Shown piece after piece: positions 1 to 64,000 of a DNA stretch of 64,000 nt. A program made the position numbers and the translations under genes. Source of the DNA: a virus (taxonomy: Duplodnaviria > Caudoviricetes); the IMG/VR virus record IMGVR_UViG_3300042518_000285, positions 981 through 64,980 of that record, one strand, 5' to 3'. The notes below the pieces were generated by a model. That model saw only the letters and a program-made list of their open reading frames with translations. It searched no databases and was not told the origin of the DNA. Within the stretch, counting starts at the first letter, position 1; every line of letters begins with the position of its first letter.

Positions 1-865
1 TGATCTCGTCGCTACCAATAGAGCCTGACATATCGATAGCCACCACGATGCGACCGACCGACTCACCGATCAAGCTAGGCATGTAAACATCTTCACCTAT
101 CCACCGCCGAGACGGACGACGCCATGTCGATTCATCCTTGTCCATACAGAATGACGTAACGAACTCACGCAGTGCCTGACGCCAATCAACCTTCGCTTCC
201 AACGCTTCCTTGATCTCACGTGGCATGTTGCCTTTCATCTTGCCAGCGAGTATCGAGCCTTGGCGGAGAGCCTGATCAATGTCACGTGCTAGAACTTCTT
301 TCTCTTCGCCGCTCATCTCATCAGCGCCGTCCCAGTCGTGGTCATCCAACGATGGCGTATCATCTACTGGTACATCACGCCCCACCTGATCGCCCTTGGT
401 CTTGACATGCACCGAGCCCTTGTCACATTGTTGCTTCAAGTCGTTAAACACACGCTGCGAATCCCAGCCCCGATACTTCGGATCAAGCAAGCCACAGTCA
501 GGCAACTTCACATACTGATCTGTCGGATCTGAATCGTCGATCATCAGGTTAATCACATAGTCACACGCCATGTTTGCCAACTGCGCATGCTCTTTGTATA
601 GATGCTTCCACATGGTTAGATGTCGGAACGCCTTGTGCAAGTTCTCGTGCAGGATCAACGCACGTAGCTCGGGTTCTGACAACTTGTCTGTGAACGCACG
701 ACCATACTTCACGTTGCGACCATCCGTACATGCAGTCTGCACATCATCCTCCACACTTGTTTTACCAAGCATGAAGACGCCTGAATACAGACAGTAGTTC
801 GGGTGTTTCATGAGCCACACATGTGCTCGTTGCACACGCTGCTCGGCAGATAACTTTGTAGCCAT
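1..865 (-). CDS. Metallopeptidase + vWA domain protein (DUF2201-like), 3' end beyond window edge
   Basis: Hand translation from ATG at 865: MATKLSAEQRV...TACTDGRNV...ILHENLHKAFRH (HExxH); ends ...IVVAIDMSGSIGSDEI (vWA MIDAS DxSGS) at the edge. Absent from the ORF track because it is truncated. Confidence 0.85.
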   Translation of the reverse strand, partial: MATKLSAEQRVQRAHVWLMKHPNYCLYSGVFMLGKTSVEDDVQTACTDGRNVKYGRAFTDKLSEPELRALILHENLHKAFRHLTMWKHLYKEHAQLANMACDYVINLMIDDSDPTDQYVKLPDCGLLDPKYRGWDSQRVFNDLKQQCDKGSVHVKTKGDQVGRDVPVDDTPSLDDHDWDGADEMSGEEKEVLARDIDQALRQGSILAGKMKGNMPREIKEALEAKVDWRQALREFVTSFCMDKDESTWRRPSRRWIGEDVYMPSLIGESVGRIVVAIDMSGSIGSDEI

Positions 866-889
866 TTATTAACTCCTGTTAATTTGTTA

Positions 890-1978
890 TCAGAACAACC
901 ACTGGTTTTCCAACGCCCAGTCCTTGAACTCCTTGTTCATCACACAGAACGACTGCTTGTCGGATGACTTCATCACGCTTGTTGCGAACAGGGCTTGCCA
1001 CTCCTTGTCCATACGTTTCAGGTAGTGCATCCATTTGTCTAGCGTGTCCTTGGAAACACGTGTCACCGCAGAGAACACCAAGATACATTTGGCAACCGTG
1101 TCCTCAGGTAGCTTGGCATTTTTCGGATCGTTCAATATCGCATCCCATGATGGCAACTTGTCCACCACAGTGAAGAACGCTTGCATGTCCCGCGCCGCAC
1201 TCTCACCGATAGTCCCAGTCAGCAGAGATATAGTCAGCGCATCACCTAGTTCACTACGTTGTTTGGCAATGAACGACGCCTTCTCCAAACTTCTTGGTGT
1301 AACCACCGCACCGCTACCGGCCCGCGTAGGGTTGAAGATATATACGTTCTCTTTCTGCGACAGATCGGTGTAGCTTGCTAGTGCATGCGGGAACTGCTTG
1401 ACCCACGCAATGATTGTCGGATCAACGTCGTTACCAATTGCCCACTCGATCCACTCATCTGCATCAGGCTTACGCACAGTCACCAAGCACACACGATTCC
1501 GAGCATGCGCTTCCAACATGTCACCCACACCATCTGACATCAAGTTGGTAGTGCCAAACACAATCGATCCCTCAGGCAGGTAGTGGTCACCAATGCGATG
1601 TTCTAGCATCAAGGTCAACAGCACATTCTTGACCGCCTTCATTGCCTTGCCAATCTCGTCAAGCATCACGATCACCGGCTTGCCCTCGTGCATCTTGAAC
1701 CGTGCGTTCGGTGCGAACTTCGTGACTTTGTTAACACCTGTTAACCCGTTCTCCACCACCTCGGTGTATGGCAGGGCAAAGTCACCCAAGTCCAGCAAGG
1801 TACAGTCGATGTACGCAATGGCATACTCGGGATACTGCTTGGCAAGAACTTTCAGCATGGAGGACTTGCCAATCCCCGGCTCACCTTGACCGATCACCGT
1901 CACATCACGCCCCACCTGCCCGATAGCTTTCGCAAACTCAATAAGCGATACGGACTGACCAAAGTTGATTGCACTCAT
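890..1978 (-). CDS. AAA+ ATPase (MoxR/dynein-related type)
   Basis: Walker A GEPGIGKS, Walker B VMLDE, sensor TTN, TPRS motif; adjacent to the vWA partner gene. Confidence 0.85.
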   Translation of the reverse strand: MSAINFGQSVSLIEFAKAIGQVGRDVTVIGQGEPGIGKSSMLKVLAKQYPEYAIAYIDCTLLDLGDFALPYTEVVENGLTGVNKVTKFAPNARFKMHEGKPVIVMLDEIGKAMKAVKNVLLTLMLEHRIGDHYLPEGSIVFGTTNLMSDGVGDMLEAHARNRVCLVTVRKPDADEWIEWAIGNDVDPTIIAWVKQFPHALASYTDLSQKENVYIFNPTRAGSGAVVTPRSLEKASFIAKQRSELGDALTISLLTGTIGESAARDMQAFFTVVDKLPSWDAILNDPKNAKLPEDTVAKCILVFSAVTRVSKDTLDKWMHYLKRMDKEWQALFATSVMKSSDKQSFCVMNKEFKDWALENQWLF

Positions 1979-2029
1979 TTGTTTCTCCTTTTAGGTTGAT
2001 TACTTCTTACTACTACCACTGTAAGACAT

Positions 2030-2058
2030 ATTATAACATAATAGTTACCCTATGTCAA
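2030..2058 (-). promoter_or_regulatory. Consensus sigma70-type promoter for the AAA/vWA operon
   Basis: Minus strand TTGACA-N17-TATAAT with extended TG. Confidence 0.85.
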
Positions 2059-2062
2059 GTAT

Positions 2063-2920
2063 TTAGAAAATGCTCGACTGCGTTCTCTCCATCACTTGGA
2101 CAGGCACTTTGTCATGTATGTCAGACACCTTCTCCACCATCCGATAGATTCGGGATTTCAACAGCTCATACGAAAACTGCATGTCATAAAAAGTTGTAGG
2201 GTAGGTATGCCCACCAATGTTCCGCATGATTGTTTCGGCTATCCGACTATCTAGCGCATTGGTACCATCCCATAGCACCACGCATAGGGCTTTCACATAC
2301 TCTGCATCGTCGCCTGAGCTTGCCATCTCAAGAATCATCGGCTCGTTGTACTCCCGATAGTTGAAGTACCCATCCGGCATCGGGAAGACTGACTTCCTCG
2401 TTTCGTGCATGATCCACCCATCCGACAACTTCATGAATGTCTTAGCCCATTTCAAAAACGGCTGATACGGGGCACGGGCTTCCTTCGCTTTCTCACGATT
2501 GACAACTTGTTTCTGGATGACAACCTCGGATGCCGGTTCCCACCGCCCATCTTCCGTTGGTCGGAATATCAACTCGCCCTCCCTCGGTACGGGGTAGTGC
2601 ATGTACTTGCCGTCGCTGTTTGGCACCATCACCCACAACTTGCCGTTACGTTTGAAGCATTGCCACGGCGAGTGGATGTGGATGAAGTCGGCAGTGGATG
2701 GGGTTTGCCAGCCACCACATTGCAGCCCGATCCGTCCGTCTGGGTAGTACCGAACAACTTGTGTGTGATACAAGACGCAAGCCACAACTGGACCGTCCAT
2801 CTCGATCACCTCCCAATCCCTGCGCCGCTCACCAATGGGTCGGGTTTCACATGCCCTGCCACGTATCGGCTTGATCGAGTCGTGCAGGTTCTTGAACTGC
2901 TCGTAGTAGTTCTTCTTCAT
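2063..2920 (-). CDS. Hypothetical early protein
   Basis: 285-aa ORF, SD AAGGAGG, start overlaps the upstream stop. Confidence 0.8.
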   Translation of the reverse strand: MKKNYYEQFKNLHDSIKPIRGRACETRPIGERRRDWEVIEMDGPVVACVLYHTQVVRYYPDGRIGLQCGGWQTPSTADFIHIHSPWQCFKRNGKLWVMVPNSDGKYMHYPVPREGELIFRPTEDGRWEPASEVVIQKQVVNREKAKEARAPYQPFLKWAKTFMKLSDGWIMHETRKSVFPMPDGYFNYREYNEPMILEMASSGDDAEYVKALCVVLWDGTNALDSRIAETIMRNIGGHTYPTTFYDMQFSYELLKSRIYRMVEKVSDIHDKVPVQVMERTQSSIF

Positions 2921-3354
2921 ACTCCCTCCTTATTAACATCTGTTAATTTAGGGCGTTTCCCAAGCAAGTCCATCTCCATCTCGATACTTCTTGCCACATA
3001 ACTCAACTCCCACCCGTCCTCGCCAAAGTGTTCCTCGGTCACGTCCTCTGAGTTCTCACCGATCCGGCAGAACGCGCCCCTGTACTTACCCTCGTCATCA
3101 TTTAGTTCTTCAAAGAACGCATACAGCTTGTTCACCCCATCGACAGGCTCGTACCCGTCGTACCATTTGACATCCTCGTTGTAGAACACAAAGTTGTCAG
3201 CATCCCAACCACTTGCATCTTTGTACCAATGCGCCTCAAACAGATCGCCCGAGATGATGCCCTTGGTTTTGGCAAGTGCCAGCACCGTAGGTATGTCCGG
3301 TGCATCTGGATCGGTGCGTTGTACCCTGATCCCAACCGTTGATCGATATCCCAT
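2917..3354 (-). CDS. Hypothetical acidic early protein (start revised to MGYRS)
   Basis: SD AGGAG before ATG 3354; the longer ORF-track start overlaps another small ORF. Confidence 0.7.
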   Translation of the reverse strand: MGYRSTVGIRVQRTDPDAPDIPTVLALAKTKGIISGDLFEAHWYKDASGWDADNFVFYNEDVKWYDGYEPVDGVNKLYAFFEELNDDEGKYRGAFCRIGENSEDVTEEHFGEDGWELSYVARSIEMEMDLLGKRPKLTDVNKEGV

Positions 3355-3358
3355 TTTA

Positions 3359-3538
3359 TTAACTCCTGTTAACTTGTTTTGGATTGATTGTTTCGAATGG
3401 CTCATAGTTATCCTCGAACAGATAACACTCCGACATAGCCACGAACCGTGCATACGCCTCATCCATCTGGGCATCCCACACCACTTCGCGGTCTAGGTTA
3501 GCTGCGTCCATCCATTCGTTTAGTGTTGGCTTTTTCAT
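3359..3538 (-). CDS. Small acidic hypothetical protein (59 aa)
   Basis: Hand translation MKKPTLNEWMDAANLDREVVWDAQMDEAYARF...; SD AGGAGG. Confidence 0.65.
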   Translation of the reverse strand: MKKPTLNEWMDAANLDREVVWDAQMDEAYARFVAMSECYLFEDNYEPFETINPKQVNRS

Positions 3539-3571
3539 CTCATCCTCCTATTAACATCTGTTAACTTGTTA

Positions 3572-3778
3572 TCAGGCCAGCACCCATGTCAATTGCAGAG
3601 CTTCTGGCTGCACGTTCAAATACACCCAAGCATCGTTGGCTCCGAGCTTCCTGACATGCACAGAGTCCTTGTTGATGTCGAGCACCTCATACCGATGCTT
3701 GAACCCTTTGTAGTTCTTGCGGATCAAGCTATCGCCGACCTGTACTTCCTTGCCGGTTTTCCTGTCGATTAACTTCAT
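3572..3778 (-). CDS. Small hypothetical protein (68 aa, MKLIDRKTGKEVQVGD...)
   Basis: ATG overlaps upstream TGA; small beta-barrel-like pattern. Confidence 0.65.
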   Translation of the reverse strand: MKLIDRKTGKEVQVGDSLIRKNYKGFKHRYEVLDINKDSVHVRKLGANDAWVYLNVQPEALQLTWVLA

Positions 3779-3861
3779 TGCAGCAGTCCCAAGTATTCGG
3801 AAACCACCATCGCAATCAACACGCAGAAACATATCAGTCCAACAACGTCTAAGTTGTCCAT
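3775..3861 (-). CDS. Small membrane peptide (28 aa)
   Basis: MDNLDVVGLICFCVLIAMVVSEYLGLLQ; coupled to both neighbours, SD AGGAG. Confidence 0.5.
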   Translation of the reverse strand: MDNLDVVGLICFCVLIAMVVSEYLGLLQ

Positions 3862-3965
3862 CAGAAACTCCTAAATAGCATGATGAGCACCGCCAATACT
3901 GCACCGAGTATGGCTCCCAGAAACGCAGCGGCGATTGCCGCCCATTCGTTTGCGTCTAGTTTCAT
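3861..3965 (-). CDS. Small membrane peptide (34 aa)
   Basis: MKLDANEWAAIAAAFLGAILGAVLAVLIMLFRSF; SD GGAGG, ATGA overlap. Confidence 0.55.
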   Translation of the reverse strand: MKLDANEWAAIAAAFLGAILGAVLAVLIMLFRSF

Positions 3966-4237
3966 TTGACGATCCCTCCCTTTTGATTAACACCTGTTAA
4001 CAAATCCCTGTCACTTACGACGATGTAGTTCGACTTGTGCAGGGGCACGACACAATGCTTCACCTTCCGCGCTTCCACCTCGCCGCATGGCATACATAAA
4101 GAACTTATCAGGCGACGCTTTGGTGGGTCAATTTGTGAGCCACATAGACGACAAAAAGTCGTGTCTGTTTTTACGTGTTGGTCTGTTCCGAGTTCTGTTC
4201 CGCTTGGGGCGGCTTTGTTCCAGTCTGAGATACGCAT
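3962..4237 (-). CDS. C4 zinc-finger protein (DksA/TraR-like finger pattern); start uncertain
   Basis: CRLCGSQI...R...LCMPC. Confidence 0.6.
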   Translation of the reverse strand: MRISDWNKAAPSGTELGTDQHVKTDTTFCRLCGSQIDPPKRRLISSLCMPCGEVEARKVKHCVVPLHKSNYIVVSDRDLLTGVNQKGGIVK

Positions 4238-4496
4238 GAAAGACCTTTGAGATCAATGTGTTATGTGAATAAATGCCGGTTGTGTTCCAGTGTTCCGCAC
4301 ATTACACCACCTGCCGAAGGCCACGTTGGTTTACAAACCCATCATGGTTTACATTGTAAACTAGTTCCTCAGGTTTGGGTAGGGGGGGTATATATATGGA
4401 ACAATGGAACAAACACACAAAAAACCCCCAAAACGTAGGCGTACCAACGGTTTTGCCTGTTCCAGCGACTGGAACAACGCGGAACAACGCGGAACA
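4184..4496. repeat. Array of 11 TGTTCC/GGAACA hexamers in both orientations; candidate replication origin
   Basis: TGTTCC at 4184, 4196, 4216, 4283, 4291, 4458; GGAACA at 4398, 4406, 4471, 4481, 4491. Confidence 0.75.
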
Positions 4497-4600
4497 GAGC
4501 CCTCTGCAACATATTGCATTAACATCGGTTAATAAATTGTGCTGCTGCATCATCATCATCAGGGGCTACTATCATCAAAGGGTTGGAAATCACAGGCAAT

Positions 4601-4626
4601 AAAAAACCCCGACCGAAGTCGGGGTT
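4601..4626 (-). terminator. Intrinsic terminator after 4642..5157
   Basis: Minus strand CCCCGAC-TTCG-GTCGGGG-TTTTTT. Confidence 0.9.
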
Positions 4627-4641
4627 GCCAAGTGGGGCGAA

Positions 4642-5157
4642 TTACTTTGCTTTTGCCATTTCCGCCTTTGCCAGATTAAGCGCGGCGAGAACTTTCGGTA
4701 AATCGTATGAGCGCGATTCGGCTTTTTCCAGTCTACCGATCAGCGCGACAACGCGCTCCATATCGACAGTTTCCTCTGATTTTTCGCTTGCGGCGGATTC
4801 TACTTTTTCAGCCGGAAAAGCATATTTGACAACACGCGCAAACATGGTATCAGCAGTTGATCGGGCATCCTTTTTCGCCTGATACTGTACTTTCCACTTT
4901 TCAACACCGGCGGCGTCGAGCGCGTTATATTCTTTGCTACCCTTGCGTGGTAACTCCACAGCGAGCGCGGCGGCGTGGCGTTTGTCGAGCGCGGGTAGCA
5001 CAGCGTCTGCGATGAATTGTGCTTTGATTTCCAGCAACGCCGCTTCCGATCCGAAAAACTCACGCGCACCCGATCCGACAATCTGCCATTTATTAACAGT
5101 GTTGATATCATTGCGAATCGCGTCGATTACATTCTTGACTAATGTTTCGTATTTCAT
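4642..5157 (-). CDS. Hypothetical helical protein, monocistronic
   Basis: 171-aa ORF, SD GAGGTG, own terminator. Confidence 0.8.
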   Translation of the reverse strand: MKYETLVKNVIDAIRNDINTVNKWQIVGSGAREFFGSEAALLEIKAQFIADAVLPALDKRHAAALAVELPRKGSKEYNALDAAGVEKWKVQYQAKKDARSTADTMFARVVKYAFPAEKVESAASEKSEETVDMERVVALIGRLEKAESRSYDLPKVLAALNLAKAEMAKAK

Positions 5158-5292
5158 AACTCACCTCATTCAGTTGATTGTAGGAAATATGCTCGGCGCG
5201 TTTCGCCTTGCATGACTACAATGTATCAAACTATTCTAAATCTCAAAGCATTTTCTGAAATTTATTAAGTAGTGTTAATAAATTCAATTTTG

Positions 5293-5561
5293 ACAACCCC
5301 ACCGTACCCCCACCCCCCGCTATTGGCTGTTGGTACCATCGCATGCCTTGCCTTAGTAATCTGCGCACCCGATCACAAAATCCCAAAAGGGTTACACTAA
5401 CCAAGGGGGTCGCAGCTTGTTAGTTTATTAACAAGTCGTCAGGGATAGGCAAGTGACCCCCACCCCCCTCTAAAATCTGCTGGACTAATCTAAATATCAA
5501 AATAGAAAAACACCCCCCTTGCCTTTTTGGGTCCCCTACAACCCCACCGGGGGGTATATAT
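5293..5561. repeat. C/G-run-rich intergenic region with short direct repeats before terS
   Basis: ACAACCCCACCG at 5293 and 5538; ACCCCCACCCCCC at 5306 and 5456; GGGGGGTATATAT at 5549 (also at 4383). Confidence 0.6.
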
Positions 5562-5589
5562 TGACAACTTTGTACAAGGTGGTTATCGT
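5561..5589 (+). promoter_or_regulatory. Sigma70-type promoter for packaging/structural genes
   Basis: TTGACA-N17-TATCGT with extended TG. Confidence 0.6.
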
Positions 5590-5624
5590 CGCGCACATCT
5601 GGGCCACAAACAGCTACGGAACAC

Positions 5625-6224
5625 ATGCCTATACTTGCCACGCCTGAAGTGGGTATCCCACTTCCCTTCGATACGACACCGGAGGAAATTGACGATTTTC
5701 GTCAGAAGGCTCATGCACTTTTTGAAACGGTGCAAGACCTAATAGGTCTAGGAGCGCAGGTAGACATCTCCCCCGAAGACAAAGCGGAATCGCACCGCAT
5801 CTTCTCCAATAAAAAACTCCCCCCGGCAAAGCAACTGACGCCCGGCACCATCCTGAACCTAGAAGCAATCCTGAACGAGTGGGATCAAGAAGTACTAGAC
5901 GTTTCACGTCGGCTTCGTAATTACGTGACCAACAAGTTGATCGTTGAGTCTGCTGATCCAGATCCTCGCCAGCGCATGAAGGCACTGGAAAACTTAGGGC
6001 GGATTGCGGGAGTTGGGCTATTCTCTGAGCGGATTGATATCAGCATCACACACCGCACCGTAAAAGATATTGAGACAGATCTCGTGAAGACCTTGGAGCT
6101 GTACGGTGGAGGTGTTGAAGAGGTCGCGTTCGAGGAAGTGCCTAAGAGTATTGGGGATATTGACGTAGATGCAGAGTTGTCAAACGAAGGGGAACCCGTA
6201 GATGGACCCGGAACTACTTCGTAG
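5625..6224 (+). CDS. terS: Probable terminase small subunit
   Basis: Directly upstream of and overlapping terL; 'RMKALENLGRIAGVGLFSERIDI' resembles the TerS oligomerisation segment. Confidence 0.6.
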   Translation: MPILATPEVGIPLPFDTTPEEIDDFRQKAHALFETVQDLIGLGAQVDISPEDKAESHRIFSNKKLPPAKQLTPGTILNLEAILNEWDQEVLDVSRRLRNYVTNKLIVESADPDPRQRMKALENLGRIAGVGLFSERIDISITHRTVKDIETDLVKTLELYGGGVEEVAFEEVPKSIGDIDVDAELSNEGEPVDGPGTTS

Positions 6225-7719
6225 GGCGCAAGCCATACTGCCAACACTACCACCGGCTGTTCAACAGAAGGTGGGTACCCTAATTGCTGAGGCCAGACGC
6301 GCCAAGGCACAAGAAGTTGCTAAGAATAACTTCATGGAGTACGTCAAATATGTTTGGCCCAACTTCATTCATGGCAGGCACCACGAGAAAATGGCGCGAG
6401 CGTTTGAGCGGGTGGTTGAGGGAAAGACCAAACGACTCATCATCAACATGCCACCGCGTCACACGAAGTCAGAATTCGCCTCATATCTGTTGCCGAGCTG
6501 GTTTTTGGGCAAGTTTCCTTCCAAGAAAGTGATCCAGACTTCACACACCGCTGAGTTGGCGGTGGGGTTTGGTCGAAAAGTACGTAACTTAGTGGACTCT
6601 GACCGTTATAAGGACTTATTTCCAGATGTTGCGCTACAAGCAGACTCGAAAGCCGCTGGTCGTTGGGCTACAAATTACGCTGGTGATTACTTTGCTATTG
6701 GCGTCGGTGGTGCTGTTACCGGCAAAGGCGCTGATTTGCTCATCATTGACGACCCGCACAGTGAACAGGAAGCCGCTCTGGCTGAGGTAAACCCCGAGAT
6801 TTACGATAAAACGTACGAGTGGTACACATCAGGCCCTCGTCAGCGTCTCCAGCCGGGCGGATCTATCGTGATTGTGATGACTCGGTGGTCAAAGAAGGAC
6901 TTAACGGGTCAAGTATTGAAGTCCGCAGCCCAGAGAGGTGGTGAAGACTGGGAAGTGATCGAGTTTCCGGCGTTATTTGACTCGGGAGAACCGCTTTGGC
7001 CTCAGTTTTGGTCTAGAAAAGAGCTAGAAGCGCTAAGAACTGAACTTCCGAACGCTAAATGGATGGCTCAGTACCAGCAGAACCCGACATCTGAGACATC
7101 TGCGATAGTGAAACGGGAATGGTGGCAGACTTGGGAGGACGACACGCCCCCGCACTGTGAGTTTGTCCTACAAAGCTGGGATACAGCGTTCGAGAAGACC
7201 AACCGCTCGGACTATTCAGCCTGTACCACGTGGGGCGTCTTTTATCAGGAGGACGATACCGGTGTTATTCAAGCTAATATCATCCTTCTCAATGCTTTCA
7301 GAGACCGCCTTGAGTTCCCTTCGCTCAAAAAGAAAGCCATTGAGCAATGCAAAGAGTGGGACCCAGACTCCATCATTGTGGAGAAAAAGGCGACCGGGGC
7401 ACCGCTCATCTACGAGATGAGGGCGATGGGGATTCCTGTACAGGAGTACACACCGGTTAGGGGTAACGACAAGATCAGCCGACTAAATGCGGTATCTGAT
7501 TTGTTTGCGTCAGGTCGAGTGTGGGCACCCAACACACATTGGGCTGAAGAAGTAATTGATGAGGTAGCAAGCTTCCCCGCTGGGGATCATGATGACTACG
7601 TGGACTCTGTGTCGCTGGCGCTGATGCGGTTTCGCAAAGGCGGCTACATCCGGTCAGTGTTGGATGAGCAGGATGAGATACCAGAGTTCCGACGCAAGAG
7701 GCAGTACTACAACGTATGA
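6202..7719 (+). CDS. terL: Terminase large subunit
   Basis: Walker A MPPRHTKSE, Walker B LLIIDDP, VMTRW, nuclease SWDTA and HDDYVD. Confidence 0.95.
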   Translation: MDPELLRRAQAILPTLPPAVQQKVGTLIAEARRAKAQEVAKNNFMEYVKYVWPNFIHGRHHEKMARAFERVVEGKTKRLIINMPPRHTKSEFASYLLPSWFLGKFPSKKVIQTSHTAELAVGFGRKVRNLVDSDRYKDLFPDVALQADSKAAGRWATNYAGDYFAIGVGGAVTGKGADLLIIDDPHSEQEAALAEVNPEIYDKTYEWYTSGPRQRLQPGGSIVIVMTRWSKKDLTGQVLKSAAQRGGEDWEVIEFPALFDSGEPLWPQFWSRKELEALRTELPNAKWMAQYQQNPTSETSAIVKREWWQTWEDDTPPHCEFVLQSWDTAFEKTNRSDYSACTTWGVFYQEDDTGVIQANIILLNAFRDRLEFPSLKKKAIEQCKEWDPDSIIVEKKATGAPLIYEMRAMGIPVQEYTPVRGNDKISRLNAVSDLFASGRVWAPNTHWAEEVIDEVASFPAGDHDDYVDSVSLALMRFRKGGYIRSVLDEQDEIPEFRRKRQYYNV

Positions 7720-8261
7720 GTAATTTTTTGTTCCTGAAGCAACTGCCGCCGGAGGTCGTTGACTTAGCCAATCAAGAATTTGATTTGCTTGATGTCCATG
7801 ACGGCAAGGTCGTAACGGCAGGACAACCAGTAATTAACTACAAACACCGCAAGAGCACCCTACGTTCGGCTGAGTTCGGGCATTGGTTTAGTGGGATCTT
7901 GTATCAGTTTGGGGTGATCGCTAACGCAAACTGGGGCTTTGTTATTGATGGGCAAGAAGTAATGCAGGTGGCGGACTATACCGAGGGACAGCACTTCGAC
8001 TGGCACGCAGACCTGATTCCGTTCTCTGGCCCAACAGACAGGAAAGTAAGTGTGGTGTGTCTGATGACTGACCCGACCACGTATGAAGGCGGGGAGTTCC
8101 AGATACGGAATTTTCAAGATGGATCAGAGGTACATACAGTGCCACTAAAAAAGGGATCGGTCATAGCCTTCCCTTCAGCGGTGTGGCATACGGTAACTCC
8201 TGTAGTTAGCGGCGTTCGACGCTCAACAACTTTGTGGCTAACAGGCCCCTGTTTTAGATAG
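7716..8261 (+). CDS. 2OG-Fe(II) oxygenase
   Basis: HFDWHAD (HxD), YEGGEF, FPSAVWHTVTPVVSGVRRS. Confidence 0.9.
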   Translation: MSNFLFLKQLPPEVVDLANQEFDLLDVHDGKVVTAGQPVINYKHRKSTLRSAEFGHWFSGILYQFGVIANANWGFVIDGQEVMQVADYTEGQHFDWHADLIPFSGPTDRKVSVVCLMTDPTTYEGGEFQIRNFQDGSEVHTVPLKKGSVIAFPSAVWHTVTPVVSGVRRSTTLWLTGPCFR

Positions 8262-8269
8262 GAAAGATC

Positions 8270-10726
8270 ATGGCTATTGATAAAGCACTAAACCGCGCAC
8301 CGTTGGGTATGAGCGACATGGGCGTGATGGAGATGGACGAGCCCGCATTGGAGATTGAGATCGAGGACCCGGAGTCAGTAACTATTGGCATGGGCGGGCT
8401 AGAGATCGAGATCGAGCCGGGTGTAGAAGACGACGACTTCAACGATAACTTGGCTGAGAAGCTTAGTGAAGATGTGTTGGAGAGCTTGGCAGGAGAACTA
8501 CTGAGCGACTTTGATGATGACGTGGGTAGCCGCAAGGACTGGATGCAGACCTACGTGGACGGGCTTGAGTTGCTGGGTATGAAGCTCGAAGAGCGTAGCG
8601 AACCTTGGGAAGGAGCCTGTGGTGTTTACCATCCCCTTTTATCTGAAGCTCTGGTTAAGTTCCAATCCGAGACAATTATGGCGACTTTCCCGGCGAGTGG
8701 CCCGGTTAAGACGCAGATCATTGGAAAGGAGACCACGGAGAATAAGGAAGCTGCCGAGAGGGTTCAGAATGACATGAACTACCAGCTTACCGAGGTAATG
8801 ACCGAGTATCGCAGTGAGCATGAGCGCATGCTGTGGGGCTTGGGTCTATCCGGTAACGCGTTCAAGAAGGTGTACTACGACCCATCGCTGGCACGTCAAG
8901 TCTCTATCTTCGTCCCCGCTGAAGATGTGGTTGTGCCTTACGGCTCAGAGAATTTACAGAACGCCCCACGTGTAACACATGTGATGCGTAAGACTGAGAA
9001 CGAGCTAAAGAAACTACAGGTCGCTGGCTTCTACCGCGACGTTGAGCTTGGTACCCCCGCTAATACATTAGATGACGTAGAGAAGAAGATTGCGGAGAAG
9101 ATGGGCTTCCGCGCTACAACTGACGACCGCTACAAACTACTTGAGATGCAGGTTGACCTGAATCTTGAAGGATACGAGGATGAGAGCGGTATAGCGTTGC
9201 CATACATCGTCACTATTGAGAAGGGTACCGGTACGGTATTGGCTATTCGCCGCAACTGGGAGCCAAGTGACGACAGTAAGCAAAAGCGCACTCACTTCGT
9301 CCACTACGGCTACATCCCCGGCTTTGGCTTTTATTGCTTTGGTCTGATCCACTTGATCGGCGCGTACGCTAAATCAGGCACTTCGCTGATGCGACAGTTG
9401 GTCGATGCGGGCACGCTGGCAAACTTGCCGGGTGGTCTGAAGTCCAAAGGCATGCGCACTAAAGGAGACGATACACCTATCGCTCCGGGCGAGTTCCGTG
9501 ATGTGGATGTGGCGTCTGGCACCATACGCGACAACATCCTGCCATTGCCATACAAAGAGCCATCGCAGGTATTGATGTCCCTGATGAACCAGATCGTGGA
9601 TGAGGGTCGTCGCTTCGCTTCCGCTGCTGATCTCAAAGTCTCTGACATGTCGGCGCAAGCCCCTGTTGGAACGACATTAGCACTGCTGGAACGCCAACTG
9701 AAAGTGATGAGCGCAGTTCAGGCTCGCATTCACTTTGCGATGAAGCAGGAGTTCAAGCTTCTAAAGCACATCATCGCTGCTTACGCTCCGACTGAGTACA
9801 GCTACGAGCCAGTTGAAGGTAGCCGTCGCGCACGTCAGCAAGACTACGAGATGGTGGATGTGATTCCGGTATCTGACCCTAACGCGGCAACTATGTCGCA
9901 GAAGGTGGTTCAGTATCAGGCAGTCATGCAGATGGCACAGCAAAGCCCACAGATCTACGACATGGTCGAGCTGAACAAACAGATGCTTGAGGTCTTAGGT
10001 ATCAAGAATGTCCACAAGCTTGTCCCTGCTGCCGAAGACCAGAAGCCAAGAGATCCAGTGTCAGAGAACATGGCAATCCTGAACATGAAGCCAGTCAAGG
10101 CGTTCTTGTATCAAGACCATGAAGCACATTTGCAAGTGCATATGACCGCTATGCGTGACCCCAAGATAGCAGGCATGGTGGGGCAAAACCCACAGGCCAA
10201 CATGATCATGGGCGCGATGATGGCGCATATCAACGAGCACATCGCGTTTGAGTATCGCAAACAGATCGAGGAACAGTTGGGCGTTCCAATCGACATTCCT
10301 AAATACGAGGATGGAGAAAGCATCCCAGAGGAGATGGAAGTCGAAATTAGCCGCATGATGGCTATGGCGGCAGATAAGTTGTTGCAGAAGGATCAGGCTG
10401 AAGTTGCCCAACAACAAGCACAACAAGCCGCACAAGATCCGATTGTCCAGATGCAGCAGCAGGAATTGGCTATTAAGCAGCAGGAGTTGCAGCTCAAAGC
10501 TCAGAAGCTTCAGATCGACGCTGCGGCACAGACTGACAAGATGGACATCGAGTTGGAGCGCATCGCTGCGCAAAAACAGATTGCCGGTATGCAGGTCGGA
10601 GCCAAAGTCGCCAAAGATAAAGCTGAACTTTCTGCTCGACAGCAAGAAGCTGGCGTTCGCATGGGTATCGACATAGCTAAGTCACAAGCGGAACTGGAGC
10701 AGCGGTCACCTAAGACAAAGGAGTAA
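8270..10726 (+). CDS. Portal protein
   Basis: 818 aa after terL, acidic N-terminus, GNAFKKVYYD, Gln-rich coiled-coil C-terminus as in P22-like portals. Confidence 0.85.
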   Translation: MAIDKALNRAPLGMSDMGVMEMDEPALEIEIEDPESVTIGMGGLEIEIEPGVEDDDFNDNLAEKLSEDVLESLAGELLSDFDDDVGSRKDWMQTYVDGLELLGMKLEERSEPWEGACGVYHPLLSEALVKFQSETIMATFPASGPVKTQIIGKETTENKEAAERVQNDMNYQLTEVMTEYRSEHERMLWGLGLSGNAFKKVYYDPSLARQVSIFVPAEDVVVPYGSENLQNAPRVTHVMRKTENELKKLQVAGFYRDVELGTPANTLDDVEKKIAEKMGFRATTDDRYKLLEMQVDLNLEGYEDESGIALPYIVTIEKGTGTVLAIRRNWEPSDDSKQKRTHFVHYGYIPGFGFYCFGLIHLIGAYAKSGTSLMRQLVDAGTLANLPGGLKSKGMRTKGDDTPIAPGEFRDVDVASGTIRDNILPLPYKEPSQVLMSLMNQIVDEGRRFASAADLKVSDMSAQAPVGTTLALLERQLKVMSAVQARIHFAMKQEFKLLKHIIAAYAPTEYSYEPVEGSRRARQQDYEMVDVIPVSDPNAATMSQKVVQYQAVMQMAQQSPQIYDMVELNKQMLEVLGIKNVHKLVPAAEDQKPRDPVSENMAILNMKPVKAFLYQDHEAHLQVHMTAMRDPKIAGMVGQNPQANMIMGAMMAHINEHIAFEYRKQIEEQLGVPIDIPKYEDGESIPEEMEVEISRMMAMAADKLLQKDQAEVAQQQAQQAAQDPIVQMQQQELAIKQQELQLKAQKLQIDAAAQTDKMDIELERIAAQKQIAGMQVGAKVAKDKAELSARQQEAGVRMGIDIAKSQAELEQRSPKTKE

Positions 10727-10729
10727 TCA

Positions 10730-10924
10730 GTGGACAAAACACTGGCAATTATCAAGGAACGTATTAACGAGAAACAAGCCCAACTTGCTCATGCCGTAAG
10801 CGAGGGCACAATGAAAGATTTCGCAGAGTATCGCGCAATATGCGGGGAGATTCGGGGTCTATCCATCGCAGAAGGCTTTATCTTAGACCTTGCAGACCAA
10901 ATGGAGCGCAACAACGATGAGTGA
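10730..10924 (+). CDS. Small head-module hypothetical protein
   Basis: SD AAGGAG, coupled to the next gene. Confidence 0.7.
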   Translation: MDKTLAIIKERINEKQAQLAHAVSEGTMKDFAEYRAICGEIRGLSIAEGFILDLADQMERNNDE

Positions 10925-11309
10925 AATACTAATCGCTACAGAAAGCGGTGAAGTACCACAGACAGCGGAGGAGAAAGCAAAACAACTCCCTGACCCAACT
11001 GGCTACCACATCCTTGTAACTTTGCCGGACGTTGAGGATACGTTTGAAAGCGGATTGCTTAAAGCGGATCAAACCAAGCAGTTTGAAGAAGTGCTGGCGA
11101 CAGTTTTCTTTGTTATTAAGCTTGGTCCCGACTGCTACACAGATACGAAACGGTTTCCAAACGGTCCGTGGTGTAAGGAGGGTGACTTTATCTTAGCTCG
11201 TCCGAATAGCGGCACTCGGTTGAAGATTCACGGTAAGGAGTTCCGCCTGATCAATGACGATACGGTGGAAGCAGTCGTGCAAGACCCACGCGGTATTCGC
11301 CGCGCATAA
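10917..11309 (+). CDS. groES: GroES-like co-chaperonin
   Basis: PTGYHILV..., SGLL, VIKLGPD, KEGDFIL..., KIHGKEFRLINDDTVEAVV; start revised to ATG 10917. Confidence 0.85.
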   Translation: MSEILIATESGEVPQTAEEKAKQLPDPTGYHILVTLPDVEDTFESGLLKADQTKQFEEVLATVFFVIKLGPDCYTDTKRFPNGPWCKEGDFILARPNSGTRLKIHGKEFRLINDDTVEAVVQDPRGIRRA

Positions 11310-11323
11310 AGGAGAGAACGATT

Positions 11324-12277
11324 ATGGAACAGCAAGAATTTCAGTTTCCCGACGAGAAGGAAGAAAAGGCTAATCCCGCCGAGGCTAAGCTGGACGATAT
11401 CGAATTTGAAATAGAAGACGATACCCCCGAAGAAGATCGTGGTCGGGAGCCGTTGCCCAAGCAGATCGTCGAAGAGCTTGATCAGGATGATCTGGAGGAC
11501 TATTCCGAGAAGGTTAAAGTCCGTCTGAAGCAGATGAAGAAGGTGTACCACGACGAGCGCCGGGAGAAAGAACAAGCCCTGCGGGAGCGTCAGGCTGCGG
11601 AAGACTTAGCAAAAAGAATGCTTGAGGAAAACCGCAGTCTCAAGGGTAGACTTTCCGAAGGGGAAAAACACTATCTCCAAACGTACCAATCAGCGGTTGA
11701 GCTGGAGTTGGACGCGGCTAAGAAGGCTTATAGAGAAGCCTATGATGCCGGGGATACCGATAAGTTGCTAGATGCGCAAGAGAGACTTAATTCCGCTCAA
11801 ATTAAGTTGCAAAAGGCAAAAGATTACGTACCCTCTTTACAATATCAACAAGATGAGGTACAAACTAGTCCAGAAGTCCCAGTGGCTCGTCCTGACCCAA
11901 GGGCAATTGCGTGGCAAGAGCGCAATACTTGGTTCGGTCAGGACGAGGAGATGACTAGTCTTGCACTTGGGCTACACCAAAAACTAGTCAAACAGTACGG
12001 AACTCAGTACACGTCCACCGACGAGTATTGGCAGAAGATTGACGGAACCATGCGTCAACGCTTCCCGGACTACTTCCCAACAGATTCTTCGCCGCAACCT
12101 GAAAAGGCTACGCCGCGCACAGAAAAACCGTCCACGGTCGTAGCTCCTGCGACCCGCAGCACATCCTCCAAAAAGATAACGCTGAAGCGGTCACAGTTGG
12201 ACACTATTAAGCGTCTTGGCATCACCCCTGAGCAATACGCCCGTGAACTAATGAAAATGGAGGCCAACAATGGCTGA
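11324..12277 (+). CDS. Probable capsid scaffolding protein
   Basis: Acidic coiled coil with C-terminal 'RLGITPEQYA' helix, upstream of capsid genes. Confidence 0.7.
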   Translation: MEQQEFQFPDEKEEKANPAEAKLDDIEFEIEDDTPEEDRGREPLPKQIVEELDQDDLEDYSEKVKVRLKQMKKVYHDERREKEQALRERQAAEDLAKRMLEENRSLKGRLSEGEKHYLQTYQSAVELELDAAKKAYREAYDAGDTDKLLDAQERLNSAQIKLQKAKDYVPSLQYQQDEVQTSPEVPVARPDPRAIAWQERNTWFGQDEEMTSLALGLHQKLVKQYGTQYTSTDEYWQKIDGTMRQRFPDYFPTDSSPQPEKATPRTEKPSTVVAPATRSTSSKKITLKRSQLDTIKRLGITPEQYARELMKMEANNG

Positions 12278-12719
12278 AAACAGACTTGCCCGTGAACTTG
12301 AAACTCGTGCCGTGCAGGAGCGCCCCAAGCAGTGGGCTCCACCTGAGCTTCTCCCTGAACCAGATAAGCAACCCGGCTTCGCGTACAGATGGATTCGCGT
12401 TTCGACTCTAAACAATGCTGACCCACGCAATATTTCCGCCAAAATCCGGGAAGGCTGGGAGCCTGTAAAGATAGAAGAGCAACCAAAATTTCAACTGCTA
12501 GTCGATCCGAATAGTCGCTTTAAGGACAACGTCGAGATTGGCGGGTTGTTACTTTGCAAGACTCCACAGGAGCTGGTGGACCAGCGTAATGGCTACTACC
12601 AGAAACAGTCCGAAGGACAAATGGATTCTGTAGATAACAGCCTGATGCGCCAGAACGACCCGAGGATGCCGTTGTTTAACGAGCGGAAATCTTCTACATC
12701 GTTCGGTAAGGGAAGTTAA
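12270..12719 (+). CDS. Head-module hypothetical protein
   Basis: 149 aa with YRWIR/REGWEPV motifs, coupled. Confidence 0.75.
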   Translation: MAENRLARELETRAVQERPKQWAPPELLPEPDKQPGFAYRWIRVSTLNNADPRNISAKIREGWEPVKIEEQPKFQLLVDPNSRFKDNVEIGGLLLCKTPQELVDQRNGYYQKQSEGQMDSVDNSLMRQNDPRMPLFNERKSSTSFGKGS

Positions 12720-12739
12720 TCTAACTTTTGGAGTAAAAC

Positions 12740-13420
12740 ATGGCTTATCCGACTGTATCGGCCCCCTACGGGCTAAAACCGATCAATCTGATCGGCGGTC
12801 AGGTGTTCGCGGGCCAAACTCGTGAACTCCCGATTGCAAGCAACTACGGTACCGCTATCTATAACGGCGACATCGTTCGTCTGGATGGTGGCACTATTGT
12901 TAAAGAAACGGGTACTACCACTGTTACGTCGCAAGGCGTAGTTGGTGTGTTCCTTGGCTGCACATATACTAATCCGTCTACGGGTCAGATTTTGTTTGCC
13001 AACTCGTACCCCGGTAACGTCGTTGCTTCGGACATTCTGGCTTACGTAGCAGATGATCCTGACCAACTGTTTAAAGTTGCTGTGACTGGCGGCGCTACTT
13101 CGACCACGATCACCCCGATTTCGGGCGCGATTCTGGGCGACAACCTCGCTATTTCTCAGCCTTCGACAAACACCACTATTTCGGGCAACTCGAATATTGG
13201 TGCTTATGATTCGGGCAACAATACTACGCAGTCGCTTCCGTTCCGTGTTGTGGGTCTGGTTCCTGAGACTACCAACTCTAGCGGCAACTACAGCGAAGTA
13301 ATTGTTAAGTGGAATGCTCCATACCCAACCATCACTATCGACTTCACGGGTGAAACCGCGTCGGTAACTCTGGCTGGCGGACATTCGTACCTCAACCCGA
13401 ACGGTCCTGACAACGTATAA
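12740..13420 (+). CDS. Probable capsid decoration/minor capsid protein
   Basis: Beta-rich, directly before the MCP, high-expression codon usage. Confidence 0.6.
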   Translation: MAYPTVSAPYGLKPINLIGGQVFAGQTRELPIASNYGTAIYNGDIVRLDGGTIVKETGTTTVTSQGVVGVFLGCTYTNPSTGQILFANSYPGNVVASDILAYVADDPDQLFKVAVTGGATSTTITPISGAILGDNLAISQPSTNTTISGNSNIGAYDSGNNTTQSLPFRVVGLVPETTNSSGNYSEVIVKWNAPYPTITIDFTGETASVTLAGGHSYLNPNGPDNV

Positions 13421-13433
13421 GGGAGCTTGAATC

Positions 13434-14348
13434 ATGGCTATTTCACGCGCACAACTATTGAAAGAGCTGCTCCCCGGCTTGAACGCACTGTTCGGTCTGG
13501 AGTACGCTCGTTACGGCGAAGAACACAAGGAAATCTACGAAACTGAGACTTCCGAGCGTTCGTTCGAAGAGGAAACCAAACTGTCTGGCTTCAGTGCCGC
13601 ACCGGTTAAGAACGAAGGTTCTGCAATCGCGTACGACAACGGTCAGGAAGCTTGGACTGCTCGATACAACCACGAAACCATCGCTCTGGGTTTCTCGCTG
13701 ACCGAAGAGGCCATCGAAGACAACCTGTATGACAGCCTGTCGGCTCGTTATACCAAGGCGCTGGCTCGTGCTATGGCCTACACCAAGCAGGTCAAAGCAG
13801 CATCGGTCCTGAACAACGGCTTCACCAACTCCGCTCAGTACTACGGCGGCGACGGCGTGCCTCTGTTCTCGGCTTCTCACCCGCTGGTTGGTGGCGGCAC
13901 TAACTCGAACATTCCGGCTACCCCAGCCGATTTGAACGAAACCTCGTTGGAAAACGCAGTGATTCAGATCGCTGCTTGGACTGACGAACGCGGTCTGCTG
14001 ATCGCCGCTAAGCCACGCAAACTGATCGTTCCACCTGCTCTCCAGTTCGTTGCTACTCGTCTGTTGGAAACCGAACTCCGCGTCGGCACCAATGACAACG
14101 ACATCAACGCTCTGAAGAACAACGGCTCGATCCCAGAAGGCCATACGATCAACCACTTCTTGACCGACACAAACGCATGGTTCCTGACCACTGACGTTCC
14201 AAACGGCATGAAGCACTTTGTTCGTACCCCGCTGGCTCAGTCGATGGACGGTGACTTTGACACTGGTAACGTCCGTTACAAGGCTCGTGAGCGTTACTCG
14301 TTCGGCTGGTCTGACCCGCTGGGCATGTACGGCTCGCAAGGCGCGTAA
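13434..14348 (+). CDS. Major capsid protein (Mu gpT-like family)
   Basis: MAISRAQLLKELLPGLNALFG..., DGVPLFSASHP, LIVPPAL, RYKARERYSFGWSD; strong terminator follows. Confidence 0.9.
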   Translation: MAISRAQLLKELLPGLNALFGLEYARYGEEHKEIYETETSERSFEEETKLSGFSAAPVKNEGSAIAYDNGQEAWTARYNHETIALGFSLTEEAIEDNLYDSLSARYTKALARAMAYTKQVKAASVLNNGFTNSAQYYGGDGVPLFSASHPLVGGGTNSNIPATPADLNETSLENAVIQIAAWTDERGLLIAAKPRKLIVPPALQFVATRLLETELRVGTNDNDINALKNNGSIPEGHTINHFLTDTNAWFLTTDVPNGMKHFVRTPLAQSMDGDFDTGNVRYKARERYSFGWSDPLGMYGSQGA

Positions 14349-14353
14349 GAAGA

Positions 14354-14377
14354 GGGGGGCTTTACGCCCCCCTTTTT
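14354..14377 (+). terminator. Intrinsic terminator after the MCP
   Basis: GGGGGGC-TTTAC-GCCCCCC-TTTTT. Confidence 0.9.
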
Positions 14378-14389
14378 GTAGTATATAAA
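14361..14389 (+). promoter_or_regulatory. Possible promoter overlapping the MCP terminator
   Basis: TTTACG-N17-TATAAA. Confidence 0.4.
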
Positions 14390-14398
14390 GTAGTTATT

Positions 14399-14472
14399 CC
14401 GGGATTTATCCGGTACGTCAAACAGGCTCCCGGCCTGACTTCATGCAGATTGACGTGCCTAACCGCATGAGG
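14399..14472 (+). ncRNA. Structured, pseudoknotted RNA downstream of the MCP (candidate Mu-gpT-DE-type motif)
   Basis: Pairings 14412-21/14450-59, 14423-27/14433-37, 14439-46/14465-72 and 14399-404/14428-33. Confidence 0.6.
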
Positions 14473-14478
14473 GAAAAC

Positions 14479-14934
14479 ATGGCTCTTTCTACCACCCAAA
14501 GTATTTGGCGTTCGGGCGGCGGCGACACGACTCGCACCGCATACTGTGGCTCCGGCGTTATGGCTGCTCAGTTCTACATTGCTGACGCATCTGTTGCTAC
14601 TGCAACTAACGTCAAAGTCTCTTCTGTTTCTGGTGCTCCTGACCTGATCCTTCCTGAAGGCGCAGTTGTGTTGTCTGTGGAAATTAATGACGCAGGCACA
14701 GGCTCTGTTGATCTTGGCACCCGTGGCTACACTAGTGGCACCGTGACCGGCGCGGCTATCGCCAACAACCTGACCGTCTCTGCTGTTGGGTCTATTACCG
14801 CTGGCTTGACTCGCACTGCTATTAGCGAGCTGTCTTACGTTACTGTGACCATCGACACTTCGGGTGCTGGCACTGTTGGTGGCTTCATCACCTACTTCGT
14901 TGCTGATCCGCTGGTAGGCCAGCAGAACGTCTAA
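14479..14934 (+). CDS. Virion structural protein (start revised to MALSTT)
   Basis: SD GAGGG; beta-rich. Confidence 0.7.
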   Translation: MALSTTQSIWRSGGGDTTRTAYCGSGVMAAQFYIADASVATATNVKVSSVSGAPDLILPEGAVVLSVEINDAGTGSVDLGTRGYTSGTVTGAAIANNLTVSAVGSITAGLTRTAISELSYVTVTIDTSGAGTVGGFITYFVADPLVGQQNV

Positions 14935-14948
14935 TTGAGGAGCCTATC

Positions 14949-15437
14949 ATGGCGATGCAATACGACGTAAAGTCATTCCACGCAACAGCCTCGGCGCTTG
15001 CGTACGCGGATCGTACCCGGTTGAAGGGCGTAGTTATTTCGCCCTCGACTTCGACGACGTTTAACTCGTGCGTGGTTGATACGCAGGGTGCGTTGTCGGG
15101 TACGTACGATATTCCGGGGTCAACGACTTGCACCGTTACCATCGCTAATCATGGGCTTTCAAACGGCGATACGGTTGGTCTTAACTTTACGACTGGTACG
15201 GCAGTAGACGATTCGTATACGGTATCAAACGTAACAACGAACACGTTTACTGTAACCACAGCGAGTTTGACCACCAGCGGTAACGTGACGATGTACCCAA
15301 AAGTACTTGTCGAGCTGGATTGTTCTTCGGGTACGGCGTTCTACACGCTGATTCCGGGTGAAGGCATTCTTGCACAGGGCGGTCTGTTTTGCTTGTTGCC
15401 GTCTACCACGGTAACGATGACTATTTTTTACGGGTAG
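14949..15437 (+). CDS. Virion structural protein with FCCH-like beta module
   Basis: TVTIANHGLSNGDTV...; paralog of the next gene. Confidence 0.75.
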   Translation: MAMQYDVKSFHATASALAYADRTRLKGVVISPSTSTTFNSCVVDTQGALSGTYDIPGSTTCTVTIANHGLSNGDTVGLNFTTGTAVDDSYTVSNVTTNTFTVTTASLTTSGNVTMYPKVLVELDCSSGTAFYTLIPGEGILAQGGLFCLLPSTTVTMTIFYG

Positions 15438-15441
15438 CGCC

Positions 15442-15933
15442 ATGATGCAAACAGACGTTAAGTCAGCCCGTGCAGCAGGTAGTGGACTGCTGGTGACACA
15501 GATTCCCGTACGGCTGAAATCTATTACGGTGACAAGTGCGACGGTGTCTGCAAGAAATACCTGTATATGCGACCCAACGCAGCAAAAGTCTGGGACGTAC
15601 AGCCGTACAAGTCCAAGTGCCACCATCACAGTCACGATAGTGAACCACGGCCTTGAGACTGGAGATCGGGTATTTCTAGACTTTACGTCTGGCGCGGGAC
15701 GGGACGGTGCGTACACAATTACAAAGACGGGTGACAACACGTTTACTTGTGCAGATGCGCCGACTACGACTACCAGCGGTAACGTCACGATGTATAGCAG
15801 TATTGCTTTAGAGATCGATACTTTTAATACGGTTGGCTTACCTGTACTGATCCCCGGCGAAGGCATCTACTGCCCTAACGGTATCTTTGTTGGGTGTGGC
15901 TCATCGGTAACTGCGACGGTGTTCTATGGCTAA
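15442..15933 (+). CDS. Virion structural protein, paralog of 14949..15437
   Basis: Shared QxDVKS N-terminus, NHGLxxGD module, IPGEGI...FYG C-terminus. Confidence 0.75.
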   Translation: MMQTDVKSARAAGSGLLVTQIPVRLKSITVTSATVSARNTCICDPTQQKSGTYSRTSPSATITVTIVNHGLETGDRVFLDFTSGAGRDGAYTITKTGDNTFTCADAPTTTTSGNVTMYSSIALEIDTFNTVGLPVLIPGEGIYCPNGIFVGCGSSVTATVFYG

Positions 15934-16180
15934 GACTCCAGCATGGCAGCGTAAGGAAGGCAAGTCCGAGAAGGGCGGCTTGAACGCCAAAGGTCGGGCT
16001 TCGTATAACGCAGCTAATCCGGGTAAGCCCGGTCTTAAAGCCCCACAGCCGGAAGGCGGGGCTAGGAAGAAGTCATTCTGTGCCCGGATGTCAGGCATGA
16101 AAAAGAAGCTGACTTCAGCCAAGACCGCGAACGACCCGAACAGTCGGATCAATAAATCTTTGAGGGCTTGGAAATGTTAA
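15926..16180 (+). CDS. Small basic protein (DUF6321-like)
   Basis: GGLNAKGRASYN...RKKSFCARM...SLRAWKC. Confidence 0.7.
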   Translation: MAKTPAWQRKEGKSEKGGLNAKGRASYNAANPGKPGLKAPQPEGGARKKSFCARMSGMKKKLTSAKTANDPNSRINKSLRAWKC

Positions 16181-16365
16181 AAGACCACATCGAGCCAGAC
16201 CTGATGGACAACGTCTCCATCCTTGCGGGGCTGGGCGTTATTCTTGGATGGTTACCAAACGTGCTTTCTATTGTCACTATTGTGTGGTTCAGCATTCGTA
16301 TCTGGGAATCCGATACGGTTCGTGGTTTGACCAACCGGAAGAAACCCGATGCCAGCCAAGAGTGA
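16174..16365 (+). CDS. Small membrane protein
   Basis: Hydrophobic SILAGLGVILGWLPNVLSIVTIVWFSIRIWE; overlaps neighbours. Confidence 0.6.
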   Translation: MLKDHIEPDLMDNVSILAGLGVILGWLPNVLSIVTIVWFSIRIWESDTVRGLTNRKKPDASQE

Positions 16366-16726
16366 AAAGCAAGAGAAGTTTATGCGGGCTGTCGCTCACA
16401 GTCCGTCGTTCGCAAAAAAAGTTGGCGTACCGATGAGCGTAGGGCGCGAATTCACCAAAAAGGAGGGCGGTATGCCACTCAAATTAACTTCTGAATCAGA
16501 AAAGCGTTCATCAGACTCTGATGAGTCCAAGCGTAAAGCAGTCAGCGGCATGAAAAAAGGCGGCAAGGTCAAGAAGATGGCGGCTGGCGGTATCGCTGCA
16601 TCGAAGATGGGCTCTGTGAAAACCGCTGCTCCTAGCCGTGATGGTGTTGCTGTCAAGGGCAAAACCAAAGGCAAGATGGTCACGATGGCTGGCGGCAAAG
16701 GTATGAAAAAGGGCGGGTACTGCTAA
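16349..16726 (+). CDS. Small basic protein with MKKGG repeats and an RDG..KGKTKG tag
   Basis: 125 aa, Lys/Gly-rich. Confidence 0.75.
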   Translation: MPAKSEKQEKFMRAVAHSPSFAKKVGVPMSVGREFTKKEGGMPLKLTSESEKRSSDSDESKRKAVSGMKKGGKVKKMAAGGIAASKMGSVKTAAPSRDGVAVKGKTKGKMVTMAGGKGMKKGGYC

Positions 16727-17001
16727 TGATGCCCTCACGCGGGATGGGTGCAATTAACCCTTCCAAGATGCCCGGCGGGAAGAAGAAAGCCCGTCGGGAT
16801 AAAACCGACTTTACGCAGTACAAAGAAGGTGGGAAGGTTAATGCTGCTGGTAACTACACCAAGCCCGGTCTGCGTAAGAAGATCGTGAGCCAAGTGAAAG
16901 CCGCAGCAACTCATGGTACGGGTGCAGGTCAGTGGTCAGCCCGTAAAGCGCAGTTGGTGGCTAAGAAGTACAAAGCCGCTGGCGGTGGGTACAGAGATTA
17001 A
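16726..17001 (+). CDS. Small basic protein (resembles N-terminal half of DUF5872)
   Basis: NYTKPGLRKKI...GQWSARKAQL...YKAAGGGY. Confidence 0.7.
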   Translation: MMPSRGMGAINPSKMPGGKKKARRDKTDFTQYKEGGKVNAAGNYTKPGLRKKIVSQVKAAATHGTGAGQWSARKAQLVAKKYKAAGGGYRD

Positions 17002-17007
17002 AGTGGG

Positions 17008-17610
17008 ATGAAAAAGCGCAAAAGATTTGACGATGGGGGGTCAGTGATGGATATGCCATCACGGGATATGCGTGACCCAGCATACCGTCGGCAACTTGAG
17101 CGTGAGCAAGCGTTAGAAGCATCTCCTGTAGGCCCAGAAGATTTAATTGGCTTGGGGTTGGGGAAAAGGGCATTAAGCGCCGCAGAAATGGCAACGCGCC
17201 CTTATGTTAGAAACCAAGTTGTTACATCAGAGGGGTTGCGGTTAAAAAGTTCGCCAGTCCGTATGCCGACCAGCGATAAAGATATTACACATGCGTACAG
17301 AAATATGTCGCAAGCGGAATATGAAGCAGCAAAAAAATCTGGGTATTTTGAGCGAAACCCAAAACCTAAATACGGCGCGGGCGATGAGAAATGGTGGAGT
17401 AGCGGCGATAAAGTTGGTAAGTTTGGTAGGGAATGGAAAGGTGGCGAGGGGGCTGTTACCATGCGCGTACCCAGAAGCAAAGTGCCAGAAAACAAAGCTG
17501 TTAGATTTAAAGACGCAGAAAAAATGAACAAGGGGGGTGCTGTGAAGTCAGCATCATCCCGTGCAGATGGTTGTGTACAGCGCGGCAAAACCCGTGGAAG
17601 GATGGTGTGA
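17008..17610 (+). CDS. Tagged protein with possible ADP-ribosyltransferase-like cargo
   Basis: HAYRNMSQAEYEAAKKSGYF...KWWSS core; C-terminal SASSRADGCVQRGKTRGRMV. Confidence 0.65.
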   Translation: MKKRKRFDDGGSVMDMPSRDMRDPAYRRQLEREQALEASPVGPEDLIGLGLGKRALSAAEMATRPYVRNQVVTSEGLRLKSSPVRMPTSDKDITHAYRNMSQAEYEAAKKSGYFERNPKPKYGAGDEKWWSSGDKVGKFGREWKGGEGAVTMRVPRSKVPENKAVRFKDAEKMNKGGAVKSASSRADGCVQRGKTRGRMV

Positions 17611-17611
17611 A

Positions 17612-17812
17612 ATGCTAGGTCAGCTAATAAAAGATGCAATACAGCAGGCTAAAGCGAAACAAGACGGCGCAGGTTCACCAAGCTATACATACGACCCTGT
17701 AAGCCAGACGTATCAGCAAGTTGGGGGTCGTGGTATGAAGAAGGGCGGCACCGCCTCTTCTCGCGCTGATGGCTGTGCTGTGCGTGGTAAGACTAAAGGG
17801 AGGATCGTGTAA
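17612..17812 (+). CDS. Small tagged protein (66 aa)
   Basis: C-terminal MKKGGTASSRADGCAVRGKTKGRIV; start revised to ATG 17612. Confidence 0.7.
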   Translation: MLGQLIKDAIQQAKAKQDGAGSPSYTYDPVSQTYQQVGGRGMKKGGTASSRADGCAVRGKTKGRIV

Positions 17813-18342
17813 TGGCTAAGACCGAGAGATCTCCGAAGATTGAAGCCGTGGGGGAAGAGTCCATGGAAGACGTAAAGCGGTCGGCACGTCAGGAGGCTCA
17901 GCACCGGCAAATGGAAAAAGAACTATATGGTGGGGGTCCTGAATCTCCGGGGGCTAAGCGTACCCGTAAGGAGGCCGCACTAAAAGATAAAACGATGCTG
18001 GGGTTGTATGCTGAAGAAAAAAGTCTTCCGCGTAAGCTTAAGAACGCTTTGACCGGTGAAGATGATTACGGTACTTCTCTAAGCAAAGGTGCAATGCAGG
18101 CGGCGGATAAAGCAGCTAAAGAACATGCGGAGACGGGGACGTGGAAAGACGGTAGCCCGTCTAAGACTCGCGGACAAATAAGTGCTGAATCAATGGACGT
18201 AGCACGTAAAGCCGCTCGTGAAGCAGCATCCGAAGAGCGTCGTGAAGCTCGCGGTATGAAATCTGGCGGTTCAGTAAAGTCCGCTTCTTCTCGTGCCGAT
18301 GGTTGCGCTATGCGTGGTAAGACTCGTGGAAAGATAGTGTGA
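17812..18342 (+). CDS. Charged helical tagged protein
   Basis: C-terminal MKSGGSVKSASSRADGCAMRGKTRGKIV. Confidence 0.75.
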   Translation: MAKTERSPKIEAVGEESMEDVKRSARQEAQHRQMEKELYGGGPESPGAKRTRKEAALKDKTMLGLYAEEKSLPRKLKNALTGEDDYGTSLSKGAMQAADKAAKEHAETGTWKDGSPSKTRGQISAESMDVARKAAREAASEERREARGMKSGGSVKSASSRADGCAMRGKTRGKIV

Positions 18343-18343
18343 G

Positions 18344-18577
18344 ATGAAGGCCCCGCAGCAAAGCCTGAAGTCGTGGACGGAGCAGAAATGGCGGACAAAG
18401 AGTGGCAAGCCGTCGTCGAAGACTGGCGAAAGGTACCTGCCAGAAGGCGCTATCAAAGCTCTAAGTCCAGCGGAGTACGCAGCAACGACCAAGGCGAAGA
18501 GGGCGGGGAAGAAAAGTGGCAAGCAGTTCGTCGCGCAACCAAAACGCATAGCCCAGAAGACCGCGAGGTTTAGGTAA
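18344..18577 (+). CDS. Small basic protein (resembles C-terminal half of DUF5872)
   Basis: QQSLKSWTEQKWRT...ERYLP...LS..EY..T..KR.G...GKQFV. Confidence 0.7.
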   Translation: MKAPQQSLKSWTEQKWRTKSGKPSSKTGERYLPEGAIKALSPAEYAATTKAKRAGKKSGKQFVAQPKRIAQKTARFR

Positions 18578-19320
18578 TGGCTTTTACAAACAACACAACG
18601 ACGTTCAACCCCGACCTCAATGAGATATTCGAAGAGGCGTTTGAGCGTTGCGGTTTGGAGTTGCGTACTGGCTATGACTTCCGTACGGCACGTAGAAGCC
18701 TGAACTTCCTGATTGGCGAGTGGGCGAACCGTGGTATCAACCTGTGGACTATTGAGCAGGGATCGATCAATCTTGTGCAAGGGCAGGTGACTTATGATCT
18801 ACCTAATGATACCGTTGATCTTCTGGAACATGTTATTCGCACTAATTCCGGACAGATTTCTAACCAGACCGACATCAACATCAGCCGCATAAGCGTCTCT
18901 ACTTACGCGACTATCCCGAACAAATTGACGCAGGGCAGACCGATTCAGGTGTGGGTAAACCGCCAGTCGGGGCAGCAGGTTGGATCGAATGCAGCGGTAC
19001 CGAAGTATCCACAGATTAATGTGTGGCCTTCGCCGGATCAGGGTTCGGTAGGCAACCCGTACTACATATTTTATTACTGGCGGTTGAAGCGTATTTTTGA
19101 TGCCGGAGACGGTACCAACGTGATTGATATTCCATTTCGCTTCCAGAACTGCTTGGTGGCAGGATTGGCGTACATGATTGCAGTTAAGAAGCCCGAGGTT
19201 GATCCAACCAGAATTCAGGCGTTGAAGCTGATGTACGACGAGGCTTGGGATTTTGCATCTGCGGAGGACAGGGAAAAAGCGCCGGATCGATTTGTGCCGC
19301 GTACTACTTTCTACAGGTGA
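18577..19320 (+). CDS. Probable head-tail adaptor / virion structural protein
   Basis: 247 aa; ARRSLN..EWANRGINLWT, WPSPD, LVAGLAY pattern; position in the structural module. Confidence 0.6.
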   Translation: MAFTNNTTTFNPDLNEIFEEAFERCGLELRTGYDFRTARRSLNFLIGEWANRGINLWTIEQGSINLVQGQVTYDLPNDTVDLLEHVIRTNSGQISNQTDINISRISVSTYATIPNKLTQGRPIQVWVNRQSGQQVGSNAAVPKYPQINVWPSPDQGSVGNPYYIFYYWRLKRIFDAGDGTNVIDIPFRFQNCLVAGLAYMIAVKKPEVDPTRIQALKLMYDEAWDFASAEDREKAPDRFVPRTTFYR

Positions 19321-19323
19321 TGT

Positions 19324-19746
19324 ATGCCCAGTAAGTACGCTAGTGGCAAACATAGTATTGCGGAATGTGATCGATGCGGGTTTCGGTACAAGCTGAAAGA
19401 GTTACGCAAGCTGACGATCAAGACCAAACAGGTGTCGATCAAGGTTTGCAAAAATTGTTGGGAACCAGATCAACCACAGCTTTCGTTAGGTCTATATCCG
19501 GTCAACGACCCACAGGCAGTGCGGGAGCCAAGACCAGACATAAGCTACTTGCAGTCAGGCTACAACGGGCTGCAATTAACTGAGACGCCGGGGACAGCAG
19601 TTGATGCTGATGGGTACCCAGAAGGCGGTAGTCGTATATTCCAGTGGGGTTGGTACCCAGTGGGTGGGGCAAGTGGTAATGACGCAGGGCTGACACCGAA
19701 TGCTTTAACGTCACCCGCACAAATAGGTAGTGTAACAATCTCGTAG
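19324..19746 (+). CDS. Zn-binding hypothetical protein
   Basis: CDRCG...CKNCWEPDQPQ. Confidence 0.7.
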   Translation: MPSKYASGKHSIAECDRCGFRYKLKELRKLTIKTKQVSIKVCKNCWEPDQPQLSLGLYPVNDPQAVREPRPDISYLQSGYNGLQLTETPGTAVDADGYPEGGSRIFQWGWYPVGGASGNDAGLTPNALTSPAQIGSVTIS

Positions 19747-19754
19747 GAGTGACT

Positions 19755-19919
19755 ATGGACAGCATGAAGAAAGTAGCCAAGGCAGAAGTCAAGGCACATG
19801 AGAAGCGTATGCACAAGGGCATGGCTAAGGGCGGCGTGACTGGCGAGGCCATGAAGAAGTACGGACGCAATATGGCACGAGCCATGAACCAGCGTGGCGG
19901 TGCTTCGCGGGGTCGATAA
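19755..19919 (+). CDS. Small basic protein (54 aa) with MAKGG motif
   Basis: Hand translation MDSMKKVAKAEVKAHEKRMHKGMAKGGVTG...; SD AGGAG, TAATG coupling. Confidence 0.65.
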   Translation: MDSMKKVAKAEVKAHEKRMHKGMAKGGVTGEAMKKYGRNMARAMNQRGGASRGR

Positions 19920-20176
19920 TGGCTAAATTTTCACAAAAGCAGAATGGCAAAGAAGTAGGCCAAGCTGCGGTTTATGCGGAGCCACACACTATGGACGCTA
20001 AAAAAGTAACGGCGCAAGTGCCTGAAAAGACTGGTACACAATACACCAACGAGATGAATATCGCGGGGGGTGTGGTCAGCAAGGGCAACTACAAGGAACC
20101 CAAAACGACCGGCATCAAGATTCGCGGTACGGGTGCGGCTACTAAAGGTACGATGGCACGAGGCCCAATGGGTTGA
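19919..20176 (+). CDS. Small basic protein
   Basis: C-terminal KIRGTGAATKGTMARGPMG. Confidence 0.7.
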   Translation: MAKFSQKQNGKEVGQAAVYAEPHTMDAKKVTAQVPEKTGTQYTNEMNIAGGVVSKGNYKEPKTTGIKIRGTGAATKGTMARGPMG

Positions 20177-20184
20177 GGTGAACT

Positions 20185-20868
20185 GTGAATTACACAGAGC
20201 TTGTTGCTGAGATTCAGGCGTATACGCAGAACTACGAAAGCGATTTCGTAGCGAACATCCCTACGTTTGTTAAGCAAACAGAAACCCGTGTGTACAACAC
20301 GGTGCAGATTCCTGCACTCCGTAAAAACGTCACGGGTATAACTACTAATGACATCCAGTATCTATCGTGCCCTTCTGACTTCTTGTCGGTCTTCTCGATG
20401 GCGGTAATCGACGGTGGTGGTAGTTACGAGTATTTGCTGAACAAAGACGTAAACTTTTTACGTGCAGCGTACCCAAACCCAAACACCAAAGGGATTCCGA
20501 AGTACTACGCGTTGTTCGGTCCAACGGTGGCTTCAAACATCATTACGGACGAGCTTAGTTTTATCTTGGCTCCTACACCCGATGCCCAGTACAGCGTAGA
20601 ACTACACTATTACTACTACCCAGTATCGATTGCTGATGAAGAGCTAAACCCTAGCGGTACTTCGTGGCTTGGCGACAACTACTCACCGGTGCTGCTGTAC
20701 GGCTCGTTGGTAGAAGCTTACACCTTCATGAAAGGTGAGCAGGACATGATGACGTACTACGAGAAGAAGTATCAGGATGCTCTGATGCAGCTCAATCGTC
20801 TGGGTACAGGTCTGGAGCGTGGTGATGCGTACCGTGACGGTCAGGCGAAGATTAAGGTCAACCCATGA
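20185..20868 (+). CDS. Probable tail adaptor/tubular structural protein
   Basis: MNYTEL..., PKYYA, LAPTPD, LLYGSLVEA motifs; SD GAGGTG. Confidence 0.6.
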   Translation: MNYTELVAEIQAYTQNYESDFVANIPTFVKQTETRVYNTVQIPALRKNVTGITTNDIQYLSCPSDFLSVFSMAVIDGGGSYEYLLNKDVNFLRAAYPNPNTKGIPKYYALFGPTVASNIITDELSFILAPTPDAQYSVELHYYYYPVSIADEELNPSGTSWLGDNYSPVLLYGSLVEAYTFMKGEQDMMTYYEKKYQDALMQLNRLGTGLERGDAYRDGQAKIKVNP

Positions 20869-21296
20869 TTCAGCAAGGACTGACGAACAGCTTCAAACAA
20901 GACATGCTCCAAGCAGGGCAGAACTTGGTAGCCGATACGATATATATGGCGCTGTATACGGCGTTTTCTGATATTGGTCCTGAGACAACTGTGTACACTA
21001 CTGACAATGAAGTAGTTGGTACGGGCTATACCGCTGGGGGTGTGGTTGTAACAGGTGCGGCAATTAGCACTCAAACTACTGGTCCTGAGGCAGGGACTGT
21101 GTATGTGGATTTCGCTAATGTGTCATGGCCCGGCGCTGAATTTGTAGCTCGTGGTGCTTTGATCTATAACTCGACTCGTGGCAACAAGTCTGTAGCAGTG
21201 TTGGATTTTGGCTCAGACAAAACTTTTACATCAACTAGCAATACCGTCACTTTGCCAGCAAACACTGCAACGACGGCTTTAATTCGTTTTCCTTGA
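20865..21296 (+). CDS. Virion structural protein
   Basis: ALYT...NEV.GTGYTAGG...ARGALIYN...VLDFG. Confidence 0.7.
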   Translation: MIQQGLTNSFKQDMLQAGQNLVADTIYMALYTAFSDIGPETTVYTTDNEVVGTGYTAGGVVVTGAAISTQTTGPEAGTVYVDFANVSWPGAEFVARGALIYNSTRGNKSVAVLDFGSDKTFTSTSNTVTLPANTATTALIRFP

Positions 21297-21305
21297 GGAG
21301 TGATC

Positions 21306-21878
21306 ATGCCTATCGCAAAATCGACAATGGGTGAGACTGTCCAAGCTGGCGTGAGCAAACTCACGGCAAGCGACGGTCGTGTAAAACTAGGTGGTGTGTT
21401 CAAGGTCGAGTGCTTTGGACCAGACGGTAAGAAGAAGTGGGGTGATGAGTTCCATAACCTCGTCGTCAATGAAGGTCTGCAAGACTTGAACTCGAAATAT
21501 TTTAAAGCCTCTGGCTATACCGCTGCTTGGTACCTTGGTCTAGTTACCGGTCCGGGTTCGGGTACTGTATTCGCCGCTGGAGATACTCTAGTTTCTCACG
21601 TTGGTTGGACTGAAGATACTAACTACACCGGCAACCGTAAGGCTGTTACGTTTGGCACTGCTACACTGGCTGACCCATCGGTTATCGATAACTCGGCAAG
21701 CCCTGCGGTGTTTAACATCAACAACACCACGACTGTTGCAGGCGCGTTCTTGGCTTCGGTAGCGTCCGGTACATCGGGTATTCTGTTTTCCGAAGGCGAC
21801 TTCACTGGCGGCGATAAGCTTGTAGCTAGTGGCGATACCCTAAACGTCACATACACTTTCTCGGCTGACGCTGTTTAA
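21306..21878 (+). CDS. Virion structural protein
   Basis: SD GAGGAG; NLVVNEG...GDTLNVTY beta-rich pattern. Confidence 0.7.
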   Translation: MPIAKSTMGETVQAGVSKLTASDGRVKLGGVFKVECFGPDGKKKWGDEFHNLVVNEGLQDLNSKYFKASGYTAAWYLGLVTGPGSGTVFAAGDTLVSHVGWTEDTNYTGNRKAVTFGTATLADPSVIDNSASPAVFNINNTTTVAGAFLASVASGTSGILFSEGDFTGGDKLVASGDTLNVTYTFSADAV

Positions 21879-21891
21879 TTGAGGAGCAGTT

Positions 21892-22071
21892 ATGGCTACT
21901 ACGTTTAAAAAAGGCGACACCGTGAAGTTGGTGGTTGCCGTCCCGCAAGGTCCAGTTGAGGCTTTGCGTATGGACGAAGACGGTAATTTTTTCTATCTTG
22001 TTTCGTGGACTGATGACAACGGTGTCGTGCAATCTCGTTGGTTTGAAGAGGCGCAACTGACTACTGCATAA
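21892..22071 (+). CDS. Small protein (59 aa), YodC/DUF2158-like pattern
   Basis: Hand translation MATTFKKGDTVKL...GPV...SW...RWFEEAQL; SD GAGGAG. Confidence 0.65.
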   Translation: MATTFKKGDTVKLVVAVPQGPVEALRMDEDGNFFYLVSWTDDNGVVQSRWFEEAQLTTA

Positions 22072-22084
22072 AAGGTGAAGGCGC

Positions 22085-23359
22085 ATGTTGTTTGGCACTA
22101 CAGCTTTTTCACAAGCGCCTTTTTCCTCGGTAGTAGGCGGGAGTATATTTTTTGTCGCGGTATCGGAAGCGGTTAATTGTTCCGCTACAGAAGCTTGTGT
22201 CGGTATATTCCCAGCGGCACTAGTTGATACAGTTCAGTTCTTAGATACGGTTGAAGATGATCGGTTTGTGTTTGCCGATATTGCAGACGCTGCAAATTTT
22301 AGTAGCGTAGTTTCTGTACAAACTGTATTTGATGGGCAGATCGACGAAGATACGCAATTTGACGCAGTTGTTTCAGCACTCCAAACAGCAGTATCTGCCG
22401 TATCAGAAGAAATTAATTTCAGTAGTACTGTAACCGATACCGTTAATTTGTTGGTATCAATAAGCGAGGCAATTGCTGCTACTGGTAGTAGTGTTGGGGC
22501 ATTACTTGTAGTTCGTGCTGTTTCGGAAGAAGTACACGTCACTACTTCTTTGTTCGCTGTTGGTGGGGTTGTAACAGCAGACATACTAGAAGCGATTGAC
22601 GCATACGATCTGAACATTACGTCTAATGTCGCTATTAGCCTATTTGAAGATCGTATTGAGATGGCAAGCACGGTGGTGCCTCTGCTTACTGCGGTAGCAA
22701 CAGCCGCCGAACAAATAAATACAAGTTCTACGGAAGCAGCTACAGCAGACATATTAAGAGCTGTAGCCGAAGCGATAAATGCTAGTTCGACAGAGGTAGC
22801 ACAAGCTGATTTTGCAGTAGATATTGATGAGGATGCGCAGTTTAACGATACGGTATCCGGTGCGCAGACCGCCTTTGGTGCACAGGATGAAACGGCTAAT
22901 TTTGACAATACCCAGTCTGTTCAGGTGAGTTTTGTAGGGGCGCTACTTGAATCCTTAGCGGCAAGTGACGCACAATCTGTACAGACTAACTTCGTTACAT
23001 TTATCAATGAATCGCTTTCGGTTAATGATCTGGAAGCAACTAATGTTGACTTTGTAGCAATACAGGCAGAAGTTGTTCGATTATTAAGTTCTGTAGCTTC
23101 TAGGACGGATTTTGTTGCTGCGGTTCAGGAGCAGATACGGGCGCTAGATACGCCACTTGCCCGCCTCTTATGGGAATTGATTAATGACGGACAAGTACCA
23201 AACTGGCAAAATATGGGTAGCAATACTTCCCCGAACTGGGGGGTAATTGGAACCGCTGCAAGCTCTGGATGGCAAGGAATAGATACAGATACTTCGCCGG
23301 GATGGGATGAAGTAAATACTAATATCTCCAATCCTTGGCAGTCTATAAATACGTCATGA
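22085..23359 (+). CDS. Acidic repetitive fibre-like structural protein
   Basis: ~20-aa periodic repeats followed by Trp repeats spaced 11 aa apart. Confidence 0.75.
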   Translation: MLFGTTAFSQAPFSSVVGGSIFFVAVSEAVNCSATEACVGIFPAALVDTVQFLDTVEDDRFVFADIADAANFSSVVSVQTVFDGQIDEDTQFDAVVSALQTAVSAVSEEINFSSTVTDTVNLLVSISEAIAATGSSVGALLVVRAVSEEVHVTTSLFAVGGVVTADILEAIDAYDLNITSNVAISLFEDRIEMASTVVPLLTAVATAAEQINTSSTEAATADILRAVAEAINASSTEVAQADFAVDIDEDAQFNDTVSGAQTAFGAQDETANFDNTQSVQVSFVGALLESLAASDAQSVQTNFVTFINESLSVNDLEATNVDFVAIQAEVVRLLSSVASRTDFVAAVQEQIRALDTPLARLLWELINDGQVPNWQNMGSNTSPNWGVIGTAASSGWQGIDTDTSPGWDEVNTNISNPWQSINTS

Positions 23360-23366
23360 GGTAGGT

Positions 23367-26300
23367 ATGCCACTTGCAATACAAGACCGCGTAAGAGAGA
23401 CCACTACCACTACAGGTACGGGCAATATTACGCTTGACGGTGCAGTGACTGGGTTCCAGCCATTTAGCACCGCGATGGCTATTAGCGACACGACCTACTA
23501 CACAATCGCAGGGCAGGGCACCAATGAATGGGAAGTTGGTATTGGTACTCTAAACGACCCAACTACACTTGTCCGCACCACAGTACTAGATACGTCAAAC
23601 AATAACACCACCTTGGTGAACTTCTCTGCGGGTGTTAAAGACGTATTTATAACCTACCCCGCCAAAAAAGCTGTGTCCAAAGACATGATGGGCGGAACTG
23701 CTGGGATGTTGTCGTGGAACCCAGCCGGTGATGGTACGTTTACTCCGCGTTCTATAGCAACTAGTAATACTTCTGGCATCGGTATTTCGAGCAGTCTTAG
23801 CGTATCTAACCCCACGGGAGCGGCGGGAAACCCGACCATAAATAGTTCTATTACAAACACAGGTATCGTCCGCGCAAACAGTCGTGAACGAACCCGTCAA
23901 CTCAGCATATGGCAAAAGCCGCAGTATTGGAATATTTACGGGGAGGCTTATGGTTACTCTCCGTGGACAAATGGAGGAACCACCAATAACGGGTCGTTGT
24001 TCTACCTGCAAAAGGGCGGCGGGTTCAATAATACAGACACCCCAGATAACTACTACTGGGATAGAAACGCCCTCACTAATGATTCAGCAAACTATTTATT
24101 TTGGACTGTAATTGGCTTCCCACGAGCCAGTATTGATAGAAATAATTTCTTACGTAACTACTATTACATTGGGGATCAAAACGGAGGTAGTGGGCGTTGG
24201 TATCAGCGTGAATTGTTGCACGTGGCTGAAACTAATTGGCCTACCACAGCAAGGAGTATGCGCAGTAGTTCCGAACTTGTGTTGGGTATAAATTACGTTG
24301 ACCCAACAGAAGATACTTTTGCAGACGGTAACTCGTATAACTACGCCGTTGCTTTTGCAGGAGACGCAAGCCAAAACCCTACGGGCACGCGAGTAACAGG
24401 GCAGTTTCTTATTAGTGGAACGATAGGTACGCCGACGATCTTATCGTTGTCTGTTGTTTCAACGTCAGAGGTATACATACGTATCAACGGAGATAGATAC
24501 CATATTTCATATTGGACAGCAGACGGCACGGTTTCTGGGACGATAACCGGTGGGGGGTACTCTGCTTCAGAAACTACACTTACTTTTGCTGGCACTACTA
24601 CGCTCTACTACAATTACTGGGCTGAAGGTGACATCTCTTCTAAAACTTTTGTTCACGTATATAACAACAACACTGCTACTACATACTGGACATGGCAGTT
24701 AGGTGAAGACCGGGGCGGAACAGTTTGGCGAGTTTATGCTTTATCTGCTAATAGGGCTTCCTTTGTGGGGGGCATCCCATTTGTTGATACAGGAAATGGT
24801 TATGCCATAGAATTCCCATCGGCAAGATTACAACGTGTCTTTTCTACAAAATCAATGGCATTGCCATTGACCACTGACTCAAAAGCCCGTGGATTTACTA
24901 TCCAAGCAAGGTTTAGAGTAGATGACATTACCACTGCTAACCAGAACGTATTTTGGGTAGCAAGCAGTGCTGCGGCGGCTAACGGCATAAAAGTCATCGT
25001 CAACGAAGGCGGTGTAGATAGGCGGCTATCGGTCACACTTGCAACGACTGCCCCCGCCGCCATTGTCACTTCTCTTCGTGTCTGGCAATTTAACGACATA
25101 AATGAGTGGATTATTTTGACTTGGGTTTGGAACCCATTAGATACGGCATTCCCCGGCAGGTTGTATTGCAACGGCGTGATGTGCTTTAAAACAGCAAGCA
25201 ACCCATTTAGTGCTGCTACGGCGTGGTGGAACGTAGGTTCTACGGTTAACGCAACTGCGAATGGTTTTACCGGGTATTTTGCGTATTTGACGTTTGTTCC
25301 AGAAGTATGGGGCGCATACGTGCCGCAGGGTACTTGCCTTATTGATGTAGATCCGGGAGACCCCGCATGGACAAACGCTGGTAATAACTCCGGGCAAGAT
25401 GTCACTTTTTCATCTAGAAACAACTTTGGGTTCAGGGGCTATCTCCGTGGGTCAAGTTGGGGTATTGGCGCAAATATAAGAAACGACTTTAGTTATTATT
25501 TTGATGGCCCAGTTGTAGGTAGTGCGGCGGAAAGTTTTACGCTCACAGGAGATTCGGTAAGCGGGTCTTCTACGATCACGTTCAGTAAAACAACTAGCGG
25601 TTTCAATAGGAACCCCGGATACTTTTTAATAACAGGAACCGGCATACCAACGACAACTAACGTCTACACAACATACATATATTTTGGTCAAAAGACGTTT
25701 GATTTAACTGACAGAGCCGGTTTTGTTAATGCTACGGCTACGGCAAACGGTACGACATTTACGTTTGTGCGGGTTAACTCATATACGTCATACTTACAAA
25801 TGCCCGGTAATGCGATTAACGTCGCTAAGTCAAACAACGTATCAGGTGTCTTTACAAACGAACTTGCTGGGATTAACGCATCTACAGAGACAACTACCTG
25901 CGCGTTCCCAACTATTACCTTCACTGCTGCGGCAGACGCTGGGATTAATACTTACTACACCACACAGAATAGTGCGGGTAACAACACGGCTGTAAGAAAT
26001 TTACAGAATGCGTTGGCTATTGGTAAAGTGTATACAGCATCTGGCAGTGGTTTGACTGCTACTAGCGCCACCATAGATAACGCAAGAATTGTTGCTGTTT
26101 ATTGGGATTATTTTGGAACAGGGTTGCACCTTATAGACATGAGTCGCAATAGAAATGCGGCAGTTGTTGCAAGCTCAACGATTACTTGCCGTTTTGTTCC
26201 CAACCCCTCCTGCACGTTCTATGACTTCGAGTTGCTTGGTGGGGATAGCGCCATGACTACCGACCAATCGGTAGAACTATATGGATATTCCCCTGATGCA

Positions 26301-26693
26301 GCTTGGTTCTCTTCCTCATTAGGGGATCAAGGAGGAACAGGGAACGCTAAAGCAATGATGGCAAGAGCGGGCATCGGTCAATGGCGCTTTATCCGTATTG
26401 CCCCACCCGGTTGTATCTATGATTCAGGAGTATTTAGAGCAACCGCTGCAACCTTTACTAGAAGAATGTACCTTGGCTATAGCTGTATTGGGTACCTCAT
26501 TACTTACGGTACAACAGGCGACTTTAACTTGTCTACGGTAAACCCTGTTGTATCTACCATAGCGTGGGCAGCGTCGAACGGTATGAACTCTGACGGCATA
26601 AGTTTGACGGTGACGGCGGGTACTGTTTACCGGGTAATTATTCTTCCGTTTAATCCGACTTTGGTAGGCGATTTTTACAATGGACAGTTTTAA
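23367..26693 (+). CDS. Tail fibre / receptor-binding protein with LamG-like segment
   Basis: N-terminal DRVRETTTTTGTG...WEVGIG anchor; FTIQARF...WIILTWVW...RLYCNG LamG-like region; followed by a chaperone gene. Confidence 0.75.
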   Translation: MPLAIQDRVRETTTTTGTGNITLDGAVTGFQPFSTAMAISDTTYYTIAGQGTNEWEVGIGTLNDPTTLVRTTVLDTSNNNTTLVNFSAGVKDVFITYPAKKAVSKDMMGGTAGMLSWNPAGDGTFTPRSIATSNTSGIGISSSLSVSNPTGAAGNPTINSSITNTGIVRANSRERTRQLSIWQKPQYWNIYGEAYGYSPWTNGGTTNNGSLFYLQKGGGFNNTDTPDNYYWDRNALTNDSANYLFWTVIGFPRASIDRNNFLRNYYYIGDQNGGSGRWYQRELLHVAETNWPTTARSMRSSSELVLGINYVDPTEDTFADGNSYNYAVAFAGDASQNPTGTRVTGQFLISGTIGTPTILSLSVVSTSEVYIRINGDRYHISYWTADGTVSGTITGGGYSASETTLTFAGTTTLYYNYWAEGDISSKTFVHVYNNNTATTYWTWQLGEDRGGTVWRVYALSANRASFVGGIPFVDTGNGYAIEFPSARLQRVFSTKSMALPLTTDSKARGFTIQARFRVDDITTANQNVFWVASSAAAANGIKVIVNEGGVDRRLSVTLATTAPAAIVTSLRVWQFNDINEWIILTWVWNPLDTAFPGRLYCNGVMCFKTASNPFSAATAWWNVGSTVNATANGFTGYFAYLTFVPEVWGAYVPQGTCLIDVDPGDPAWTNAGNNSGQDVTFSSRNNFGFRGYLRGSSWGIGANIRNDFSYYFDGPVVGSAAESFTLTGDSVSGSSTITFSKTTSGFNRNPGYFLITGTGIPTTTNVYTTYIYFGQKTFDLTDRAGFVNATATANGTTFTFVRVNSYTSYLQMPGNAINVAKSNNVSGVFTNELAGINASTETTTCAFPTITFTAAADAGINTYYTTQNSAGNNTAVRNLQNALAIGKVYTASGSGLTATSATIDNARIVAVYWDYFGTGLHLIDMSRNRNAAVVASSTITCRFVPNPSCTFYDFELLGGDSAMTTDQSVELYGYSPDAAWFSSSLGDQGGTGNAKAMMARAGIGQWRFIRIAPPGCIYDSGVFRATAATFTRRMYLGYSCIGYLITYGTTGDFNLSTVNPVVSTIAWAASNGMNSDGISLTVTAGTVYRVIILPFNPTLVGDFYNGQF

Positions 26694-27090
26694 TACAATA
26701 ATTGTAAACACCCCAACTTATGTTAGCCACGATGATCTTGGCTTCATCTACTCTGGCGATAAGCTTCATCGGGATGACTATGACGTTACGTCTAAAATGC
26801 ACCCATTCGATGGGAATTCTTATCGTTATGTCCCGGAGACAGAGAGTTGGGAGTTGAATCTCGATAGCGTGTGGGTAAAAGTCAGAGAAGAGCGTAACAA
26901 GAAGATTGACGCGTTTCGGTGGAAAGTAGACCGCCAGCGGGATTTGATTGATCTTGGTTTGGCAGAAGCAGCCACTCTAACGCCGTTGTTGCAGTATGTA
27001 CAGGCTTTGCGGGATATTCCGCAGACATTTACTGACCCGTTTGCCGTAGTGTTTCCGGATGAGCCGGACTATCTAAGTAATGAGGATTAA
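26680..27090 (+). CDS. Tail fibre assembly chaperone
   Basis: VREERN...[10 protein letters not shown]...FP.EP motif. Confidence 0.75.
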
Positions 27091-27092
27091 TC

Positions 27093-28109
27093 ATGCCAAC
27101 TACATACAACAATAGTTTGCGAATTGCGGAGATCGGTACTGGCGAACAGGCGGGTGTATGGGGCAATACGACCAACTACAACCTAGCTACGCTTATTACT
27201 GAAGCGATTACTGGCGTTCTAGAAATTCCGATAACGACAAGTACAGCGCCAAGCGACAAGCAGGCTTTGCAGGCATTGGAAGGTTTGACGGATGAATCTC
27301 GTCAAGCGGTGCTGCTTTTGACAGGTTCGCCTCCCGCAGCATTTACGTTATTGCCGCCTCCGACGAATAAAACCTACATCATAAAAAACAGTACCACTAG
27401 AACCGCCACCATAAGTGTGTCGGATGGTCTAAATTCCACCACCGCAAGTGGGGGAACAACCGTAGCAATTCCTACCGGCAAGACCATAGCGGTTTACTGC
27501 TATTACGACGGTACCGTATGGGATGCAGCAGCAGGAACAGATCATGTAGTTGGCAACCTCTCCGTTACCGGCGACGGTACGTATGGAGGTACAGGAAGTT
27601 TAGGTGTTCCTACAGGAAGTACGCCACAACGTGCTGGTACAGGTATTCGCTACAACACGACGCTCGGTCAGTACGAAGGCTATGACATAAACACAAGTGT
27701 GTGGAGCGGTATTGGCGGCGGTGCAACTGGCGGGGCTAACAACCAGATATTTTATGAGAACGGGCAGGAGATAACAGCAAGTTACGCCATCCCATCTGGT
27801 AAAAACGCAATGTGTACCGGACCAGTTACTGTGATCCCTCTTGAGTTTGATGCCACAATTACTGATGGCGGTTCAGGTGCGGGAACCATATTAAACGTAA
27901 GCAGTGTTGCTAGTGGCGTTCTTTATATTGGCGCTGTTATAACTGGTAGTGGTGTATCCCCCGGTACAACAATTACGGCGTTTGGTACAGGTACTGGAGG
28001 TACTGGCACTTATACGGTTAGCATTTCTCAAGGACCTATAGGTACTACCACCATGTCACAGGACATCACCGTCACCGTGCCTAATGGCTCCCGTTGGGTT
28101 ATTTTGTAA
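27093..28109 (+). CDS. Tail/fibre structural protein
   Basis: [13 protein letters not shown]-terminus, [35 protein letters not shown]. Confidence 0.7.
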
Positions 28110-28118
28110 GAGGCGAAC

Positions 28119-28769
28119 ATGGCTACTACGATTAAAGCAGGTAATACGACAGGTGGCACTTCGGTTGCTAGTGACGGTACCGGTATATTGGAGTTGAAAA
28201 CAGGCTCTGGCTCTGGCACTACCGCGCTAACTTTAGATGCCTCACAAAACGCAACATTTGCGGGGAACATTACTTCTTCCACTGGGGGAATATATCCGAT
28301 TGTGTCGGGTACAGCGGTTACGCTGACTGACCAGACTGCACCTGAATTTACAGGCATACCGTCGTGGGTGAAGCGGATTACGGTAATCTTTAACCTTGTA
28401 AATACTAGCGGTAGCAGTGTGCCTTTAATCCAACTTGGAACATCAAGTTCGTACGTAACTTCTGGATATTCGACCGCAGCAACACGGCTTCAAGATTCCT
28501 CAGCGGTATCAGTTGGCGCGTCAACAAGCGGGTTTCACATAAACTCAATATCGTCGTCAAATGCTCTCTCTGGGAATATGGTAATTACCAATATTTCAGG
28601 AAACGTATGGGTAGCGCAAGGATCATTCGCAAGCACGCTATCAGGTAACTTTGTGTTTACTTCTGCCGGTCGTGTTGATCTTTTTAGCGCCGCACTTACG
28701 CGACTACGTCTTTACATCGATGGCACACAGTTTTTCGATAACGGTAGTTTTAACATCTTGTACGAATAA
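28119..28769 (+). CDS. Tail-associated structural protein
   Basis: FTGIPSWVKRITV...ILYE domain shared with 29681..30181. Confidence 0.7.
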   Translation: MATTIKAGNTTGGTSVASDGTGILELKTGSGSGTTALTLDASQNATFAGNITSSTGGIYPIVSGTAVTLTDQTAPEFTGIPSWVKRITVIFNLVNTSGSSVPLIQLGTSSSYVTSGYSTAATRLQDSSAVSVGASTSGFHINSISSSNALSGNMVITNISGNVWVAQGSFASTLSGNFVFTSAGRVDLFSAALTRLRLYIDGTQFFDNGSFNILYE

Positions 28770-28782
28770 CACGGAGGCGTAA

Positions 28783-29670
28783 ATGTCAACAGGATTAAAA
28801 GCAAACGACGACGGTTCCGCAGCAATTCAAGTTGGTGGATCTGACTATTTGACGGTTACGTCAGGAGGCGCTGCGACTTTTGTTACCAGCCCAACCACGA
28901 TGCCATCAGTTACGTTGCATCCGTCTGGCAGTGCTGCAACACCTTCAATTAGTTTTGTTGGGGATACAGATACCGGTATTTATCGCCCCTATAGTAATGC
29001 CGTCGCGCTTACTGCCGCAGGGTCAGAGGTTGCGGTATTTAATTCTTTTGGTAATGTTGCTTTTGACGCGGGTTACGGTTCAGTTACTGATGTTTATGGT
29101 TGCCGCGCATGGGTAAATTTTAATAGTCAGGCTGCGGTCACTAGCGCTGATGTCGCTTCAAGTTATTCTCAATTTGGTACGACTGTTACTGTTAATACAT
29201 CCCCTGTTGGTCACTCGCTTAAAGTGGGGGATATAGCTTATAACGACATAACTTCTGGAACAGCCCTTGATGGTTCGTATGTTGTTGCCACCGTAACTGA
29301 TGGGTTCGAGTTTACGTACACAGCTAGTACTTCACTGACAACTAGTGGTACTTGTGTTTTAAAGCGCTGCCGTATCGATGGGAGTGGAAACGTAGCTACC
29401 GTATCTCGAATTAACGGAACTGCGGCTGGCGTTGGGGGTATATCGCCGGGAATATTCGGAATAAACTTTGCGACCCCTATGCCCGATGTTAACTATTCTA
29501 TGTCCGGGGTAATAAAATACATCTCTGATAATACATTTACTGGGAATATATATTTGAGCATAGCACGGGCTGCTAACAACCCAAGAGTTAATTACGTGAT
29601 TGTGGTATGTGCTGGTACTGACGGTACTCGCTACGATTGTGAAATCGTAACCGCACAATTCATTCGTTAA
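28783..29670 (+). CDS. Tail fibre-like protein
   Basis: PSISFVGDTDTGIY, CRAWVNF, INFATPMPDVNY motifs plus an FCCH-like insert. Confidence 0.7.
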   Translation: MSTGLKANDDGSAAIQVGGSDYLTVTSGGAATFVTSPTTMPSVTLHPSGSAATPSISFVGDTDTGIYRPYSNAVALTAAGSEVAVFNSFGNVAFDAGYGSVTDVYGCRAWVNFNSQAAVTSADVASSYSQFGTTVTVNTSPVGHSLKVGDIAYNDITSGTALDGSYVVATVTDGFEFTYTASTSLTTSGTCVLKRCRIDGSGNVATVSRINGTAAGVGGISPGIFGINFATPMPDVNYSMSGVIKYISDNTFTGNIYLSIARAANNPRVNYVIVVCAGTDGTRYDCEIVTAQFIR

Positions 29671-29680
29671 GGAGCCTATT

Positions 29681-30181
29681 ATGTCTGTAATCATAAATGG
29701 CAATGCAGGTGTCACGACATCATCAGGTGCTGTGTATAACAGCTTGCAAAGAGACACAGTTAAGACAGCCACTGGTACGGCGGTTGACTTCACAGGAATT
29801 CCGCCGTGGGTTCGCCGGATTACGGTGATGTTTAATGGTGTTTCTTTGAGTGGAACTAACGACATACTTGTGCAAATTGGTGACGTTGACGGTATTGAAG
29901 ACACAGGTTATGTGTCAGGGTCAGGATCAGCCGTAAACAGCACCGCTGGGTTTGTAATCCGCGTGGGAAATTCCCTTCGTCTTGTCTACGGAATTATGCA
30001 AATTTGCAACCTAACCGGAAATAATTGGGTTTCTATGCACTCAATAAACGCTGGCACAACAGCGGATTTTGCTGGCGGCGGTGGCAAAACTTTATCGGGC
30101 ACCCTTACCCAAGTTCGTATCACTAGAACTAGCACGAACTCCTTCGACAATTTTGGAACAATCAACATCCTGTACGAGTAA
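29681..30181 (+). CDS. Tail-associated structural protein, paralog of 28119..28769
   Basis: FTGIPPWVRRITVMFN...INILYE. Confidence 0.7.
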   Translation: MSVIINGNAGVTTSSGAVYNSLQRDTVKTATGTAVDFTGIPPWVRRITVMFNGVSLSGTNDILVQIGDVDGIEDTGYVSGSGSAVNSTAGFVIRVGNSLRLVYGIMQICNLTGNNWVSMHSINAGTTADFAGGGGKTLSGTLTQVRITRTSTNSFDNFGTINILYE

Positions 30182-30184
30182 AAA

Positions 30185-30871
30185 ATTGACCCGCTAACTC
30201 TACTCGCCGCTGCAAATGCTGCTGTTGCAGCGGTCAAGGCTGGATGCAAGCTTTACAAGGACATCAAAGGCGCAGCGGGGGAAGTTGGCGACGTACTGAA
30301 AGATTTGAAGGAGCAGTACAACAAGATAGTAGACCCGACACCTGCACAAAAAGCACAGTACAACGCGGAAGTGCAGCGGGTGCAGGAGATAGCCAAAGCT
30401 GACCCGAACGACGTATTTACCGACATCGGCAATCAGTTAGGCGTGTTGATGGATGCGCATGACGAGATCAGCAAGCTATTCTTGAAGGAGCAGATCGAAG
30501 CCAAGCAAGTCTATAAAGGTGAAGAGAGTATAGGTAAGCGGGCGTTGCGGCGGATACTGATCAACTCAAGGCTGGATGCAATATGGGCAGAGGTCAGAGA
30601 AACGATGGTGTACAAAGCCCCGCCGGAGTTGGGTGCATTGTGGGGTAAGTTTGATGAGATGCGGCAGAAGATTGTTGCCGAACAGGAGGTAGCCCACGCA
30701 GAGGAACTTAGACTGGCTCAGATAGCATCATGGCGACGCAAAAGAAGAATAGCGGAAATCAAGTCAAAGGTGGCATGGGTTTCGGCAGTGGTGTTCGTAG
30801 TTATATGGGCGGTGGGAATAATGTGGCTGACGACAAGAAGCGCGATACAGAGGATGTCCCTTGGTCATTGA
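30185..30871 (+). CDS. Coiled-coil membrane-anchored protein of the lysis region; probable ATT start
   Basis: Frame is open from ATT-GAC-CCG (IDPLTLLAAANAAVAAVKAG...), 40 codons upstream of the ORF-track TTG; C-terminal TM helix. Confidence 0.65.
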   Translation: MDPLTLLAAANAAVAAVKAGCKLYKDIKGAAGEVGDVLKDLKEQYNKIVDPTPAQKAQYNAEVQRVQEIAKADPNDVFTDIGNQLGVLMDAHDEISKLFLKEQIEAKQVYKGEESIGKRALRRILINSRLDAIWAEVRETMVYKAPPELGALWGKFDEMRQKIVAEQEVAHAEELRLAQIASWRRKRRIAEIKSKVAWVSAVVFVVIWAVGIMWLTTRSAIQRMSLGH

Positions 30872-31035
30872 TTGTTGTAGTAATGGCAGTGCTGCTGATG
30901 TTTTTTATTGTCATGCCAATACTGGCATTTATGTATTACGACATGTATTACGCGACACAGGCGGCGGTGCATGAGGTGAGGAAGATGCGGGAACTGCGCA
31001 AAGAAATACAGCTTGAAAGGATGTACGACAGATGA
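30730..31035 (+). CDS. Single-TM protein (holin/antiholin candidate); start uncertain
   Basis: TM WSLIVVVMAVLLMFFIVMPILAFMYY; stop overlaps endolysin start. Confidence 0.55.
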   Translation: MATQKKNSGNQVKGGMGFGSGVRSYMGGGNNVADDKKRDTEDVPWSLIVVVMAVLLMFFIVMPILAFMYYDMYYATQAAVHEVRKMRELRKEIQLERMYDR

Positions 31036-31685
31036 TCACGTTGGCACAATTCAAGAGGTTTGCCCCCAACACTAGATACGCACAACAGTGGTACGACACG
31101 CTGTTTGGCCCCCAGACCGAGCTGGGCGGTAAGTCGCTTCTAGAGGAATATCAGATCAACACCAAACCACGTGTTGCATCGTTCTTAGCACAGTGTGCCC
31201 ATGAGTCGGGCGGTTTTGTGTTTGTCACAGAGAACCTGAACTACAGCGCGTCTGGCTTGATGCGTGTCTTCCCGAAGTACTTTCCAACCCAAGACCTTGC
31301 CAAGCAGTACGAGCGTAACCCACGGAAGATCGCCAGCCGTGTGTACGCCAACCGGATGGGTAATGGGGATGAAGCTAGTCAGGAGGGCTTCGTATTCCGT
31401 GGACGTGGGATTTTGCAGTTGACCGGCAAGGATAACTATTTTTGGTTCGGTGCGTCGTTGAACCTGACCCCAGAGCAAGCGTCAGAGTACTTGGAGACCT
31501 TCGAGGGTGCAGCCCAGAGCGCGTGCTGGTTCTGGGAGACAAATAAACTAAACGCGTTGGCAGATGCTGGGGACATCAAACAGATGACTAAGCGGATCAA
31601 CGGCGGCTATATTGGATTGGCAGATAGGGAGCATCACTATGAGATGGCGCTTAATATGTTTGGCTCTGGTACTCGTCTGGCTTAG
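31032..31685 (+). CDS. Endolysin, glycoside hydrolase family 19
   Basis: FLAQCAHESGG, ENLNYS, YANRMGNG, FRGRGILQLTGKDNY, TKRINGG. Confidence 0.92.
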   Translation: MITLAQFKRFAPNTRYAQQWYDTLFGPQTELGGKSLLEEYQINTKPRVASFLAQCAHESGGFVFVTENLNYSASGLMRVFPKYFPTQDLAKQYERNPRKIASRVYANRMGNGDEASQEGFVFRGRGILQLTGKDNYFWFGASLNLTPEQASEYLETFEGAAQSACWFWETNKLNALADAGDIKQMTKRINGGYIGLADREHHYEMALNMFGSGTRLA

Positions 31686-31890
31686 TGGGTGTGAGCGGGT
31701 TAGATATTTTTGTCAGAACCCAGAAAACTGGGACAAACCACGATGCCAACGCCCACAATGTGCTGTAACAGGAACTTGCCCGGATCAGTTGTTGAAACCG
31801 GAAGTGATGAAAGAGGAACCCAATGAACCCGCTAAAACTAATAAGCCAGTTCCTTGCGCTGACACAGGAACAACACGATGCAGTAATTAA
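31639..31890 (+). CDS. Cys-rich lipoprotein
   Basis: MRWRLICLALVLVWLSGC lipobox; overlaps both neighbours. Confidence 0.65.
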   Translation: MRWRLICLALVLVWLSGCERVRYFCQNPENWDKPRCQRPQCAVTGTCPDQLLKPEVMKEEPNEPAKTNKPVPCADTGTTRCSN

Positions 31891-32293
31891 GTTCTTTATC
31901 GCTGTTACGTTCTGCTGCGTCGTTATCATCATGGTGGGCGTGAGCTTGTATTCAGTCGTATTCGTCGAGCAACCGATGAGCGGGATGGCCCCGGCGGACA
32001 AGCAGTTCTTCCTCATCCTTTCCGACATGTCTAAATACATATTGGGGAGTCTTGCTACCCTGCTGGCGGTTAAGGGCAAAGACGCGCTGCCAATGTTCAC
32101 ACCGCCCGGCCTATCTACCAAAGAAGAGCGGGACGACAAGCCAACGCCACCGGCACCCAAGGCACCTGCTGCAACCCAAGCACCTGTGCGTATGGAGCCA
32201 AGCATTGACCCAATCAGTTCACCCCCGCCGGTAGCCACAGGCTATGGCGGTAAGCCAGCACCCGTACAACCACCACACCCGGAGATCGTATGA
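31823..32293 (+). CDS. Holin-like membrane protein
   Basis: Two hydrophobic segments and a Pro-rich tail, in the lysis cassette. Confidence 0.6.
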   Translation: MNPLKLISQFLALTQEQHDAVIKFFIAVTFCCVVIIMVGVSLYSVVFVEQPMSGMAPADKQFFLILSDMSKYILGSLATLLAVKGKDALPMFTPPGLSTKEERDDKPTPPAPKAPAATQAPVRMEPSIDPISSPPPVATGYGGKPAPVQPPHPEIV

Positions 32294-32481
32294 AACTGCT
32301 AACTTTACGTATGATTGGCACCGTCGTTGCCAGCTTGTTCTTGGCGTTCCAGATTCATGCCCAAGAGACCAAGAAGGTCTGCAACAAGCAGAAGGACAGC
32401 AAGGGTAAGGAAGTTCAGGTCTGCAAAGAGATCAAGATTCATAAGAAGCTCGACGGCACCAAAGTACCGGAGAAGAAATGA
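32290..32481 (+). CDS. Small secreted basic protein
   Basis: Signal peptide ending IHA, two Cys. Confidence 0.6.
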   Translation: MKLLTLRMIGTVVASLFLAFQIHAQETKKVCNKQKDSKGKEVQVCKEIKIHKKLDGTKVPEKK

Positions 32482-32948
32482 ATCCGTGGGTAATACTTGG
32501 CTTTGTGCTGGCTGTTGGCGCAGCGGCTGGGGGCGGGTATTATAAAGGCAATTCTGCGGGCAAAGCCGAGGTGCAGCAGGCGTGGGATAAGGAAAAGGCT
32601 GAGCAGTATGCAGCCTACGCCAAAGGGCAGGAAGAAGCTCGGAAGCGCGAACAAGATATGCAAGAGGCAGCGGACAGGCTGCGGAGGGAGAAGGATCGTG
32701 AAACGCGTGAGCTTGCTGCTAGGAATACCGCTCTTGTTAACAGCCTGCGCGACAGGAATGAGCGCCCCACCCAAGGCAATTCCGTGTCCGGTACCACCGG
32801 TGTTGGATCAGGCGGCTGTACCGGAAAAGAGCTTTACCGACCGGATAGCGAATTTCTTGTCCGGCTCGCTGGAGAAGCCGACGAACTCCGGTTCGCCCTC
32901 AAGCAGTGCTACTCCCAGTACAACGCCGCAAGACAAAAGGTGAACTAA
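32478..32948 (+). CDS. Rz: Inner-membrane spanin (Rz-like)
   Basis: N-terminal TM, coiled coil, C-terminal ADELRFALKQC. Confidence 0.8.
   Translation: MNPWVILGFVLAVGAAAGGGYYKGNSAGKAEVQQAWDKEKAEQYAAYAKGQEEARKREQDMQEAADRLRREKDRETRELAARNTALVNSLRDRNERPTQGNSVSGTTGVGSGGCTGKELYRPDSEFLVRLAGEADELRFALKQCYSQYNAARQKVN
32698..32943 (+). CDS. Rz1: Outer-membrane spanin lipoprotein (Rz1-like), embedded in Rz
   Basis: GTG start after GGAGAAGGA; MKRVSLLLGIPLLLTAC lipobox, Pro-rich, +1 frame. Confidence 0.75.
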   Translation: MKRVSLLLGIPLLLTACATGMSAPPKAIPCPVPPVLDQAAVPEKSFTDRIANFLSGSLEKPTNSGSPSSSATPSTTPQDKR

Positions 32949-35324
32949 ATGCCGTTGCAGAAACTACAGTTTCGCCCCGGTGTAAACCGCGAAGGCACGA
33001 CACTTGCCAACGAAGGTGGTTGGTACGACTGTGACAAGGTGCGCTTTCGTTCTGGCTACCCAGAGAAGATTGGCGGGTGGACGACACTCTCTACACAAAC
33101 TTTTATCGGTACGTGCCGGTCATTGTGGAACTGGATATCGTTAAAATCGTTTAATTTATTGGGGGTTGGAACTGAAAAGAAGTTTTATATCGAATACGGT
33201 GGTCTTTACTACGATATTACGCCACTTCGTCGCAGGGTTACGCTTACCAATCCGTTTACTACCAACATAGACCCCGGTACAGAAAATATCGTTACTGTGA
33301 CGGACGTTGATCATGGCGCTATTACAGGTGACTACGTCACTTTTTCTGGTGCTTCATCTGTCGGTGGTTTGACCCTAAACGGCGAGTACGAAATTACGTA
33401 CGTCAATACAGACACGTACACGATTGTTGCATCAAGTAATGCTACTTCCGCTGCAACCGGTGGGGGTACTGTATTAGCTCAATACCAGATCAATAACGGC
33501 ACAAACGTCGGTACTTCACAAGATGGTTGGGGCGCAGGTCTATGGGGCGGTGTTGTTACTGGCTCGACAATTACGCAGCTTAATGGGGCGATCAATAGTT
33601 CAGTAACTACTATAACTGTAGACTCTACCGCTAGTTTCCCTTCAAATGGGACGCTCTTAATTGGCAACGAACTCATAACCTATAGCGGCACGAATTCCCC
33701 TACCAATACGCAGTTTACTGGTTGCGTTCGCGGAGCATTAGGTACTAACCCGCCCGGATCGCCGGGTGTAGGCTATACCCATGCAGATAACTCCGTAGTT
33801 ACTAATGCACTTAATTACTATGGATGGGGCGATAGCGGATCGGAATCTACAAACACGACACTGCGTCTGTGGAGCCAAAGTAACTTTGGTCAGGACTTGT
33901 TGTTTAACCCACGACAAGGCGGTCTTTATTATTGGTCGCCGGGCACTGGCGCTGCCCCAGATGTAGGTACGCGAGGTGTTTTAGTTGGCTCATTCTCTGG
34001 CACTGCTAACATTAACTCGACAACGACGCTTACTGTTACGTTTGTCACTTCCGGGTCTATCCATATTGGTATGACTGTATCAGGAACTGGTATCCCAGCA
34101 GCTACAACTATTGTTGGGTTTGGTACGGGCACCGGCGGTGCAGGCACTTATATTATGAGTGCAGCGGCTACATCAACGACTACAGGAATTGCACTTACCG
34201 GTACGTCAGATGTGCCTTCCGCGATTAACGAGATTCTAGTATCTGATACGTCACGTATCGTTCTTGCGTTCGGTTGTAATGATTATGGTTCTCCAGACCA
34301 AGACCCACTTCTAATTCGTTGGACTGCCCAAGAAAGCTATACCGACTGGACAGTCACACCAACAAATCAAGCCGGTAGTTATCGTCTGTCGCACGGGTCG
34401 TACATTGTAGGTGCTCTACAGACTCGCCAAGAGATTCTTGTTTGGACAGACGCTGCCATTTATTCCATGCAGTATCTCGGCCCACCGTTTGTTTGGGGTT
34501 TTACACTTCTCGCTGACAATATCTCTATTGCCTCGCAAAACGTAATGGCTACTGCGGCGGGTGTGGTGTACTGGATGGGTGTCGATAAGTTTTACATTTA
34601 TTCCGGTCGAGTCGAGACACTACCATGCTCGGTGCGCACGTATGTCTTTAACGACATGAACCGTAGTCAGTTTGCGCAGTTTTTCTCTGGCTCTAATGAA
34701 GGGTTTAGTGAAATATGGTGGTTCTACTGTTCAGCTAATTCTGAAGTAATCGACCGCTACGTCATATTTAATTATCTTGATCGTGTTTGGTACTACGGCA
34801 CGTTAGAACGTACCGCATGGCTGGATTCCCCGCTTCGTGGGCAACCGTTAGCTGCTACTCTGGGCAACTTGCTTGTGTTTCATGAAAGCGGTAACGACGA
34901 CGGTATAACTAACCCACCTTCGCCAATTTATTCCTATATTCAGTCTTCAGATTTTGACATTCAGGATGGACATAATTACGGGTTTATATGGCGGGTGCTA
35001 CCGGACATTACGTTTAATGGATCAACAAACGTAACAGGTACAACCCCCAAAGTTACGATGACTATGCGCCCAAGACAGAACCCCGGTGCCCCATATAACG
35101 CTGCACCAAGCCCAACGGTGTCATCTACACAGAACTATGGCGGGGTTGAGAAAAACTACACGGTGCAAGAATTTACAGAAATTATCTACACCCGTGTCCG
35201 TGGTAGACAGATGGCGTTTAAGATTGAATCCAATAAACCGGGCTCGGTTGGCGCGAACGAAATTGGAACTCAATGGCAGTTGGGTGTGCCCCGCGTTGAC
35301 GTACGGCCTGACGGTAGAAGGTAA
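32949..35324 (+). CDS. Probable tail nozzle / DNA stabilisation protein (P22 gp10-like position)
   Basis: 791 aa beta-propeller-like (LIRW, ILVWTD, YWMG, EIWWFY), ends RPDGRR. Confidence 0.65.
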
Positions 35325-35329
35325 TCAAA

Positions 35330-35650
35330 ATGGCAATACGAACTAAAGCAATTGCATTACCTAAAGCGCCGTTGCTGCCATTTGCGCCGGTACAGTATGA
35401 CCGCTCGTATCAAGACACGCTCAACAACATCTTGCGCCAATACTTCGGCACGATTGATAACCTTGCTGCACAGTTCTGTCTATTTGGTGTTTACGAAGTA
35501 GTTGACCTCCCCGGTGCCAGTAGTCTAGGAGCAGGGGCAAGGGCGTTTGTTATTGACTCTTCGGTAACGACGTTTGGCTCTACAGTCGCTGGCGGGGGCA
35601 GTTCCAAAGTACCGGTTTATTCGGACGGAACCGACTGGAAAGTTGGCTAA
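35330..35650 (+). CDS. Virion structural protein
   Basis: 106 aa ending VYSDGTDW. Confidence 0.65.
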   Translation: MAIRTKAIALPKAPLLPFAPVQYDRSYQDTLNNILRQYFGTIDNLAAQFCLFGVYEVVDLPGASSLGAGARAFVIDSSVTTFGSTVAGGGSSKVPVYSDGTDWKVG

Positions 35651-35701
35651 TTAGCGTACCGAAGTGTTAAACTTTGACAAATTTTATGGGATGAGGTAGC
35701 G

Positions 35702-37912
35702 ATGAGCCTCCACAGTCTAGCCAATCACCTTCAATCCGCTGGGCGCGGGGAAGACAAAGTCCTCGTCCACATGACTCCGAAAGAAGTCGGCGGGCTGCAA
35801 GCCCTTGCAATGGCGCATGGTGGGTCGCTTACCATCAACCCCGAGACAGGGCTACCTGAAGCCGGATTCCTAAAAAGAATGCTCCCGATGCTTGCGGGTC
35901 TTGCTTTGGCTCCCCTTACTGCGGGTACTTCGCTGGCGTTTCTTGGCGCTACCCCGCTGGCTTCAGCACTCACAGTGGGCGGTGTTACCGGATTGGTAAC
36001 TGGAGACTTGAGGCAAGGTCTGATGGCGGGTCTTGGCGCTTATGGTGGCGCAGGGCTTGGTGCAGGGTTAGCAAAGACGGGTGCTGCCGCTGGTGCTAGT
36101 GGGGCTACTGGGGCTACTGGGGCTACTGGTACTGCTGCTGGTGCTACTGGTACTGCTGCTGGTGCGGGTGCTTCTGGTACAGGTACTTCGCTATTCCCGT
36201 CTAGCGCAAACACGTTTGGTAACGTAGCTAAAGGTACAGGACCTTTCCCAACCTCTATTCCAACCGATTTCGGTCCCGCAGGGTTACAAACTGCCGTGCC
36301 AAAAGTCCCATTAAACCCGAATGCTTTGGCGTTTAGGCCAGATTATGTCGCCCCCATCCCCGGTGGTGCAGCACCTATTAGTACTTTTGGCAGTATAGGC
36401 CAAGGGATAACTGCCGCCCCATCTATGGGAAGCAACATGGCCTCAGGGGTTAAGGCGCTTGGGCAAGAAGGCGGACTTGGCAACCTATACGATGCGCTGC
36501 CGGGCGGTACGCTACCTGCTATCGCTGGTTCGCTGATGCTAAACCGAGATAAACCAGCAGAACCACCAAAAACTGATCCGGGGATGATCCGTCCGTATAA
36601 CTACGAGAGAACGCAAAACCAAGCCGCTTACGATATGGGTGCGCCTATGTATTCTAGTACGCCGGGGTCAAGCGCAGAACGTAATTATTTCACGGATAGC
36701 TACACAGAACTCAAACCCTATAAAGCGCCGGGACCTGAGTACGCTGCTGAGGGCGGCTTGATGGGGTTTGCAGTTGGTGGCCCGATAGAAACTATGTCGG
36801 CGATGAATTCTGTCGGTGCTAATACAGGCTACCCAATGGCGGGTATCAACACAGCACTATATTCCAACCCGATGATCCAGCGGCCTGAAGCGGTGAATGT
36901 AATCGCTCCTAGTGGCGATGCCGGTGTAGGCGCATATAGTGGGGAACCTAAGTTTGCTAGTGGGGGCGGGGTTTTTGCGCCGCAAATGGCGGGTGGGTAT
37001 AACTATTCGTATGACCCCAACACCATGCAGTTTACGCAGACAGGAACGCCTAGGCCAGTGTATAACACTTTTGGAAGTGCTTTGGGGAAAGTGTTTAACA
37101 CGCTTACAGGTAGACAACCAACTTTTGACCACGGACCAAAAGTTTCTGGAGGTATTGCCAAACCTGCCGCAGCACCGGCGATGCCAGCACAACCTGCGTA
37201 CACACCGCCTAGCATCCCTGCGTATAAGCCACCTGAGCAACAGCTTGGTCTAGGTAGTTTTTATTCGATGATGAATAGTCAGCTTGGCTCACCAAAGTTT
37301 TCAAAAGGCGGTACGGCGGCGGATAATGCTGCTAAAGAAGCTGCAAAGCTGCAAGGGGAATACACCTACTCATATAACCCACAAACCATGCGGTTTACGG
37401 AGTTGGGTACGCCGACATCGCCGGGGGAAAAACCTAAAGTCGAAATGGGCGGTATGGCACCTCCTAATGCAAATTCTCCAGCAATGCCCGCGCAGCCAGC
37501 GTACGGGGCACCTCCGGTTTCCGCCTATCAGTCACCTGAGCAACAACTTGGTTTGACTGACTTTTATGCAATGATGGATCGTAGGTTAGGGCAAGTAGGC
37601 GGGTATGCCGCAGGTGGTGGAGTTTCTCACTTGGGTGATTACTCTGATGGTGGTCGTCTCTTGAAAGGACCCGGCGATGGAGTTTCTGATTCTATCCCTG
37701 CTGTCATTGGCAACCGCCAGCCTGCTCGTCTTGCTGATGGTGAGTTTGTAGTCCCAGCCCGTATCGTCTCTGAGTTGGGTAATGGGTCAACCGAAGCAGG
37801 TGCTCGTAAACTGTACGCCATGATGGATCGGGTGCAGAAAGCGCGTCGTAAGACGGTTGGCAAAAGTAGAGTGGCAGCGAATACTAGATCGGAGAAATAT
37901 CTACCTGCATGA
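35702..37912 (+). CDS. Internal virion / ejection protein
   Basis: Gly/Ala/Pro-rich; GRGEDKVLVH, TINPETGLPEA, GPGDGVSDSIPA...LADGEFVVP motifs; hydrophobic segments. Confidence 0.7.
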   Translation: MSLHSLANHLQSAGRGEDKVLVHMTPKEVGGLQALAMAHGGSLTINPETGLPEAGFLKRMLPMLAGLALAPLTAGTSLAFLGATPLASALTVGGVTGLVTGDLRQGLMAGLGAYGGAGLGAGLAKTGAAAGASGATGATGATGTAAGATGTAAGAGASGTGTSLFPSSANTFGNVAKGTGPFPTSIPTDFGPAGLQTAVPKVPLNPNALAFRPDYVAPIPGGAAPISTFGSIGQGITAAPSMGSNMASGVKALGQEGGLGNLYDALPGGTLPAIAGSLMLNRDKPAEPPKTDPGMIRPYNYERTQNQAAYDMGAPMYSSTPGSSAERNYFTDSYTELKPYKAPGPEYAAEGGLMGFAVGGPIETMSAMNSVGANTGYPMAGINTALYSNPMIQRPEAVNVIAPSGDAGVGAYSGEPKFASGGGVFAPQMAGGYNYSYDPNTMQFTQTGTPRPVYNTFGSALGKVFNTLTGRQPTFDHGPKVSGGIAKPAAAPAMPAQPAYTPPSIPAYKPPEQQLGLGSFYSMMNSQLGSPKFSKGGTAADNAAKEAAKLQGEYTYSYNPQTMRFTELGTPTSPGEKPKVEMGGMAPPNANSPAMPAQPAYGAPPVSAYQSPEQQLGLTDFYAMMDRRLGQVGGYAAGGGVSHLGDYSDGGRLLKGPGDGVSDSIPAVIGNRQPARLADGEFVVPARIVSELGNGSTEAGARKLYAMMDRVQKARRKTVGKSRVAANTRSEKYLPA
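36100..36165 (+). repeat. Short coding tandem repeats (GGGGCTACT x3; GGTACTGCTGCTGGTGC x2)
   Basis: Encode GATGATGATGTAAGATGTAAGA. Confidence 0.7.
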
Positions 37913-38361
37913 CATTCCTTACCTACGCCGATTGCGACCCGTTTGTATTTGTAGAAGAACTTAAAGAACTGTTCCCGCTACATTACGAAGAGCTGTGTGT
38001 AACGAAAGATTTCCCGTTAGCGCCAGATTACGATGCGTATAAACGGTTGGCGGATGCAAGGATGCTGCGATGTATTACAGCACGTGTGGGGGAAGAGTTA
38101 ATTGGTTACATCATATTTGTTGTCCAGCCGCATCTTCACTACATGACTTGTAAGACGGCGTTTGAAGACATTTACTTCATTCGTAAAGAGTATCGTAAAG
38201 GTCGAGTTGGTATACGTTTGTTTAAGTATGCGGAAGAAGTGCTAAAAGGTATCGGGGTAAACCGTATCATCATGCACACAAAAGTTCATATGGATAACTC
38301 CAAGCTGTTCGAATACTTGGGGTATAAGTGGACAGACAAACTGTTCACCAAGATTTTGTAG
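37909..38361 (+). CDS. GNAT-family acetyltransferase
   Basis: IYFIRKEYRKGRVGIRLF (motif A), LFEYLGY. Confidence 0.85.
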   Translation: MTFLTYADCDPFVFVEELKELFPLHYEELCVTKDFPLAPDYDAYKRLADARMLRCITARVGEELIGYIIFVVQPHLHYMTCKTAFEDIYFIRKEYRKGRVGIRLFKYAEEVLKGIGVNRIIMHTKVHMDNSKLFEYLGYKWTDKLFTKIL

Positions 38362-38369
38362 GGGTCACT

Positions 38370-39434
38370 ATGACTTACTCGCGTAGACAACTTGAAGCTT
38401 TTGGCGAACCGTTTGGCGAAAGCGCAACCCGGCTAAAACCGGGCGGACGTATTTATGGTGGAGGCGGTTCCCCTGCACCTCCCGCGCCCGGCCCACATAC
38501 TGTTACTCAATCAACCATACCAGAGTATGCAAGGCCGTATGTCGAGCGCATGCTGGGTAAAACAGAGGCGTTGAGTAAAACACCTTATCAAGCATACGGT
38601 GGGGAACGTATTGCTGGGTTTACACCCCTGCAACAACAAGCGTTTCAGGGCGTTGCAAATCTTCAACCATCGCAACAGCTTGGTGTTGGTACGCAACTAG
38701 CGGGGCTTTCGGGATTGCAAGGGCTTGGCGCAGGTCAGCAGTACGCGCAACAAGCTACATCCCCCGGTTCCATGCAGGCGTATATGTCGCCGTATGCACA
38801 GTTGGCGCTTGAACCACAACTACGAGACGCTGCACGTCGCTCGGCTATGGAAGGTCAGATGCAGCAGGCGCAAGCCGCGCAGCGTGGTGCTTTTGGTGGG
38901 GCACGTACGGCAATAGTAGAAGCGGAGCGTCAGCGCAATCTGGGTCAGTTGCAATCAGACATCTACGGTCGTGGGATGCAGACCGCGTTTGAGCAAGCAC
39001 GTCAGGCACAGCAGTTTGGTGCCGATCTTGGTCTACGTGGTGCGGGTCTAGGGGTACAAGCCGCTGGAGCATTAGGGCAGTTAGGGCAAACCCAGTTTGG
39101 GCAGCAAAAAGACATCCTCCAAGGGCAGCTTTCCGCAGGTGCGCAACAACAAGGGCTGGAGCAACAACGACTGGGACAGGCGTACCAAGACTTCCAAAAT
39201 CAGCGGCAGTACCCGTATCAGCAGTTGGCATTTATGTCTGACATGCTACGGGGCTTGCCTTTGGCGCAATACTCTCAGACGATGTATCAACCACCACCAT
39301 CTATGCTTGGGCAAGTAGCGGGTGCCGGATTAACGTATTTAGGAGCACAAAAAGCCGGATTATTTGGTGCTGAAGGTGGAGTAGTACCGGGCGGACTTGC
39401 TGGTATCGCCGCCGATAAATTGATGCAGGGGTAA
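38370..39434 (+). CDS. Internal virion / DNA transfer protein
   Basis: Gln/Gly/Ala-rich; YMSPY, GAFGGAR, YPYQQL motifs; start revised to ATG 38370. Confidence 0.7.
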   Translation: MTYSRRQLEAFGEPFGESATRLKPGGRIYGGGGSPAPPAPGPHTVTQSTIPEYARPYVERMLGKTEALSKTPYQAYGGERIAGFTPLQQQAFQGVANLQPSQQLGVGTQLAGLSGLQGLGAGQQYAQQATSPGSMQAYMSPYAQLALEPQLRDAARRSAMEGQMQQAQAAQRGAFGGARTAIVEAERQRNLGQLQSDIYGRGMQTAFEQARQAQQFGADLGLRGAGLGVQAAGALGQLGQTQFGQQKDILQGQLSAGAQQQGLEQQRLGQAYQDFQNQRQYPYQQLAFMSDMLRGLPLAQYSQTMYQPPPSMLGQVAGAGLTYLGAQKAGLFGAEGGVVPGGLAGIAADKLMQG

Positions 39435-39437
39435 ATC

Positions 39438-41999
39438 ATGCAAAGACAAATCCAAGAAATTCAGGCGTTGGCAACGAAGTACTCTAAGGCCGACCTTGGG
39501 CGCATGGTGCAGTTGGGGTTGCTTGAGCCGCAAAAGGCGATGATGGCTGGCATGATGATCCAGCGTATCGAGCAGCAAAACGCTAAACCTCCGCAGGCTA
39601 CCGTTGCGCAAGAAGTTCTTGGATTGCCTACATTGGCAGTGGGCCCACAAAGCCAAACTCCACAACTACGCACATCTCCCGGTGTTGGCACTCCTCCGGC
39701 TCCTCCACTCATGATGACTGCTGCCGATGGCGGGTTGCTCAATATACCTTCTGGTGATGTGGGTGAATACGCTGGTGGTGGCATCGTTGCGTTCGATGAT
39801 GGTGGCGAAGTAGAAGGCTACGCTAAAGGAGACTTGGTACCTTCTGGTCTATTCGAAGCACTTATCCAAGCAGAAAGCCGTGGCAGACACTACCGCAAAG
39901 ATGGAGAGTTGCTTAAAAGTAGTAAAGGCGCAGCCGGTATATCTCAATTGATGCCGGGCACTATGCGTGATCCGGGTTATGGCATCAAGCCAGTCCGTGA
40001 TGAGAGTCTGGAGGAGAACCTACGCGTTGGGCGCGAGTACCTTGGCGCGATGATGAAGAAGTACAGGGGTAATGTCGATCACGCCCTCGCTGCGTACAAC
40101 TGGGGTCCGGGCAATGTAGATAAGTGGCTACGTCGTGGTGGTGATCCGTCAGAGCTGCCCCGCGAGACAAGAGCTTATATCCCGAAAATCAAAAACTTCA
40201 TGGCGCAACAACAGCGCCCAGAACCAGTCCGTGTTGCAGAAAGACCGCAGATGGATGAAGACGGATTGGCTGGCATCCCCGCTGGGCAATTTATGCCTGT
40301 ATCGGATAGGGTTGGGATGCCTCCGTTGCTGCGTCGCCCCTTGGAGAGAGTTACTAGATTACTTCCTTCCGCAGAAGCTAGTGGTATTGACGAACTTCCA
40401 GCAGGTATGCAATCGCGGATGGAATATGCAAGTGGTGGTATTACATCATTCCAAACAGGGGGCTTAAATGTGCCCTTAGATTTGCAAACTCCGTTTGACA
40501 CAAGTGGAGGCAGTAATACTGTGTACGGCAGGACTACTACAGATATGCTCCGCCCACGTGCACCCGAAGAAGAAACCTCGTCTATGTTTGGGCGTGGTGT
40601 ACGGGCTATGGGTAGCACGATAGCAGATATATTTAGTGCGCCGCCCGGTGCTTCAGAGCGGTATGCCGCGCAACAAGACGTATTAGCAAGGCAGCAAGCT
40701 TTACGTAATCGACTACAGCAATTAGAAGGCTACGGATTTAGGCAACAAACAAAAGCCCAACAAGCTGAAGCCGAGCAGATTCGTAAAGAGTTAAGTGCAT
40801 TGGAAGGACAACTCAGAGTTGCGGCTAGAACTCAATCGGCACCACCAAGTGGACCATCTGGAATCACACCGTATAAAACTAAGACCGTAGATGGGGTTAG
40901 AGAAGACCAATTTCCGCTAGAGACTTATCAAGAGCGTTTGGCTCGCCGACAGACTGATGTTGGTTATACCGACCCCAAAACTAAACAAAGGATGGGCCCT
41001 GACGGAACCCCAATTGATGCGCCACCAGCACCACCAGCCGCTCCAGATGCCCCATCATATGTTCGGCGCGACATAGCACGCCCAGAACTTGAGTTGCCGG
41101 GTACAAAAATTGACGCTTCTTTCTACCAAGGCAAGGAACCGCTAGAACTTTCTGAGCTAGGTAAGCAGCGCATGGACCACATGAGGTCGCTGGGTGTAGA
41201 TCCAGATATGTATAAAAACATGCTTGCTGCGGTTGAAGATAAGAAAGGCAAGTTGGCTGCACGCAAAGGCGAGTCCAAAGGCGAAGCAATGATGCGTGTT
41301 GGTTTAGGGCTAATTGGCTCCCGTCAAGGAAGAGAGTTTGAAGACCTACGAGAACACGGGCTAAGTGCGCTGAATCAATACAAACAAGATGTTAAAGATT
41401 TGCGTGCTTCTGAAGAGAGGCTGGATGACCGGATGGATGCGTTGCGTATCGCTGATCAGCAAGCAAAACAGAGCGGCGCTGAGAAAGATATTGCTCGTAG
41501 GCAGCAAATGGAAGACTCGTACGAAGCGGCACAGCGTGATAGGTATAAGCAGCAAAATGAAGTACGGGTAGCGGAAGCTCAATTAGGTTTCCGTGCTGCG
41601 GAAATAGCTACGCAATTTAACACGCAGATGTATGGCATCGATACGAGAGACGACTTAATGCGTGAGCAATTGCAAGTTGAGCGTGACAAACTAAAAGTTA
41701 CTGAAAAGTACTACGATAGACGAATAAACGCGGAAGAGAGCCGCGCTAAAGCGGCTGGACAACTCGCACATGCAAGATTCTTAACCGCTAAGCAAAAAAT
41801 TATGGAAGGTCTTCCGAGTGATGCTGAATACCTAGCGCTTGTAAAAGACTTGGAAGGTCGTTATGGTAAGAAGTGGGCAACCATACCGCAGGCACAAACT
41901 GAGCTAAGTCTATTTAGAAAAAAGTTTCTTGCAGAGCGTTTTGATGCTGGAGGATTAGACTTAGATACATCCGGTATTAAACACGAGTCTGAATACTAA
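39438..41999 (+). CDS. Internal virion protein with lytic transglycosylase (SLT) domain
   Basis: QAESRG...GAAGISQLMP...ALAAYNWGPG...ETRAYI. Confidence 0.85.
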   Translation: MQRQIQEIQALATKYSKADLGRMVQLGLLEPQKAMMAGMMIQRIEQQNAKPPQATVAQEVLGLPTLAVGPQSQTPQLRTSPGVGTPPAPPLMMTAADGGLLNIPSGDVGEYAGGGIVAFDDGGEVEGYAKGDLVPSGLFEALIQAESRGRHYRKDGELLKSSKGAAGISQLMPGTMRDPGYGIKPVRDESLEENLRVGREYLGAMMKKYRGNVDHALAAYNWGPGNVDKWLRRGGDPSELPRETRAYIPKIKNFMAQQQRPEPVRVAERPQMDEDGLAGIPAGQFMPVSDRVGMPPLLRRPLERVTRLLPSAEASGIDELPAGMQSRMEYASGGITSFQTGGLNVPLDLQTPFDTSGGSNTVYGRTTTDMLRPRAPEEETSSMFGRGVRAMGSTIADIFSAPPGASERYAAQQDVLARQQALRNRLQQLEGYGFRQQTKAQQAEAEQIRKELSALEGQLRVAARTQSAPPSGPSGITPYKTKTVDGVREDQFPLETYQERLARRQTDVGYTDPKTKQRMGPDGTPIDAPPAPPAAPDAPSYVRRDIARPELELPGTKIDASFYQGKEPLELSELGKQRMDHMRSLGVDPDMYKNMLAAVEDKKGKLAARKGESKGEAMMRVGLGLIGSRQGREFEDLREHGLSALNQYKQDVKDLRASEERLDDRMDALRIADQQAKQSGAEKDIARRQQMEDSYEAAQRDRYKQQNEVRVAEAQLGFRAAEIATQFNTQMYGIDTRDDLMREQLQVERDKLKVTEKYYDRRINAEESRAKAAGQLAHARFLTAKQKIMEGLPSDAEYLALVKDLEGRYGKKWATIPQAQTELSLFRKKFLAERFDAGGLDLDTSGIKHESEY

Positions 42000-42009
42000 A
42001 GGTTGCATT

Positions 42010-45000
42010 ATGATTATCAATCTGCCGAAGCTAGGGCCGGTACGTTTTGATGACAACCTAACGGAAGCGCAACTCAACGCACGGGTTAACGAGTTAGCCA
42101 AAAAATACGATTTCAAAGTTCCTACCCCTGAGTTTGGGCTAGGGGAGACTTTTACGCGTGCCGTAAAACGCGGGACAAAACAACTTGGCATCCTTGGGGG
42201 CGACGTTCTCCCCGCTATGGTCGGTAAAGGTCTTGGTTTTGAAGATTACGCTGCCAGACAAATGGAAGAAGCTGCGGTGTCCCAGCAAGAGATTGCTAGG
42301 CAGCGCCCGCCTATTTTCGAATCCTACAAACAAGTTGAGTCGCCATATCAAGCACTACAGTTTGGTATAGAAGTTATTGGCGAACAGATTCCAAACATCG
42401 CCACGTCGCTCATACCCGGCTTTGGGTTGGGGGCAGTAACTGGTCGTGCTGCGTTAACTTCAACAGGTAAAGCATTAGCAACACAAGCTGCCGAACGTGG
42501 TCTAGCGGGCGAAGCCGCTACCGCATTTGTAGCCGAGGGCATGAAACGTGCCGCCCCGCAGATTGCTGCTAAAGCGCAGACAGGTCAGAACGTCGGTATA
42601 TTTTTAGGCTCCTACGCCCAGAACGCTCCTGAAATCTTCCAGAACATCGTCCAAGAAACTGGGCAGATGGAAGTTGGTACGTCCCTGCTATTCGGTGCAG
42701 GTGCTGCTGCTTTAGATTCCATATTACCTGCGCAACTTGCAAGGCAGTTAACTGGCCCAATGAAGGCCGGTATCGTAGAGAAAGTGCTAGAGAAATCTGG
42801 CATGGATCGTGGGATATTGCGTAGCACTACTTCCGGCTTGATCAAGGGCACTGCGGGCGAAGGTCTTACTGAAGGCGCACAAGAAGCACTAAGCATCGCT
42901 GCTGAAAAGTTTGTTGCCGATAACCCTCAAGTCTTTGGTAGTAAAGAATGGGATCGGATCATGGAAGCCAGCGTTCGCGGTGCGATTGCTGGTGGTGGGT
43001 TCGGTGTTGTTGGCGGTTCAGTTGAGCGCATGCGTGAAAGAGCGGCAGACTTACGTGCTCAAGCCGAACAAGCCGAACGTGAGCGTCGTATCGAGGATGC
43101 GGCTCGTCTGCGCAAAGAAGTAGAAGACGCAGAACAGCAAATAGCTGAGATGGAGCGGCATGTTGCTGGAAGGGATTCTGAAAAAGAACAGGGGCGATTA
43201 GCGGAGATGGAGTTAGGTCCAGCTTCCCGTCTCCCCGAAGAACAAATACGACGATTTGAAGCGCTCGCTGCCGGTAAACCCGCTGAGTTTTTTGAACCTC
43301 AAAAAACTGCTAAGAGAGCCGCAGAAAGTGCCAAGAACAAACTAGGTGGCAAGCAACTGGAGCTGTTCGGGCCAGAAGGTAAACTAACTAAAGAAGCTGA
43401 GAAAGCCGCAACCGCTGATGAAAAGCGTGCGGTAAACGTCGCTCGCCAACAAGCCAAGAAAGAAGCAGCGGAGCTAAAGCAGTATCAAGACAGCCTGAAG
43501 AAGTTCTTAGGGGCTAAGCAACTTGTGCTGCCCGGCATGTCGCCAGAAGAGGTCGCTGCCGCTCAGAAACAACAAGCCGAGCTTGAGGAACAGATTAAAA
43601 CCACTGGGCAGGGCGACTTGTTTACGGGCATGCCTGCTGCTCCTAAAACGACTGATGAAGAAGCAACAAAAGCATTAAAAATATCGCCACAACCTAAACC
43701 TGAAGAGTTTGCTAATTCGCCCATAGAAGGATACACGTTCGAAATTCCGGGGGCTAAGGCTTCTTTAATTCATGATGCGGAAAAAAGTCCAAACATATGG
43801 AAAGTAGCTAGACTACGTGCCGCAAAGCCGGGGCAGGGTGCGGGTTCAGAATTATTAAATAAAATTGTTGATTGGGCGGATGAAAATAACGCAACCCTAA
43901 CTCTCATTGCGGCGGCGGATACCCCGGAAGGAAAAAAATTATCGCAAGAGAAGTTGGTTGAATTTTATGAGCGAAGAGGTTTTGAACCGGACGAACAAGC
44001 TCGTAGAAGAATAGAAGCAGGAGTGGAGTACAACACTCTTGTTCGATACCCAAAAACTAAACCGGGGCAAATTGATACTACTGCGCCCGTAGAAGAAGCT
44101 ATTGCCGAGCCTACCAAAGTAGAAGCACCTACTGGGGTAGAGGGTACTATCATCAGTAATACCAAGGAAGGGTTAGCCGCTCTTGGTAAACAACTTGGTA
44201 TTGGTCGTACGGCAAAGATATTACGTCCTGATGGCCCACTGGCTGGCAAAGATCTTTCTGATCCTGCACAGGCTGCTGAAGTTAGGCGCGTGTTGGAGGC
44301 GTATGCTTCTGGTAAGCCCGCTGAAGGCGCGGCATCTAAGATTGAAGAATTCCTACTGCGGCCTGAGTTCGAAGCCGCGCCAATGGAGGTGCCAAGTGAG
44401 CCAACTGCACAATTTGACATCGGAAGAAGTGAGCCTAGCGTTCCAAGTGATATCACTGATGGAGCAGAGCAACTTGGAGATCGAGGTGCCGGAGAGCTTG
44501 CAGAACCTATCAGCACAGGATTGGGCGAGACTGGACCTGCTGCTGGAGATATTAATGTCGGAGAAGAAGCTGCTGGGCGTCCACTAGGCGTCAAAGAAAC
44601 CAAAGATGTAGCTAGAGCCGAAGCAGCTACAGAAGAGGCGGTGCGTCAGCAAGCGGACTTTGTTACTAAAAATGACGAGCGCACAAACAATATCCTGACT
44701 GGTCTGCTACGTGAAGCGGCTGCTGCCGAAGGTATTGATCCTAAGTTTCTACCGTCTGAAGACCTGCGCGGTACACCAGAACATTCGTATTTGCGTCTGC
44801 CTAGCCTGATCAATGAGTATCTACGGCTTCGTGACATTCTGGGCATACCCCCAACGACTCCTGCTGAACGGGCGCAAGCGGCACGCAACCAGCAAGAGTT
44901 TGAAATTATCCGTGATGCCATCCTGCAAAGCGACCCTAACATGCCTCAGTTCTTACAGAACATGGAGGCTGCGACCCCGGCGCAACGAGAACAAGTGTTG

Positions 45001-48000
45001 TCGCAAATTAACCGTGAAGCGGTTGCTCAGTTTGCACCGGTTATCGAGAAGCGCATCGCAAGCCTAAAGCTTGAGGAAGAAGAGCGAGAAGCAGCTAGAC
45101 CCAAAGCTGAGCCTACCGAAGGTAGTTTAGATCGACTTGCTGCAATCAAAGCCGCATCTGAAAAAATGTCAGGTGAGGTTGCAGCGACCGGTAAAGAAGC
45201 GGAACGTAATACAAAATCTATTTTAAAAGCTTACGAAAAAAAGTTCGGTAAAAAGTTGTTCCTGCCCGTGCATCGTGGACCTGACTTGTCCGACGCGGGC
45301 CGCGCACTGGTTGAAAGTGGCGACCTAAAAGGTGTTATTGATTACCTCAGAAATTCAGTTAAGAGCAAAGTTGTACAGCAGATTCTTAACAAGATCAAAA
45401 CACTCAACCTTGGCACTAAGATTGTTGTCGGGCCGGTTGAAGGCAATCAGGCTGGCTCTTTCGACCCGCGCACTAACACCATAACCATCAACCCCGAGAT
45501 GGGGATGAACGAGCACACGCTGCTGCATGAACTCATGCACGCTGCCATATCCCATGTGCTACGCAACCCTAACCTGCCAGTCACCAAGCAGCTAACGTCG
45601 TTGTTCACCCAGATCCAGAACCAGATGGGTGCGGCGTACGGTGCCCAAGACTTGCAGGAGTTTGCTGCCGAACTGGTAAGTAACCCTGAGTTCCAAGCTC
45701 TGCTCAAGACCATCAAGACCCCTAAGAGTCAGAACATGTTTGTGCGGTTTATGCAAACACTGGCGGAGTTTTTTGGGTTTGCGAAAGGCACCAACGCCTA
45801 CGACAAAGGCTTGAAGTTGGTCAGCGACGCTATCGATATATCCACAGATATTATTCCTTCCCCTGCCGATGTATTGTTCATGGGCACTCCTAACGGCGCA
45901 GCGATGGGTCTTGGTGTGGTTGGGCGTATTGGGCAGACGATGCCTTCGCTCGCTGGTAGGACTATAGAGGAAACCAAAAACTACTTGTCGAATATGCCGG
46001 GAGATACACAATCCCTCGCAATGGGGCTTCTGCGTTTGGACAACATCAACACCATCTACGGTAAAGAACTACCGTCTCTCCAGAAACTTCTTGATGCATT
46101 GGAGAAACGTAATGGCATGCAGGAAAAGTACATCAAGCGCATCAACGAGAACTATAAGCGCTTTTTGGATGTAGAAAGCCGCCACCCGCAAGCCATGCAG
46201 CGTATGAACGACATGGCGATTGACGCACGACGCGAACAAGTCGATATACTCGACCCAAAGTTTAAGCCAAGCGCGACGCAACTGGCGCAATACAACCGAC
46301 TGAAGAGCGTCTACAACGGACTGCCCGATGATGTTAAAAAAGTCTACAGAGACATCCGTGGTGAATACGATGCGGCTATCAACGAGTACGAAGATATTCT
46401 GCTTAACTCCGTCCAAGACCCGTCGGTACGTCGTAAATTAAAAGCTCAGTATGAAGCACGTAAACGGCAGGTTGGCTATATCCCGTTCCTGCGCCGAGGC
46501 GACTTCTGGGTTGAGTACGATGAGAATGGTGAGCGTGCAGTACAAGCGTTCCAATCTCAACGTGAGCGTCAGATGTTTATCGACAGCCAACTCAAAGGTA
46601 AGTCGTACAAGATTTATAAGAACATAAACGAAGCGACATTCAATCAGAGCACACTGCCTTCCTCGTCGTTTATCGTCGGGTTGATGGGCGAGTTGAACAA
46701 GCAGGGTGCGAGTGACCAGCTCAAGCAGAACGTATATCAGTCATACCTAGCGTTATTCCCAGCCGAGTCTTTGGCAAAGAACTTCATGAAGTCCGAAAAT
46801 TTTCTGGGCATGGAGCGAGACATCGTGCGCGGGTATGGCGAGACGATGATCAAGTGGGCACGCAAGCTGTCATCCAGTAAGTACAACCCTGAGATTGACC
46901 GTGCGTTGAGCGAAATAGCCACACAGGGAAGTGAAGCATCTACCAAGCCTGACGGTGCTGGGGCTTACGCCGCTGCTCAGAATGTAATGGATCAGGCAAG
47001 CTTCCTACATAATCCAACATACGGAAAACTTGTTAGCGCCACCACAACACTTAGCTACTTTGCTCACATCGCGGGTAACGTCTCGTCGGCTCTAATTAAC
47101 TTGACCACGCTTCCGATGTTCTCTTGGTCAATTCTTGGTGCCAAGTTTGGGTTTGATCAGTCTTTCCTTGCTCTGTCGTCAGCTTCCAAAACCACAATCG
47201 ACTATATCTTTAACAATAAGATACCAACTAAGTACGCTAAGTTGTTTGATGTGCTGAATGATCACGCGCAGTTGGAACACACGATGGCCCGTGAGGTGCT
47301 GGAAGGGCGTAGACAAACAACTTCTGAGTTCATCGGTATCAAGGCTCGGATCATGGACGGCGTGTCCATCCCGTTTAGTAAAGCAGAAGTACTTAACAGA
47401 GGCGCAACGGCTATTGCTGCTTACGATCTGGCACGGGCTGGTAGTTCAGCGATGGGTATAAAGCCCATGAACGAACAGGATGCGATCCGCTATGCCTTGA
47501 ACACCGTCAAGGAGATCAACACTTCTGGCCTGTCCGCAACTGCTCCGCGCTTTATGCAGCATCCGGCTGGGCGTGTGTTCTTTACGTTCAAGTCGTTTGT
47601 GTGGAATAGTGCATTCGTGGTGGGTCGTGCCTTTCATCAGGCCGTAAAAGGTGAATCCCCTGCGGTACGCAAAGAAGCCTTCCGGCAACTGATTGGTATC
47701 TATGGCATGGCGATGGCGTTTGCTGGTATCAAAGGTCTGCCGTTCATGGGGGCTGTATCTACACTGGCAACCATTATCAATTCACTGCTTGGTGACGATG
47801 ATGAGCCGTATGACTTCGATGTCATGATGCGTAGCTGGACAGACGAGTTGTTCTACAAAGGTCTGGTCAACTACGCTACCAATCTGGAAATCGCTAATCG
47901 TGTTGGTGTGGCTAACGACCTAATCTTCCGCGATGACCCCAAGGGGGTTGCAGAAAATGGCTACGTATTGACCGCCATACAGCAAGCATTTGGTCCTGCC

Positions 48001-48534
48001 GGGGCATTTGCAGCAAGTGTGGAAGATGGCGCTAAGCAGGTGTCGGAAGGTAATATCGTGCGCGGTATCGAGGCGATGTTGCCTACATTCTTGAAAAATA
48101 TACTCAAGGCGACGCGCTATGCTACCGAAGGTGTCACAAACCGTAAAGGCGAGTTAATTATAGATGACATCTCCAACTACAACGTAGTTATGCAAATCGT
48201 CGGGTTCTCTCCTGCCAACTTGTCTAATGTGTACGAAGAGATTGGCATGAAGAAGGACTTTGAGCGCAAAGTAATGGCACAGCGTAGCAAGCTGCTCAAT
48301 AAGTACGACATGGCACGTCGGGCTGGAGACTCAGATTTGATGACAGAGGCACTAGAAGAGATCGGCGAGTACAACGAGAAGCGCAAAGATCCTAAGGCCA
48401 AGATCACTCAGGACACATTGAATCGATCAGTCAGGGCACGAGAGGCTGCTGAAAGAGATAGCGTCAACGGCGTTCGGTTCAATAAGAACCTAAGAACTGA
48501 GATTGACGATCTGTTGGAAGAGTACGAGGAGTAA
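42010..48534 (+). CDS. Large polyvalent ejection protein (GNAT + zincin + PLxRFG-like region)
   Basis: PGQGAGSELL...FYERRGF (GNAT); LLHELMH...EFAAE (zincin); YIPFLRRGDFWV. Confidence 0.8.
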   Translation: MIINLPKLGPVRFDDNLTEAQLNARVNELAKKYDFKVPTPEFGLGETFTRAVKRGTKQLGILGGDVLPAMVGKGLGFEDYAARQMEEAAVSQQEIARQRPPIFESYKQVESPYQALQFGIEVIGEQIPNIATSLIPGFGLGAVTGRAALTSTGKALATQAAERGLAGEAATAFVAEGMKRAAPQIAAKAQTGQNVGIFLGSYAQNAPEIFQNIVQETGQMEVGTSLLFGAGAAALDSILPAQLARQLTGPMKAGIVEKVLEKSGMDRGILRSTTSGLIKGTAGEGLTEGAQEALSIAAEKFVADNPQVFGSKEWDRIMEASVRGAIAGGGFGVVGGSVERMRERAADLRAQAEQAERERRIEDAARLRKEVEDAEQQIAEMERHVAGRDSEKEQGRLAEMELGPASRLPEEQIRRFEALAAGKPAEFFEPQKTAKRAAESAKNKLGGKQLELFGPEGKLTKEAEKAATADEKRAVNVARQQAKKEAAELKQYQDSLKKFLGAKQLVLPGMSPEEVAAAQKQQAELEEQIKTTGQGDLFTGMPAAPKTTDEEATKALKISPQPKPEEFANSPIEGYTFEIPGAKASLIHDAEKSPNIWKVARLRAAKPGQGAGSELLNKIVDWADENNATLTLIAAADTPEGKKLSQEKLVEFYERRGFEPDEQARRRIEAGVEYNTLVRYPKTKPGQIDTTAPVEEAIAEPTKVEAPTGVEGTIISNTKEGLAALGKQLGIGRTAKILRPDGPLAGKDLSDPAQAAEVRRVLEAYASGKPAEGAASKIEEFLLRPEFEAAPMEVPSEPTAQFDIGRSEPSVPSDITDGAEQLGDRGAGELAEPISTGLGETGPAAGDINVGEEAAGRPLGVKETKDVARAEAATEEAVRQQADFVTKNDERTNNILTGLLREAAAAEGIDPKFLPSEDLRGTPEHSYLRLPSLINEYLRLRDILGIPPTTPAERAQAARNQQEFEIIRDAILQSDPNMPQFLQNMEAATPAQREQVLSQINREAVAQFAPVIEKRIASLKLEEEEREAARPKAEPTEGSLDRLAAIKAASEKMSGEVAATGKEAERNTKSILKAYEKKFGKKLFLPVHRGPDLSDAGRALVESGDLKGVIDYLRNSVKSKVVQQILNKIKTLNLGTKIVVGPVEGNQAGSFDPRTNTITINPEMGMNEHTLLHELMHAAISHVLRNPNLPVTKQLTSLFTQIQNQMGAAYGAQDLQEFAAELVSNPEFQALLKTIKTPKSQNMFVRFMQTLAEFFGFAKGTNAYDKGLKLVSDAIDISTDIIPSPADVLFMGTPNGAAMGLGVVGRIGQTMPSLAGRTIEETKNYLSNMPGDTQSLAMGLLRLDNINTIYGKELPSLQKLLDALEKRNGMQEKYIKRINENYKRFLDVESRHPQAMQRMNDMAIDARREQVDILDPKFKPSATQLAQYNRLKSVYNGLPDDVKKVYRDIRGEYDAAINEYEDILLNSVQDPSVRRKLKAQYEARKRQVGYIPFLRRGDFWVEYDENGERAVQAFQSQRERQMFIDSQLKGKSYKIYKNINEATFNQSTLPSSSFIVGLMGELNKQGASDQLKQNVYQSYLALFPAESLAKNFMKSENFLGMERDIVRGYGETMIKWARKLSSSKYNPEIDRALSEIATQGSEASTKPDGAGAYAAAQNVMDQASFLHNPTYGKLVSATTTLSYFAHIAGNVSSALINLTTLPMFSWSILGAKFGFDQSFLALSSASKTTIDYIFNNKIPTKYAKLFDVLNDHAQLEHTMAREVLEGRRQTTSEFIGIKARIMDGVSIPFSKAEVLNRGATAIAAYDLARAGSSAMGIKPMNEQDAIRYALNTVKEINTSGLSATAPRFMQHPAGRVFFTFKSFVWNSAFVVGRAFHQAVKGESPAVRKEAFRQLIGIYGMAMAFAGIKGLPFMGAVSTLATIINSLLGDDDEPYDFDVMMRSWTDELFYKGLVNYATNLEIANRVGVANDLIFRDDPKGVAENGYVLTAIQQAFGPAGAFAASVEDGAKQVSEGNIVRGIEAMLPTFLKNILKATRYATEGVTNRKGELIIDDISNYNVVMQIVGFSPANLSNVYEEIGMKKDFERKVMAQRSKLLNKYDMARRAGDSDLMTEALEEIGEYNEKRKDPKAKITQDTLNRSVRAREAAERDSVNGVRFNKNLRTEIDDLLEEYEE

Positions 48535-48559
48535 AAAAGACCCCCGGCGTACCGGGGGT
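48533..48559 (-). terminator. Intrinsic terminator between convergent operons
   Basis: Minus strand CCCCCGG-TACG-CCGGGGG-TC-TTTTTT. Confidence 0.85.
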
Positions 48560-48598
48560 TAATTCTTCTCATTGAAATGTGAAGGAGAAGAAGAGTGC
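48533..48598 (-). ncRNA. Candidate ~65-nt anti-RBS small RNA
   Basis: Promoter 48605-48634, predicted +1 G at 48598, 5' GCACUCUUCUUCUCCUU, internal UUCUUCUC/GAGAAGAA stem, ends at the terminator. Confidence 0.55.
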
Positions 48599-48807
48599 GA
48601 GGGCATTATATCCTCAACTCTCCAGACCCGTAAACCGTACTTGCCTCGCTCCACCACTTGTTTACAAATAACTTCGACTTTTAGCCGCTTGGCTTCGGTT
48701 TCTACAAACCGTTGCGTGAGCTTGCGATCCAAACAAGGCACGAAGAACGACGTGCCCGGCTCGAATTTATCCCACTCAATCAATAGTGGCAGTCCCAGTA
48801 TCTTCAT
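48559..48807 (-). CDS. Hypothetical protein
   Basis: 82 aa (G.SFFVP...GLRVWRV), overlaps the primase stop. Confidence 0.7.
   Translation of the reverse strand: MKILGLPLLIEWDKFEPGTSFFVPCLDRKLTQRFVETEAKRLKVEVICKQVVERGKYGLRVWRVEDIMPSHSSSPSHFNEKN
48605..48634 (-). promoter_or_regulatory. Sigma70-type promoter with no downstream ORF before the terminator
   Basis: TTTACG-N18-TATAAT on the minus strand. Confidence 0.55.
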
Positions 48808-51661
48808 CTTTTAGCAACACTGTTTCGCTGAAGTACTCCAGCTTGGACGTATCAAACCAAATAGCACTGACCGGTGCTTGCATGTTGGCAACAGTCCCTG
48901 CGGTCATACGCTTTTTCTTGATGTCCACAAACGCCTTGCTCTTGCGATAAGGGATCAAGGACTCCTCAAAGTTCATGAACAGCTTGGCGCAGTCGTCTCG
49001 ATAGACCTTTGTGACAACAAACAATAGCTTGGTGTCTGGCTCATACCGGATGGTAAGTGCCCCGCGAGGTTCCCGAATTGGGCCAAATTCAACCCCCGTA
49101 CGCTTGTCGCGGTTGCCGTTGATGACCAGAATCTCATGGAAGTGTCGCTGCAAAAACCCACCAAGGAAGTCATCTGCGTCCAGCATAAGCTCTTTGGTGC
49201 GGGTACGAGTCTCCTTGACCAAGTTAACGCCAAAGTCAAACACCGGCTTGATCGGTATGTCGTGCAAACCAAGTGTTTTGGCAATCGCCCCACCTGTTAT
49301 GCTTATTGTGACCATAGCTGACCAGTACCGTTCTGTGTTCGTGATACCAGCAGCCGCATCTACCTTGGCCTCAAACTCTTCTATCTTCTGCATGACCATC
49401 GGAAGTTGGCCTAGTACCGCCTTCGAATACGGCTCGATAGCATGCCCGTAGTTGGATAGCAGCTTGCCAAAATGATTTCTTGACCAGTGCGGATCGTTGT
49501 GCGTATCCGGCTTTACGTTGATCTCCAAGATACGATTCAGTTCACCATCGGGAAAGCCCTTTATGTTCAGCAGCATGTCGGGCACTGACCGGTTGCTCGA
49601 AGTAACCAACCCACTAGAAAACTTGGTGTGGTTTAGTCGTTCAGCGTTCTCGTGCCGACTCATCCGGTTCTTGCCCCGCCCAGAAGTCACGTCATAAATT
49701 TGTTGTGACATGTGATCCGGCTGCATGTTGGTGATCTCGTCCATCGTCACGCAAAGGTTTTGCAGGGTTCCGAACCGCTGCATCCGTGCGTTGTATGTAT
49801 CTTTAGGCGATAGCATTAGCTCTTTGGGTCTGCCGTAGATACTGTTGATAGCGTGTAGGATGGTTGTCTTGCCCGAACCAGACTCACGGCTCATCAGGTT
49901 AACGAGAAACCCATCAAGTGCGCCCTTTGCAACGAATGGCATCAGCAACGTGCCAAACCCCATGAAGAAAGAAAAAGCTCTGCCTTCCATCCCCGGTCTG
50001 CCGTACGCGTTGATGACATCCTTCCAAACATGAAAGTCACCTTTGGGGGTGAACAACGGCACCAGTGGTAGGGTCGGTGCGGATGGGGGGCTGTAACTTA
50101 CTCCTGTTGCTCTGATCTCTCGGTCGCCTACGATGATTGCAGACTGATCATCTACCCAACCAAACTGCTTATGCGCCTTCTCTGCTTGCATTGACATTTG
50201 CAACTCCTCTACCCATTTCGCCACGTACCACATGAGCGTGTCTTGCTGCTTGCTAAGCGCAGCGATGCCGTGTGATGCGATGATTTCTCTGAACTTATCT
50301 TTAGCTAGTGCCGATGCCAAGGGTATGATGAACTCGCGCACTCCATCTTTTGGCAGATGTAGGCGTAGCAGCAAGGTCTCACCCAAGTCGGGGTCGGTCA
50401 TGCGCTTGACTACATAGAAGTCGTACGGATAAACAACTTCATCTATATCGTTACCATCTTTGTCTTTGGTGTGAACGAACACCCCGCCGTTCTTGCCACG
50501 GAAAAACGGGAACGGAAACTTCGGGATGACGTATTCTTTAAGTTCTTTAGTCTGCGCTTCGACACCAATGACGGTGCTTTGTTCTTCCGTAGCCTCGACG
50601 ATCTCTCGCCCCAACTGAATAGGCGACGTGATCTTTTGCTGGCATCCTTCGCAACCTGTGGGATTAAGTTTCTTAAAAGTCTCGCAGGTGTACGGACCTT
50701 TTGTCTCGTTTGCTTTCTTCTCGGTATGCTCGAACGAATACCCCGGATACCCCTTGCTGATAACATGTATTGCTTTGTCGCGGTCTATGCACTGCTGGGC
50801 AATAGATAGACCGGCTCTCCACAACGGCTCCTCGATTGTGGCTTGGTTGTCGTAGATATTGACGATCTGTGCGCAGCCGTTACCCTCAACCGACTTGATC
50901 AGGATTGTCTTGAATCGTGACTGACTCGCACCGATCAAAGCTAGGGTCGTTGCATCAAGTGGTCGCTTGCCAAACTCCTTGGCGACTGTTTCTAGTACAG
51001 CGTCCGATGGCTCTAGCAGTTCCTTTATGCGTTCGTTCGGAACCAGCGGTGCCAGATACAGAATCTCAACCGGTATCGGATTGGTCGGATCTTTCAGGTG
51101 ATTGGTTTCAGGAACGCGCAACACCCGCGCCGCATCTGCTGGCACGGCGTAGTCAATATCAAACTTGTGTGTGGTGCAAAGGCTCTTGAGCTGCTCGGCA
51201 AATGGCTTCCACTCCTCTTTGGTAAGAGGCTCTTCCAGAATCCAGTACACGTGCGCACCGCGCCCAGACCTAAGAATCGTCGGCTTCGGTAGCCCAGTGG
51301 CTTTGCAGAAGTTCTTGAGTGCTACCAACCCATCATCTAGCGTGGCGTAAGGCTTCCCCTCGCCACAATCAAGGTCTAAGAAAAACGACTTGAGCGCAAT
51401 CGCGTTGGTTGCGTAGCGTCCGTTCTTGGTCGCACCGAACTTAGCCAGTGCAAAGAAAGAATTGAACCCGCCGTTTTGCAGATCGTCCGCTTGGCTGCTG
51501 AGAACGTCGATACTGTTCGCAAACCGCTGCCGAACAACGTCTTTGTACTTGTCCTCGCCGTCCTCTTGGACTAGCTCTTTTTTATTACCCCAGTTGCAGT
51601 AGTGCTCACCTTCTTCAAGAGGTGGTAACACCAATGCAAAAAATTCTTTGCGAGAGAGCAT
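48776..51661 (-). CDS. Primase-helicase (AEP/RepB-like N-terminus, DUF927-type helicase)
   Basis: FLDLD, SGRGAHVYW, ARVLRVP, EEPLW..L; Walker A SGSGKTT, Walker B TMDE. Confidence 0.85.
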   Translation of the reverse strand: MLSRKEFFALVLPPLEEGEHYCNWGNKKELVQEDGEDKYKDVVRQRFANSIDVLSSQADDLQNGGFNSFFALAKFGATKNGRYATNAIALKSFFLDLDCGEGKPYATLDDGLVALKNFCKATGLPKPTILRSGRGAHVYWILEEPLTKEEWKPFAEQLKSLCTTHKFDIDYAVPADAARVLRVPETNHLKDPTNPIPVEILYLAPLVPNERIKELLEPSDAVLETVAKEFGKRPLDATTLALIGASQSRFKTILIKSVEGNGCAQIVNIYDNQATIEEPLWRAGLSIAQQCIDRDKAIHVISKGYPGYSFEHTEKKANETKGPYTCETFKKLNPTGCEGCQQKITSPIQLGREIVEATEEQSTVIGVEAQTKELKEYVIPKFPFPFFRGKNGGVFVHTKDKDGNDIDEVVYPYDFYVVKRMTDPDLGETLLLRLHLPKDGVREFIIPLASALAKDKFREIIASHGIAALSKQQDTLMWYVAKWVEELQMSMQAEKAHKQFGWVDDQSAIIVGDREIRATGVSYSPPSAPTLPLVPLFTPKGDFHVWKDVINAYGRPGMEGRAFSFFMGFGTLLMPFVAKGALDGFLVNLMSRESGSGKTTILHAINSIYGRPKELMLSPKDTYNARMQRFGTLQNLCVTMDEITNMQPDHMSQQIYDVTSGRGKNRMSRHENAERLNHTKFSSGLVTSSNRSVPDMLLNIKGFPDGELNRILEINVKPDTHNDPHWSRNHFGKLLSNYGHAIEPYSKAVLGQLPMVMQKIEEFEAKVDAAAGITNTERYWSAMVTISITGGAIAKTLGLHDIPIKPVFDFGVNLVKETRTRTKELMLDADDFLGGFLQRHFHEILVINGNRDKRTGVEFGPIREPRGALTIRYEPDTKLLFVVTKVYRDDCAKLFMNFEESLIPYRKSKAFVDIKKKRMTAGTVANMQAPVSAIWFDTSKLEYFSETVLLKDEDTGTATID

Positions 51662-51662
51662 A

Positions 51663-51745
51663 ACCGTCCTTAACGAACCGTCAAAAGAGGATGGGCAGGG
51701 GCGTGACGGTAACGCCCTCTTCGGTAGCTAACCTAGCCCCCCTAC
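51663..51745 (-). ncRNA. Structured 5' leader of the primase-helicase with loop complementary to its RBS
   Basis: Hairpin GGGCGT-TACCGTC-ACGCCC; GACGGT occurs twice downstream, once within the RBS. Confidence 0.55.
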
Positions 51746-51750
51746 AACTG

Positions 51751-51981
51751 TTAAGCTAACTTTTCAATTAGCTTATTCATGCGGTCAACGTGTTTGCCGG
51801 AGACAACCGCTTTACCTTTGAACCACTTGTAAACGGTCATTCGGCTGACCTTAAAGAAGTCGGCAACATCTGTAACAGGAATGTCGTCTCGTAAACAAAT
51901 CTGTGCCAGTTGTACGCCGAGCAGTTTCTGGTCAGCCCTCCGAATCTCTTCCACGGTTAGTAGTGAGTATCCGGTCGGCAT
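51751..51981 (-). CDS. HTH DNA-binding protein
   Basis: VTDVADFFKVSRMTVYKWFKG; start revised to MPTGYS. Confidence 0.8.
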   Translation of the reverse strand: MPTGYSLLTVEEIRRADQKLLGVQLAQICLRDDIPVTDVADFFKVSRMTVYKWFKGKAVVSGKHVDRMNKLIEKLA

Positions 51982-51982
51982 A

Positions 51983-52882
51983 TTAGTCATCCCACTCGTC
52001 AAGGATTTTGGATAAGTCTTTCTTCTCCGCTGGTGCTTCCTCCTTCTTTGCGGTGCGCTTCACGGGTTCTTCGACTTCTTCTACTTCTACGGCGGCAACT
52101 TCTTTCTTTGGCTTAACCGTTTCAAATTCCAAAGCGTTGGCTTCTGCTACCTTCACACCATCAGTTTCAGCAACGGTCATGGTGATGGCACGTTTCGCAG
52201 CAGCCGATTTACCCTGATCGATTGCAGCCGCATGCTCGTTGGAATCCAGAACACGTACTGGCTTGAATGTCAGTTTCGGTGTGGCGCTGCTAGTATCAAA
52301 GCGCATCTCGGTGACAACCGCTGTAATGGGTACACCCTTGCTACCAATCATCTTGGCGTACGTCTGCAAAGGCCACTTACCAGCTTCGCCAGCACCAAAG
52401 ATAGACGCAGCAGGTAAGGTTAACTGGAAGATGTCACCCTTAACGTCATTGGCTAATACGACAGCCAAGCGTTGACTGTAACGGCAAGCACGGCTTTCAC
52501 CCTGTCCCGAGCCTCTAATGTTTTGTGGGCAGTCGAGGCATCGCTTGGACTGTGGTTCTTTGACTTTTGCGTCTGGCATTTCTCCATCCGCTGACCAGCA
52601 GTCGGGAGCAGTAACCTCGCCACCTTCTGAGTATTGCTTTGCATAAAACGTCCTTGATACTTTCTCTGCCGCTGCGACGATTACAACATTCATCGAACGG
52701 TCTTCGTTCTTGGCTACTTCCTTACCATTCACCATCATGCGCCATACGCCGCCCTTGATGGAAATACGTTTTGATTCTCCGCCACCGCCCCCACCCATCA
52801 GGGCTTTAGTGGTTGCATCTAGCTCCGCATCTTTTAGGTAAGAGGGAAGACCTTGATCCAGCACTGCGAGTTCGTTACTCAT
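51983..52882 (-). CDS. Probable single-stranded DNA-binding protein
   Basis: In the replication module; Cys cluster, acidic tail ending LDEWDD. Confidence 0.55.
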   Translation of the reverse strand: MSNELAVLDQGLPSYLKDAELDATTKALMGGGGGGESKRISIKGGVWRMMVNGKEVAKNEDRSMNVVIVAAAEKVSRTFYAKQYSEGGEVTAPDCWSADGEMPDAKVKEPQSKRCLDCPQNIRGSGQGESRACRYSQRLAVVLANDVKGDIFQLTLPAASIFGAGEAGKWPLQTYAKMIGSKGVPITAVVTEMRFDTSSATPKLTFKPVRVLDSNEHAAAIDQGKSAAAKRAITMTVAETDGVKVAEANALEFETVKPKKEVAAVEVEEVEEPVKRTAKKEEAPAEKKDLSKILDEWDD

Positions 52883-52891
52883 TGCACTCTC

Positions 52892-53275
52892 CTAGCGTTT
52901 AACGATAACAATAGTTTGTGTCACATCCGCGTTCAGCCCCGGCGGATGCACATCGGGGTTTTCTTCAAGGTACTGCTGCATGTTGGCTGTGTTGATGCGT
53001 TGGTAAAGCAAAGACATAACGTCTTTCTCTTTGATGAACTTATAGAACGCATCCCAGTCCGTAGGCCAGAATCGTTTATTAGTCCTTCGAGAGATGGTGC
53101 CGTGCTGAGTGCGTATAGTTGCAGCCCCTTGCTCTTTGCAAATCTCAAGCAACTGATGAGCGACTAACTCTAACTGCTCTTCTAGTTCACGATCTTGCTT
53201 TGCAAGTTCTTTACGCTTCTCACGGATTTTGACATAGACTTTTGCAAGCCTATCAGCATTAACTGTTTCTGACAT
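52892..53275 (-). CDS. Replication-module hypothetical protein
   Basis: 127 aa, SD AAGGAG, own promoter. Confidence 0.75.
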   Translation of the reverse strand: MSETVNADRLAKVYVKIREKRKELAKQDRELEEQLELVAHQLLEICKEQGAATIRTQHGTISRRTNKRFWPTDWDAFYKFIKEKDVMSLLYQRINTANMQQYLEENPDVHPPGLNADVTQTIVIVKR

Positions 53276-53305
53276 CGCACTCTCCTTTTTATGAACTGCT
53301 GACTA

Positions 53306-53334
53306 ATTATGGGCACCGCAGTTTACATTGTCAA
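53306..53334 (-). promoter_or_regulatory. Sigma70-type promoter
   Basis: TTGACA-N17-CATAAT. Confidence 0.75.
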
Positions 53335-54878
53335 GTATCTTCAACCACATTTTTATAAAGATCGATGAGTCGTGAATGAATATCAACTTTCTCTGACAAC
53401 ATCTTGTAGATACGATGCTCGACTGGGCTGCCTTGCAGATGCACAACCGTACATGGGTTGCGTTGCCCAGCGCGATGCACTCGTGCATTAGCTTGTAGGT
53501 AAGTTTCAATAGATGTAATCGGACCCCACCAGACAACGACGTTTGCAGCATGAAGTGTTACACCGTGCGCAGCAGCTTGTGGTTGAATGACTAACACGTG
53601 TGGGCTGTCTGTCGTTTGAAAGTTGGCAAATATTTCCGTGCGTTTAGTTGCACTGATGCCGCCATGAATTACCTCAGTGCTAATTCCGTTTGACTTTAAC
53701 TCTTCGGCAATTATGTCAATGGCATGTTTGAACGGCGCAAACACAATGACCTTGTGGCTTGCCTCTTCTATAACTTCCAGCAGCGCGTTCAGGCGACTCT
53801 TGGCATCAAACGCCACCACCTCTCCAGTATCGGCATACACTGCACCGCACGACAGTTGTAATAACTTGTTGAGATTTGCCGCTGCATTGACAGTCGTGAT
53901 CTCTTCTCCTGCGGCGACCGTCATCATGTCTCTTCGGATCAGCTCGTAGAATTTCTTTTGTTGCGCCGACAGCGGAACATCTCTGGTTACGTACGTCATG
54001 TCGGGTAAGTCAAGGCACTCTTCTTTTGTGAATCGTATGGCTGGCTGCAACACATCGTGGACTAGCTTTTCTGATTGCGGCTTGGGTATCCACTTAAACT
54101 GTGTAATGCGTTGCATTACCATGTCGCGGAACGCGCCATAGAACTTAGGTACTCCGCTCGGGTTTATTAATTTCGCAAGGCCGTACGCATCGGTGGGCGA
54201 TTGCGACGCAGGGGTTCCGGTCAGCATCCATACCCAGCTTGTAGGTTTGATCAGCCCGGCTAGGGTCTTCCAACGCTTTGTCTGAACATTTTTGTAGGCG
54301 TTAGCTTCATCCACCACAATTAAATCAAAGTTGGCTTTCTCAACTTCTTCCTTGACGATCTCTAGCCCGTCGTAGTTGATGATCACAAACTCTGCGGAAC
54401 TGTTTATCGCTTCAACTCGTTTCTCTTTGTTGTAGCTGTGGGCGATAGCACATGTCCTGTGCATGGCGAACCGGAATAAGTCCGTCTCCCACGCTGGCTG
54501 CATGATGGACAGGGGACACAACACCAACACCCGCTTGATGACACCCTTGTTCAGTAAGTAGTCCGCTGCCCAGATAACGCTCGATGTCTTACCAGTACCC
54601 TGCTCGTTGAAACAGAACGCTCGTTTGTGCAGGGTTAGGAATGATGCGGTTTCTTTCTGGTGGTCGAACGGGCGGTACAGTCCGGGCCAGTCATACTGAT
54701 TTTTGATTGGGGACGGTACGTTCTTGATCCGCAGATTCTTCAGTACCTGAGCTTCTTCAAGCCCCCACTTCACCAGCACTTCGCCGGTATCTAGCACCTT
54801 GGCTTTTGGTATGACGGTTGTGATGCGGTTAGGTTCTTTAACGCGCAGCAGCAATGCCCTGTTGTCGATGATTTGCAC
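53331..54878 (-). CDS. SNF2-family (SF2) helicase; start revised to GTG (MQIIDNR)
   Basis: EQGTGKT, VVDEA, LTGTP, QANARVHRAGQ; SD GGAG before GTG 54878. Confidence 0.9.
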   Translation of the reverse strand: MQIIDNRALLLRVKEPNRITTVIPKAKVLDTGEVLVKWGLEEAQVLKNLRIKNVPSPIKNQYDWPGLYRPFDHQKETASFLTLHKRAFCFNEQGTGKTSSVIWAADYLLNKGVIKRVLVLCPLSIMQPAWETDLFRFAMHRTCAIAHSYNKEKRVEAINSSAEFVIINYDGLEIVKEEVEKANFDLIVVDEANAYKNVQTKRWKTLAGLIKPTSWVWMLTGTPASQSPTDAYGLAKLINPSGVPKFYGAFRDMVMQRITQFKWIPKPQSEKLVHDVLQPAIRFTKEECLDLPDMTYVTRDVPLSAQQKKFYELIRRDMMTVAAGEEITTVNAAANLNKLLQLSCGAVYADTGEVVAFDAKSRLNALLEVIEEASHKVIVFAPFKHAIDIIAEELKSNGISTEVIHGGISATKRTEIFANFQTTDSPHVLVIQPQAAAHGVTLHAANVVVWWGPITSIETYLQANARVHRAGQRNPCTVVHLQGSPVEHRIYKMLSEKVDIHSRLIDLYKNVVEDT

Positions 54879-54952
54879 TCTATCTCCAGACACTGATAGG
54901 CCGAAAGTGGTATTCCCACTTGCAGCCTATAAAAAATTACTTTGTAAACTAC

Positions 54953-55249
54953 TTACTTCTTTGCTTCGCGCTTGCTCTTCTCGGAAACTAGGTTCCCTTG
55001 GCTATCACGGCGAAACGATCTGTTTGCTGTTTTTGATTCTACACGGACTCCATCCTTTGTGGAACCCCCTTTATCGATGGCTTTGCGGTGGGCTACATCC
55101 TTACCATCGCCCTTACTAACCTTGCCATCTTTCAACAACTTCCTACGTGCAGCGTTACGTTCGACCCGATTGTTCTTTTGCTCTTCGGTTCCTTGGTAAT
55201 TGGCGTATTCACGTTTGTAGTTGCGATCTTCCTTATTCTTATAAGGCAT
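54953..55249 (-). CDS. Small basic HNH-like protein
   Basis: RNAARR...GDGKDVAH...ANRS. Confidence 0.65.
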   Translation of the reverse strand: MPYKNKEDRNYKREYANYQGTEEQKNNRVERNAARRKLLKDGKVSKGDGKDVAHRKAIDKGGSTKDGVRVESKTANRSFRRDSQGNLVSEKSKREAKK

Positions 55250-55559
55250 CTTGCGCTCCCCACTTGATTATGCTTGCAACCTTCTCGGCCTCAAGTATTA
55301 GCTTCATGGCGTGTAGCAACTCGCTACGTTCTACCCCACCAAAGATTTCAACATCCACAGCCGTTACGTCCTCGACTTTGATGTATTGATTATCCTTCCA
55401 ACGCTGCTTTATGTACAGATTTATGGTGGCACCACCTGCGTCCTCTAGACTGAGTACCGTTCTTGCGCTGTTACCACTGTCCTGATCACTTGTGTAACCA
55501 ACATCCATAAAAGCAGGGGGATCATCTGAGTCTGACAGCCGGATAACTAGATCGTTCAT
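55239..55559 (-). CDS. Hypothetical protein
   Basis: 106 aa, SD AAGGAG, coupled. Confidence 0.7.
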   Translation of the reverse strand: MNDLVIRLSDSDDPPAFMDVGYTSDQDSGNSARTVLSLEDAGGATINLYIKQRWKDNQYIKVEDVTAVDVEIFGGVERSELLHAMKLILEAEKVASIIKWGAQDAL

Positions 55560-56236
55560 CGGTATTCTCCTTTGCCATTATGAATACAATCCTTGACGGG
55601 GCACCACTGCCCACACGTGAAGTTTGGGCGCGGGTTCCATACCCCCAGCTCCACCGCTTTTTCCAATCTGTTAACGTCTTCTATCCACTTCGTCCAGTAC
55701 ATACCGGCGCTGTCTTTCTGGTACTCGGTGGTCACGAAGTCGTTTGCCACCACGAACAACAGCCCTGCCTTGATCTTTTTTACCTGCGGGAAATGTTTAA
55801 ATAAAGCTAACGACAGAATCTCCAACTGCTTGGTGTCGGCGTACTTGGCGGACTTGCTTGTTTTGTAATCCACCACGTAGGCTTTGTCCCCCCGCAGCAC
55901 GATCAAGTCAGCGATCCCTCTCCACCAAACATCTTTTGCACCGAACTTGCAGGGTTGCAGATCCCTAGTCAAACCAAGGCGTTGTTCGCAAAGCTTGTCC
56001 CCATCCATTGCTCGGATGCGCTCCAGCGGGGCAAGCAAGGTGCTGTACTTTGGTGGGATGGGGGTGCCATCTCTAATGTAGTCCTCGGCTGCTTTGTGTA
56101 CGTCCAAACCAAATCTCAGATGTTCCTGCGGCGGCTCGACGACATCCTTCTTTACCTTGAGTCGGTAATACTTGTGTGGACAAAGCTTGAACATATCAAG
56201 CGACGAGTAAGACCAAGCAACTTTAGACTGCGCCAT
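55556..56236 (-). CDS. PD-(D/E)XK nuclease (RecB/Cas4-like)
   Basis: WSYSS...CP, G..VH, E, RGIADL, VDYKT, QL, C..CP...C. Confidence 0.85.
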   Translation of the reverse strand: MAQSKVAWSYSSLDMFKLCPHKYYRLKVKKDVVEPPQEHLRFGLDVHKAAEDYIRDGTPIPPKYSTLLAPLERIRAMDGDKLCEQRLGLTRDLQPCKFGAKDVWWRGIADLIVLRGDKAYVVDYKTSKSAKYADTKQLEILSLALFKHFPQVKKIKAGLLFVVANDFVTTEYQKDSAGMYWTKWIEDVNRLEKAVELGVWNPRPNFTCGQWCPVKDCIHNGKGEYR

Positions 56237-58046
56237 AGTTATCTCCAACCCCAGCTTCACAGTTCAACGGAAGAGTAGCCGCCCAATCTGGACGCCACTG
56301 CATACAAGTTTCCACGTATTTTTTAGCATCACGAGCCTCTTCCAACGGAGCGATACACGCCACAGCATCATGCACGGTGAGCACCACTTTGTACTGCTTG
56401 GCGATCTTGATCATCTGCTCTGCAATTACACATCTAGCAACAGCTTGGCAGATGTTCTCAACCACCTTACCACCATAAATTTTCACGAGTCCCTTGCGGG
56501 TCTTGTATTGGAACTGCTCTTTACCCTCGGGGTCATATATACGCTCAAGCCCGTCGTACCGCTGCCACAACCCACTAGGTAGCAGGAACCCTCGCTCAGT
56601 CGGGTCGAACGTAACCGCATCCACCGCGCCGAACGGCGCTGCATTACCACTGATGATGGCACCCAAACATGTATGTGCTTGCCGCCACAACGCTGGAATC
56701 TTGGCGTAGGTCTGGCGATACACTGCGATGATCCGCTTACATTCCTCCAGCGGGATGTCCACGCCAAATATTTTTAATTGCGCTTGGAACTTCTCAGCAC
56801 CCATGCCGTAGCCAGCACCAAGAATCGTGGTCTTCCCCACGAACCGTTCGTCTGCACTAATGCTCTCAACTTCTTTGCCGTAGATAGCGGACGCCATGAT
56901 CTTGTACACGTCCTCGCCCTTGTCGAACGCCTCGACCAAATCATCCTGCCCTGCCAGCCACGCAACTGTCCGCGCTTCGATCTGCGATGAGTCCGAGTCA
57001 ATAATGACGTGCCCTTCCGGTGGCTTGATCGATGACTTCAACTTACCTGCGTTCTGCCCTCGGCTTGGCAGGTTCTGTAGGTTGATCTTGTCATCCCCAC
57101 CCCAACGCCCAGTATGTGCGGCGTAGTACTTGATGGGTACGGGCAGCTTGCCGCGATTGGAAATATCGATAAACCGTTGAGTGCGAGTCTCTTCCAAAGT
57201 TGTTTTCGTACCAAGCCGCGCAGCCACTAGCGCTTGTACACGTGGGTCAGGATGCTTTGCCAACTCCTTGAAGTCTTCATCAGTCTTGGCAAACGCCCAC
57301 GCTTCCTTGCCCGTCCGCGCACTTATCTTGCGAGGTGGGTCAACCCCCAGACTGATAAGCAGTTCTGCAAACTTGTCGTTGGACATCAACGTATCTTTGT
57401 CTGATGCCGCCGCTGCCAGAAGCTTTTCTTTCTTGGTCTTAACGTCTATAAGATGCTGCTCCAACATAGCCGTATCCAACTCCAGCTCTGGTTCTACAAA
57501 CATCTTTAGCGTTGTGTCGATAACCTTAAGTTCTTTCTTAGGAAAAGACTTCATCAGAATACTAAATAAGGTGTGCGTCAAATCCACGTCGTTGCGACAG
57601 TACGCACCGTACTGCGCCAACTCTTCTTCCGTGAAATCCACCCTGCGCTTACCCAGCGCGTTGATAACCTCGTCTCCCTTAGCACCGATCTGATAGCGTT
57701 CTACCAACGCTTTCAAGCTACCTCCGGCATCCACGCCGTGCAGTGCGCGTGACATACAGAGCGTATCGAACCAGCCTTTGGGGGTGACGCCAAAGTGCCA
57801 CGACAGAATGGCTCCATCAAACATCGTGTTGTGTGCCAACACAAATGAGTTAGCCCAGTCGTACTGACGCAGATGCTTCCTGAGTTCGTCTTTAGTTCCA
57901 GAGAACCATGACGTTTCCTCGTCGTCAACCTTGATACCTACACCGATAACTTCAAATTTATCGTCACGTACGTATTCTTCGGTGGTCAATTTGGATAGGG
58001 AAAACTCTTTGTCGTAGTACGTTTCAAAGTCTACGGTGAGTATCAT
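56223..58046 (-). CDS. polA: DNA polymerase family A with 3'-5' exonuclease
   Basis: DFETY, AHN..FD; TGRW, NLQNLP, DSSQIEAR, KTTILGAGYG, VHDA. Confidence 0.93.
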   Translation of the reverse strand: MILTVDFETYYDKEFSLSKLTTEEYVRDDKFEVIGVGIKVDDEETSWFSGTKDELRKHLRQYDWANSFVLAHNTMFDGAILSWHFGVTPKGWFDTLCMSRALHGVDAGGSLKALVERYQIGAKGDEVINALGKRRVDFTEEELAQYGAYCRNDVDLTHTLFSILMKSFPKKELKVIDTTLKMFVEPELELDTAMLEQHLIDVKTKKEKLLAAAASDKDTLMSNDKFAELLISLGVDPPRKISARTGKEAWAFAKTDEDFKELAKHPDPRVQALVAARLGTKTTLEETRTQRFIDISNRGKLPVPIKYYAAHTGRWGGDDKINLQNLPSRGQNAGKLKSSIKPPEGHVIIDSDSSQIEARTVAWLAGQDDLVEAFDKGEDVYKIMASAIYGKEVESISADERFVGKTTILGAGYGMGAEKFQAQLKIFGVDIPLEECKRIIAVYRQTYAKIPALWRQAHTCLGAIISGNAAPFGAVDAVTFDPTERGFLLPSGLWQRYDGLERIYDPEGKEQFQYKTRKGLVKIYGGKVVENICQAVARCVIAEQMIKIAKQYKVVLTVHDAVACIAPLEEARDAKKYVETCMQWRPDWAATLPLNCEAGVGDNYGAV

Positions 58047-59065
58047 TGAATTCCTTGTCGTTGCACTCGTTTGTTTTTAGCATCGTCATAAAGACCAACT
58101 GCGTAGTCCTTCACGATCTTGCCATTCTTCTCATCACCAACCAGCATCGGGTCGATGAACACAGTTTTACCCGACGCGTAGTGCCTCCAGTGCCCACGCC
58201 GCCAGTGCTGTTTTGGTGAAGCATGTGTGCCAGCGGGTGGTGCTTTGATCGGGTCTGGTTTCTTGCCATCTATTGTAATCAATTTAAACTCGATTAAGGG
58301 TTTTTTGCCTTTTCGAATTCGTTTTTTATTTTTATCACTTTCTTCTTTAGTTGGTATTGAGATGCACACCTGTGCGGTAGAAGGGTTCAGCGTCATCATG
58401 TATATAGTTTCGGATAAGTAACGTGATATTTTTTCAATTTCGTATTGACTTATCCATGATTTTTGTTCTGGAGGAATTCCTATTAATATTTTTGGCGCTC
58501 CTGTTGGAGTTTCTCCATAACTCATGTGTATTTCCACAAGAAATACGCCTTTACCTGATTGTCGGCCTATCATGGGTACAATTACACACACAGATTCGTC
58601 AGATAATTGACTAGCGCAAAACGAAAAGAAATATCTTAAATGCCCGTCACCATAATCTGCGGTTTGCCTATGGTGTTCAGGTACAATTTTTTCTATGTCG
58701 TCATAAGGTTCCCCCACAACTACTACTAGCTTGGGGAAAGGCAGCTTCAGCGCTTGTACATTCTTGAAATGTGGATTAATTATTACATCAGCAAAATCAT
58801 CGTGTTCTAGCAAAATTTTCGGATGATCCAAAATGGCGGATGTAACGATACTTCCAGCGTCTTTTGATCCTCTGTAAGCCCCGCTTTGCACTGTTTCGAC
58901 ATGATTCTTCCAGTACTCAAGTACTAATGTTTTGACGGGAATATCTTGAAAAACTTCTTTTACAGTTTTGAAACCTTTGGCAGATATAATTCCACCGGTT
59001 ATTAAATTATCATTGCCTGTCGCTACAATTTTAGAGTCTACTTCTGAAATAACCGTTATTGCCAT
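58043..59065 (-). CDS. Hypothetical protein with C-terminal HxRRGHWR motif
   Basis: HASPKQHWRRGHWRH; AT-rich coding sequence. Confidence 0.75.
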   Translation of the reverse strand: MAITVISEVDSKIVATGNDNLITGGIISAKGFKTVKEVFQDIPVKTLVLEYWKNHVETVQSGAYRGSKDAGSIVTSAILDHPKILLEHDDFADVIINPHFKNVQALKLPFPKLVVVVGEPYDDIEKIVPEHHRQTADYGDGHLRYFFSFCASQLSDESVCVIVPMIGRQSGKGVFLVEIHMSYGETPTGAPKILIGIPPEQKSWISQYEIEKISRYLSETIYMMTLNPSTAQVCISIPTKEESDKNKKRIRKGKKPLIEFKLITIDGKKPDPIKAPPAGTHASPKQHWRRGHWRHYASGKTVFIDPMLVGDEKNGKIVKDYAVGLYDDAKNKRVQRQGIQ

Positions 59066-59066
59066 A

Positions 59067-59366
59067 TCAGATCTCCGCTAGGTATTTGACAAGTTCGCTC
59101 GTTTTATTTGTGGGTTTCAACTTCTTGATACGTAGGTTCTCATCATCACCAACACGTGAGAGCAACCCAGACTGCACCAACCGCTTCATCCGCGCATGCG
59201 TCGTAGCTTCAGACGCACCGTCGAAATTTTTTATGAACTGCATGGTCAGCACGTCACCCTGCTTGTTCATCTCGATCACAGAGTTAAGGATCAGTAGGTC
59301 GGTGCTATCGACTTTGAACTTGTCGCGCACGTTGTTTAGGGCTTGCGCCAATTTATCTAACTTCAT
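59067..59366 (-). CDS. MarR-like winged-helix protein
   Basis: SEATTHARMKRLVQSGLL.R..D..NLRIK. Confidence 0.7.
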   Translation of the reverse strand: MKLDKLAQALNNVRDKFKVDSTDLLILNSVIEMNKQGDVLTMQFIKNFDGASEATTHARMKRLVQSGLLSRVGDDENLRIKKLKPTNKTSELVKYLAEI

Positions 59367-59575
59367 TTGTTTCTCCTGACACGGTAATAGTAGTAGCGAT
59401 CTTCGCCTCGGAATTTAAACTCGATCACATCAAGTTCTTTTAGCATGACGATGTACCGCTCTGCGCTACGGATGCTTCGCTTCAGTATCCGAGCAACATC
59501 TTTTACGTTAAACAAATACCTGCCCTGCAACTTCCGCTGCAACTTAACCAACATACCTTTGCTTGGCTGGCTCAA
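59363..59575 (-). CDS. Winged-helix/HTH protein
   Basis: VKDVARILKRSIRSAERYI. Confidence 0.65.
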   Translation of the reverse strand: MSQPSKGMLVKLQRKLQGRYLFNVKDVARILKRSIRSAERYIVMLKELDVIEFKFRGEDRYYYYRVRRNK

Positions 59576-59769
59576 ACCTTCACCTTGTAAAACTTAATGC
59601 TGCCCTGCTTGGTTACTTCTACCAACCCAATTGATCCAAAGAAATCCAGTGCCCTCTTTGCATGTGTCTCACTGACGGTAAGCGCTTTCACAACTTGCTT
59701 GACGGTTACAGGCGCCTTCTTATCAGTGACATACGTAAAGATCTTTTCGTCCTTTGGATCAATCGCCAT
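59572..59769 (-). CDS. Winged-helix protein
   Basis: VTVKQVVKALTVSETHAKRAL..F...GLV. Confidence 0.65.
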   Translation of the reverse strand: MAIDPKDEKIFTYVTDKKAPVTVKQVVKALTVSETHAKRALDFFGSIGLVEVTKQGSIKFYKVKV

Positions 59770-59992
59770 AATTTTTTCCCTTGATCAAGTTAAGCATTAC
59801 GACATAAGCCTTCGTGCTTTGCTCGTGTGTGTTCGCGTACACCATATCAAATGCTGCTTCGTACACCCGCGAAAGTTCAATCAGTACAGAAGCAGCTTCT
59901 AAATCATCCTCATTACGGGGCATCTCTCTAAAGTTGTTTGCCAGACGTGTGGCTTGTCTAGTTAATTTCATTTGTATATCCTGCTTTGCCAA
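59759..59992 (-). CDS. Hypothetical protein
   Basis: 77 aa, overlaps neighbours within the operon. Confidence 0.6.
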   Translation of the reverse strand: MAKQDIQMKLTRQATRLANNFREMPRNEDDLEAASVLIELSRVYEAAFDMVYANTHEQSTKAYVVMLNLIKGKNYGD

Positions 59993-60300
59993 AGAGTCAC
60001 GCTAGGCATGTGGTTGTGTGATTTTTCCGGTACGACTTTCTTTACAGGGTTTATCCATCCTATTATGTTCAATGCTCTTACGCCTGACACCCATACATTC
60101 GGATGAACATGCTTTGGACGGGCTAAACCATTCTGGTGACAGAACGCTCTGAACTCTTCACCACGCACATACGGTTTCGATAGCAACAGTTTTTCAGCAT
60201 GTTCGAGATAGGATTCCACGAACTCAGGTGCTTCGCTGTTGGCTTTATTCCAGCACTTGTCTGCTAGATCAAGCGCGTTTTTCATACGGTCACTTATCAT
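59968..60300 (-). CDS. Hypothetical protein
   Basis: 110 aa, SD GGGGAG. Confidence 0.7.
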   Translation of the reverse strand: MISDRMKNALDLADKCWNKANSEAPEFVESYLEHAEKLLLSKPYVRGEEFRAFCHQNGLARPKHVHPNVWVSGVRALNIIGWINPVKKVVPEKSHNHMPSVTLWQSRIYK

Positions 60301-60333
60301 CTCGTCTCCCCATAGGTTTCAACAAATCTTTCT

Positions 60334-60555
60334 TCATGGCGCACCCCTTTCGCGGATAGCAAAAGCAACACCATATCGCGGCATGCCGTTACATCTCCAG
60401 TTCTCAGCAATATCAGCACACGCCTCACGCTCTGCTGCTGCGACTAGGTTGGCGAAGCGTTCCAAATGCTCAGCATCCATCACTACCCCTAACGCCATCG
60501 TGCCGTGAAAGAGTCCGTGTTCTTGTATCAACTTGTTGATGTCATCTCTGTTCAT
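60334..60555 (-). CDS. Small phage protein with AAAEREACA motif
   Basis: MNRDDI...LERFANLVAAAEREACA...AIRERG. Confidence 0.75.
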   Translation of the reverse strand: MNRDDINKLIQEHGLFHGTMALGVVMDAEHLERFANLVAAAEREACADIAENWRCNGMPRYGVAFAIRERGAP

Positions 60556-60707
60556 CGCTTCTCCTTATTTACATTGCGGTAGATGCTCTCGCTCTTACGG
60601 TCTAAGCATGCTCGGCATATCCAGCGCCTCGTTTTGTTCACGAGTTTGTACTCACCTGTAGCTTCTTCTCGGTGGCATTGGCAACTGGTACAGAACCGCG
60701 TCTTCAT
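60552..60707 (-). CDS. Small zinc-finger protein (51 aa)
   Basis: Hand translation MKTRFCTSCQ...RWICRACL...; coupled on both sides. Confidence 0.65.
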   Translation of the reverse strand: MKTRFCTSCQCHREEATGEYKLVNKTRRWICRACLDRKSESIYRNVNKEKR

Positions 60708-60910
60708 TAAATCCTCCGCTGGCAATTGAACGCTTGTATGTCTGCGCGGAATGATCCGGCGAACTTGCAGTCAGAAACAATCCGTCCCTCAGTGGTCACG
60801 CCGCCGATCCATAGCCCAATCAAAAACAAAAAGATGGCGATCAACGACTTTGCCCACACTGCGTTGATCCAATTCCAAACTGCTTTAAAGTTAACCGTTT
60901 CGACAATCAT
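60707..60910 (-). CDS. Small membrane-anchored protein
   Basis: TM LIAIFLFLIGLWIGG, two Cys. Confidence 0.65.
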   Translation of the reverse strand: MIVETVNFKAVWNWINAVWAKSLIAIFLFLIGLWIGGVTTEGRIVSDCKFAGSFRADIQAFNCQRRI

Positions 60911-61020
60911 TTTCGTTCCTCATCTAACAACATATACAACGCTGCTAACACCCCAAACACCAACACTGCGACCCCAGCACCCATAAGTAAGATACCTGCG
61001 ATCATCAGAGTGGCTGTCAT
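60907..61020 (-). CDS. Small membrane peptide (37 aa)
   Basis: MTATLMIAGILLMGAGVAVLVFGVLAALYMLLDEERK; ATGA overlaps on both sides. Confidence 0.55.
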   Translation of the reverse strand: MTATLMIAGILLMGAGVAVLVFGVLAALYMLLDEERK

Positions 61021-61223
61021 CTGAGTAACCCCCTTATCTTCTCGATTGACCATCCGGTTTTATCGTAGATATGCAGTATGCGTTCCGCCGACACGCCTTG
61101 AAACCCGTTACGCCATTTAGATAACGCGCTTGGTGGTACTTCCAAAAACTTAGCAAGTGCTGCGTCATTCTTCAAACCAAACTCTTTTATCAATGTGTCC
61201 AGCAAAAGAAAAGAACTTTTCAT
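61017..61223 (-). CDS. XRE/Cro-like HTH regulator
   Basis: KNDAALAKFLEVPPSALSKWRNG. Confidence 0.8.
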   Translation of the reverse strand: MKSSFLLLDTLIKEFGLKNDAALAKFLEVPPSALSKWRNGFQGVSAERILHIYDKTGWSIEKIRGLLR

Positions 61224-61234
61224 GATTACCCCAA

Positions 61235-61432
61235 TCAGATGCGTAGCATAAATCCAAATATCTTTGACAGAAAATTATGCTGATTGTCCCTATACCCGAG
61301 CAACACGTTCTGCATGAAGCGTTCTTCCGGCGTACGATCTTCTTCCTTCACCTGCGGCACGTAGAACTGCCCAATCCTCGGTGGCTCTTCCTTGATGAAC
61401 CGTCCATCTCTCAACATGTCAACCTCCCTCAA
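61235..61432 (-). CDS. Hypothetical protein (likely start MLRDG)
   Basis: SD GGAGG; within the operon. Confidence 0.6.
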   Translation of the reverse strand: MREVDMLRDGRFIKEEPPRIGQFYVPQVKEEDRTPEERFMQNVLLGYRDNQHNFLSKIFGFMLRI

Positions 61433-61760
61433 AATTTTTTAAAAAATTAAGAAAGACCCCATCGTTCAATTTATTAACGTCTGTTAACAAAACTTTTAGT
61501 TTGTCGAGTCCCGTTTCATCAACGGCGACTGCTATGCCCCCCGCCGATGATAGTTCTCGCAAATTCTTTACTTGAAGCGCAGTGGGGTTATTGCCGTTTG
61601 CCTTGCACTCAATACCGATAAATTTACCATGTAAGCAAGCGACAATATCAGGAACTCCTGACGATCCGTAACCATGCGTAGCTGGCATGAAGTGGTAGGC
61701 TCCATGCGCAGCTAATAACTTCTTCACCTTATCCTTAACTTTGCTTTCAGGTGCAGGCAT
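61419..61760 (-). CDS. VRR-NUC domain nuclease
   Basis: PE..VK, GVPDI, FIGIECKA, PTALQ, AGG. Confidence 0.85.
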   Translation of the reverse strand: MPAPESKVKDKVKKLLAAHGAYHFMPATHGYGSSGVPDIVACLHGKFIGIECKANGNNPTALQVKNLRELSSAGGIAVAVDETGLDKLKVLLTDVNKLNDGVFLNFLKNFEGG

Positions 61761-61762
61761 GG

Positions 61763-62161
61763 CTACGTGCGTTTGGTGATGGTGATTTTGGATTCCAGAT
61801 AACGTAGGACAGCTAAGGTGTCGTAGTATTTGATGGTGGTGTCCTGCAACTTCTTCTGCAAATTATCGATCTCTGCTTGCGCCCGACCAAGCTGCTTCGC
61901 AAAAGATATCTCTGGTCTGGATGGTAGTGTTTTGACTGGCTCAACATTCGGCGTTATGGCAGTCAACGCAGGGGCATCGGCTATTGCGTACCGCCCATTG
62001 CCTAGCTTAGTTAGATAGCCATTCTGTTTCAACGTACCAAGCGCGGTGTACACACGACCAGCCGCCCTGCCAGTAGTTGTGATGAGTTCTTTTGGCTTCA
62101 TCGGGCCGTGTGTTTTGATAGCGCGGGTTACTGACTCACGAACTGAGATTTTGGTTTTCAT
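61763..62161 (-). CDS. Winged-helix + coiled-coil protein
   Basis: GPMKPKEL...VYTAL..L...GYL.K...GRY. Confidence 0.7.
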   Translation of the reverse strand: MKTKISVRESVTRAIKTHGPMKPKELITTTGRAAGRVYTALGTLKQNGYLTKLGNGRYAIADAPALTAITPNVEPVKTLPSRPEISFAKQLGRAQAEIDNLQKKLQDTTIKYYDTLAVLRYLESKITITKRT

Positions 62162-62430
62162 TTGCACTCTTCCTTTATTTGTTGAAATTCGTCATACGTA
62201 ATGTAGATAACAATTATGTTGTCTTGCAGTCTTCGTCCTATAAATTCTCCTTTGGTAGATTTATTAACATCTGTTAACTTGAGCATAGCGAACCGTTCAA
62301 CTACGAACTTAGGCGCAACATGAAACTCTGCGATCCAAACCGTTTCAAGTGACTCGTTATCTCGCGCAACGATGCTAATCGAATCGCCGCGCTCATCCAT
62401 AGTTACCCAGATAACAAATCTTCGATCCAT
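62158..62430 (-). CDS. Hypothetical protein
   Basis: 90 aa, SD GAGGA, own promoter. Confidence 0.7.
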   Translation of the reverse strand: MDRRFVIWVTMDERGDSISIVARDNESLETVWIAEFHVAPKFVVERFAMLKLTDVNKSTKGEFIGRRLQDNIIVIYITYDEFQQIKEECK

Positions 62431-62451
62431 AATAATCCTCGTTGTGGCTAT

Positions 62452-62480
62452 AATTTATAAACATACTCTAACATTGTCAA
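62452..62480 (-). promoter_or_regulatory. Sigma70-type promoter
   Basis: TTGACA-N17-TAAATT. Confidence 0.7.
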
Positions 62481-62498
62481 GCCCCACAACAAAGATTT

Positions 62499-63296
62499 TT
62501 ACTCGCCCATCACCTCGACCCAATAGCCGTTCTCACTAGTGCGTACACCAACCTCGGGGACGAATGTTTTCATCTCCATCATTCGCAGCATAGCAATTTG
62601 TTGTTGTATGGATAATGGCGCATCATCAATCGATTGATAGAAGTTGTTACCTTCTTGGATACCTGCATAGCCCAACTTGTCGGGGCAGTACACCTCAACC
62701 GTATCGTCGGTGTTTACGCACACATACACCTGCATCACCTTGCGTGACTCGCGTCGTATCTTTTCTTCCCATGCAGGCACACCTGATTGGATGATTTGTG
62801 CAAACCTCTCTGTCTGTGGTGTGTAGCCAGTAGCTTGCAGTCGGAGTATCTCGCGCATCAACTCGTCTCTTGTCACCGTGCAATGATCACGAACAAGTTT
62901 GTCTGCGGAGTACATCCAGTCTCGAATTGCTGATTCAAAGTCCCTGTGCCATCGATCCGCCATCTCCGCAATAGATATGGTGCGAATGTAGTCCTGCATG
63001 TAACGCACCAACTTCTTTACATCTGTAGTGCGTTTCTGATGTTTACGCGAACCAGTAAACCTACCCACATGTATCAGCCGAGACTCAATCACCCAGTACT
63101 CTTTGCCTTTCTCGTCTTTATCGAGAAAGACCGCCGCGATTGCTTTCTCTGGATGCCGAGTGTCGTAGAACCTAGCCGACCGTGTACCGAACTTGACATC
63201 GATAGGGAACCGACTGACCTGCGACTTGCGATACTCCTTCACAATACTCAGTATCTCGCAGCCCTCGGCTTCTTCGGTATTAATGAAATTCAACAT
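62499..63296 (-). CDS. Hypothetical early protein
   Basis: ~265 aa, SD AAGGAG. Confidence 0.75.
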   Translation of the reverse strand: MLNFINTEEAEGCEILSIVKEYRKSQVSRFPIDVKFGTRSARFYDTRHPEKAIAAVFLDKDEKGKEYWVIESRLIHVGRFTGSRKHQKRTTDVKKLVRYMQDYIRTISIAEMADRWHRDFESAIRDWMYSADKLVRDHCTVTRDELMREILRLQATGYTPQTERFAQIIQSGVPAWEEKIRRESRKVMQVYVCVNTDDTVEVYCPDKLGYAGIQEGNNFYQSIDDAPLSIQQQIAMLRMMEMKTFVPEVGVRTSENGYWVEVMGE

Positions 63297-63330
63297 CACA
63301 CTCTCCTTATTAACAGGTGTTAACTTATTG

Positions 63331-64000
63331 TCAGAACATGCTCAAGATTTCATCGACCTTCGACTTCACATCCAACCGCATGTGTTCATCCTCACGCAAG
63401 TCTTTGGGCGACACGCCGACGATCAACGACTCCAACGTCTTACGTGCGTTCTCCAACTTGGCATCGTTCGTCACGTTCAGCTTGGTCAGCAACTCACACA
63501 ACTCCACCGCATTAGTCACCAGCGAATCGCGGAATATCTGTGTGTACACCTCGCCATCCTTCGTCATTCTTGGGGACGGGGCGTTCGCCAGCTTCTCGCT
63601 CATCTTGGATAAACATTCATGGAGCCGGGCCCATGCGTCTTGCATTGCTTCTGACAACTTGTTCTCATAAAACGATTCGTATTGAGCTTTGAGTTCTTCC
63701 TTGTGCTGCTCGTTAATATCAATACGGAAGTCACCAACCTCGGGTACAGGCAGGAACACGAACCGGAACCGGAACTTATCGCGCAACCTCTCCGCATTTG
63801 GATACTCCTCGGAGTCGAACAAGTCACCCAACTGAAACGCCGCTGCGGATACAAGTGTTGGGTAGTCAGTCAGGAACGCTTCCACCGCTTCATTGAACTG
63901 CGTCTCAAGGTCATTGAGTGTTGCCTTGTAGTCGAAGAAGTTCTTCATGGGTAGTAGGCGTGAGCCACCATCCGACCACGGCAACGTCTGCGCGTAGTGC
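63331..64000 (-). CDS. DUF3150-like helical protein, 5' end beyond window edge
   Basis: Frame open to the edge (HYAQTLPWSDGGSRLLP...EYP...LNVTND..L); I recall this family beside AAA/vWA genes in phages. Confidence 0.6.
   Translation of the reverse strand, partial: HYAQTLPWSDGGSRLLPMKNFFDYKATLNDLETQFNEAVEAFLTDYPTLVSAAAFQLGDLFDSEEYPNAERLRDKFRFRFVFLPVPEVGDFRIDINEQHKEELKAQYESFYENKLSEAMQDAWARLHECLSKMSEKLANAPSPRMTKDGEVYTQIFRDSLVTNAVELCELLTKLNVTNDAKLENARKTLESLIVGVSPKDLREDEHMRLDVKSKVDEILSMF

Follow-up and report, generated by a model that had tools for sequence, protein, structure and literature searches.

The early operon of this uncultured phage carries an array of 14-base palindromes, TTAAC-N4-GTTAA, that is confined to one stretch, occupies defined positions at gene junctions and behind promoters, is polar to transcription, and is exchanged for other palindromes in related clades. 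We tentatively favour, with confidence a little short of even, the reading that these are recognition sites for a phage-encoded, probably dimeric DNA-binding protein that would act as a polar roadblock on the early operon.

The window, the whole stretch analysed here, comprises 64,000 nt (981-64980 of a virus record 64,980 bases long). It contains 10 exact copies of the palindrome versus 0.05 expected, and 0 of 100 shuffles of the window reached at least 10. An eleventh copy lies outside the window (record 633-646), giving 11 in the whole record. The enrichment is limited to the exact class because allowing up to two mismatches returned 25 matches versus 29.9 expected. The original prediction listed seven copies on the left and three at 61-63 kb, and all ten are exact. 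The ~55 kb gap that it placed between them is real, with no exact match from 4532 to 61474. Its variant at 5265 is likewise as described: TTAAGTAGTGTTAA, with one mismatch, lies within the inverted repeat AATTTATTAA-N6-TTAATAAATT. This variant corresponds to the relatives' first site, which adjoins a G-rich tract. The claimed restriction of the left cluster to the early region holds as confinement but not as a cluster of its own. The record ends (1-417 and 64564-64980) share 96% identity over 417 b, which makes the genome circular or circularly permuted and joins the "left" and "right" clusters into one stretch of ~7.6 kb, or ~8.4 kb counting the 5265 variant. This stretch lies on the minus-strand early operon.

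Over the first 8 kb of the operon the palindrome precedes most genes; it sits at gene junctions, mostly a few bases 5' of the Shine-Dalgarno sequence (SD). The flanks had been called oriented, usually with TAA on the minus strand; across the full record, TAA directly follows the palindrome on that (coding) strand in 7 of 11 sites and T in 10 of 11. In 2 of 11 sites of this phage, and in most sites of some relatives, the palindrome is centred on the SD AGGAG, which is at a working distance from the ATG; the element is therefore certainly transcribed.

Palindromes and associated features of the early operon (window coordinates; aa, amino acids)
Feature	Coordinates	Strand	Context
Palindrome TTAACAGGAGTTAA (minus-strand reading)	869..882	unstranded	3 nt before ATG (865) of DUF2201/vWA-like gene; central AGGAG is the SD of this gene
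Palindrome in AAA ATPase gene, variable loop, encodes LTGVN	1731..1744	unstranded	
Palindrome	2933..2946	unstranded	3 nt before GGAGG SD of 285-aa gene (start 2920); translated by upstream ORF as LTDVNKEGV, then stop
Palindrome	3359..3372	unstranded	Last TAA is stop codon of 59-aa gene; centre AGGAG is SD of next gene (ATG ~3354)
Palindrome	3551..3564	unstranded	2 nt before SD of 59-aa gene (start 3538); 8 nt past TGA of 68-aa gene
Palindrome in 3' end of zinc-finger gene (LTGVNQKGGIVK, then stop)	3987..4000	unstranded	Before small ORF starting ~3964
Palindrome TTAACCGATGTTAA (minus strand), non-coding DNA	4519..4532	unstranded	Just past terminator of 171-aa gene; ~280 nt before zinc-finger gene
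One-mismatch variant in 10-6-10 inverted repeat	5265..5278	unstranded	~108 nt upstream of 171-aa gene start
Last palindrome of array, 3' end of VRR-NUC/Hjc-like gene (LTDVN)	61474..61487	unstranded	
Palindrome within 90-aa ORF (LTDVN)	62264..62277	unstranded	~175 nt downstream of promoter-like site
Palindrome	63310..63323	unstranded	2 nt before SD of 265-aa gene; 8 nt past TGA of DUF3150 gene
Promoter-like site, perfect TTGACA-17-TATAAT with TG	2030..2058	-	Before ATPase gene
Promoter-like site, TTGACA-17-TAAATT	62452..62480	-	Before 90-aa gene
Intrinsic-terminator-like hairpin and T run	4605..4626	-	Ends transcription unit of 171-aa gene
First early gene, 171 aa, all-helical, not assigned to a family	4642..5157	-	Between 5265 and 4519 sites
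SH3/Tudor-like beta-barrel protein, 68 aa, candidate binder	3572..3778	-	
AAA (MoxR-like) ATPase gene	890..1978	-	

Several palindromes are translated as LT(D/G)VN. These peptides arise because the motif can be translated without a stop in a single frame (TTA ACA GNN GTT AAN); the other two contain TAA. Whether the DNA motif imposes the peptide was checked in the ATPase, as had been suggested. LTGVN sits there in a loop of variable length, and the peptide at that place tracks the local DNA motif, so the motif imposes the peptide. Among 31 ATPase genes of type A, the palindrome type of this phage, 21 have only a leader site, five only the internal loop site, none both and five neither; the five internal cases belong to one subclade. 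In this phage the leader of the promoter at 2030..2058 has no palindrome, and the internal 1731 site follows ~290 nt downstream. Some sites lie 150-290 nt within genes, distant from any start codon. A site 250 nt within a gene is able to stop transcription, whereas occlusion of a ribosome-binding site is impossible from there.

The ATPase gene served as the anchor for retrieving 80 related IMG/VR loci. At least one TTAAC-N4-GTTAA occurs in 38 of these; the 42 without it carry other multi-copy palindromes at the same junctions, such as TAAACA-N1/2-TGTTTA and TACTGTC-N-GACAGTA. Ten palindrome types, half-site hybrids included, occur across the 80 loci, and the ATPases of the phages that carry them are 67-97% identical. 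Phages of this group have 5-14 copies in one block, and a single stretch of 7.3-11.1 kb contains every site of a record in each of the whole or partial records compared (12 of 12); the reversed-pattern control for the relatives' records gave 0. Whichever type a phage has, the same conserved genes carry it at their start: the ATPase (55/79), the vWA gene (54/72), the 285-aa gene (45/71), the DUF3150 gene (39/63) and the 266-aa gene (27/58), all counts being drawn from related phages and not independent. Further down the operon, no type-specific palindrome was found at the start of VRR-NUC (0/60) or the DNA polymerase (0/30). Different palindromes in the same places point to a probable fast-evolving phage-encoded regulator and not to a host factor.

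Across the types the arms are invariant and the centre is variable. The symmetry takes in bases unable to pair in a hairpin, namely CA..TG (types A and B) and TC-N-GA (type C; 114 sites, ~2 bits of information), and type I has no spacer at all. Identical half-sites are separated by N2 to N5 between clades and by N3 or N4 within type-B genomes, a variation that is unusual for a rigid dimer. Type J is a half-site hybrid that is kept in every copy. Several types repeat the entire cassette of palindrome, spacer and SD, and in types F, H and I cassettes of 35-40 nt are near-identical within a genome.

Of 517 sites, 232 have a predicted start no more than 30 nt downstream, versus 484 of 8100 random positions (7.5x enriched). 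At 60 of 116 strong sigma-70-like promoters inside the arrays a site is centred at +20 to +100, 37 of the 60 at +40 to +60, and in relatives the sites follow perfect TTGACA-17-TATAAT promoters at ~+40 to +60. Some sites precede the nearest promoter (-16 to -62). Asymmetric type-A variants are strongly polar, with 47 facing the direction of transcription versus 4 opposite, and transcription meets their perfect half-site first. The common variants TTAAC-N4-GTTCA and GTTTA break a stem pair. Mean minimum free energies of the hairpins at 37 C are -3.1 (A), -2.7 (B), -1.2 (E) and -0.8 (I) kcal/mol, the value for type I equalling that of shuffled sequence.

We propose that the phage encodes a sequence-specific protein that would bind double-stranded DNA, probably as a two-fold symmetric dimer. 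Its proposed sites, the palindromes, occupy the leader transcribed from each strong early promoter, together with most junctions of the first ~8 kb, and bound protein would most likely halt or slow host RNA polymerase that is already elongating. Such a polar, stoperator-like roadblock would silence or shut off the early block as a unit. Co-evolution of site and binder would explain why each clade has its own palindrome, and the sites could become recombination joints because they are the sole sequence common to otherwise unrelated early-gene cassettes. A homodimer alone does not explain the conserved half-site hybrids of type J or the polarity. Among the readings first offered, operators or roadblocks for a phage repressor fits best, given the palindrome switches at orthologous junctions, the single early stretch and the polar variants. 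Against it, neither a classical immunity repressor nor an integrase was found among the phage's genes, and the setting is therefore not that of temperate phages with stoperators.

The main rival is an RNA-level operator in the early mRNAs, adjoining each ribosome-binding site and serving a phage translational repressor (T4 RegA-like) or a site-specific endoribonuclease that would process early messages or turn them off. We regard it as rather unlikely. The association with SDs and starts fits such a role as well, and the SD-bearing centres, the positions in 5' leaders, the polar variants and the cassettes repeated whole favour it. However, the predicted hairpins are marginal, type I folds no better than shuffled sequence, frequent variants would put U.C or U.U mismatches in the stem, and the symmetry reaches unpairable bases. 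Sites upstream of the nearest promoter also argue against it, those deep within genes are explicable by the cleavage version only, and none of the early proteins matched an RNA-binding family. The placement behind promoters, weak hairpins, unpairable symmetric bases and internal sites count for a DNA roadblock, as does the lack of any RNA polymerase found among the phage's proteins. That absence also bears on a very unlikely alternative, in which the sites would be promoters of a phage RNA polymerase or sigma factor that has escaped recognition. T7-like phages have clade-specific promoters and N4 has hairpin promoters, and the sites here are polar, clade-specific, 5' of genes and limited to the early region; the 2174-aa virion protein has no family match over its first ~1300 residues. 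But no plausible protein showed an RNA polymerase family or a DxDGD-type motif, the sites come after perfect sigma-70 promoters, and many sites hold the SD of the downstream gene, which a transcript starting after the element would lack.

The sites could also be recombination linkers or mobile regulatory cassettes, comparable to the promoter-stem-loop cassettes of T4-type phages, whose short shared homology at borders would let early genes be shuffled between co-infecting relatives. We consider this distinctly improbable as the explanation. Copy-and-paste concerted evolution would account for clade-specific sequence without a binder, and copying readily explains the hybrid in every type J copy and the near-identical cassettes of types F, H and I. 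Similarity between same-type relatives, in nucleotide comparisons whose ends are not independent, stops no more than 20 nt from site centres in 60 of 268 cases for type A (12.7 expected), 15 of 37 for type B (2.0 expected) and 28 of 159 for type C (8.8 expected). The region upstream of the ATPase is hypervariable, with many small orphan ORFs flanked by sites. Breakpoints are, however, to be expected at gene borders in any case, and for the Cluster O dyad repeats discussed below the authors saw few repeats, if any, at points of rearrangement (PMC4351075). Linkers would not need palindromes, a fixed promoter distance or a place in a protein-coding loop, and the array ends abruptly after the 266-aa gene/VRR-NUC region though gene content varies further on. 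Least credible, and disfavoured, is the earlier suggestion of a host CRP/FNR-family factor coupling early expression to host physiology. The 14-bp type-A consensus is identical to the published PrfA box (TTAACA-N2-TGTTAA), and 5-4-5 palindromes are typical of the family, but the match is one of sequence resemblance only. Ten palindromes share the same junctions among close relatives, and the sites lie past transcription starts, not at activator positions. The host range differs too: PrfA is a Listeria protein, whereas the Rz-like spanin encoded by the phage suggests a Gram-negative host, and among cultured phages its nearest relatives by terminase have Pelagibacter, a gammaproteobacterium and cyanobacteria as hosts.

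No binder was identified. The conserved winged-helix proteins (70-aa and 99-aa families) do not vary with palindrome type, and the 171-aa, 285-aa and 266-aa families gave no DNA-binding family or solved relative. The 171-aa protein was also considered as a relative of phiC31 repressor c and set aside: the language-model resemblance (0.76) is weak, and 0 of 32 members of the 171-aa family matched that Pfam family. A candidate is the 68-aa SH3/Tudor-like barrel, whose family is present in 29 type-A loci (its own included) and in the hybrid type J locus and in no other type; the SH3/Tudor-like matches are weak (E >=0.03).

Repeated elements of this kind have several precedents. In Streptomyces phage phiC31 the conserved inverted repeats are multiple palindromic operators of the early region bound by the phage repressor, which resembles the arrangement here, but phiC31 is temperate with a known repressor. 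The start-associated sequences of Cluster K mycobacteriophages are short repeats directly upstream of start codons that include the SD, again like the elements here. Stoperators of Cluster A mycobacteriophages (L5, Bxb1) likewise follow promoters, occupy the short gaps between genes of operons and are polar to transcription; an elongation block has been proposed, and from one related phage group to another the consensus changes along with its binder. They too are many copies of a 13-14 bp site (PMC6550527, PMC9283540). They are asymmetric, monomer-bound and spread genome-wide, whereas here the palindromes are near-perfect and keep to 7-11 kb of the early operon, and no immunity repressor or integrase was found.

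The 17-bp dyad repeats of Cluster O mycobacteriophages share invariant inverted arms, a variable centre, many copies and a mainly intergenic or gene 5'-end location, in phages for which a temperate lifestyle is again not obvious; a dimeric DNA binder is predicted by the authors, who assign no function and mention the Cluster K sequences (PMC4351075). Unlike the sites here, which are strongly start-associated, in one block and of 10 types among relatives, these repeats exceed 30 copies through the genome, are not closely tied to translation starts and keep a single sequence type across five genomes (PMC4351075). T1-like phages (TLS) have 21-nt intergenic repeats with no assigned function, which the authors compare with stoperators; in contrast to the palindromes here, these are asymmetric direct repeats that precede start codons by ~76 nt and also occur outside any early block (PMC11447400).

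The window holds ten exact copies of TTAAC-N4-GTTAA, whereas in 100 dinucleotide-preserving shuffles of the same sequence the mean count is 0.05 and ten was never reached. At up to two mismatches there are 25 matches in the window against 29.9 expected; relaxed matches are not enriched and therefore only the exact class is special. The relaxed search recovers a variant that sits within a 10-6-10 inverted repeat. The 64,980-base virus record, which is rated complete, adds an eleventh exact copy, and the reversed pattern used as a control has no match over the whole record. The first 417 bases of the record are 96% identical to its last 417. It follows that the genome is circular or circularly permuted and that the contig was broken at an arbitrary point, so the two clusters of palindromes first described form one array of ~7.6 kb. 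The other ~56 kb of the record are free of exact palindromes. The original observation of exact palindromes restricted to the early region, and of a longer inverted repeat around the variant, is thus borne out, also against shuffled controls; its two clusters are both real but not separate. The end repeat falls within the DUF3150 gene, so that a naive reading yields a falsely duplicated 427-aa protein; two strain variants were probably joined when the assembly was closed into a circle.

Coordinates of features in the window, the virus record and related loci
Feature	Position (window unless stated)	Strand	Remark
Exact TTAAC-N4-GTTAA copies	869, 1731, 2933, 3359, 3551, 3987, 4519, 61474, 62264, 63310
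Eleventh exact copy	record 633-646
Palindrome variant	5265
End repeat	63584-64000		other copy in the 980 bases preceding the window
68-aa protein	3575-3778	-
Zinc-finger protein	3962-4237	-
Structural and lysis genes	5.6-48.5 kb	+
2174-aa virion protein	42010-48534	+
Low-GC island	58000-60000
340-aa ORF	58043-59065
32-nt inverted repeat	4182-4225 and 4467-4498
GGGGGGTATATAT	4383-4395, 5549-5561	+
C-rich tracts ACCCCCACCCCCC	5306, 5456
Extended half-sites ATTTATTAACA	5088-5098, 5424-5436		171-aa gene 5' end; divergent non-coding region
Tandem small ORFs, type D relative	L035:5400-7700	+
Sigma-70 region-4 protein	L073:7974-8297	+
ATPase region of Spiribacter salilacus	scaffold L210, 537789-558805

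PHROGs and Pfam annotation indicates a podovirus-like phage. The plus strand encodes terminase, portal, major head protein, tail-fibre proteins, an endolysin, an Rz-like spanin, DNA-ejection and internal virion proteins and a 2174-aa polyvalent virion protein. The latter has an LPD39 domain and a DarB-like C-terminal region, and its residues 1 to ~1300 match no family. The early and replication genes on the minus strand comprise the 171-aa gene, a zinc-finger gene, small ORFs, the 285-aa gene, an AAA ATPase, a DUF2201/vWA-like gene, DUF3150 and a 265-aa gene. They also include genes for a VRR-NUC/Hjc-like nuclease, small HTH proteins, DNA polymerase A, an exonuclease, a SNF2-type helicase and a primase. 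A phage RNA polymerase was found neither by PHROGs and Pfam nor by a metal-site motif scan, and the annotated genes include no integrase and no identifiable phage immunity repressor. An island of low GC (42.5% vs about 50%) spans most of a 340-aa ORF with no family match and homologues in only three type-A loci; this ORF is probably a recently acquired moron.

A nucleotide search of window positions 1-6000 against cultured phages returned no match. By terminase (45-55% identity), the closest cultured phages are the Pelagibacter phages HTVC027P/HTVC023P, DSL-LC04, Pag-Yong1 and Planktothrix/Synechococcus phages, and no cultured relative of the ATPase exceeds 28% identity. Bases 1-50000 of HTVC027P lack the ATPase module and any multi-copy palindrome. 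A bacterial chromosome, represented by a Spiribacter salilacus scaffold, carries a 53%-identical AAA ATPase followed by ORFs similar in size and order, indicating that the ATPase occurs outside this phage group. This region has no palindrome array, and a scan of bacterial genomes for the ATPase gave no host and no evidence of a prophage.

With the ATPase as the query, 119 related IMG/VR loci were confirmed; the analysis used 80 of them, each with flanks of up to 10 kb per side. Exact TTAAC-N4-GTTAA occurs in 38 of the 80 (229 sites in 1.15 Mb) and is absent from 42, in which a palindrome scan uncovered other multi-copy palindromes. Together with this genome, the 81 loci bear ten palindrome types, and their ATPases are 67-97% identical. 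Type-specific palindromes stand at the starts of the same genes: 285-aa (45/71), ATPase (55/79), vWA (54/72), DUF3150 (39/63) and 266-aa (27/58). None stands at the start of VRR-NUC (0/60), a 70-aa gene (0/42) or DNA polymerase (0/30). When 12 whole or partial records were searched with their own pattern (A, B or C), the sites of all 12 were confined to one stretch of 7.3-11.1 kb, and the reversed control pattern gave 0 matches. We conclude that the palindrome array is real and strongly non-random, and that its function is conserved while its sequence switches.

Palindrome types among the loci related by their AAA ATPase
Type	Palindrome	Loci
A	TTAACA-N2-TGTTAA	37 and this genome
B	TAAACA-N1/2-TGTTTA	18
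C	TACTGTC-N-GACAGTA	16
D	TTATCA-N2-TGATAA	1
E	TTAAAC-N2-GTTTAA	1
F	CTAAA-N3-TTTAG	2
G	TAACA-N-TGTTA	2
H	TACAC-N4-GTGTA	1
I	TAAAAACGTTTTTA	1
J	hybrid TTATC-N4-GTTAA	1

The types track clades, with half-site hybrids between them. Many phages with few exact sites that were first labelled type A use TTAAC-N4-GTTCA or TTAAC-N4-GTTTA, the latter joining a type-A left half to a type-B right half. The perfect half lies upstream with respect to transcription in 47 of 51 distinct asymmetric contexts; two of the four reversed ones are the first site beside the G-rich tract of the regulatory region. Read on the sense strand, the single centre base of type C is A in the sites at junctions and T in the first sites. 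All five copies in type J are one and the same half-site hybrid, and the copy within the ATPase is inverted. The type D relative has tandem small paralogous ORFs starting M(x)(x)KLSxDNKW, with the palindrome just after the start codon and not before the Shine-Dalgarno sequence (SD).

The coding (minus)-strand consensus over 228 distinct type-A sites is aatttaTTAACAGgtGTTAATAAat. Its arms are invariant (2.0 bits) and its centre variable (0.3-1.1 bits), and the copies within one genome have identical arms. Seven of the 12 sites of this genome (11 exact and the variant) lie 2-25 nt upstream of a start codon. In two sites a central AGGAG doubles as the SD, 7-8 nt from ATG, and one site provides the stop codon of the upstream gene. 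Other sites are read through as LT(D/G)VN, in the sole stop-free frame. In the ATPase, the site lies in a loop of variable length that is bounded by LPYTE and VTKF; in most homologues this loop is shorter and contains no site. The loop peptide follows the local motif, being LTGVN here, LTDVN in locus L004, IDNSVN in type G and LTGDN in type J. The alignment of ATPase homologues thus answers the original question for this protein: the DNA motif imposes the peptide. The zinc-finger protein and its homologues keep a C-terminal L(T/K)G(V/I)N-x-KGG across palindrome types, and in type A the palindrome itself encodes the LTGVN of this peptide.

When genes are modelled as ORFs of at least 50 aa, 232 of 517 distinct sites lie at most 30 nt upstream of a predicted start. 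For random positions drawn from these spans the figure is 484 of 8100 (6%), which gives the sites a 7.5-fold excess. A looser SD-plus-start test, which 36% of random positions passed, was discarded. Among 31 type-A ATPase genes, 21 have only a leader site, five only an internal loop site, five neither and none both (Fisher p = 0.0015). The five genes with an internal site form one subclade, so this exclusion is only suggestive.

Within the arrays lie 116 distinct strong sigma-70-like promoters, and many match TTGACA-17-TATAAT perfectly. The nearest site is centred +20 to +100 from the estimated start for 60 of these promoters (37 at +40 to +60, 15 at +20 to +40) and at -80 to 0 for 12, and most sites are not close to any promoter. 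This placement makes them elements of transcribed leaders or junctions rather than promoter operators of the classical kind. CRP/FNR activator sites are centred about -41.5 or -61.5, upstream of or overlapping the -35 element, which is not where these palindromes lie. The suggestion that a host CRP/FNR- or PrfA-type factor reads them agrees with the sequence itself: the published PrfA-box consensus string tTAACAnnTGTtAa is a 5-4-5 palindrome, and seven of the 11 exact sites in the record read TTAACA-N2-TGTTAA. Yet a host-set motif should be stable among phages of similar hosts, and the motif here switches between close relatives. A host factor is unlikely because ten types occur among phages with such similar ATPases, and the CRP/FNR/PrfA claim is left unsupported. 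The CtrA box, TTAA-N7-TTAAC, does not fit in spacing because the sites here are TTAA-N6-TTAA.

Operators or roadblocks, as originally proposed, are the best explanation, held tentatively at somewhat under even confidence. The sequence features favour, though not strongly, sites that a symmetric protein may recognise as duplex DNA. The main rival, an RNA-level operator, appears rather unlikely. It would account for the association of the sites with ribosome-binding sites, some having the SD as their centre, for the polarity of asymmetric sites and for the same half-sites recurring at variable spacing (N2 to N5). It sits poorly with arms that are identical among copies around variable centres, and with symmetry that reaches bases unable to pair in a hairpin, namely CA..TG (A, B, D, G), TC-N-GA (C) or arms with no spacer (I). 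Predicted RNA hairpins are marginal, with minimum free energies at 37 C of -3.1 (A), -2.7 (B), -1.2 (E) and -0.8 kcal/mol (I), against -1.0, -0.7, -0.7 and -0.7 kcal/mol for shuffled sequences; type I is no better than shuffled. Frequent variants disrupt a stem pair, and some sites lie upstream of promoters or deep within genes. Nor does the array look like an RNA hairpin for processing or stabilisation, whose stem would persist through compensatory changes and differ in sequence between copies. A primary role as a recombination linker remains a rival as well. Similarity between same-type relatives ends within 20 nt of site centres in 60 of 268 cases for type A (12.7 expected), 15 of 37 for type B (2.0 expected) and 28 of 159 for type C (8.8 expected) at the nucleotide level, counts that are not independent and fall at gene borders, where breakpoints are expected anyway. 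We read breakpoints at sites as a by-product, since the sites are the only sequence common to unrelated cassettes.

Arrays of repeats between phage genes, such as the Cluster O and T1/TLS repeats, have been described several times. To our knowledge, binders and functions are known only for stoperators, which share one orientation relative to transcription, occur in both genome arms and block elongation when the repressor is bound. In the parts of the reports consulted, stoperators are asymmetric, spread genome-wide and bound by the immunity repressor (PMC6550527, PMC9283540). They are the closest system in their working: the array here likewise places many copies of a short site between operon genes, and its consensus co-varies with phage subgroup. 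It differs in not extending over the whole genome, and probably also departs from the pattern of asymmetric sites with a known repressor as their binder; its core is palindromic, though asymmetric variants face one way and the centre base of type C shows a bias. In Cluster O mycobacteriophages, a 17-bp dyad repeat without a known function is present in more than 30 copies, and dimer binding to it is predicted in the accessible portion of the report (PMC4351075). There too, invariant inverted arms flank a variable centre and the many copies are mostly not at promoters. According to the same portion, the Cluster O repeats are genome-wide and not tied to starts, whereas the array here is confined, start-associated and, above all, switches sequence between clades. 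The 21-nt intergenic repeats of the T1-like phage TLS, 18 in number and oriented, likewise have no known function and are likened to stoperators by the authors in the excerpt consulted (PMC11447400). The portions of the pelagiphage literature searched make no mention of promoter, palindrome or (in this sense) motif, and a literature search for such arrays returned nothing on this phage group.

Covariation, comparing identity within and between types at matched ATPase distance, gave no sharp signal for the binder. The largest drop is in the zinc-finger protein (47% to 28%), but the C-terminus of this protein is conserved across types. In the conserved 70-aa and 99-aa winged-helix families, the recognition helices do not track palindrome type. 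Further candidates among the small early proteins are a 134-aa winged-helix protein and a 68-aa Cro/CI-like HTH protein. Several families are type-restricted, which could reflect shared ancestry: a 68-aa barrel (A, J), a ~65-aa protein of type C that looks ribbon-helix-helix-like by eye, sigma-70 region-4 proteins (C, some A) and several in B. Types D and J, when compared, had nothing specific in common. The 68-aa protein occurs in 29 type-A loci including this one and in type J, in no other type, and is absent from three type-A loci with full upstream sequence. Its predicted fold is a small SH3/Tudor-like barrel (pLDDT 94.1) with weak PDB matches (E at least 0.03). The stand-alone sigma-70 region-4 proteins are ~108 aa long (Pfam Sigma70_r4, E 6e-10), with 15 matches across type-C loci and five type-A loci; type-C loci also have paralogues some 10 kb further downstream. 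The half-sites TTAACA, TAAACA and CTGACA resemble the -35 hexamer read by sigma region 4. The 171-aa first gene has sites on both flanks and its own terminator, and encodes a predicted all-helical protein (pLDDT 92.9) whose structure has no match in the PDB. A weak Atlas lead (0.76) to the phiC31 repressor c family was not confirmed for it, and profiles of the 171-aa, 285-aa, 266-aa and 68-aa proteins gave nothing usable against PDB and Pfam.

We speculate, doubtfully, that these apparently non-temperate aquatic podophages possess an immunity-like system in which a fast-diversifying regulator and a polar palindrome array gate the whole first-entering early block. If so, clades with different palindromes would be mutually 'hetero-immune', and a phage already resident, or first to arrive, could shut down the early operon of superinfecting relatives only if they share its type. 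The hybrids TTAACA..TGTTTA and TTATC..GTTAA would then be caught intermediates of specificity switching. About ten palindromes and their hybrids at the same junctions of otherwise collinear genomes constitute a natural experiment, so that comparative genomics and a few binding assays could identify the binder. Such work could show a joint specificity change of a protein and 5-14 dispersed sites, as well as early-block control in a lytic phage using host RNA polymerase and perfect consensus promoters. The palindromes also mark early-region cassette borders and are usable for typing these uncultured phages.

Other motifs also occur in the window. Two copies of GGGGGGTATATAT are present, where 0.03 are expected. 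One immediately precedes the late operon on the plus strand and overlaps a promoter-like TTGACA-17-TATCGT; the other is in the early non-coding region and faces opposite to the early operon. The sequence may belong to a late promoter or be another regulatory motif. GGAACA/TGTTCC repeats make up a 32-nt inverted repeat (81% complementary) that encloses ~240 nt of non-coding sequence in the interval from the 4519 site to the zinc-finger gene. C-rich tracts recur at 5306 and 5456, and relatives have G-rich tracts beside the first palindrome; this region might serve as an origin, in packaging or in regulation. Two isolated extended half-sites, ATTTATTAACA, both lie outside the stretch of full palindromes.

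Follow-up and report, generated by a model that had tools for sequence, protein, structure and literature searches.

The replication operon of an uncultured phage probably ends in the gene of a small RNA (sRNA) that founds a new family and targets early and replication genes of the phage itself, combining an ORF-embedded promoter of the DapZ kind with own-operon targeting of the OppZ kind. Comparison of related loci with the window (the whole 64,000-nucleotide stretch analysed here) brings out a promoter-like site, an RNA structure, a target motif and a co-change of RNA and target. In the proposed mechanism, a sigma-70-type promoter within the final codons of a small open reading frame (ORF) would drive an RNA of ~60–66 nt that ends at the terminator of the replication operon. 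The 5′ end of this RNA, predicted to be single-stranded, consists of GCACUCU and a pyrimidine tract similar to the anti-Shine-Dalgarno sequence of the ribosome; it would pair with early gene starts of the form GGAG-AGUGC-AUG. The predicted targets are gA throughout the family and, in this clade, also the helicase, gB, HTH-like, 265-aa and 288-aa genes and partly the AAA ATPase. Because the duplex would cover the region from the Shine-Dalgarno sequence to the start codon, 30S subunits should be kept from binding and translation should fall. We infer repression as the direction of the effect and a role in timing; early and replication proteins would be held down by negative feedback or shut off at a set time. 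The core idea of the preliminary description, that the 5′ end of an sRNA pairs with a motif common to early starts, is backed by frame-independent conservation, covarying helices and co-change.

A small ORF closes the replication operon

The minus-strand replication operon encodes, in order, DNA polymerase A, a nuclease, an SNF2 helicase, gA, gB, primase and a small ORF (Table 1). The helicase, gA and gB start regions lie upstream of the RNA on the same strand, in one run of genes ending at the shared terminator. The opposite (late) operon converges on this terminator, and its 2174-aa gene stops at 48534. The promoter had been described as having no ORF to drive: no ORF starts downstream of it, but the element itself sits in the 3′ tail of the 82-aa ORF. 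This ORF has 89 homologues of 64–83 aa, and a relative is encoded in 517 of 597 IMG/VR stretches; no family was found for it in Pfam, PHROG or NCBIfam.

Table 1 Features of the RNA locus and of the predicted target regions, in window coordinates
Feature	Coordinates	Strand	Remarks
Small ORF, unassigned, 82 aa	48559..48807	minus	3′ tail contains promoter −10 and seed
−35-like hexamer TTACGG	48628..48633	minus	family form TTGCGN; earlier reading TTTACG, 48634–48629
−10 hexamer TATAAT	48605..48610	minus	17 nt after −35 TTACGG
Predicted small RNA, 66 nt	48533..48598	minus	5′ seed, hairpin 1, linker, terminator, U tail
5′ seed GCACUCU	48592..48598	minus	followed by pyrimidine tract to 48582
Hairpin 1	48563..48592	minus	arms 48592–48585 and 48570–48563
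Predicted Rho-independent terminator and U run	48533..48559	minus	stem 48559–48540
gA (53275..52892, 127 aa, DUF7307) start region	53273..53287	minus	AAGGAGAGTGCG-ATG
gB (299 aa) start region	52880..52893	minus	AGGAGAGTGCA-ATG
SNF2 helicase start region	54875..54887	minus	GGAGATAGA-GTG-C; GTG start within motif
11-nt internal match in helicase gene	54015..54025	minus	coding ...KEECLD...
132-aa gene start region	62159..62176	minus	AAAGGAAGAGTGCAA-ATG; gene with sub-threshold helix-turn-helix (HTH) matches
265-aa gene start region	63294..63308	minus	AAGGAGAGTGTG-ATG; G-U at one position
AAA ATPase start region	1971..1992	minus	split match AAGGAGAAACAA-ATGAGTGC

Our comparisons rest on 70 unique related loci from a group of more than 500 uncultured IMG/VR contigs. 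Branch lengths in the primase tree reach 1.3 changes per column, so the related loci are not near-identical copies. The terminase is ~53% identical to those of the pelagiphages HTVC027P and HTVC023P. Neither blastn of 47500–52000 against GenBank phages nor tblastn of the small ORF and gA against cultured phages gave a match. The best cultured match of the primase was Pseudomonas phage Rollin, at 29% identity only; Rollin was rejected as a comparator, the region downstream of its primase having a different gene layout without the intergenic element. A primase search of bacterial genomes returned nothing, and the small-ORF alignment matched one 4.8-kb cyanobacterial MAG contig that ends before the RNA region. 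Literature searches, to which an uncultured and unnamed phage group gave no aim, yielded no description of the RNA.

The promoter-like site and the seed are conserved regardless of reading frame

The minus-strand site first described as TTTACG-N18-TATAAT (48634–48605) is present and scores 10/12 in a promoter scan. Across the 70 unique loci, the −35 reads TTGCGN or TTACGN in most. The small ORF encodes a conserved motif, GLRVW, and the −35 coincides with the Leu-Arg codons of this motif, which are invariant, so that coding constraint alone could account for conservation of the −35. This overlap suits an account in which the same RNA–RNA pairing takes place with no separate gene: the 3′ end of the operon mRNA would be cleaved off or act in cis, and the promoter-like site would go unused. 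The element is also the last of its operon and uses the operon's terminator, and there is a precedent in OppZ and CarZ, which arise by processing at the 3′ ends of operons and base-pair with the transcripts they come from (PMC7398697, in the part drawn on here).

The −10 speaks against that account. The pattern TAnnnT, 17 or 18 nt from the −35, is found in 69 of the 70 loci, and in the 40 loci with standard geometry its T, A, A and T columns are each 100% conserved. Since the ORF stops before or within the −10 in 15 of the 70, the −10 appears to be preserved as DNA and not as codons. The seed usually starts 6–7 nt downstream of it, the usual distance of a transcription start, and in this genome ribosomes on the small ORF would cross the seed in the long mRNA. 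An mRNA 3′ end without a gene of its own is on these grounds unlikely. Conservation of the −10 favours a primary transcript over release by RNase E, and we infer transcription from the predicted promoter.

The seed itself is kept whatever its relation to the ORF. Its columns are 97–100% conserved, three codon third positions included, against an average of 0.56 at upstream third positions. Of the 70 unique loci, 38 have the seed in frame with the ORF and 3 in a different phase; in 22 it follows the stop codon, and 7 lack it. Promoter, 5′ end and the two hairpins all appear to be constrained as nucleotides and not as protein.

The predicted RNA folds into two covarying hairpins

Read from G48598, the 66-nt RNA has exactly the sequence given in the preliminary description. 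The predicted architecture also holds: the minimum-energy fold leaves GCACUC unpaired and continues with an 8-bp UUCUUCUC/GAGAAGAA stem and the terminator, whose stem is followed by a T run. The fold energy is −24.6 kcal/mol (z = −5.25), equalled by none of 200 shuffles. In a first set of 23 unique RNAs, every fold has a hairpin at the place of hairpin 1 and the terminator; the free 5′ end measures at least 4 nt in 19 of them and just 2 nt in the other 4.

Covariance model R1 has a single full-length match in the window (99 bits) and matches 65 of the 70 related loci at the expected place. In alignment A5 (59 distinct rows), which was fitted to the covariance model and is thus biased towards the proposed structure, 93.1% of cells are paired versus 75.3% after shuffling (0 of 500 as high), slid controls give 42–65%, and both-sided changes occur in 14 of 16 pairs. 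Helix 1 is paired in 88.8% of A5 cells and has both-sided changes in all eight of its pairs; for helix 2, the terminator, the values are 96.4% and double changes in six of eight pairs (59 distinct sequences). The model-based alignment replaced a MAFFT alignment, A1, that puts hairpin 1 wrongly and from which RNAalifold recovers only 4 terminator pairs.

No gathering-score match was found across 48533–48634 among 4227 Rfam models, phage C4 and isrK included, and the only such match in the window is int-alpA (51678–51743). The RNA resembles RF02278, the Betaproteobacteria toxic small RNA, in its length of ~60 nt, pyrimidine-rich 5′ end (RF02278 consensus UGUCUCCUCC), hairpin, AUU linker, GC-rich terminator and U tail. 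RF02278 scores 24.9 bits at the locus, below its gathering score of 50, which leaves the RNA outside the family; RF02278 is bacterial and chromosomal, and its function is called unknown in the part of PMC4603805 drawn on. The U-rich linker and U tail of the RNA fit, and are only suggestive of, dependence on an RNA chaperone (such as Hfq), should there be any such requirement.

A strand-specific motif marks early gene starts

All motif sites named earlier were recovered. The count of AGAGTGC had to be raised: the window contains six minus-sense copies, where five had been reported, the overlooked one (1197–1203) lying within the AAA ATPase gene. A seventh copy, found at genome position 622 and so beyond the window, precedes a 288-aa gene. 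With one plus-sense copy in the window and ~3.9 expected per strand (64000/4^7), the total is unremarkable. The placement at starts is not, for three copies stand directly before ATG and one overlaps the GTG start of the helicase, whereas ~0.04 copies would be expected at starts by chance (~41 early starts × 15 nt). The 11-nt match inside the helicase gene is conserved in relatives along with the neighbouring codons, and coding constraint can explain it.

Five full relatives repeat the pattern. Their early strands carry 10, 8, 7, 5 and 6 copies (36) and the other strands 1, 2, 2, 1 and 1 (7); a reversed control pattern gives early/other counts of 2/2, 1/2, 4/0, 3/0 and 0/3. The seed itself is one of the other-strand copies in each of two relatives checked by coordinates, and hence at least two of the seven. 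Among the early-strand copies examined, 20 of 34 are at gene starts by manual classing, adopted because an automatic criterion over-called by counting a GTG within the motif as a start. The motif is preserved at orthologous starts across 45–98% protein identity. A second repeat, TGTTAAYAA, partly a palindrome (TTAACA-N2-TGTTAA), occurs at several motif-bearing starts, with 10 matches against 1.36 expected.

The proposed regulon of starts sharing this motif holds unevenly: gA is a predicted target family-wide, but the motif at gB, the HTH-like gene and the 265-aa gene is confined to some clades. Uninterrupted Watson–Crick pairing with the cognate RNA over 7 nt or more occurs for gA in 47 of 61 unique pairs (counts that retain some wrong automatic picks of the gA start, L016 and L117), for the helicase in 24 of 50 and for gB in 26 of 59. 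By the same measure the control genes reach 4/60 (primase), 5/57 (sm), 2/46 (g98), 2/12 (g106) and 2/19 (g226). At gB the motif is limited to the closer clade. The gB gene had been called SSB-like (at 52882), a label that found no support in Pfam, PHROGs, NCBIfam or a PDB sequence search; the PDB sequence searches with gA and gB returned no useful match.

Further starts carry variants of the motif. The 132-aa HTH-like gene has the same start motif in G001 and G002, and the 265-aa gene reads AGAGTGCG-ATG in both. The start of the AAA ATPase orthologue is preceded by GGAGAGTGCA-ATG or AGAGTGCAAC-ATG in G004 and G005.

Among the 91 start regions of the window, the six targets named earlier rank 1, 2, 3, 6, 7 and 11 by net cofold energy. 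The 132-aa gene has the best net interaction energy (−13.3 kcal/mol), the AAA ATPase is third and one late gene is fifth. A value no higher than −6 kcal/mol is reached by 15 of 41 early start regions and by 2 of 50 late ones. Plain duplex energy is only a modest discriminator (7 of 90 start regions at −16 kcal/mol or below, versus 33 of 1203 background windows) and is outperformed by net cofold energy.

These figures bear on the simplest account of the locus, an ordinary operon end made of a coding tail and a terminator, whose pyrimidine stretch would match purine-rich ribosome-binding sites by chance. Pairing between polypyrimidine and Shine-Dalgarno sequences is generic, low duplex energies are also met in background windows, and the AGAGTGC total of the window is about as expected. 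Chance would nevertheless have to produce a seed and a −10 conserved whatever the frame, a covarying hairpin 1, a motif kept at orthologous starts of diverged proteins, control starts that pair far less often despite having a Shine-Dalgarno sequence, and the long lineage-specific complementarities described below. We regard it as highly improbable.

RNA and target sequences change together

The preliminary description had called for covariation of seed and ribosome-binding site in relatives, and this is what the loci display: the RNA and the gA start have changed together, with the motif kept at the same starts. At the position 5′ of CAC in the RNA and 3′ of GAGUG at the gA start, the combinations are G:C (19), U:A (3), A:U (1) and G:U (2), so that 25 of 25 pairs are able to pair. 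Seed and tag read GCAC/GUGC in the window, UCAC/GUGA in the L133 type and ACAC/GUGU in the L104 type. Two changes of the seed base fall on the primase tree, each accompanied by a matching change in the target; this single-position covariation amounts to two independent events (sign test p = 0.5).

Longer complementary runs are specific to lineages: 16 nt in L012, its GUG start codon included, 13 nt in L123, 12 nt in L138 and 10 nt in L129 and in L133. Each of them is matched by 0–6 of 2000 shuffles and by 0–1 of 69 other gA start regions. In L123 and L138 the complementary sequences are unrelated to the core motif. Pairing of each RNA with its cognate target beats 10000 of 10000 permutations, with relatedness uncorrected. 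Other loci depart from the pattern. Complementarity is no better than in shuffles in L124 (6 nt), L130 (7), L139 (7), L132 (5), L104 (7) and L030 (7), and L007 retains a seed-like sequence while the motif is missing at its gA, gB and helicase starts.

The L133–L135 clade has GGAGAGTGA at the gA start, and in L134 also at the helicase start, which reads GGAGAGTGAA-TTG and matches the UCACUCUCC seed of that clade. A set of sites that changes together in this way would also be expected if the motif were the site of a phage protein (a dsDNA or RNA operator), the copy at the terminator being a site in opposite orientation and the co-change following the specificity of the protein. The presence of TGTTAAYAA at several of the same starts suggests that protein operators exist there, and an HTH-like gene is among the motif bearers. 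Against a protein site stand the strict strand specificity of the motif, its fusion with Shine-Dalgarno sequence and start codon, and the position of opposite-strand copies (at least two of the seven) at the start point of the promoter, ahead of a covarying hairpin and a terminator. The cases that are not Watson–Crick are G-U wobbles, none of the 25 pairs failing to pair, and complementarity varies in length and direction by lineage, which a fixed protein site does not predict. A protein operator thus seems quite improbable.

An extended form of the sRNA reading is that this widespread aquatic phage family runs an RNA master switch over its early and replication genes, in effect the RNA equivalent of RegA/RegB in T4. 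An anti-Shine-Dalgarno mimic with the 'address' GCAC would read a 'tag' GUGC between the Shine-Dalgarno sequence and the start codon, and seed and tags would have co-evolved into mutually orthogonal lineage variants, like the c4 specificities of P1 and P7. We propose this tentatively, as a possibility about which we have somewhat more doubt than belief.

Comparison with known regulators

In DapZ, MicL and MicX the promoter lies shortly before the stop codon of a protein gene, or around it; these RNAs share the terminator of the mRNA and act through a single-stranded seed on the ribosome-binding regions of other mRNAs (PMC9438474, part of the source). The phage locus agrees with this arrangement: its predicted promoter is embedded in the ORF, the terminator with its U tail would be common to RNA and mRNA, and a conserved seed, predicted to be single-stranded, is complementary to conserved target sites. 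Unlike these three, the RNA is phage-encoded, has an anti-Shine-Dalgarno-like seed tract and is known from sequence alone. Its predicted targets belong to the same operon or module, whereas those of DapZ, MicL and MicX are unrelated host genes in the portion of PMC9438474 used.

OppZ and CarZ of Vibrio cholerae are operon 3′-end RNAs that are cut by RNase E and inhibit translation of their own operon, a negative feedback (PMC7398697, in part). The phage RNA likewise comes from the 3′ end of an operon and is predicted to pair with start regions of its own operon, within predicted operon boundaries. As far as the portion of PMC7398697 used goes, OppZ and CarZ have no promoter of their own and a single suboperonic target on a bacterial chromosome; the conserved −10 suggests a primary transcript here, and the candidate has several targets and is encoded by a phage.

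Known phage RNA regulators, according to the sections of PMC12197685 drawn on, are cis-antisense RNAs, c4 and sRNAs acting mainly on host genes. The c4 RNA of P1 and P7 also blocks the ribosome-binding site of a phage mRNA through short complementary stretches, and its specificity differs between relatives, as seed/target pairs differ between clades here. However, c4 acts on one antirepressor transcript in temperate-phage immunity (PMC12197685, same sections), and the proposed RNA on a replication module with many starts; Rfam C4 has no match in the window. VpdS of vibriophage VP882 and PreS of lambda are also trans-acting phage sRNAs (PMC12197685; 10.1101/2024.10.31.621285, each in part), and VpdS influences both phage and host mRNA levels (PMC12197685, in part). 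Both were found experimentally, bind Hfq and have largely host targets, and the parts of these two sources used mention no shared motif at phage gene starts (PMC12197685; 10.1101/2024.10.31.621285). Neither has a sequence relation to the RNA described here.

The effector proposed here is an RNA, and its likeness to the T4 proteins RegA and RegB is a functional analogy only. RegA, a translational repressor, and RegB, an endoribonuclease, are phage proteins that shut down many early mRNAs at ribosome-binding regions. The RegB endoribonuclease of T4 is covered in PMC9409239 (part of the source).

Implications

For annotation, the locus indicates that a small phage ORF can conceal an RNA gene in its 3′ tail. 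The natural variants (G:C, U:A and A:U pairs; duplexes of 16, 13 and 12 nt) are ready-made compensatory tests, and as short orthogonal pairs of RNA and ribosome-binding site they could serve as translational switches. RNA regulators have almost never been seen in uncultured phages, the source of this RNA. If the proposal is true, the developmental control of phages would gain a new layer, in which one sRNA acts on a tagged set of early and replication genes of the phage that encodes it.

A predicted small RNA within the tail of a small gene

The minus-strand replication module of the phage comprises, in order, DNA polymerase A, a PD-(D/E)XK nuclease, an SNF2 helicase, gA (127 aa, DUF7307), gB (299 aa, no family), a primase, and a small ORF. 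The preliminary description had reported a promoter followed by a strong terminator with no ORF to drive. A scan finds both the promoter-like TTTACG-N18-TATAAT site (10/12 positions match) and the terminator stem with its T run; what had been missed is that the whole element lies within the 3′ tail of the 82-aa small ORF. The 66-mer predicted from G48598, identical to the RNA sequence proposed earlier, has six free 5′ bases (GCACUC, the start of the seed GCACUCU), an 8-bp UUCUUCUC/GAGAAGAA stem, and the terminator, with a fold energy of -24.6 kcal/mol (z = -5.25; 0/200 shuffles fold as well).

The small ORF overlaps the stop of the 961-aa DUF927 primase/helicase gene. The same terminator also ends the late operon, which runs toward it on the plus strand. 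The final gene of that operon stops 5 nt before the common terminator; its 2174-aa product has an LPD39 'large polyvalent protein' domain, and an HExxH-type motif is seen in its translation. Immediately before the primase/helicase start is the sole gathering-level Rfam match within the window, an int-alpA motif (RF02996, 36.3 bits vs a gathering score of 35.8).

Coordinates of the RNA, its candidate targets, and neighboring features (window positions unless stated; rank, net interaction energy among 91 start regions)
Feature	Position	Strand	Rank
Predicted 66-nt RNA	48533-48598	minus	
Promoter-like TTTACG-N18-TATAAT	48634-48605	minus	
Terminator stem, then T run	48559-48540	minus	
Small ORF, 82 aa	48807..48559	minus	
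Last late gene, 2174 aa	42010-48534	plus	
int-alpA motif (RF02996)	51678-51743	minus	
Primase/helicase start	51661	minus	
HTH gene (132 aa, sub-threshold helix-turn-helix matches), start region	62159..62176	minus	1/91
SNF2 helicase, start region (GTG start)	54875-54887	minus	2/91
AAA ATPase, start region	1971-1992	minus	3/91
gA	52892-53275	minus	6/91
265-aa gene, start region	63294..63308	minus	7/91
gB	51983-52882	minus	11/91
AGAGTGC, six copies	1197, 52884, 53277, 54015, 54875, 62164	minus	
AGAGTGC, one copy (the RNA's own seed)	48592	plus	
AGAGTGC, seventh copy, outside window	genome 622 (start region 613-622; window about -358)	minus	
TGTTAAYAA	2930-2938, 5090-5098, 5425-5433, 62261-62269, 63307-63315 (five of ten copies)	minus	

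The small ORF has 89 homologues of 64–83 aa, and among 597 matching IMG/VR stretches, 517 contain a relative; on these comparative grounds it is a real gene. Its tail, judged by codon position and frame, is conserved as nucleic acid and not as protein. Among 70 unique related loci, the CACTC core lies in frame in 38, in another phase in 3, and beyond the stop codon in 22, and is absent from 7. Of these loci, 40 have the standard geometry, and among them the GCACTCT columns are 97–100% identical, three codon third positions included; third positions of the 20 codons upstream have a mean of 0.56. Conservation of the -35 alone proves nothing, because it shares bases with the invariant codons for Leu-Arg in GLRVW. 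A TAnnnT box follows the -35 after 17 or 18 nt in 69/70 loci, and the ORF stops before or within this box in 15/70. The distance from box to seed is usually 6–7 nt; one clade has 9 nt, the group of locus L030 has 12 nt, and locus L007 has 19 nt. The RNA would be transcribed from this promoter of its own, embedded in an ORF as for DapZ, MicL, and MicX (excerpt of PMC9438474); one of two main alternatives is that a processed or cis-acting 3′ end makes the same pairing.

Covariation of the predicted RNA fold

The predicted fold of all 23 unique RNAs of a first set begins with an unpaired 5′ end and continues through hairpin 1 and a brief U-rich linker to the terminator and U tail. At least 4 nt are unpaired at the 5′ end in 19 of them, and only 2 nt in L002, L014, L015, and L031. 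A MAFFT alignment of the RNAs was dropped, as it misplaces hairpin 1 and RNAalifold recovers from it only four terminator pairs; a covariance model was therefore built instead, seeded with three close sequences and the 66-mer fold structure. This model has a single full-length match in the window, at the RNA itself (99 bits). Among the 70 unique loci, 65 have a match where it is expected; three stray matches are weak (E 0.2–1). Over 59 distinct rows, in an alignment fitted to the model and hence favoring structure, paired cells amount to 93.1% vs 75.3% in shuffles (0/500 as high), 14/16 pairs have changes on both sides, and hairpin 1 has double changes in 8/8 pairs. Slid controls of the structure give 42–65%. 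Comparison of the loci shows that the promoter-like site is conserved, as is a covarying RNA predicted to form two hairpins behind an unpaired 5′ end. In two closely related contigs with the same RNA (L026:5600-5666 vs L027:8384-8450), the terminator-hairpin loop of one is inverted (reverse-complemented) relative to the other, and the stem is unchanged.

A strand-specific motif at early-gene starts

Three minus-sense AGAGTGC copies stand directly before ATG (gB, gA, and the HTH-like gene), one holds the helicase GTG start, and two are internal; the earlier motif list was correct except for one internal copy that it lacked. Before the 265-aa gene the sequence is AGAGTGT; at the AAA ATPase it is ATGAGTGC. 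The virus record is a single contig of 64,980 bp, of which the window covers bases 981-64980, and the seventh copy, GGAGAGTGCC-ATG, precedes a gene beginning MIQNS... (288 aa in a 93%-identical relative); the target set therefore reaches beyond the window.

Ranked by net interaction energy (cofold energy minus the two self-folds), the six targets proposed earlier all fall within the first 11 of 91 start regions. The 288-aa gene comes ninth; entries outside the earlier list include the nuclease in fourth place and a single late gene in fifth. Net energies of -6 kcal/mol or below are found at 15/41 early vs 2/50 late start regions.

The AGTGC tag follows the ATG in the AAA ATPase here and precedes it in L063:3907 and L064:1798; the ATGAGTGCA form likewise occurs in gA of L100 and L122. 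The tag can apparently shift from one side of the start codon to the other. A further motif, TGTTAAYAA, occurs ten times vs 1.36 expected (0/100 shuffles reach 10). At several copies the sequence is a TTAACA-N2-TGTTAA palindrome placed shortly before early-gene Shine-Dalgarno sequences, e.g., of genes starting at 2920, 3538, and 63296, and likewise in relatives; a phage regulator may use the motif as an operator in start regions that also have the RNA's target motif.

No library searched confirmed the earlier label of gB as SSB-like. Four cysteines are invariant in its product, which ends in a conserved acidic stretch (...EWDD), and Pam3_Gp34 appears in 17% of members of an Atlas look-alike cluster. 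The gA product matches DUF7307 'Pam3 gp33-like' (28.6 bits vs a cut-off of 27). On both grounds, the gA/gB pair may be the counterpart of two adjacent cyanophage Pam3 genes, 33 and 34.

Among relatives, the gA start region in most loci reads (A)AGGAGAGTGC(A/G)(A)ATG, despite differing flanks and coding sequence, the helicase start reads GGAG-NN-AGA-GTG-CAAAT, and the gB motif is confined to the closer clade. Five full or nearly full relatives carry 10, 8, 7, 5, and 6 AGAGTGC copies on the early strand vs 1, 2, 2, 1, and 1 on the other; for the reversed pattern, as a control, the counts are 2/2, 1/2, 4/0, 3/0, and 0/3 (early/other). The other-strand copies checked by coordinates, in G001 and G002, are the seed itself. 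Manual classing, used because the script's own start criterion over-called, places 20 of the 34 early-strand copies examined at gene starts: those of the 288-aa, 265-aa, HTH, AAA ATPase, 68-aa, helicase, gA, and gB genes. Perfect Watson-Crick runs of at least 7 nt with the cognate RNA, counted over unique pairs, occur at 47/61 gA, 24/50 helicase, and 26/59 gB starts, vs 4/60 for the primase, 5/57 for the start after gB, and 2/46, 2/12, and 2/19 for three other early genes. Two loci speak against the sRNA reading: L007 keeps a seed-like sequence, with the motif absent from its start regions, and L112 has neither.

Co-change of RNA and target

Covariation of seed and target, a check suggested in the preliminary description, was looked for in related phages. 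The RNA base immediately 5′ of CAC and the gA-start base immediately 3′ of GAGUG are G:C in 19 cases, U:A in 3, A:U in 1, and G:U in 2, so that 25/25 can pair. On a primase tree (FastTree, 62 rows), the seed base changed twice and the target turned complementary both times (support 97 for the U:A clade, 100 for the A:U clade); a sign test gives p = 0.5, two events being too few for such a test. In L134, a member of the U:A clade, the helicase start region as well is GGAGAGTGAA-TTG, and its start codon differs.

Complementarity to the gA start extends over 16 nt in L012, its own GUG start codon included, 13 nt in L123, in a sequence without the usual seed, 12 nt in L138, in again another sequence, and 10 nt each in L129 and L133. 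Each run is reached by 0–6 of 2000 shuffled and 0–1 of 69 other gA start regions. Against the sRNA reading, run length is no better than in shuffles for L124, L130, L139, L132, L104, and L030. Mean energy is -17.1 kcal/mol for cognate vs -15.1 kcal/mol for non-cognate pairs (0/10000 permutations as good, in a test that ignores relatedness).

The comparison shows that the Shine-Dalgarno of early genes is fused to a conserved tag, which is specific to one strand and co-changes with the predicted RNA. The second main alternative, that the tag is a protein operator, is disfavored because all pairs that are not Watson-Crick are G-U wobbles, the motif is tied to strand and position, and the complementarity varies in length by lineage.

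Relation to known RNAs and proposed role

No Rfam family reaches threshold at the RNA locus. The best match, the Betaproteobacteria toxic sRNA (24.9 bits vs a gathering score of 50), is similar in layout, with a pyrimidine-rich 5′ end, hairpin, AUU linker, and terminator; an excerpt of PMC4603805 calls its function unknown. OppZ and CarZ target their own operons (excerpt of PMC7398697), as predicted for this RNA. The c4 RNA of P1 and P7 blocks a phage ribosome-binding site, as proposed here, and VpdS and PreS are trans-acting phage sRNAs (both from an excerpt of PMC12197685). A phage mRNA is the target of CisR, a host 3′UTR sRNA. A description of the predicted RNA was not found in the literature searched, where its group has no name to search by. 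The small ORF and gA occur in no cultured phage of the GenBank phage collection. For the terminase, identity is 50–55% to the proteins of Pelagibacter phages HTVC027P and HTVC023P and of phage DSL-LC04, and 45% to the terminases of 65-kb Planktothrix and Synechococcus phages.

The initial observation was largely right, and its reading as an sRNA pairing with the starts of a set of early genes, which it would repress, is backed, at the level of sequence, by the comparative evidence. The predicted RNA is a new RNA family of a regulator type already known. It would pair from the Shine-Dalgarno to the start codon and block initiation, with T4 RegA and RegB as a functional parallel, and this block would feed back on, or time, the early and replication proteins.
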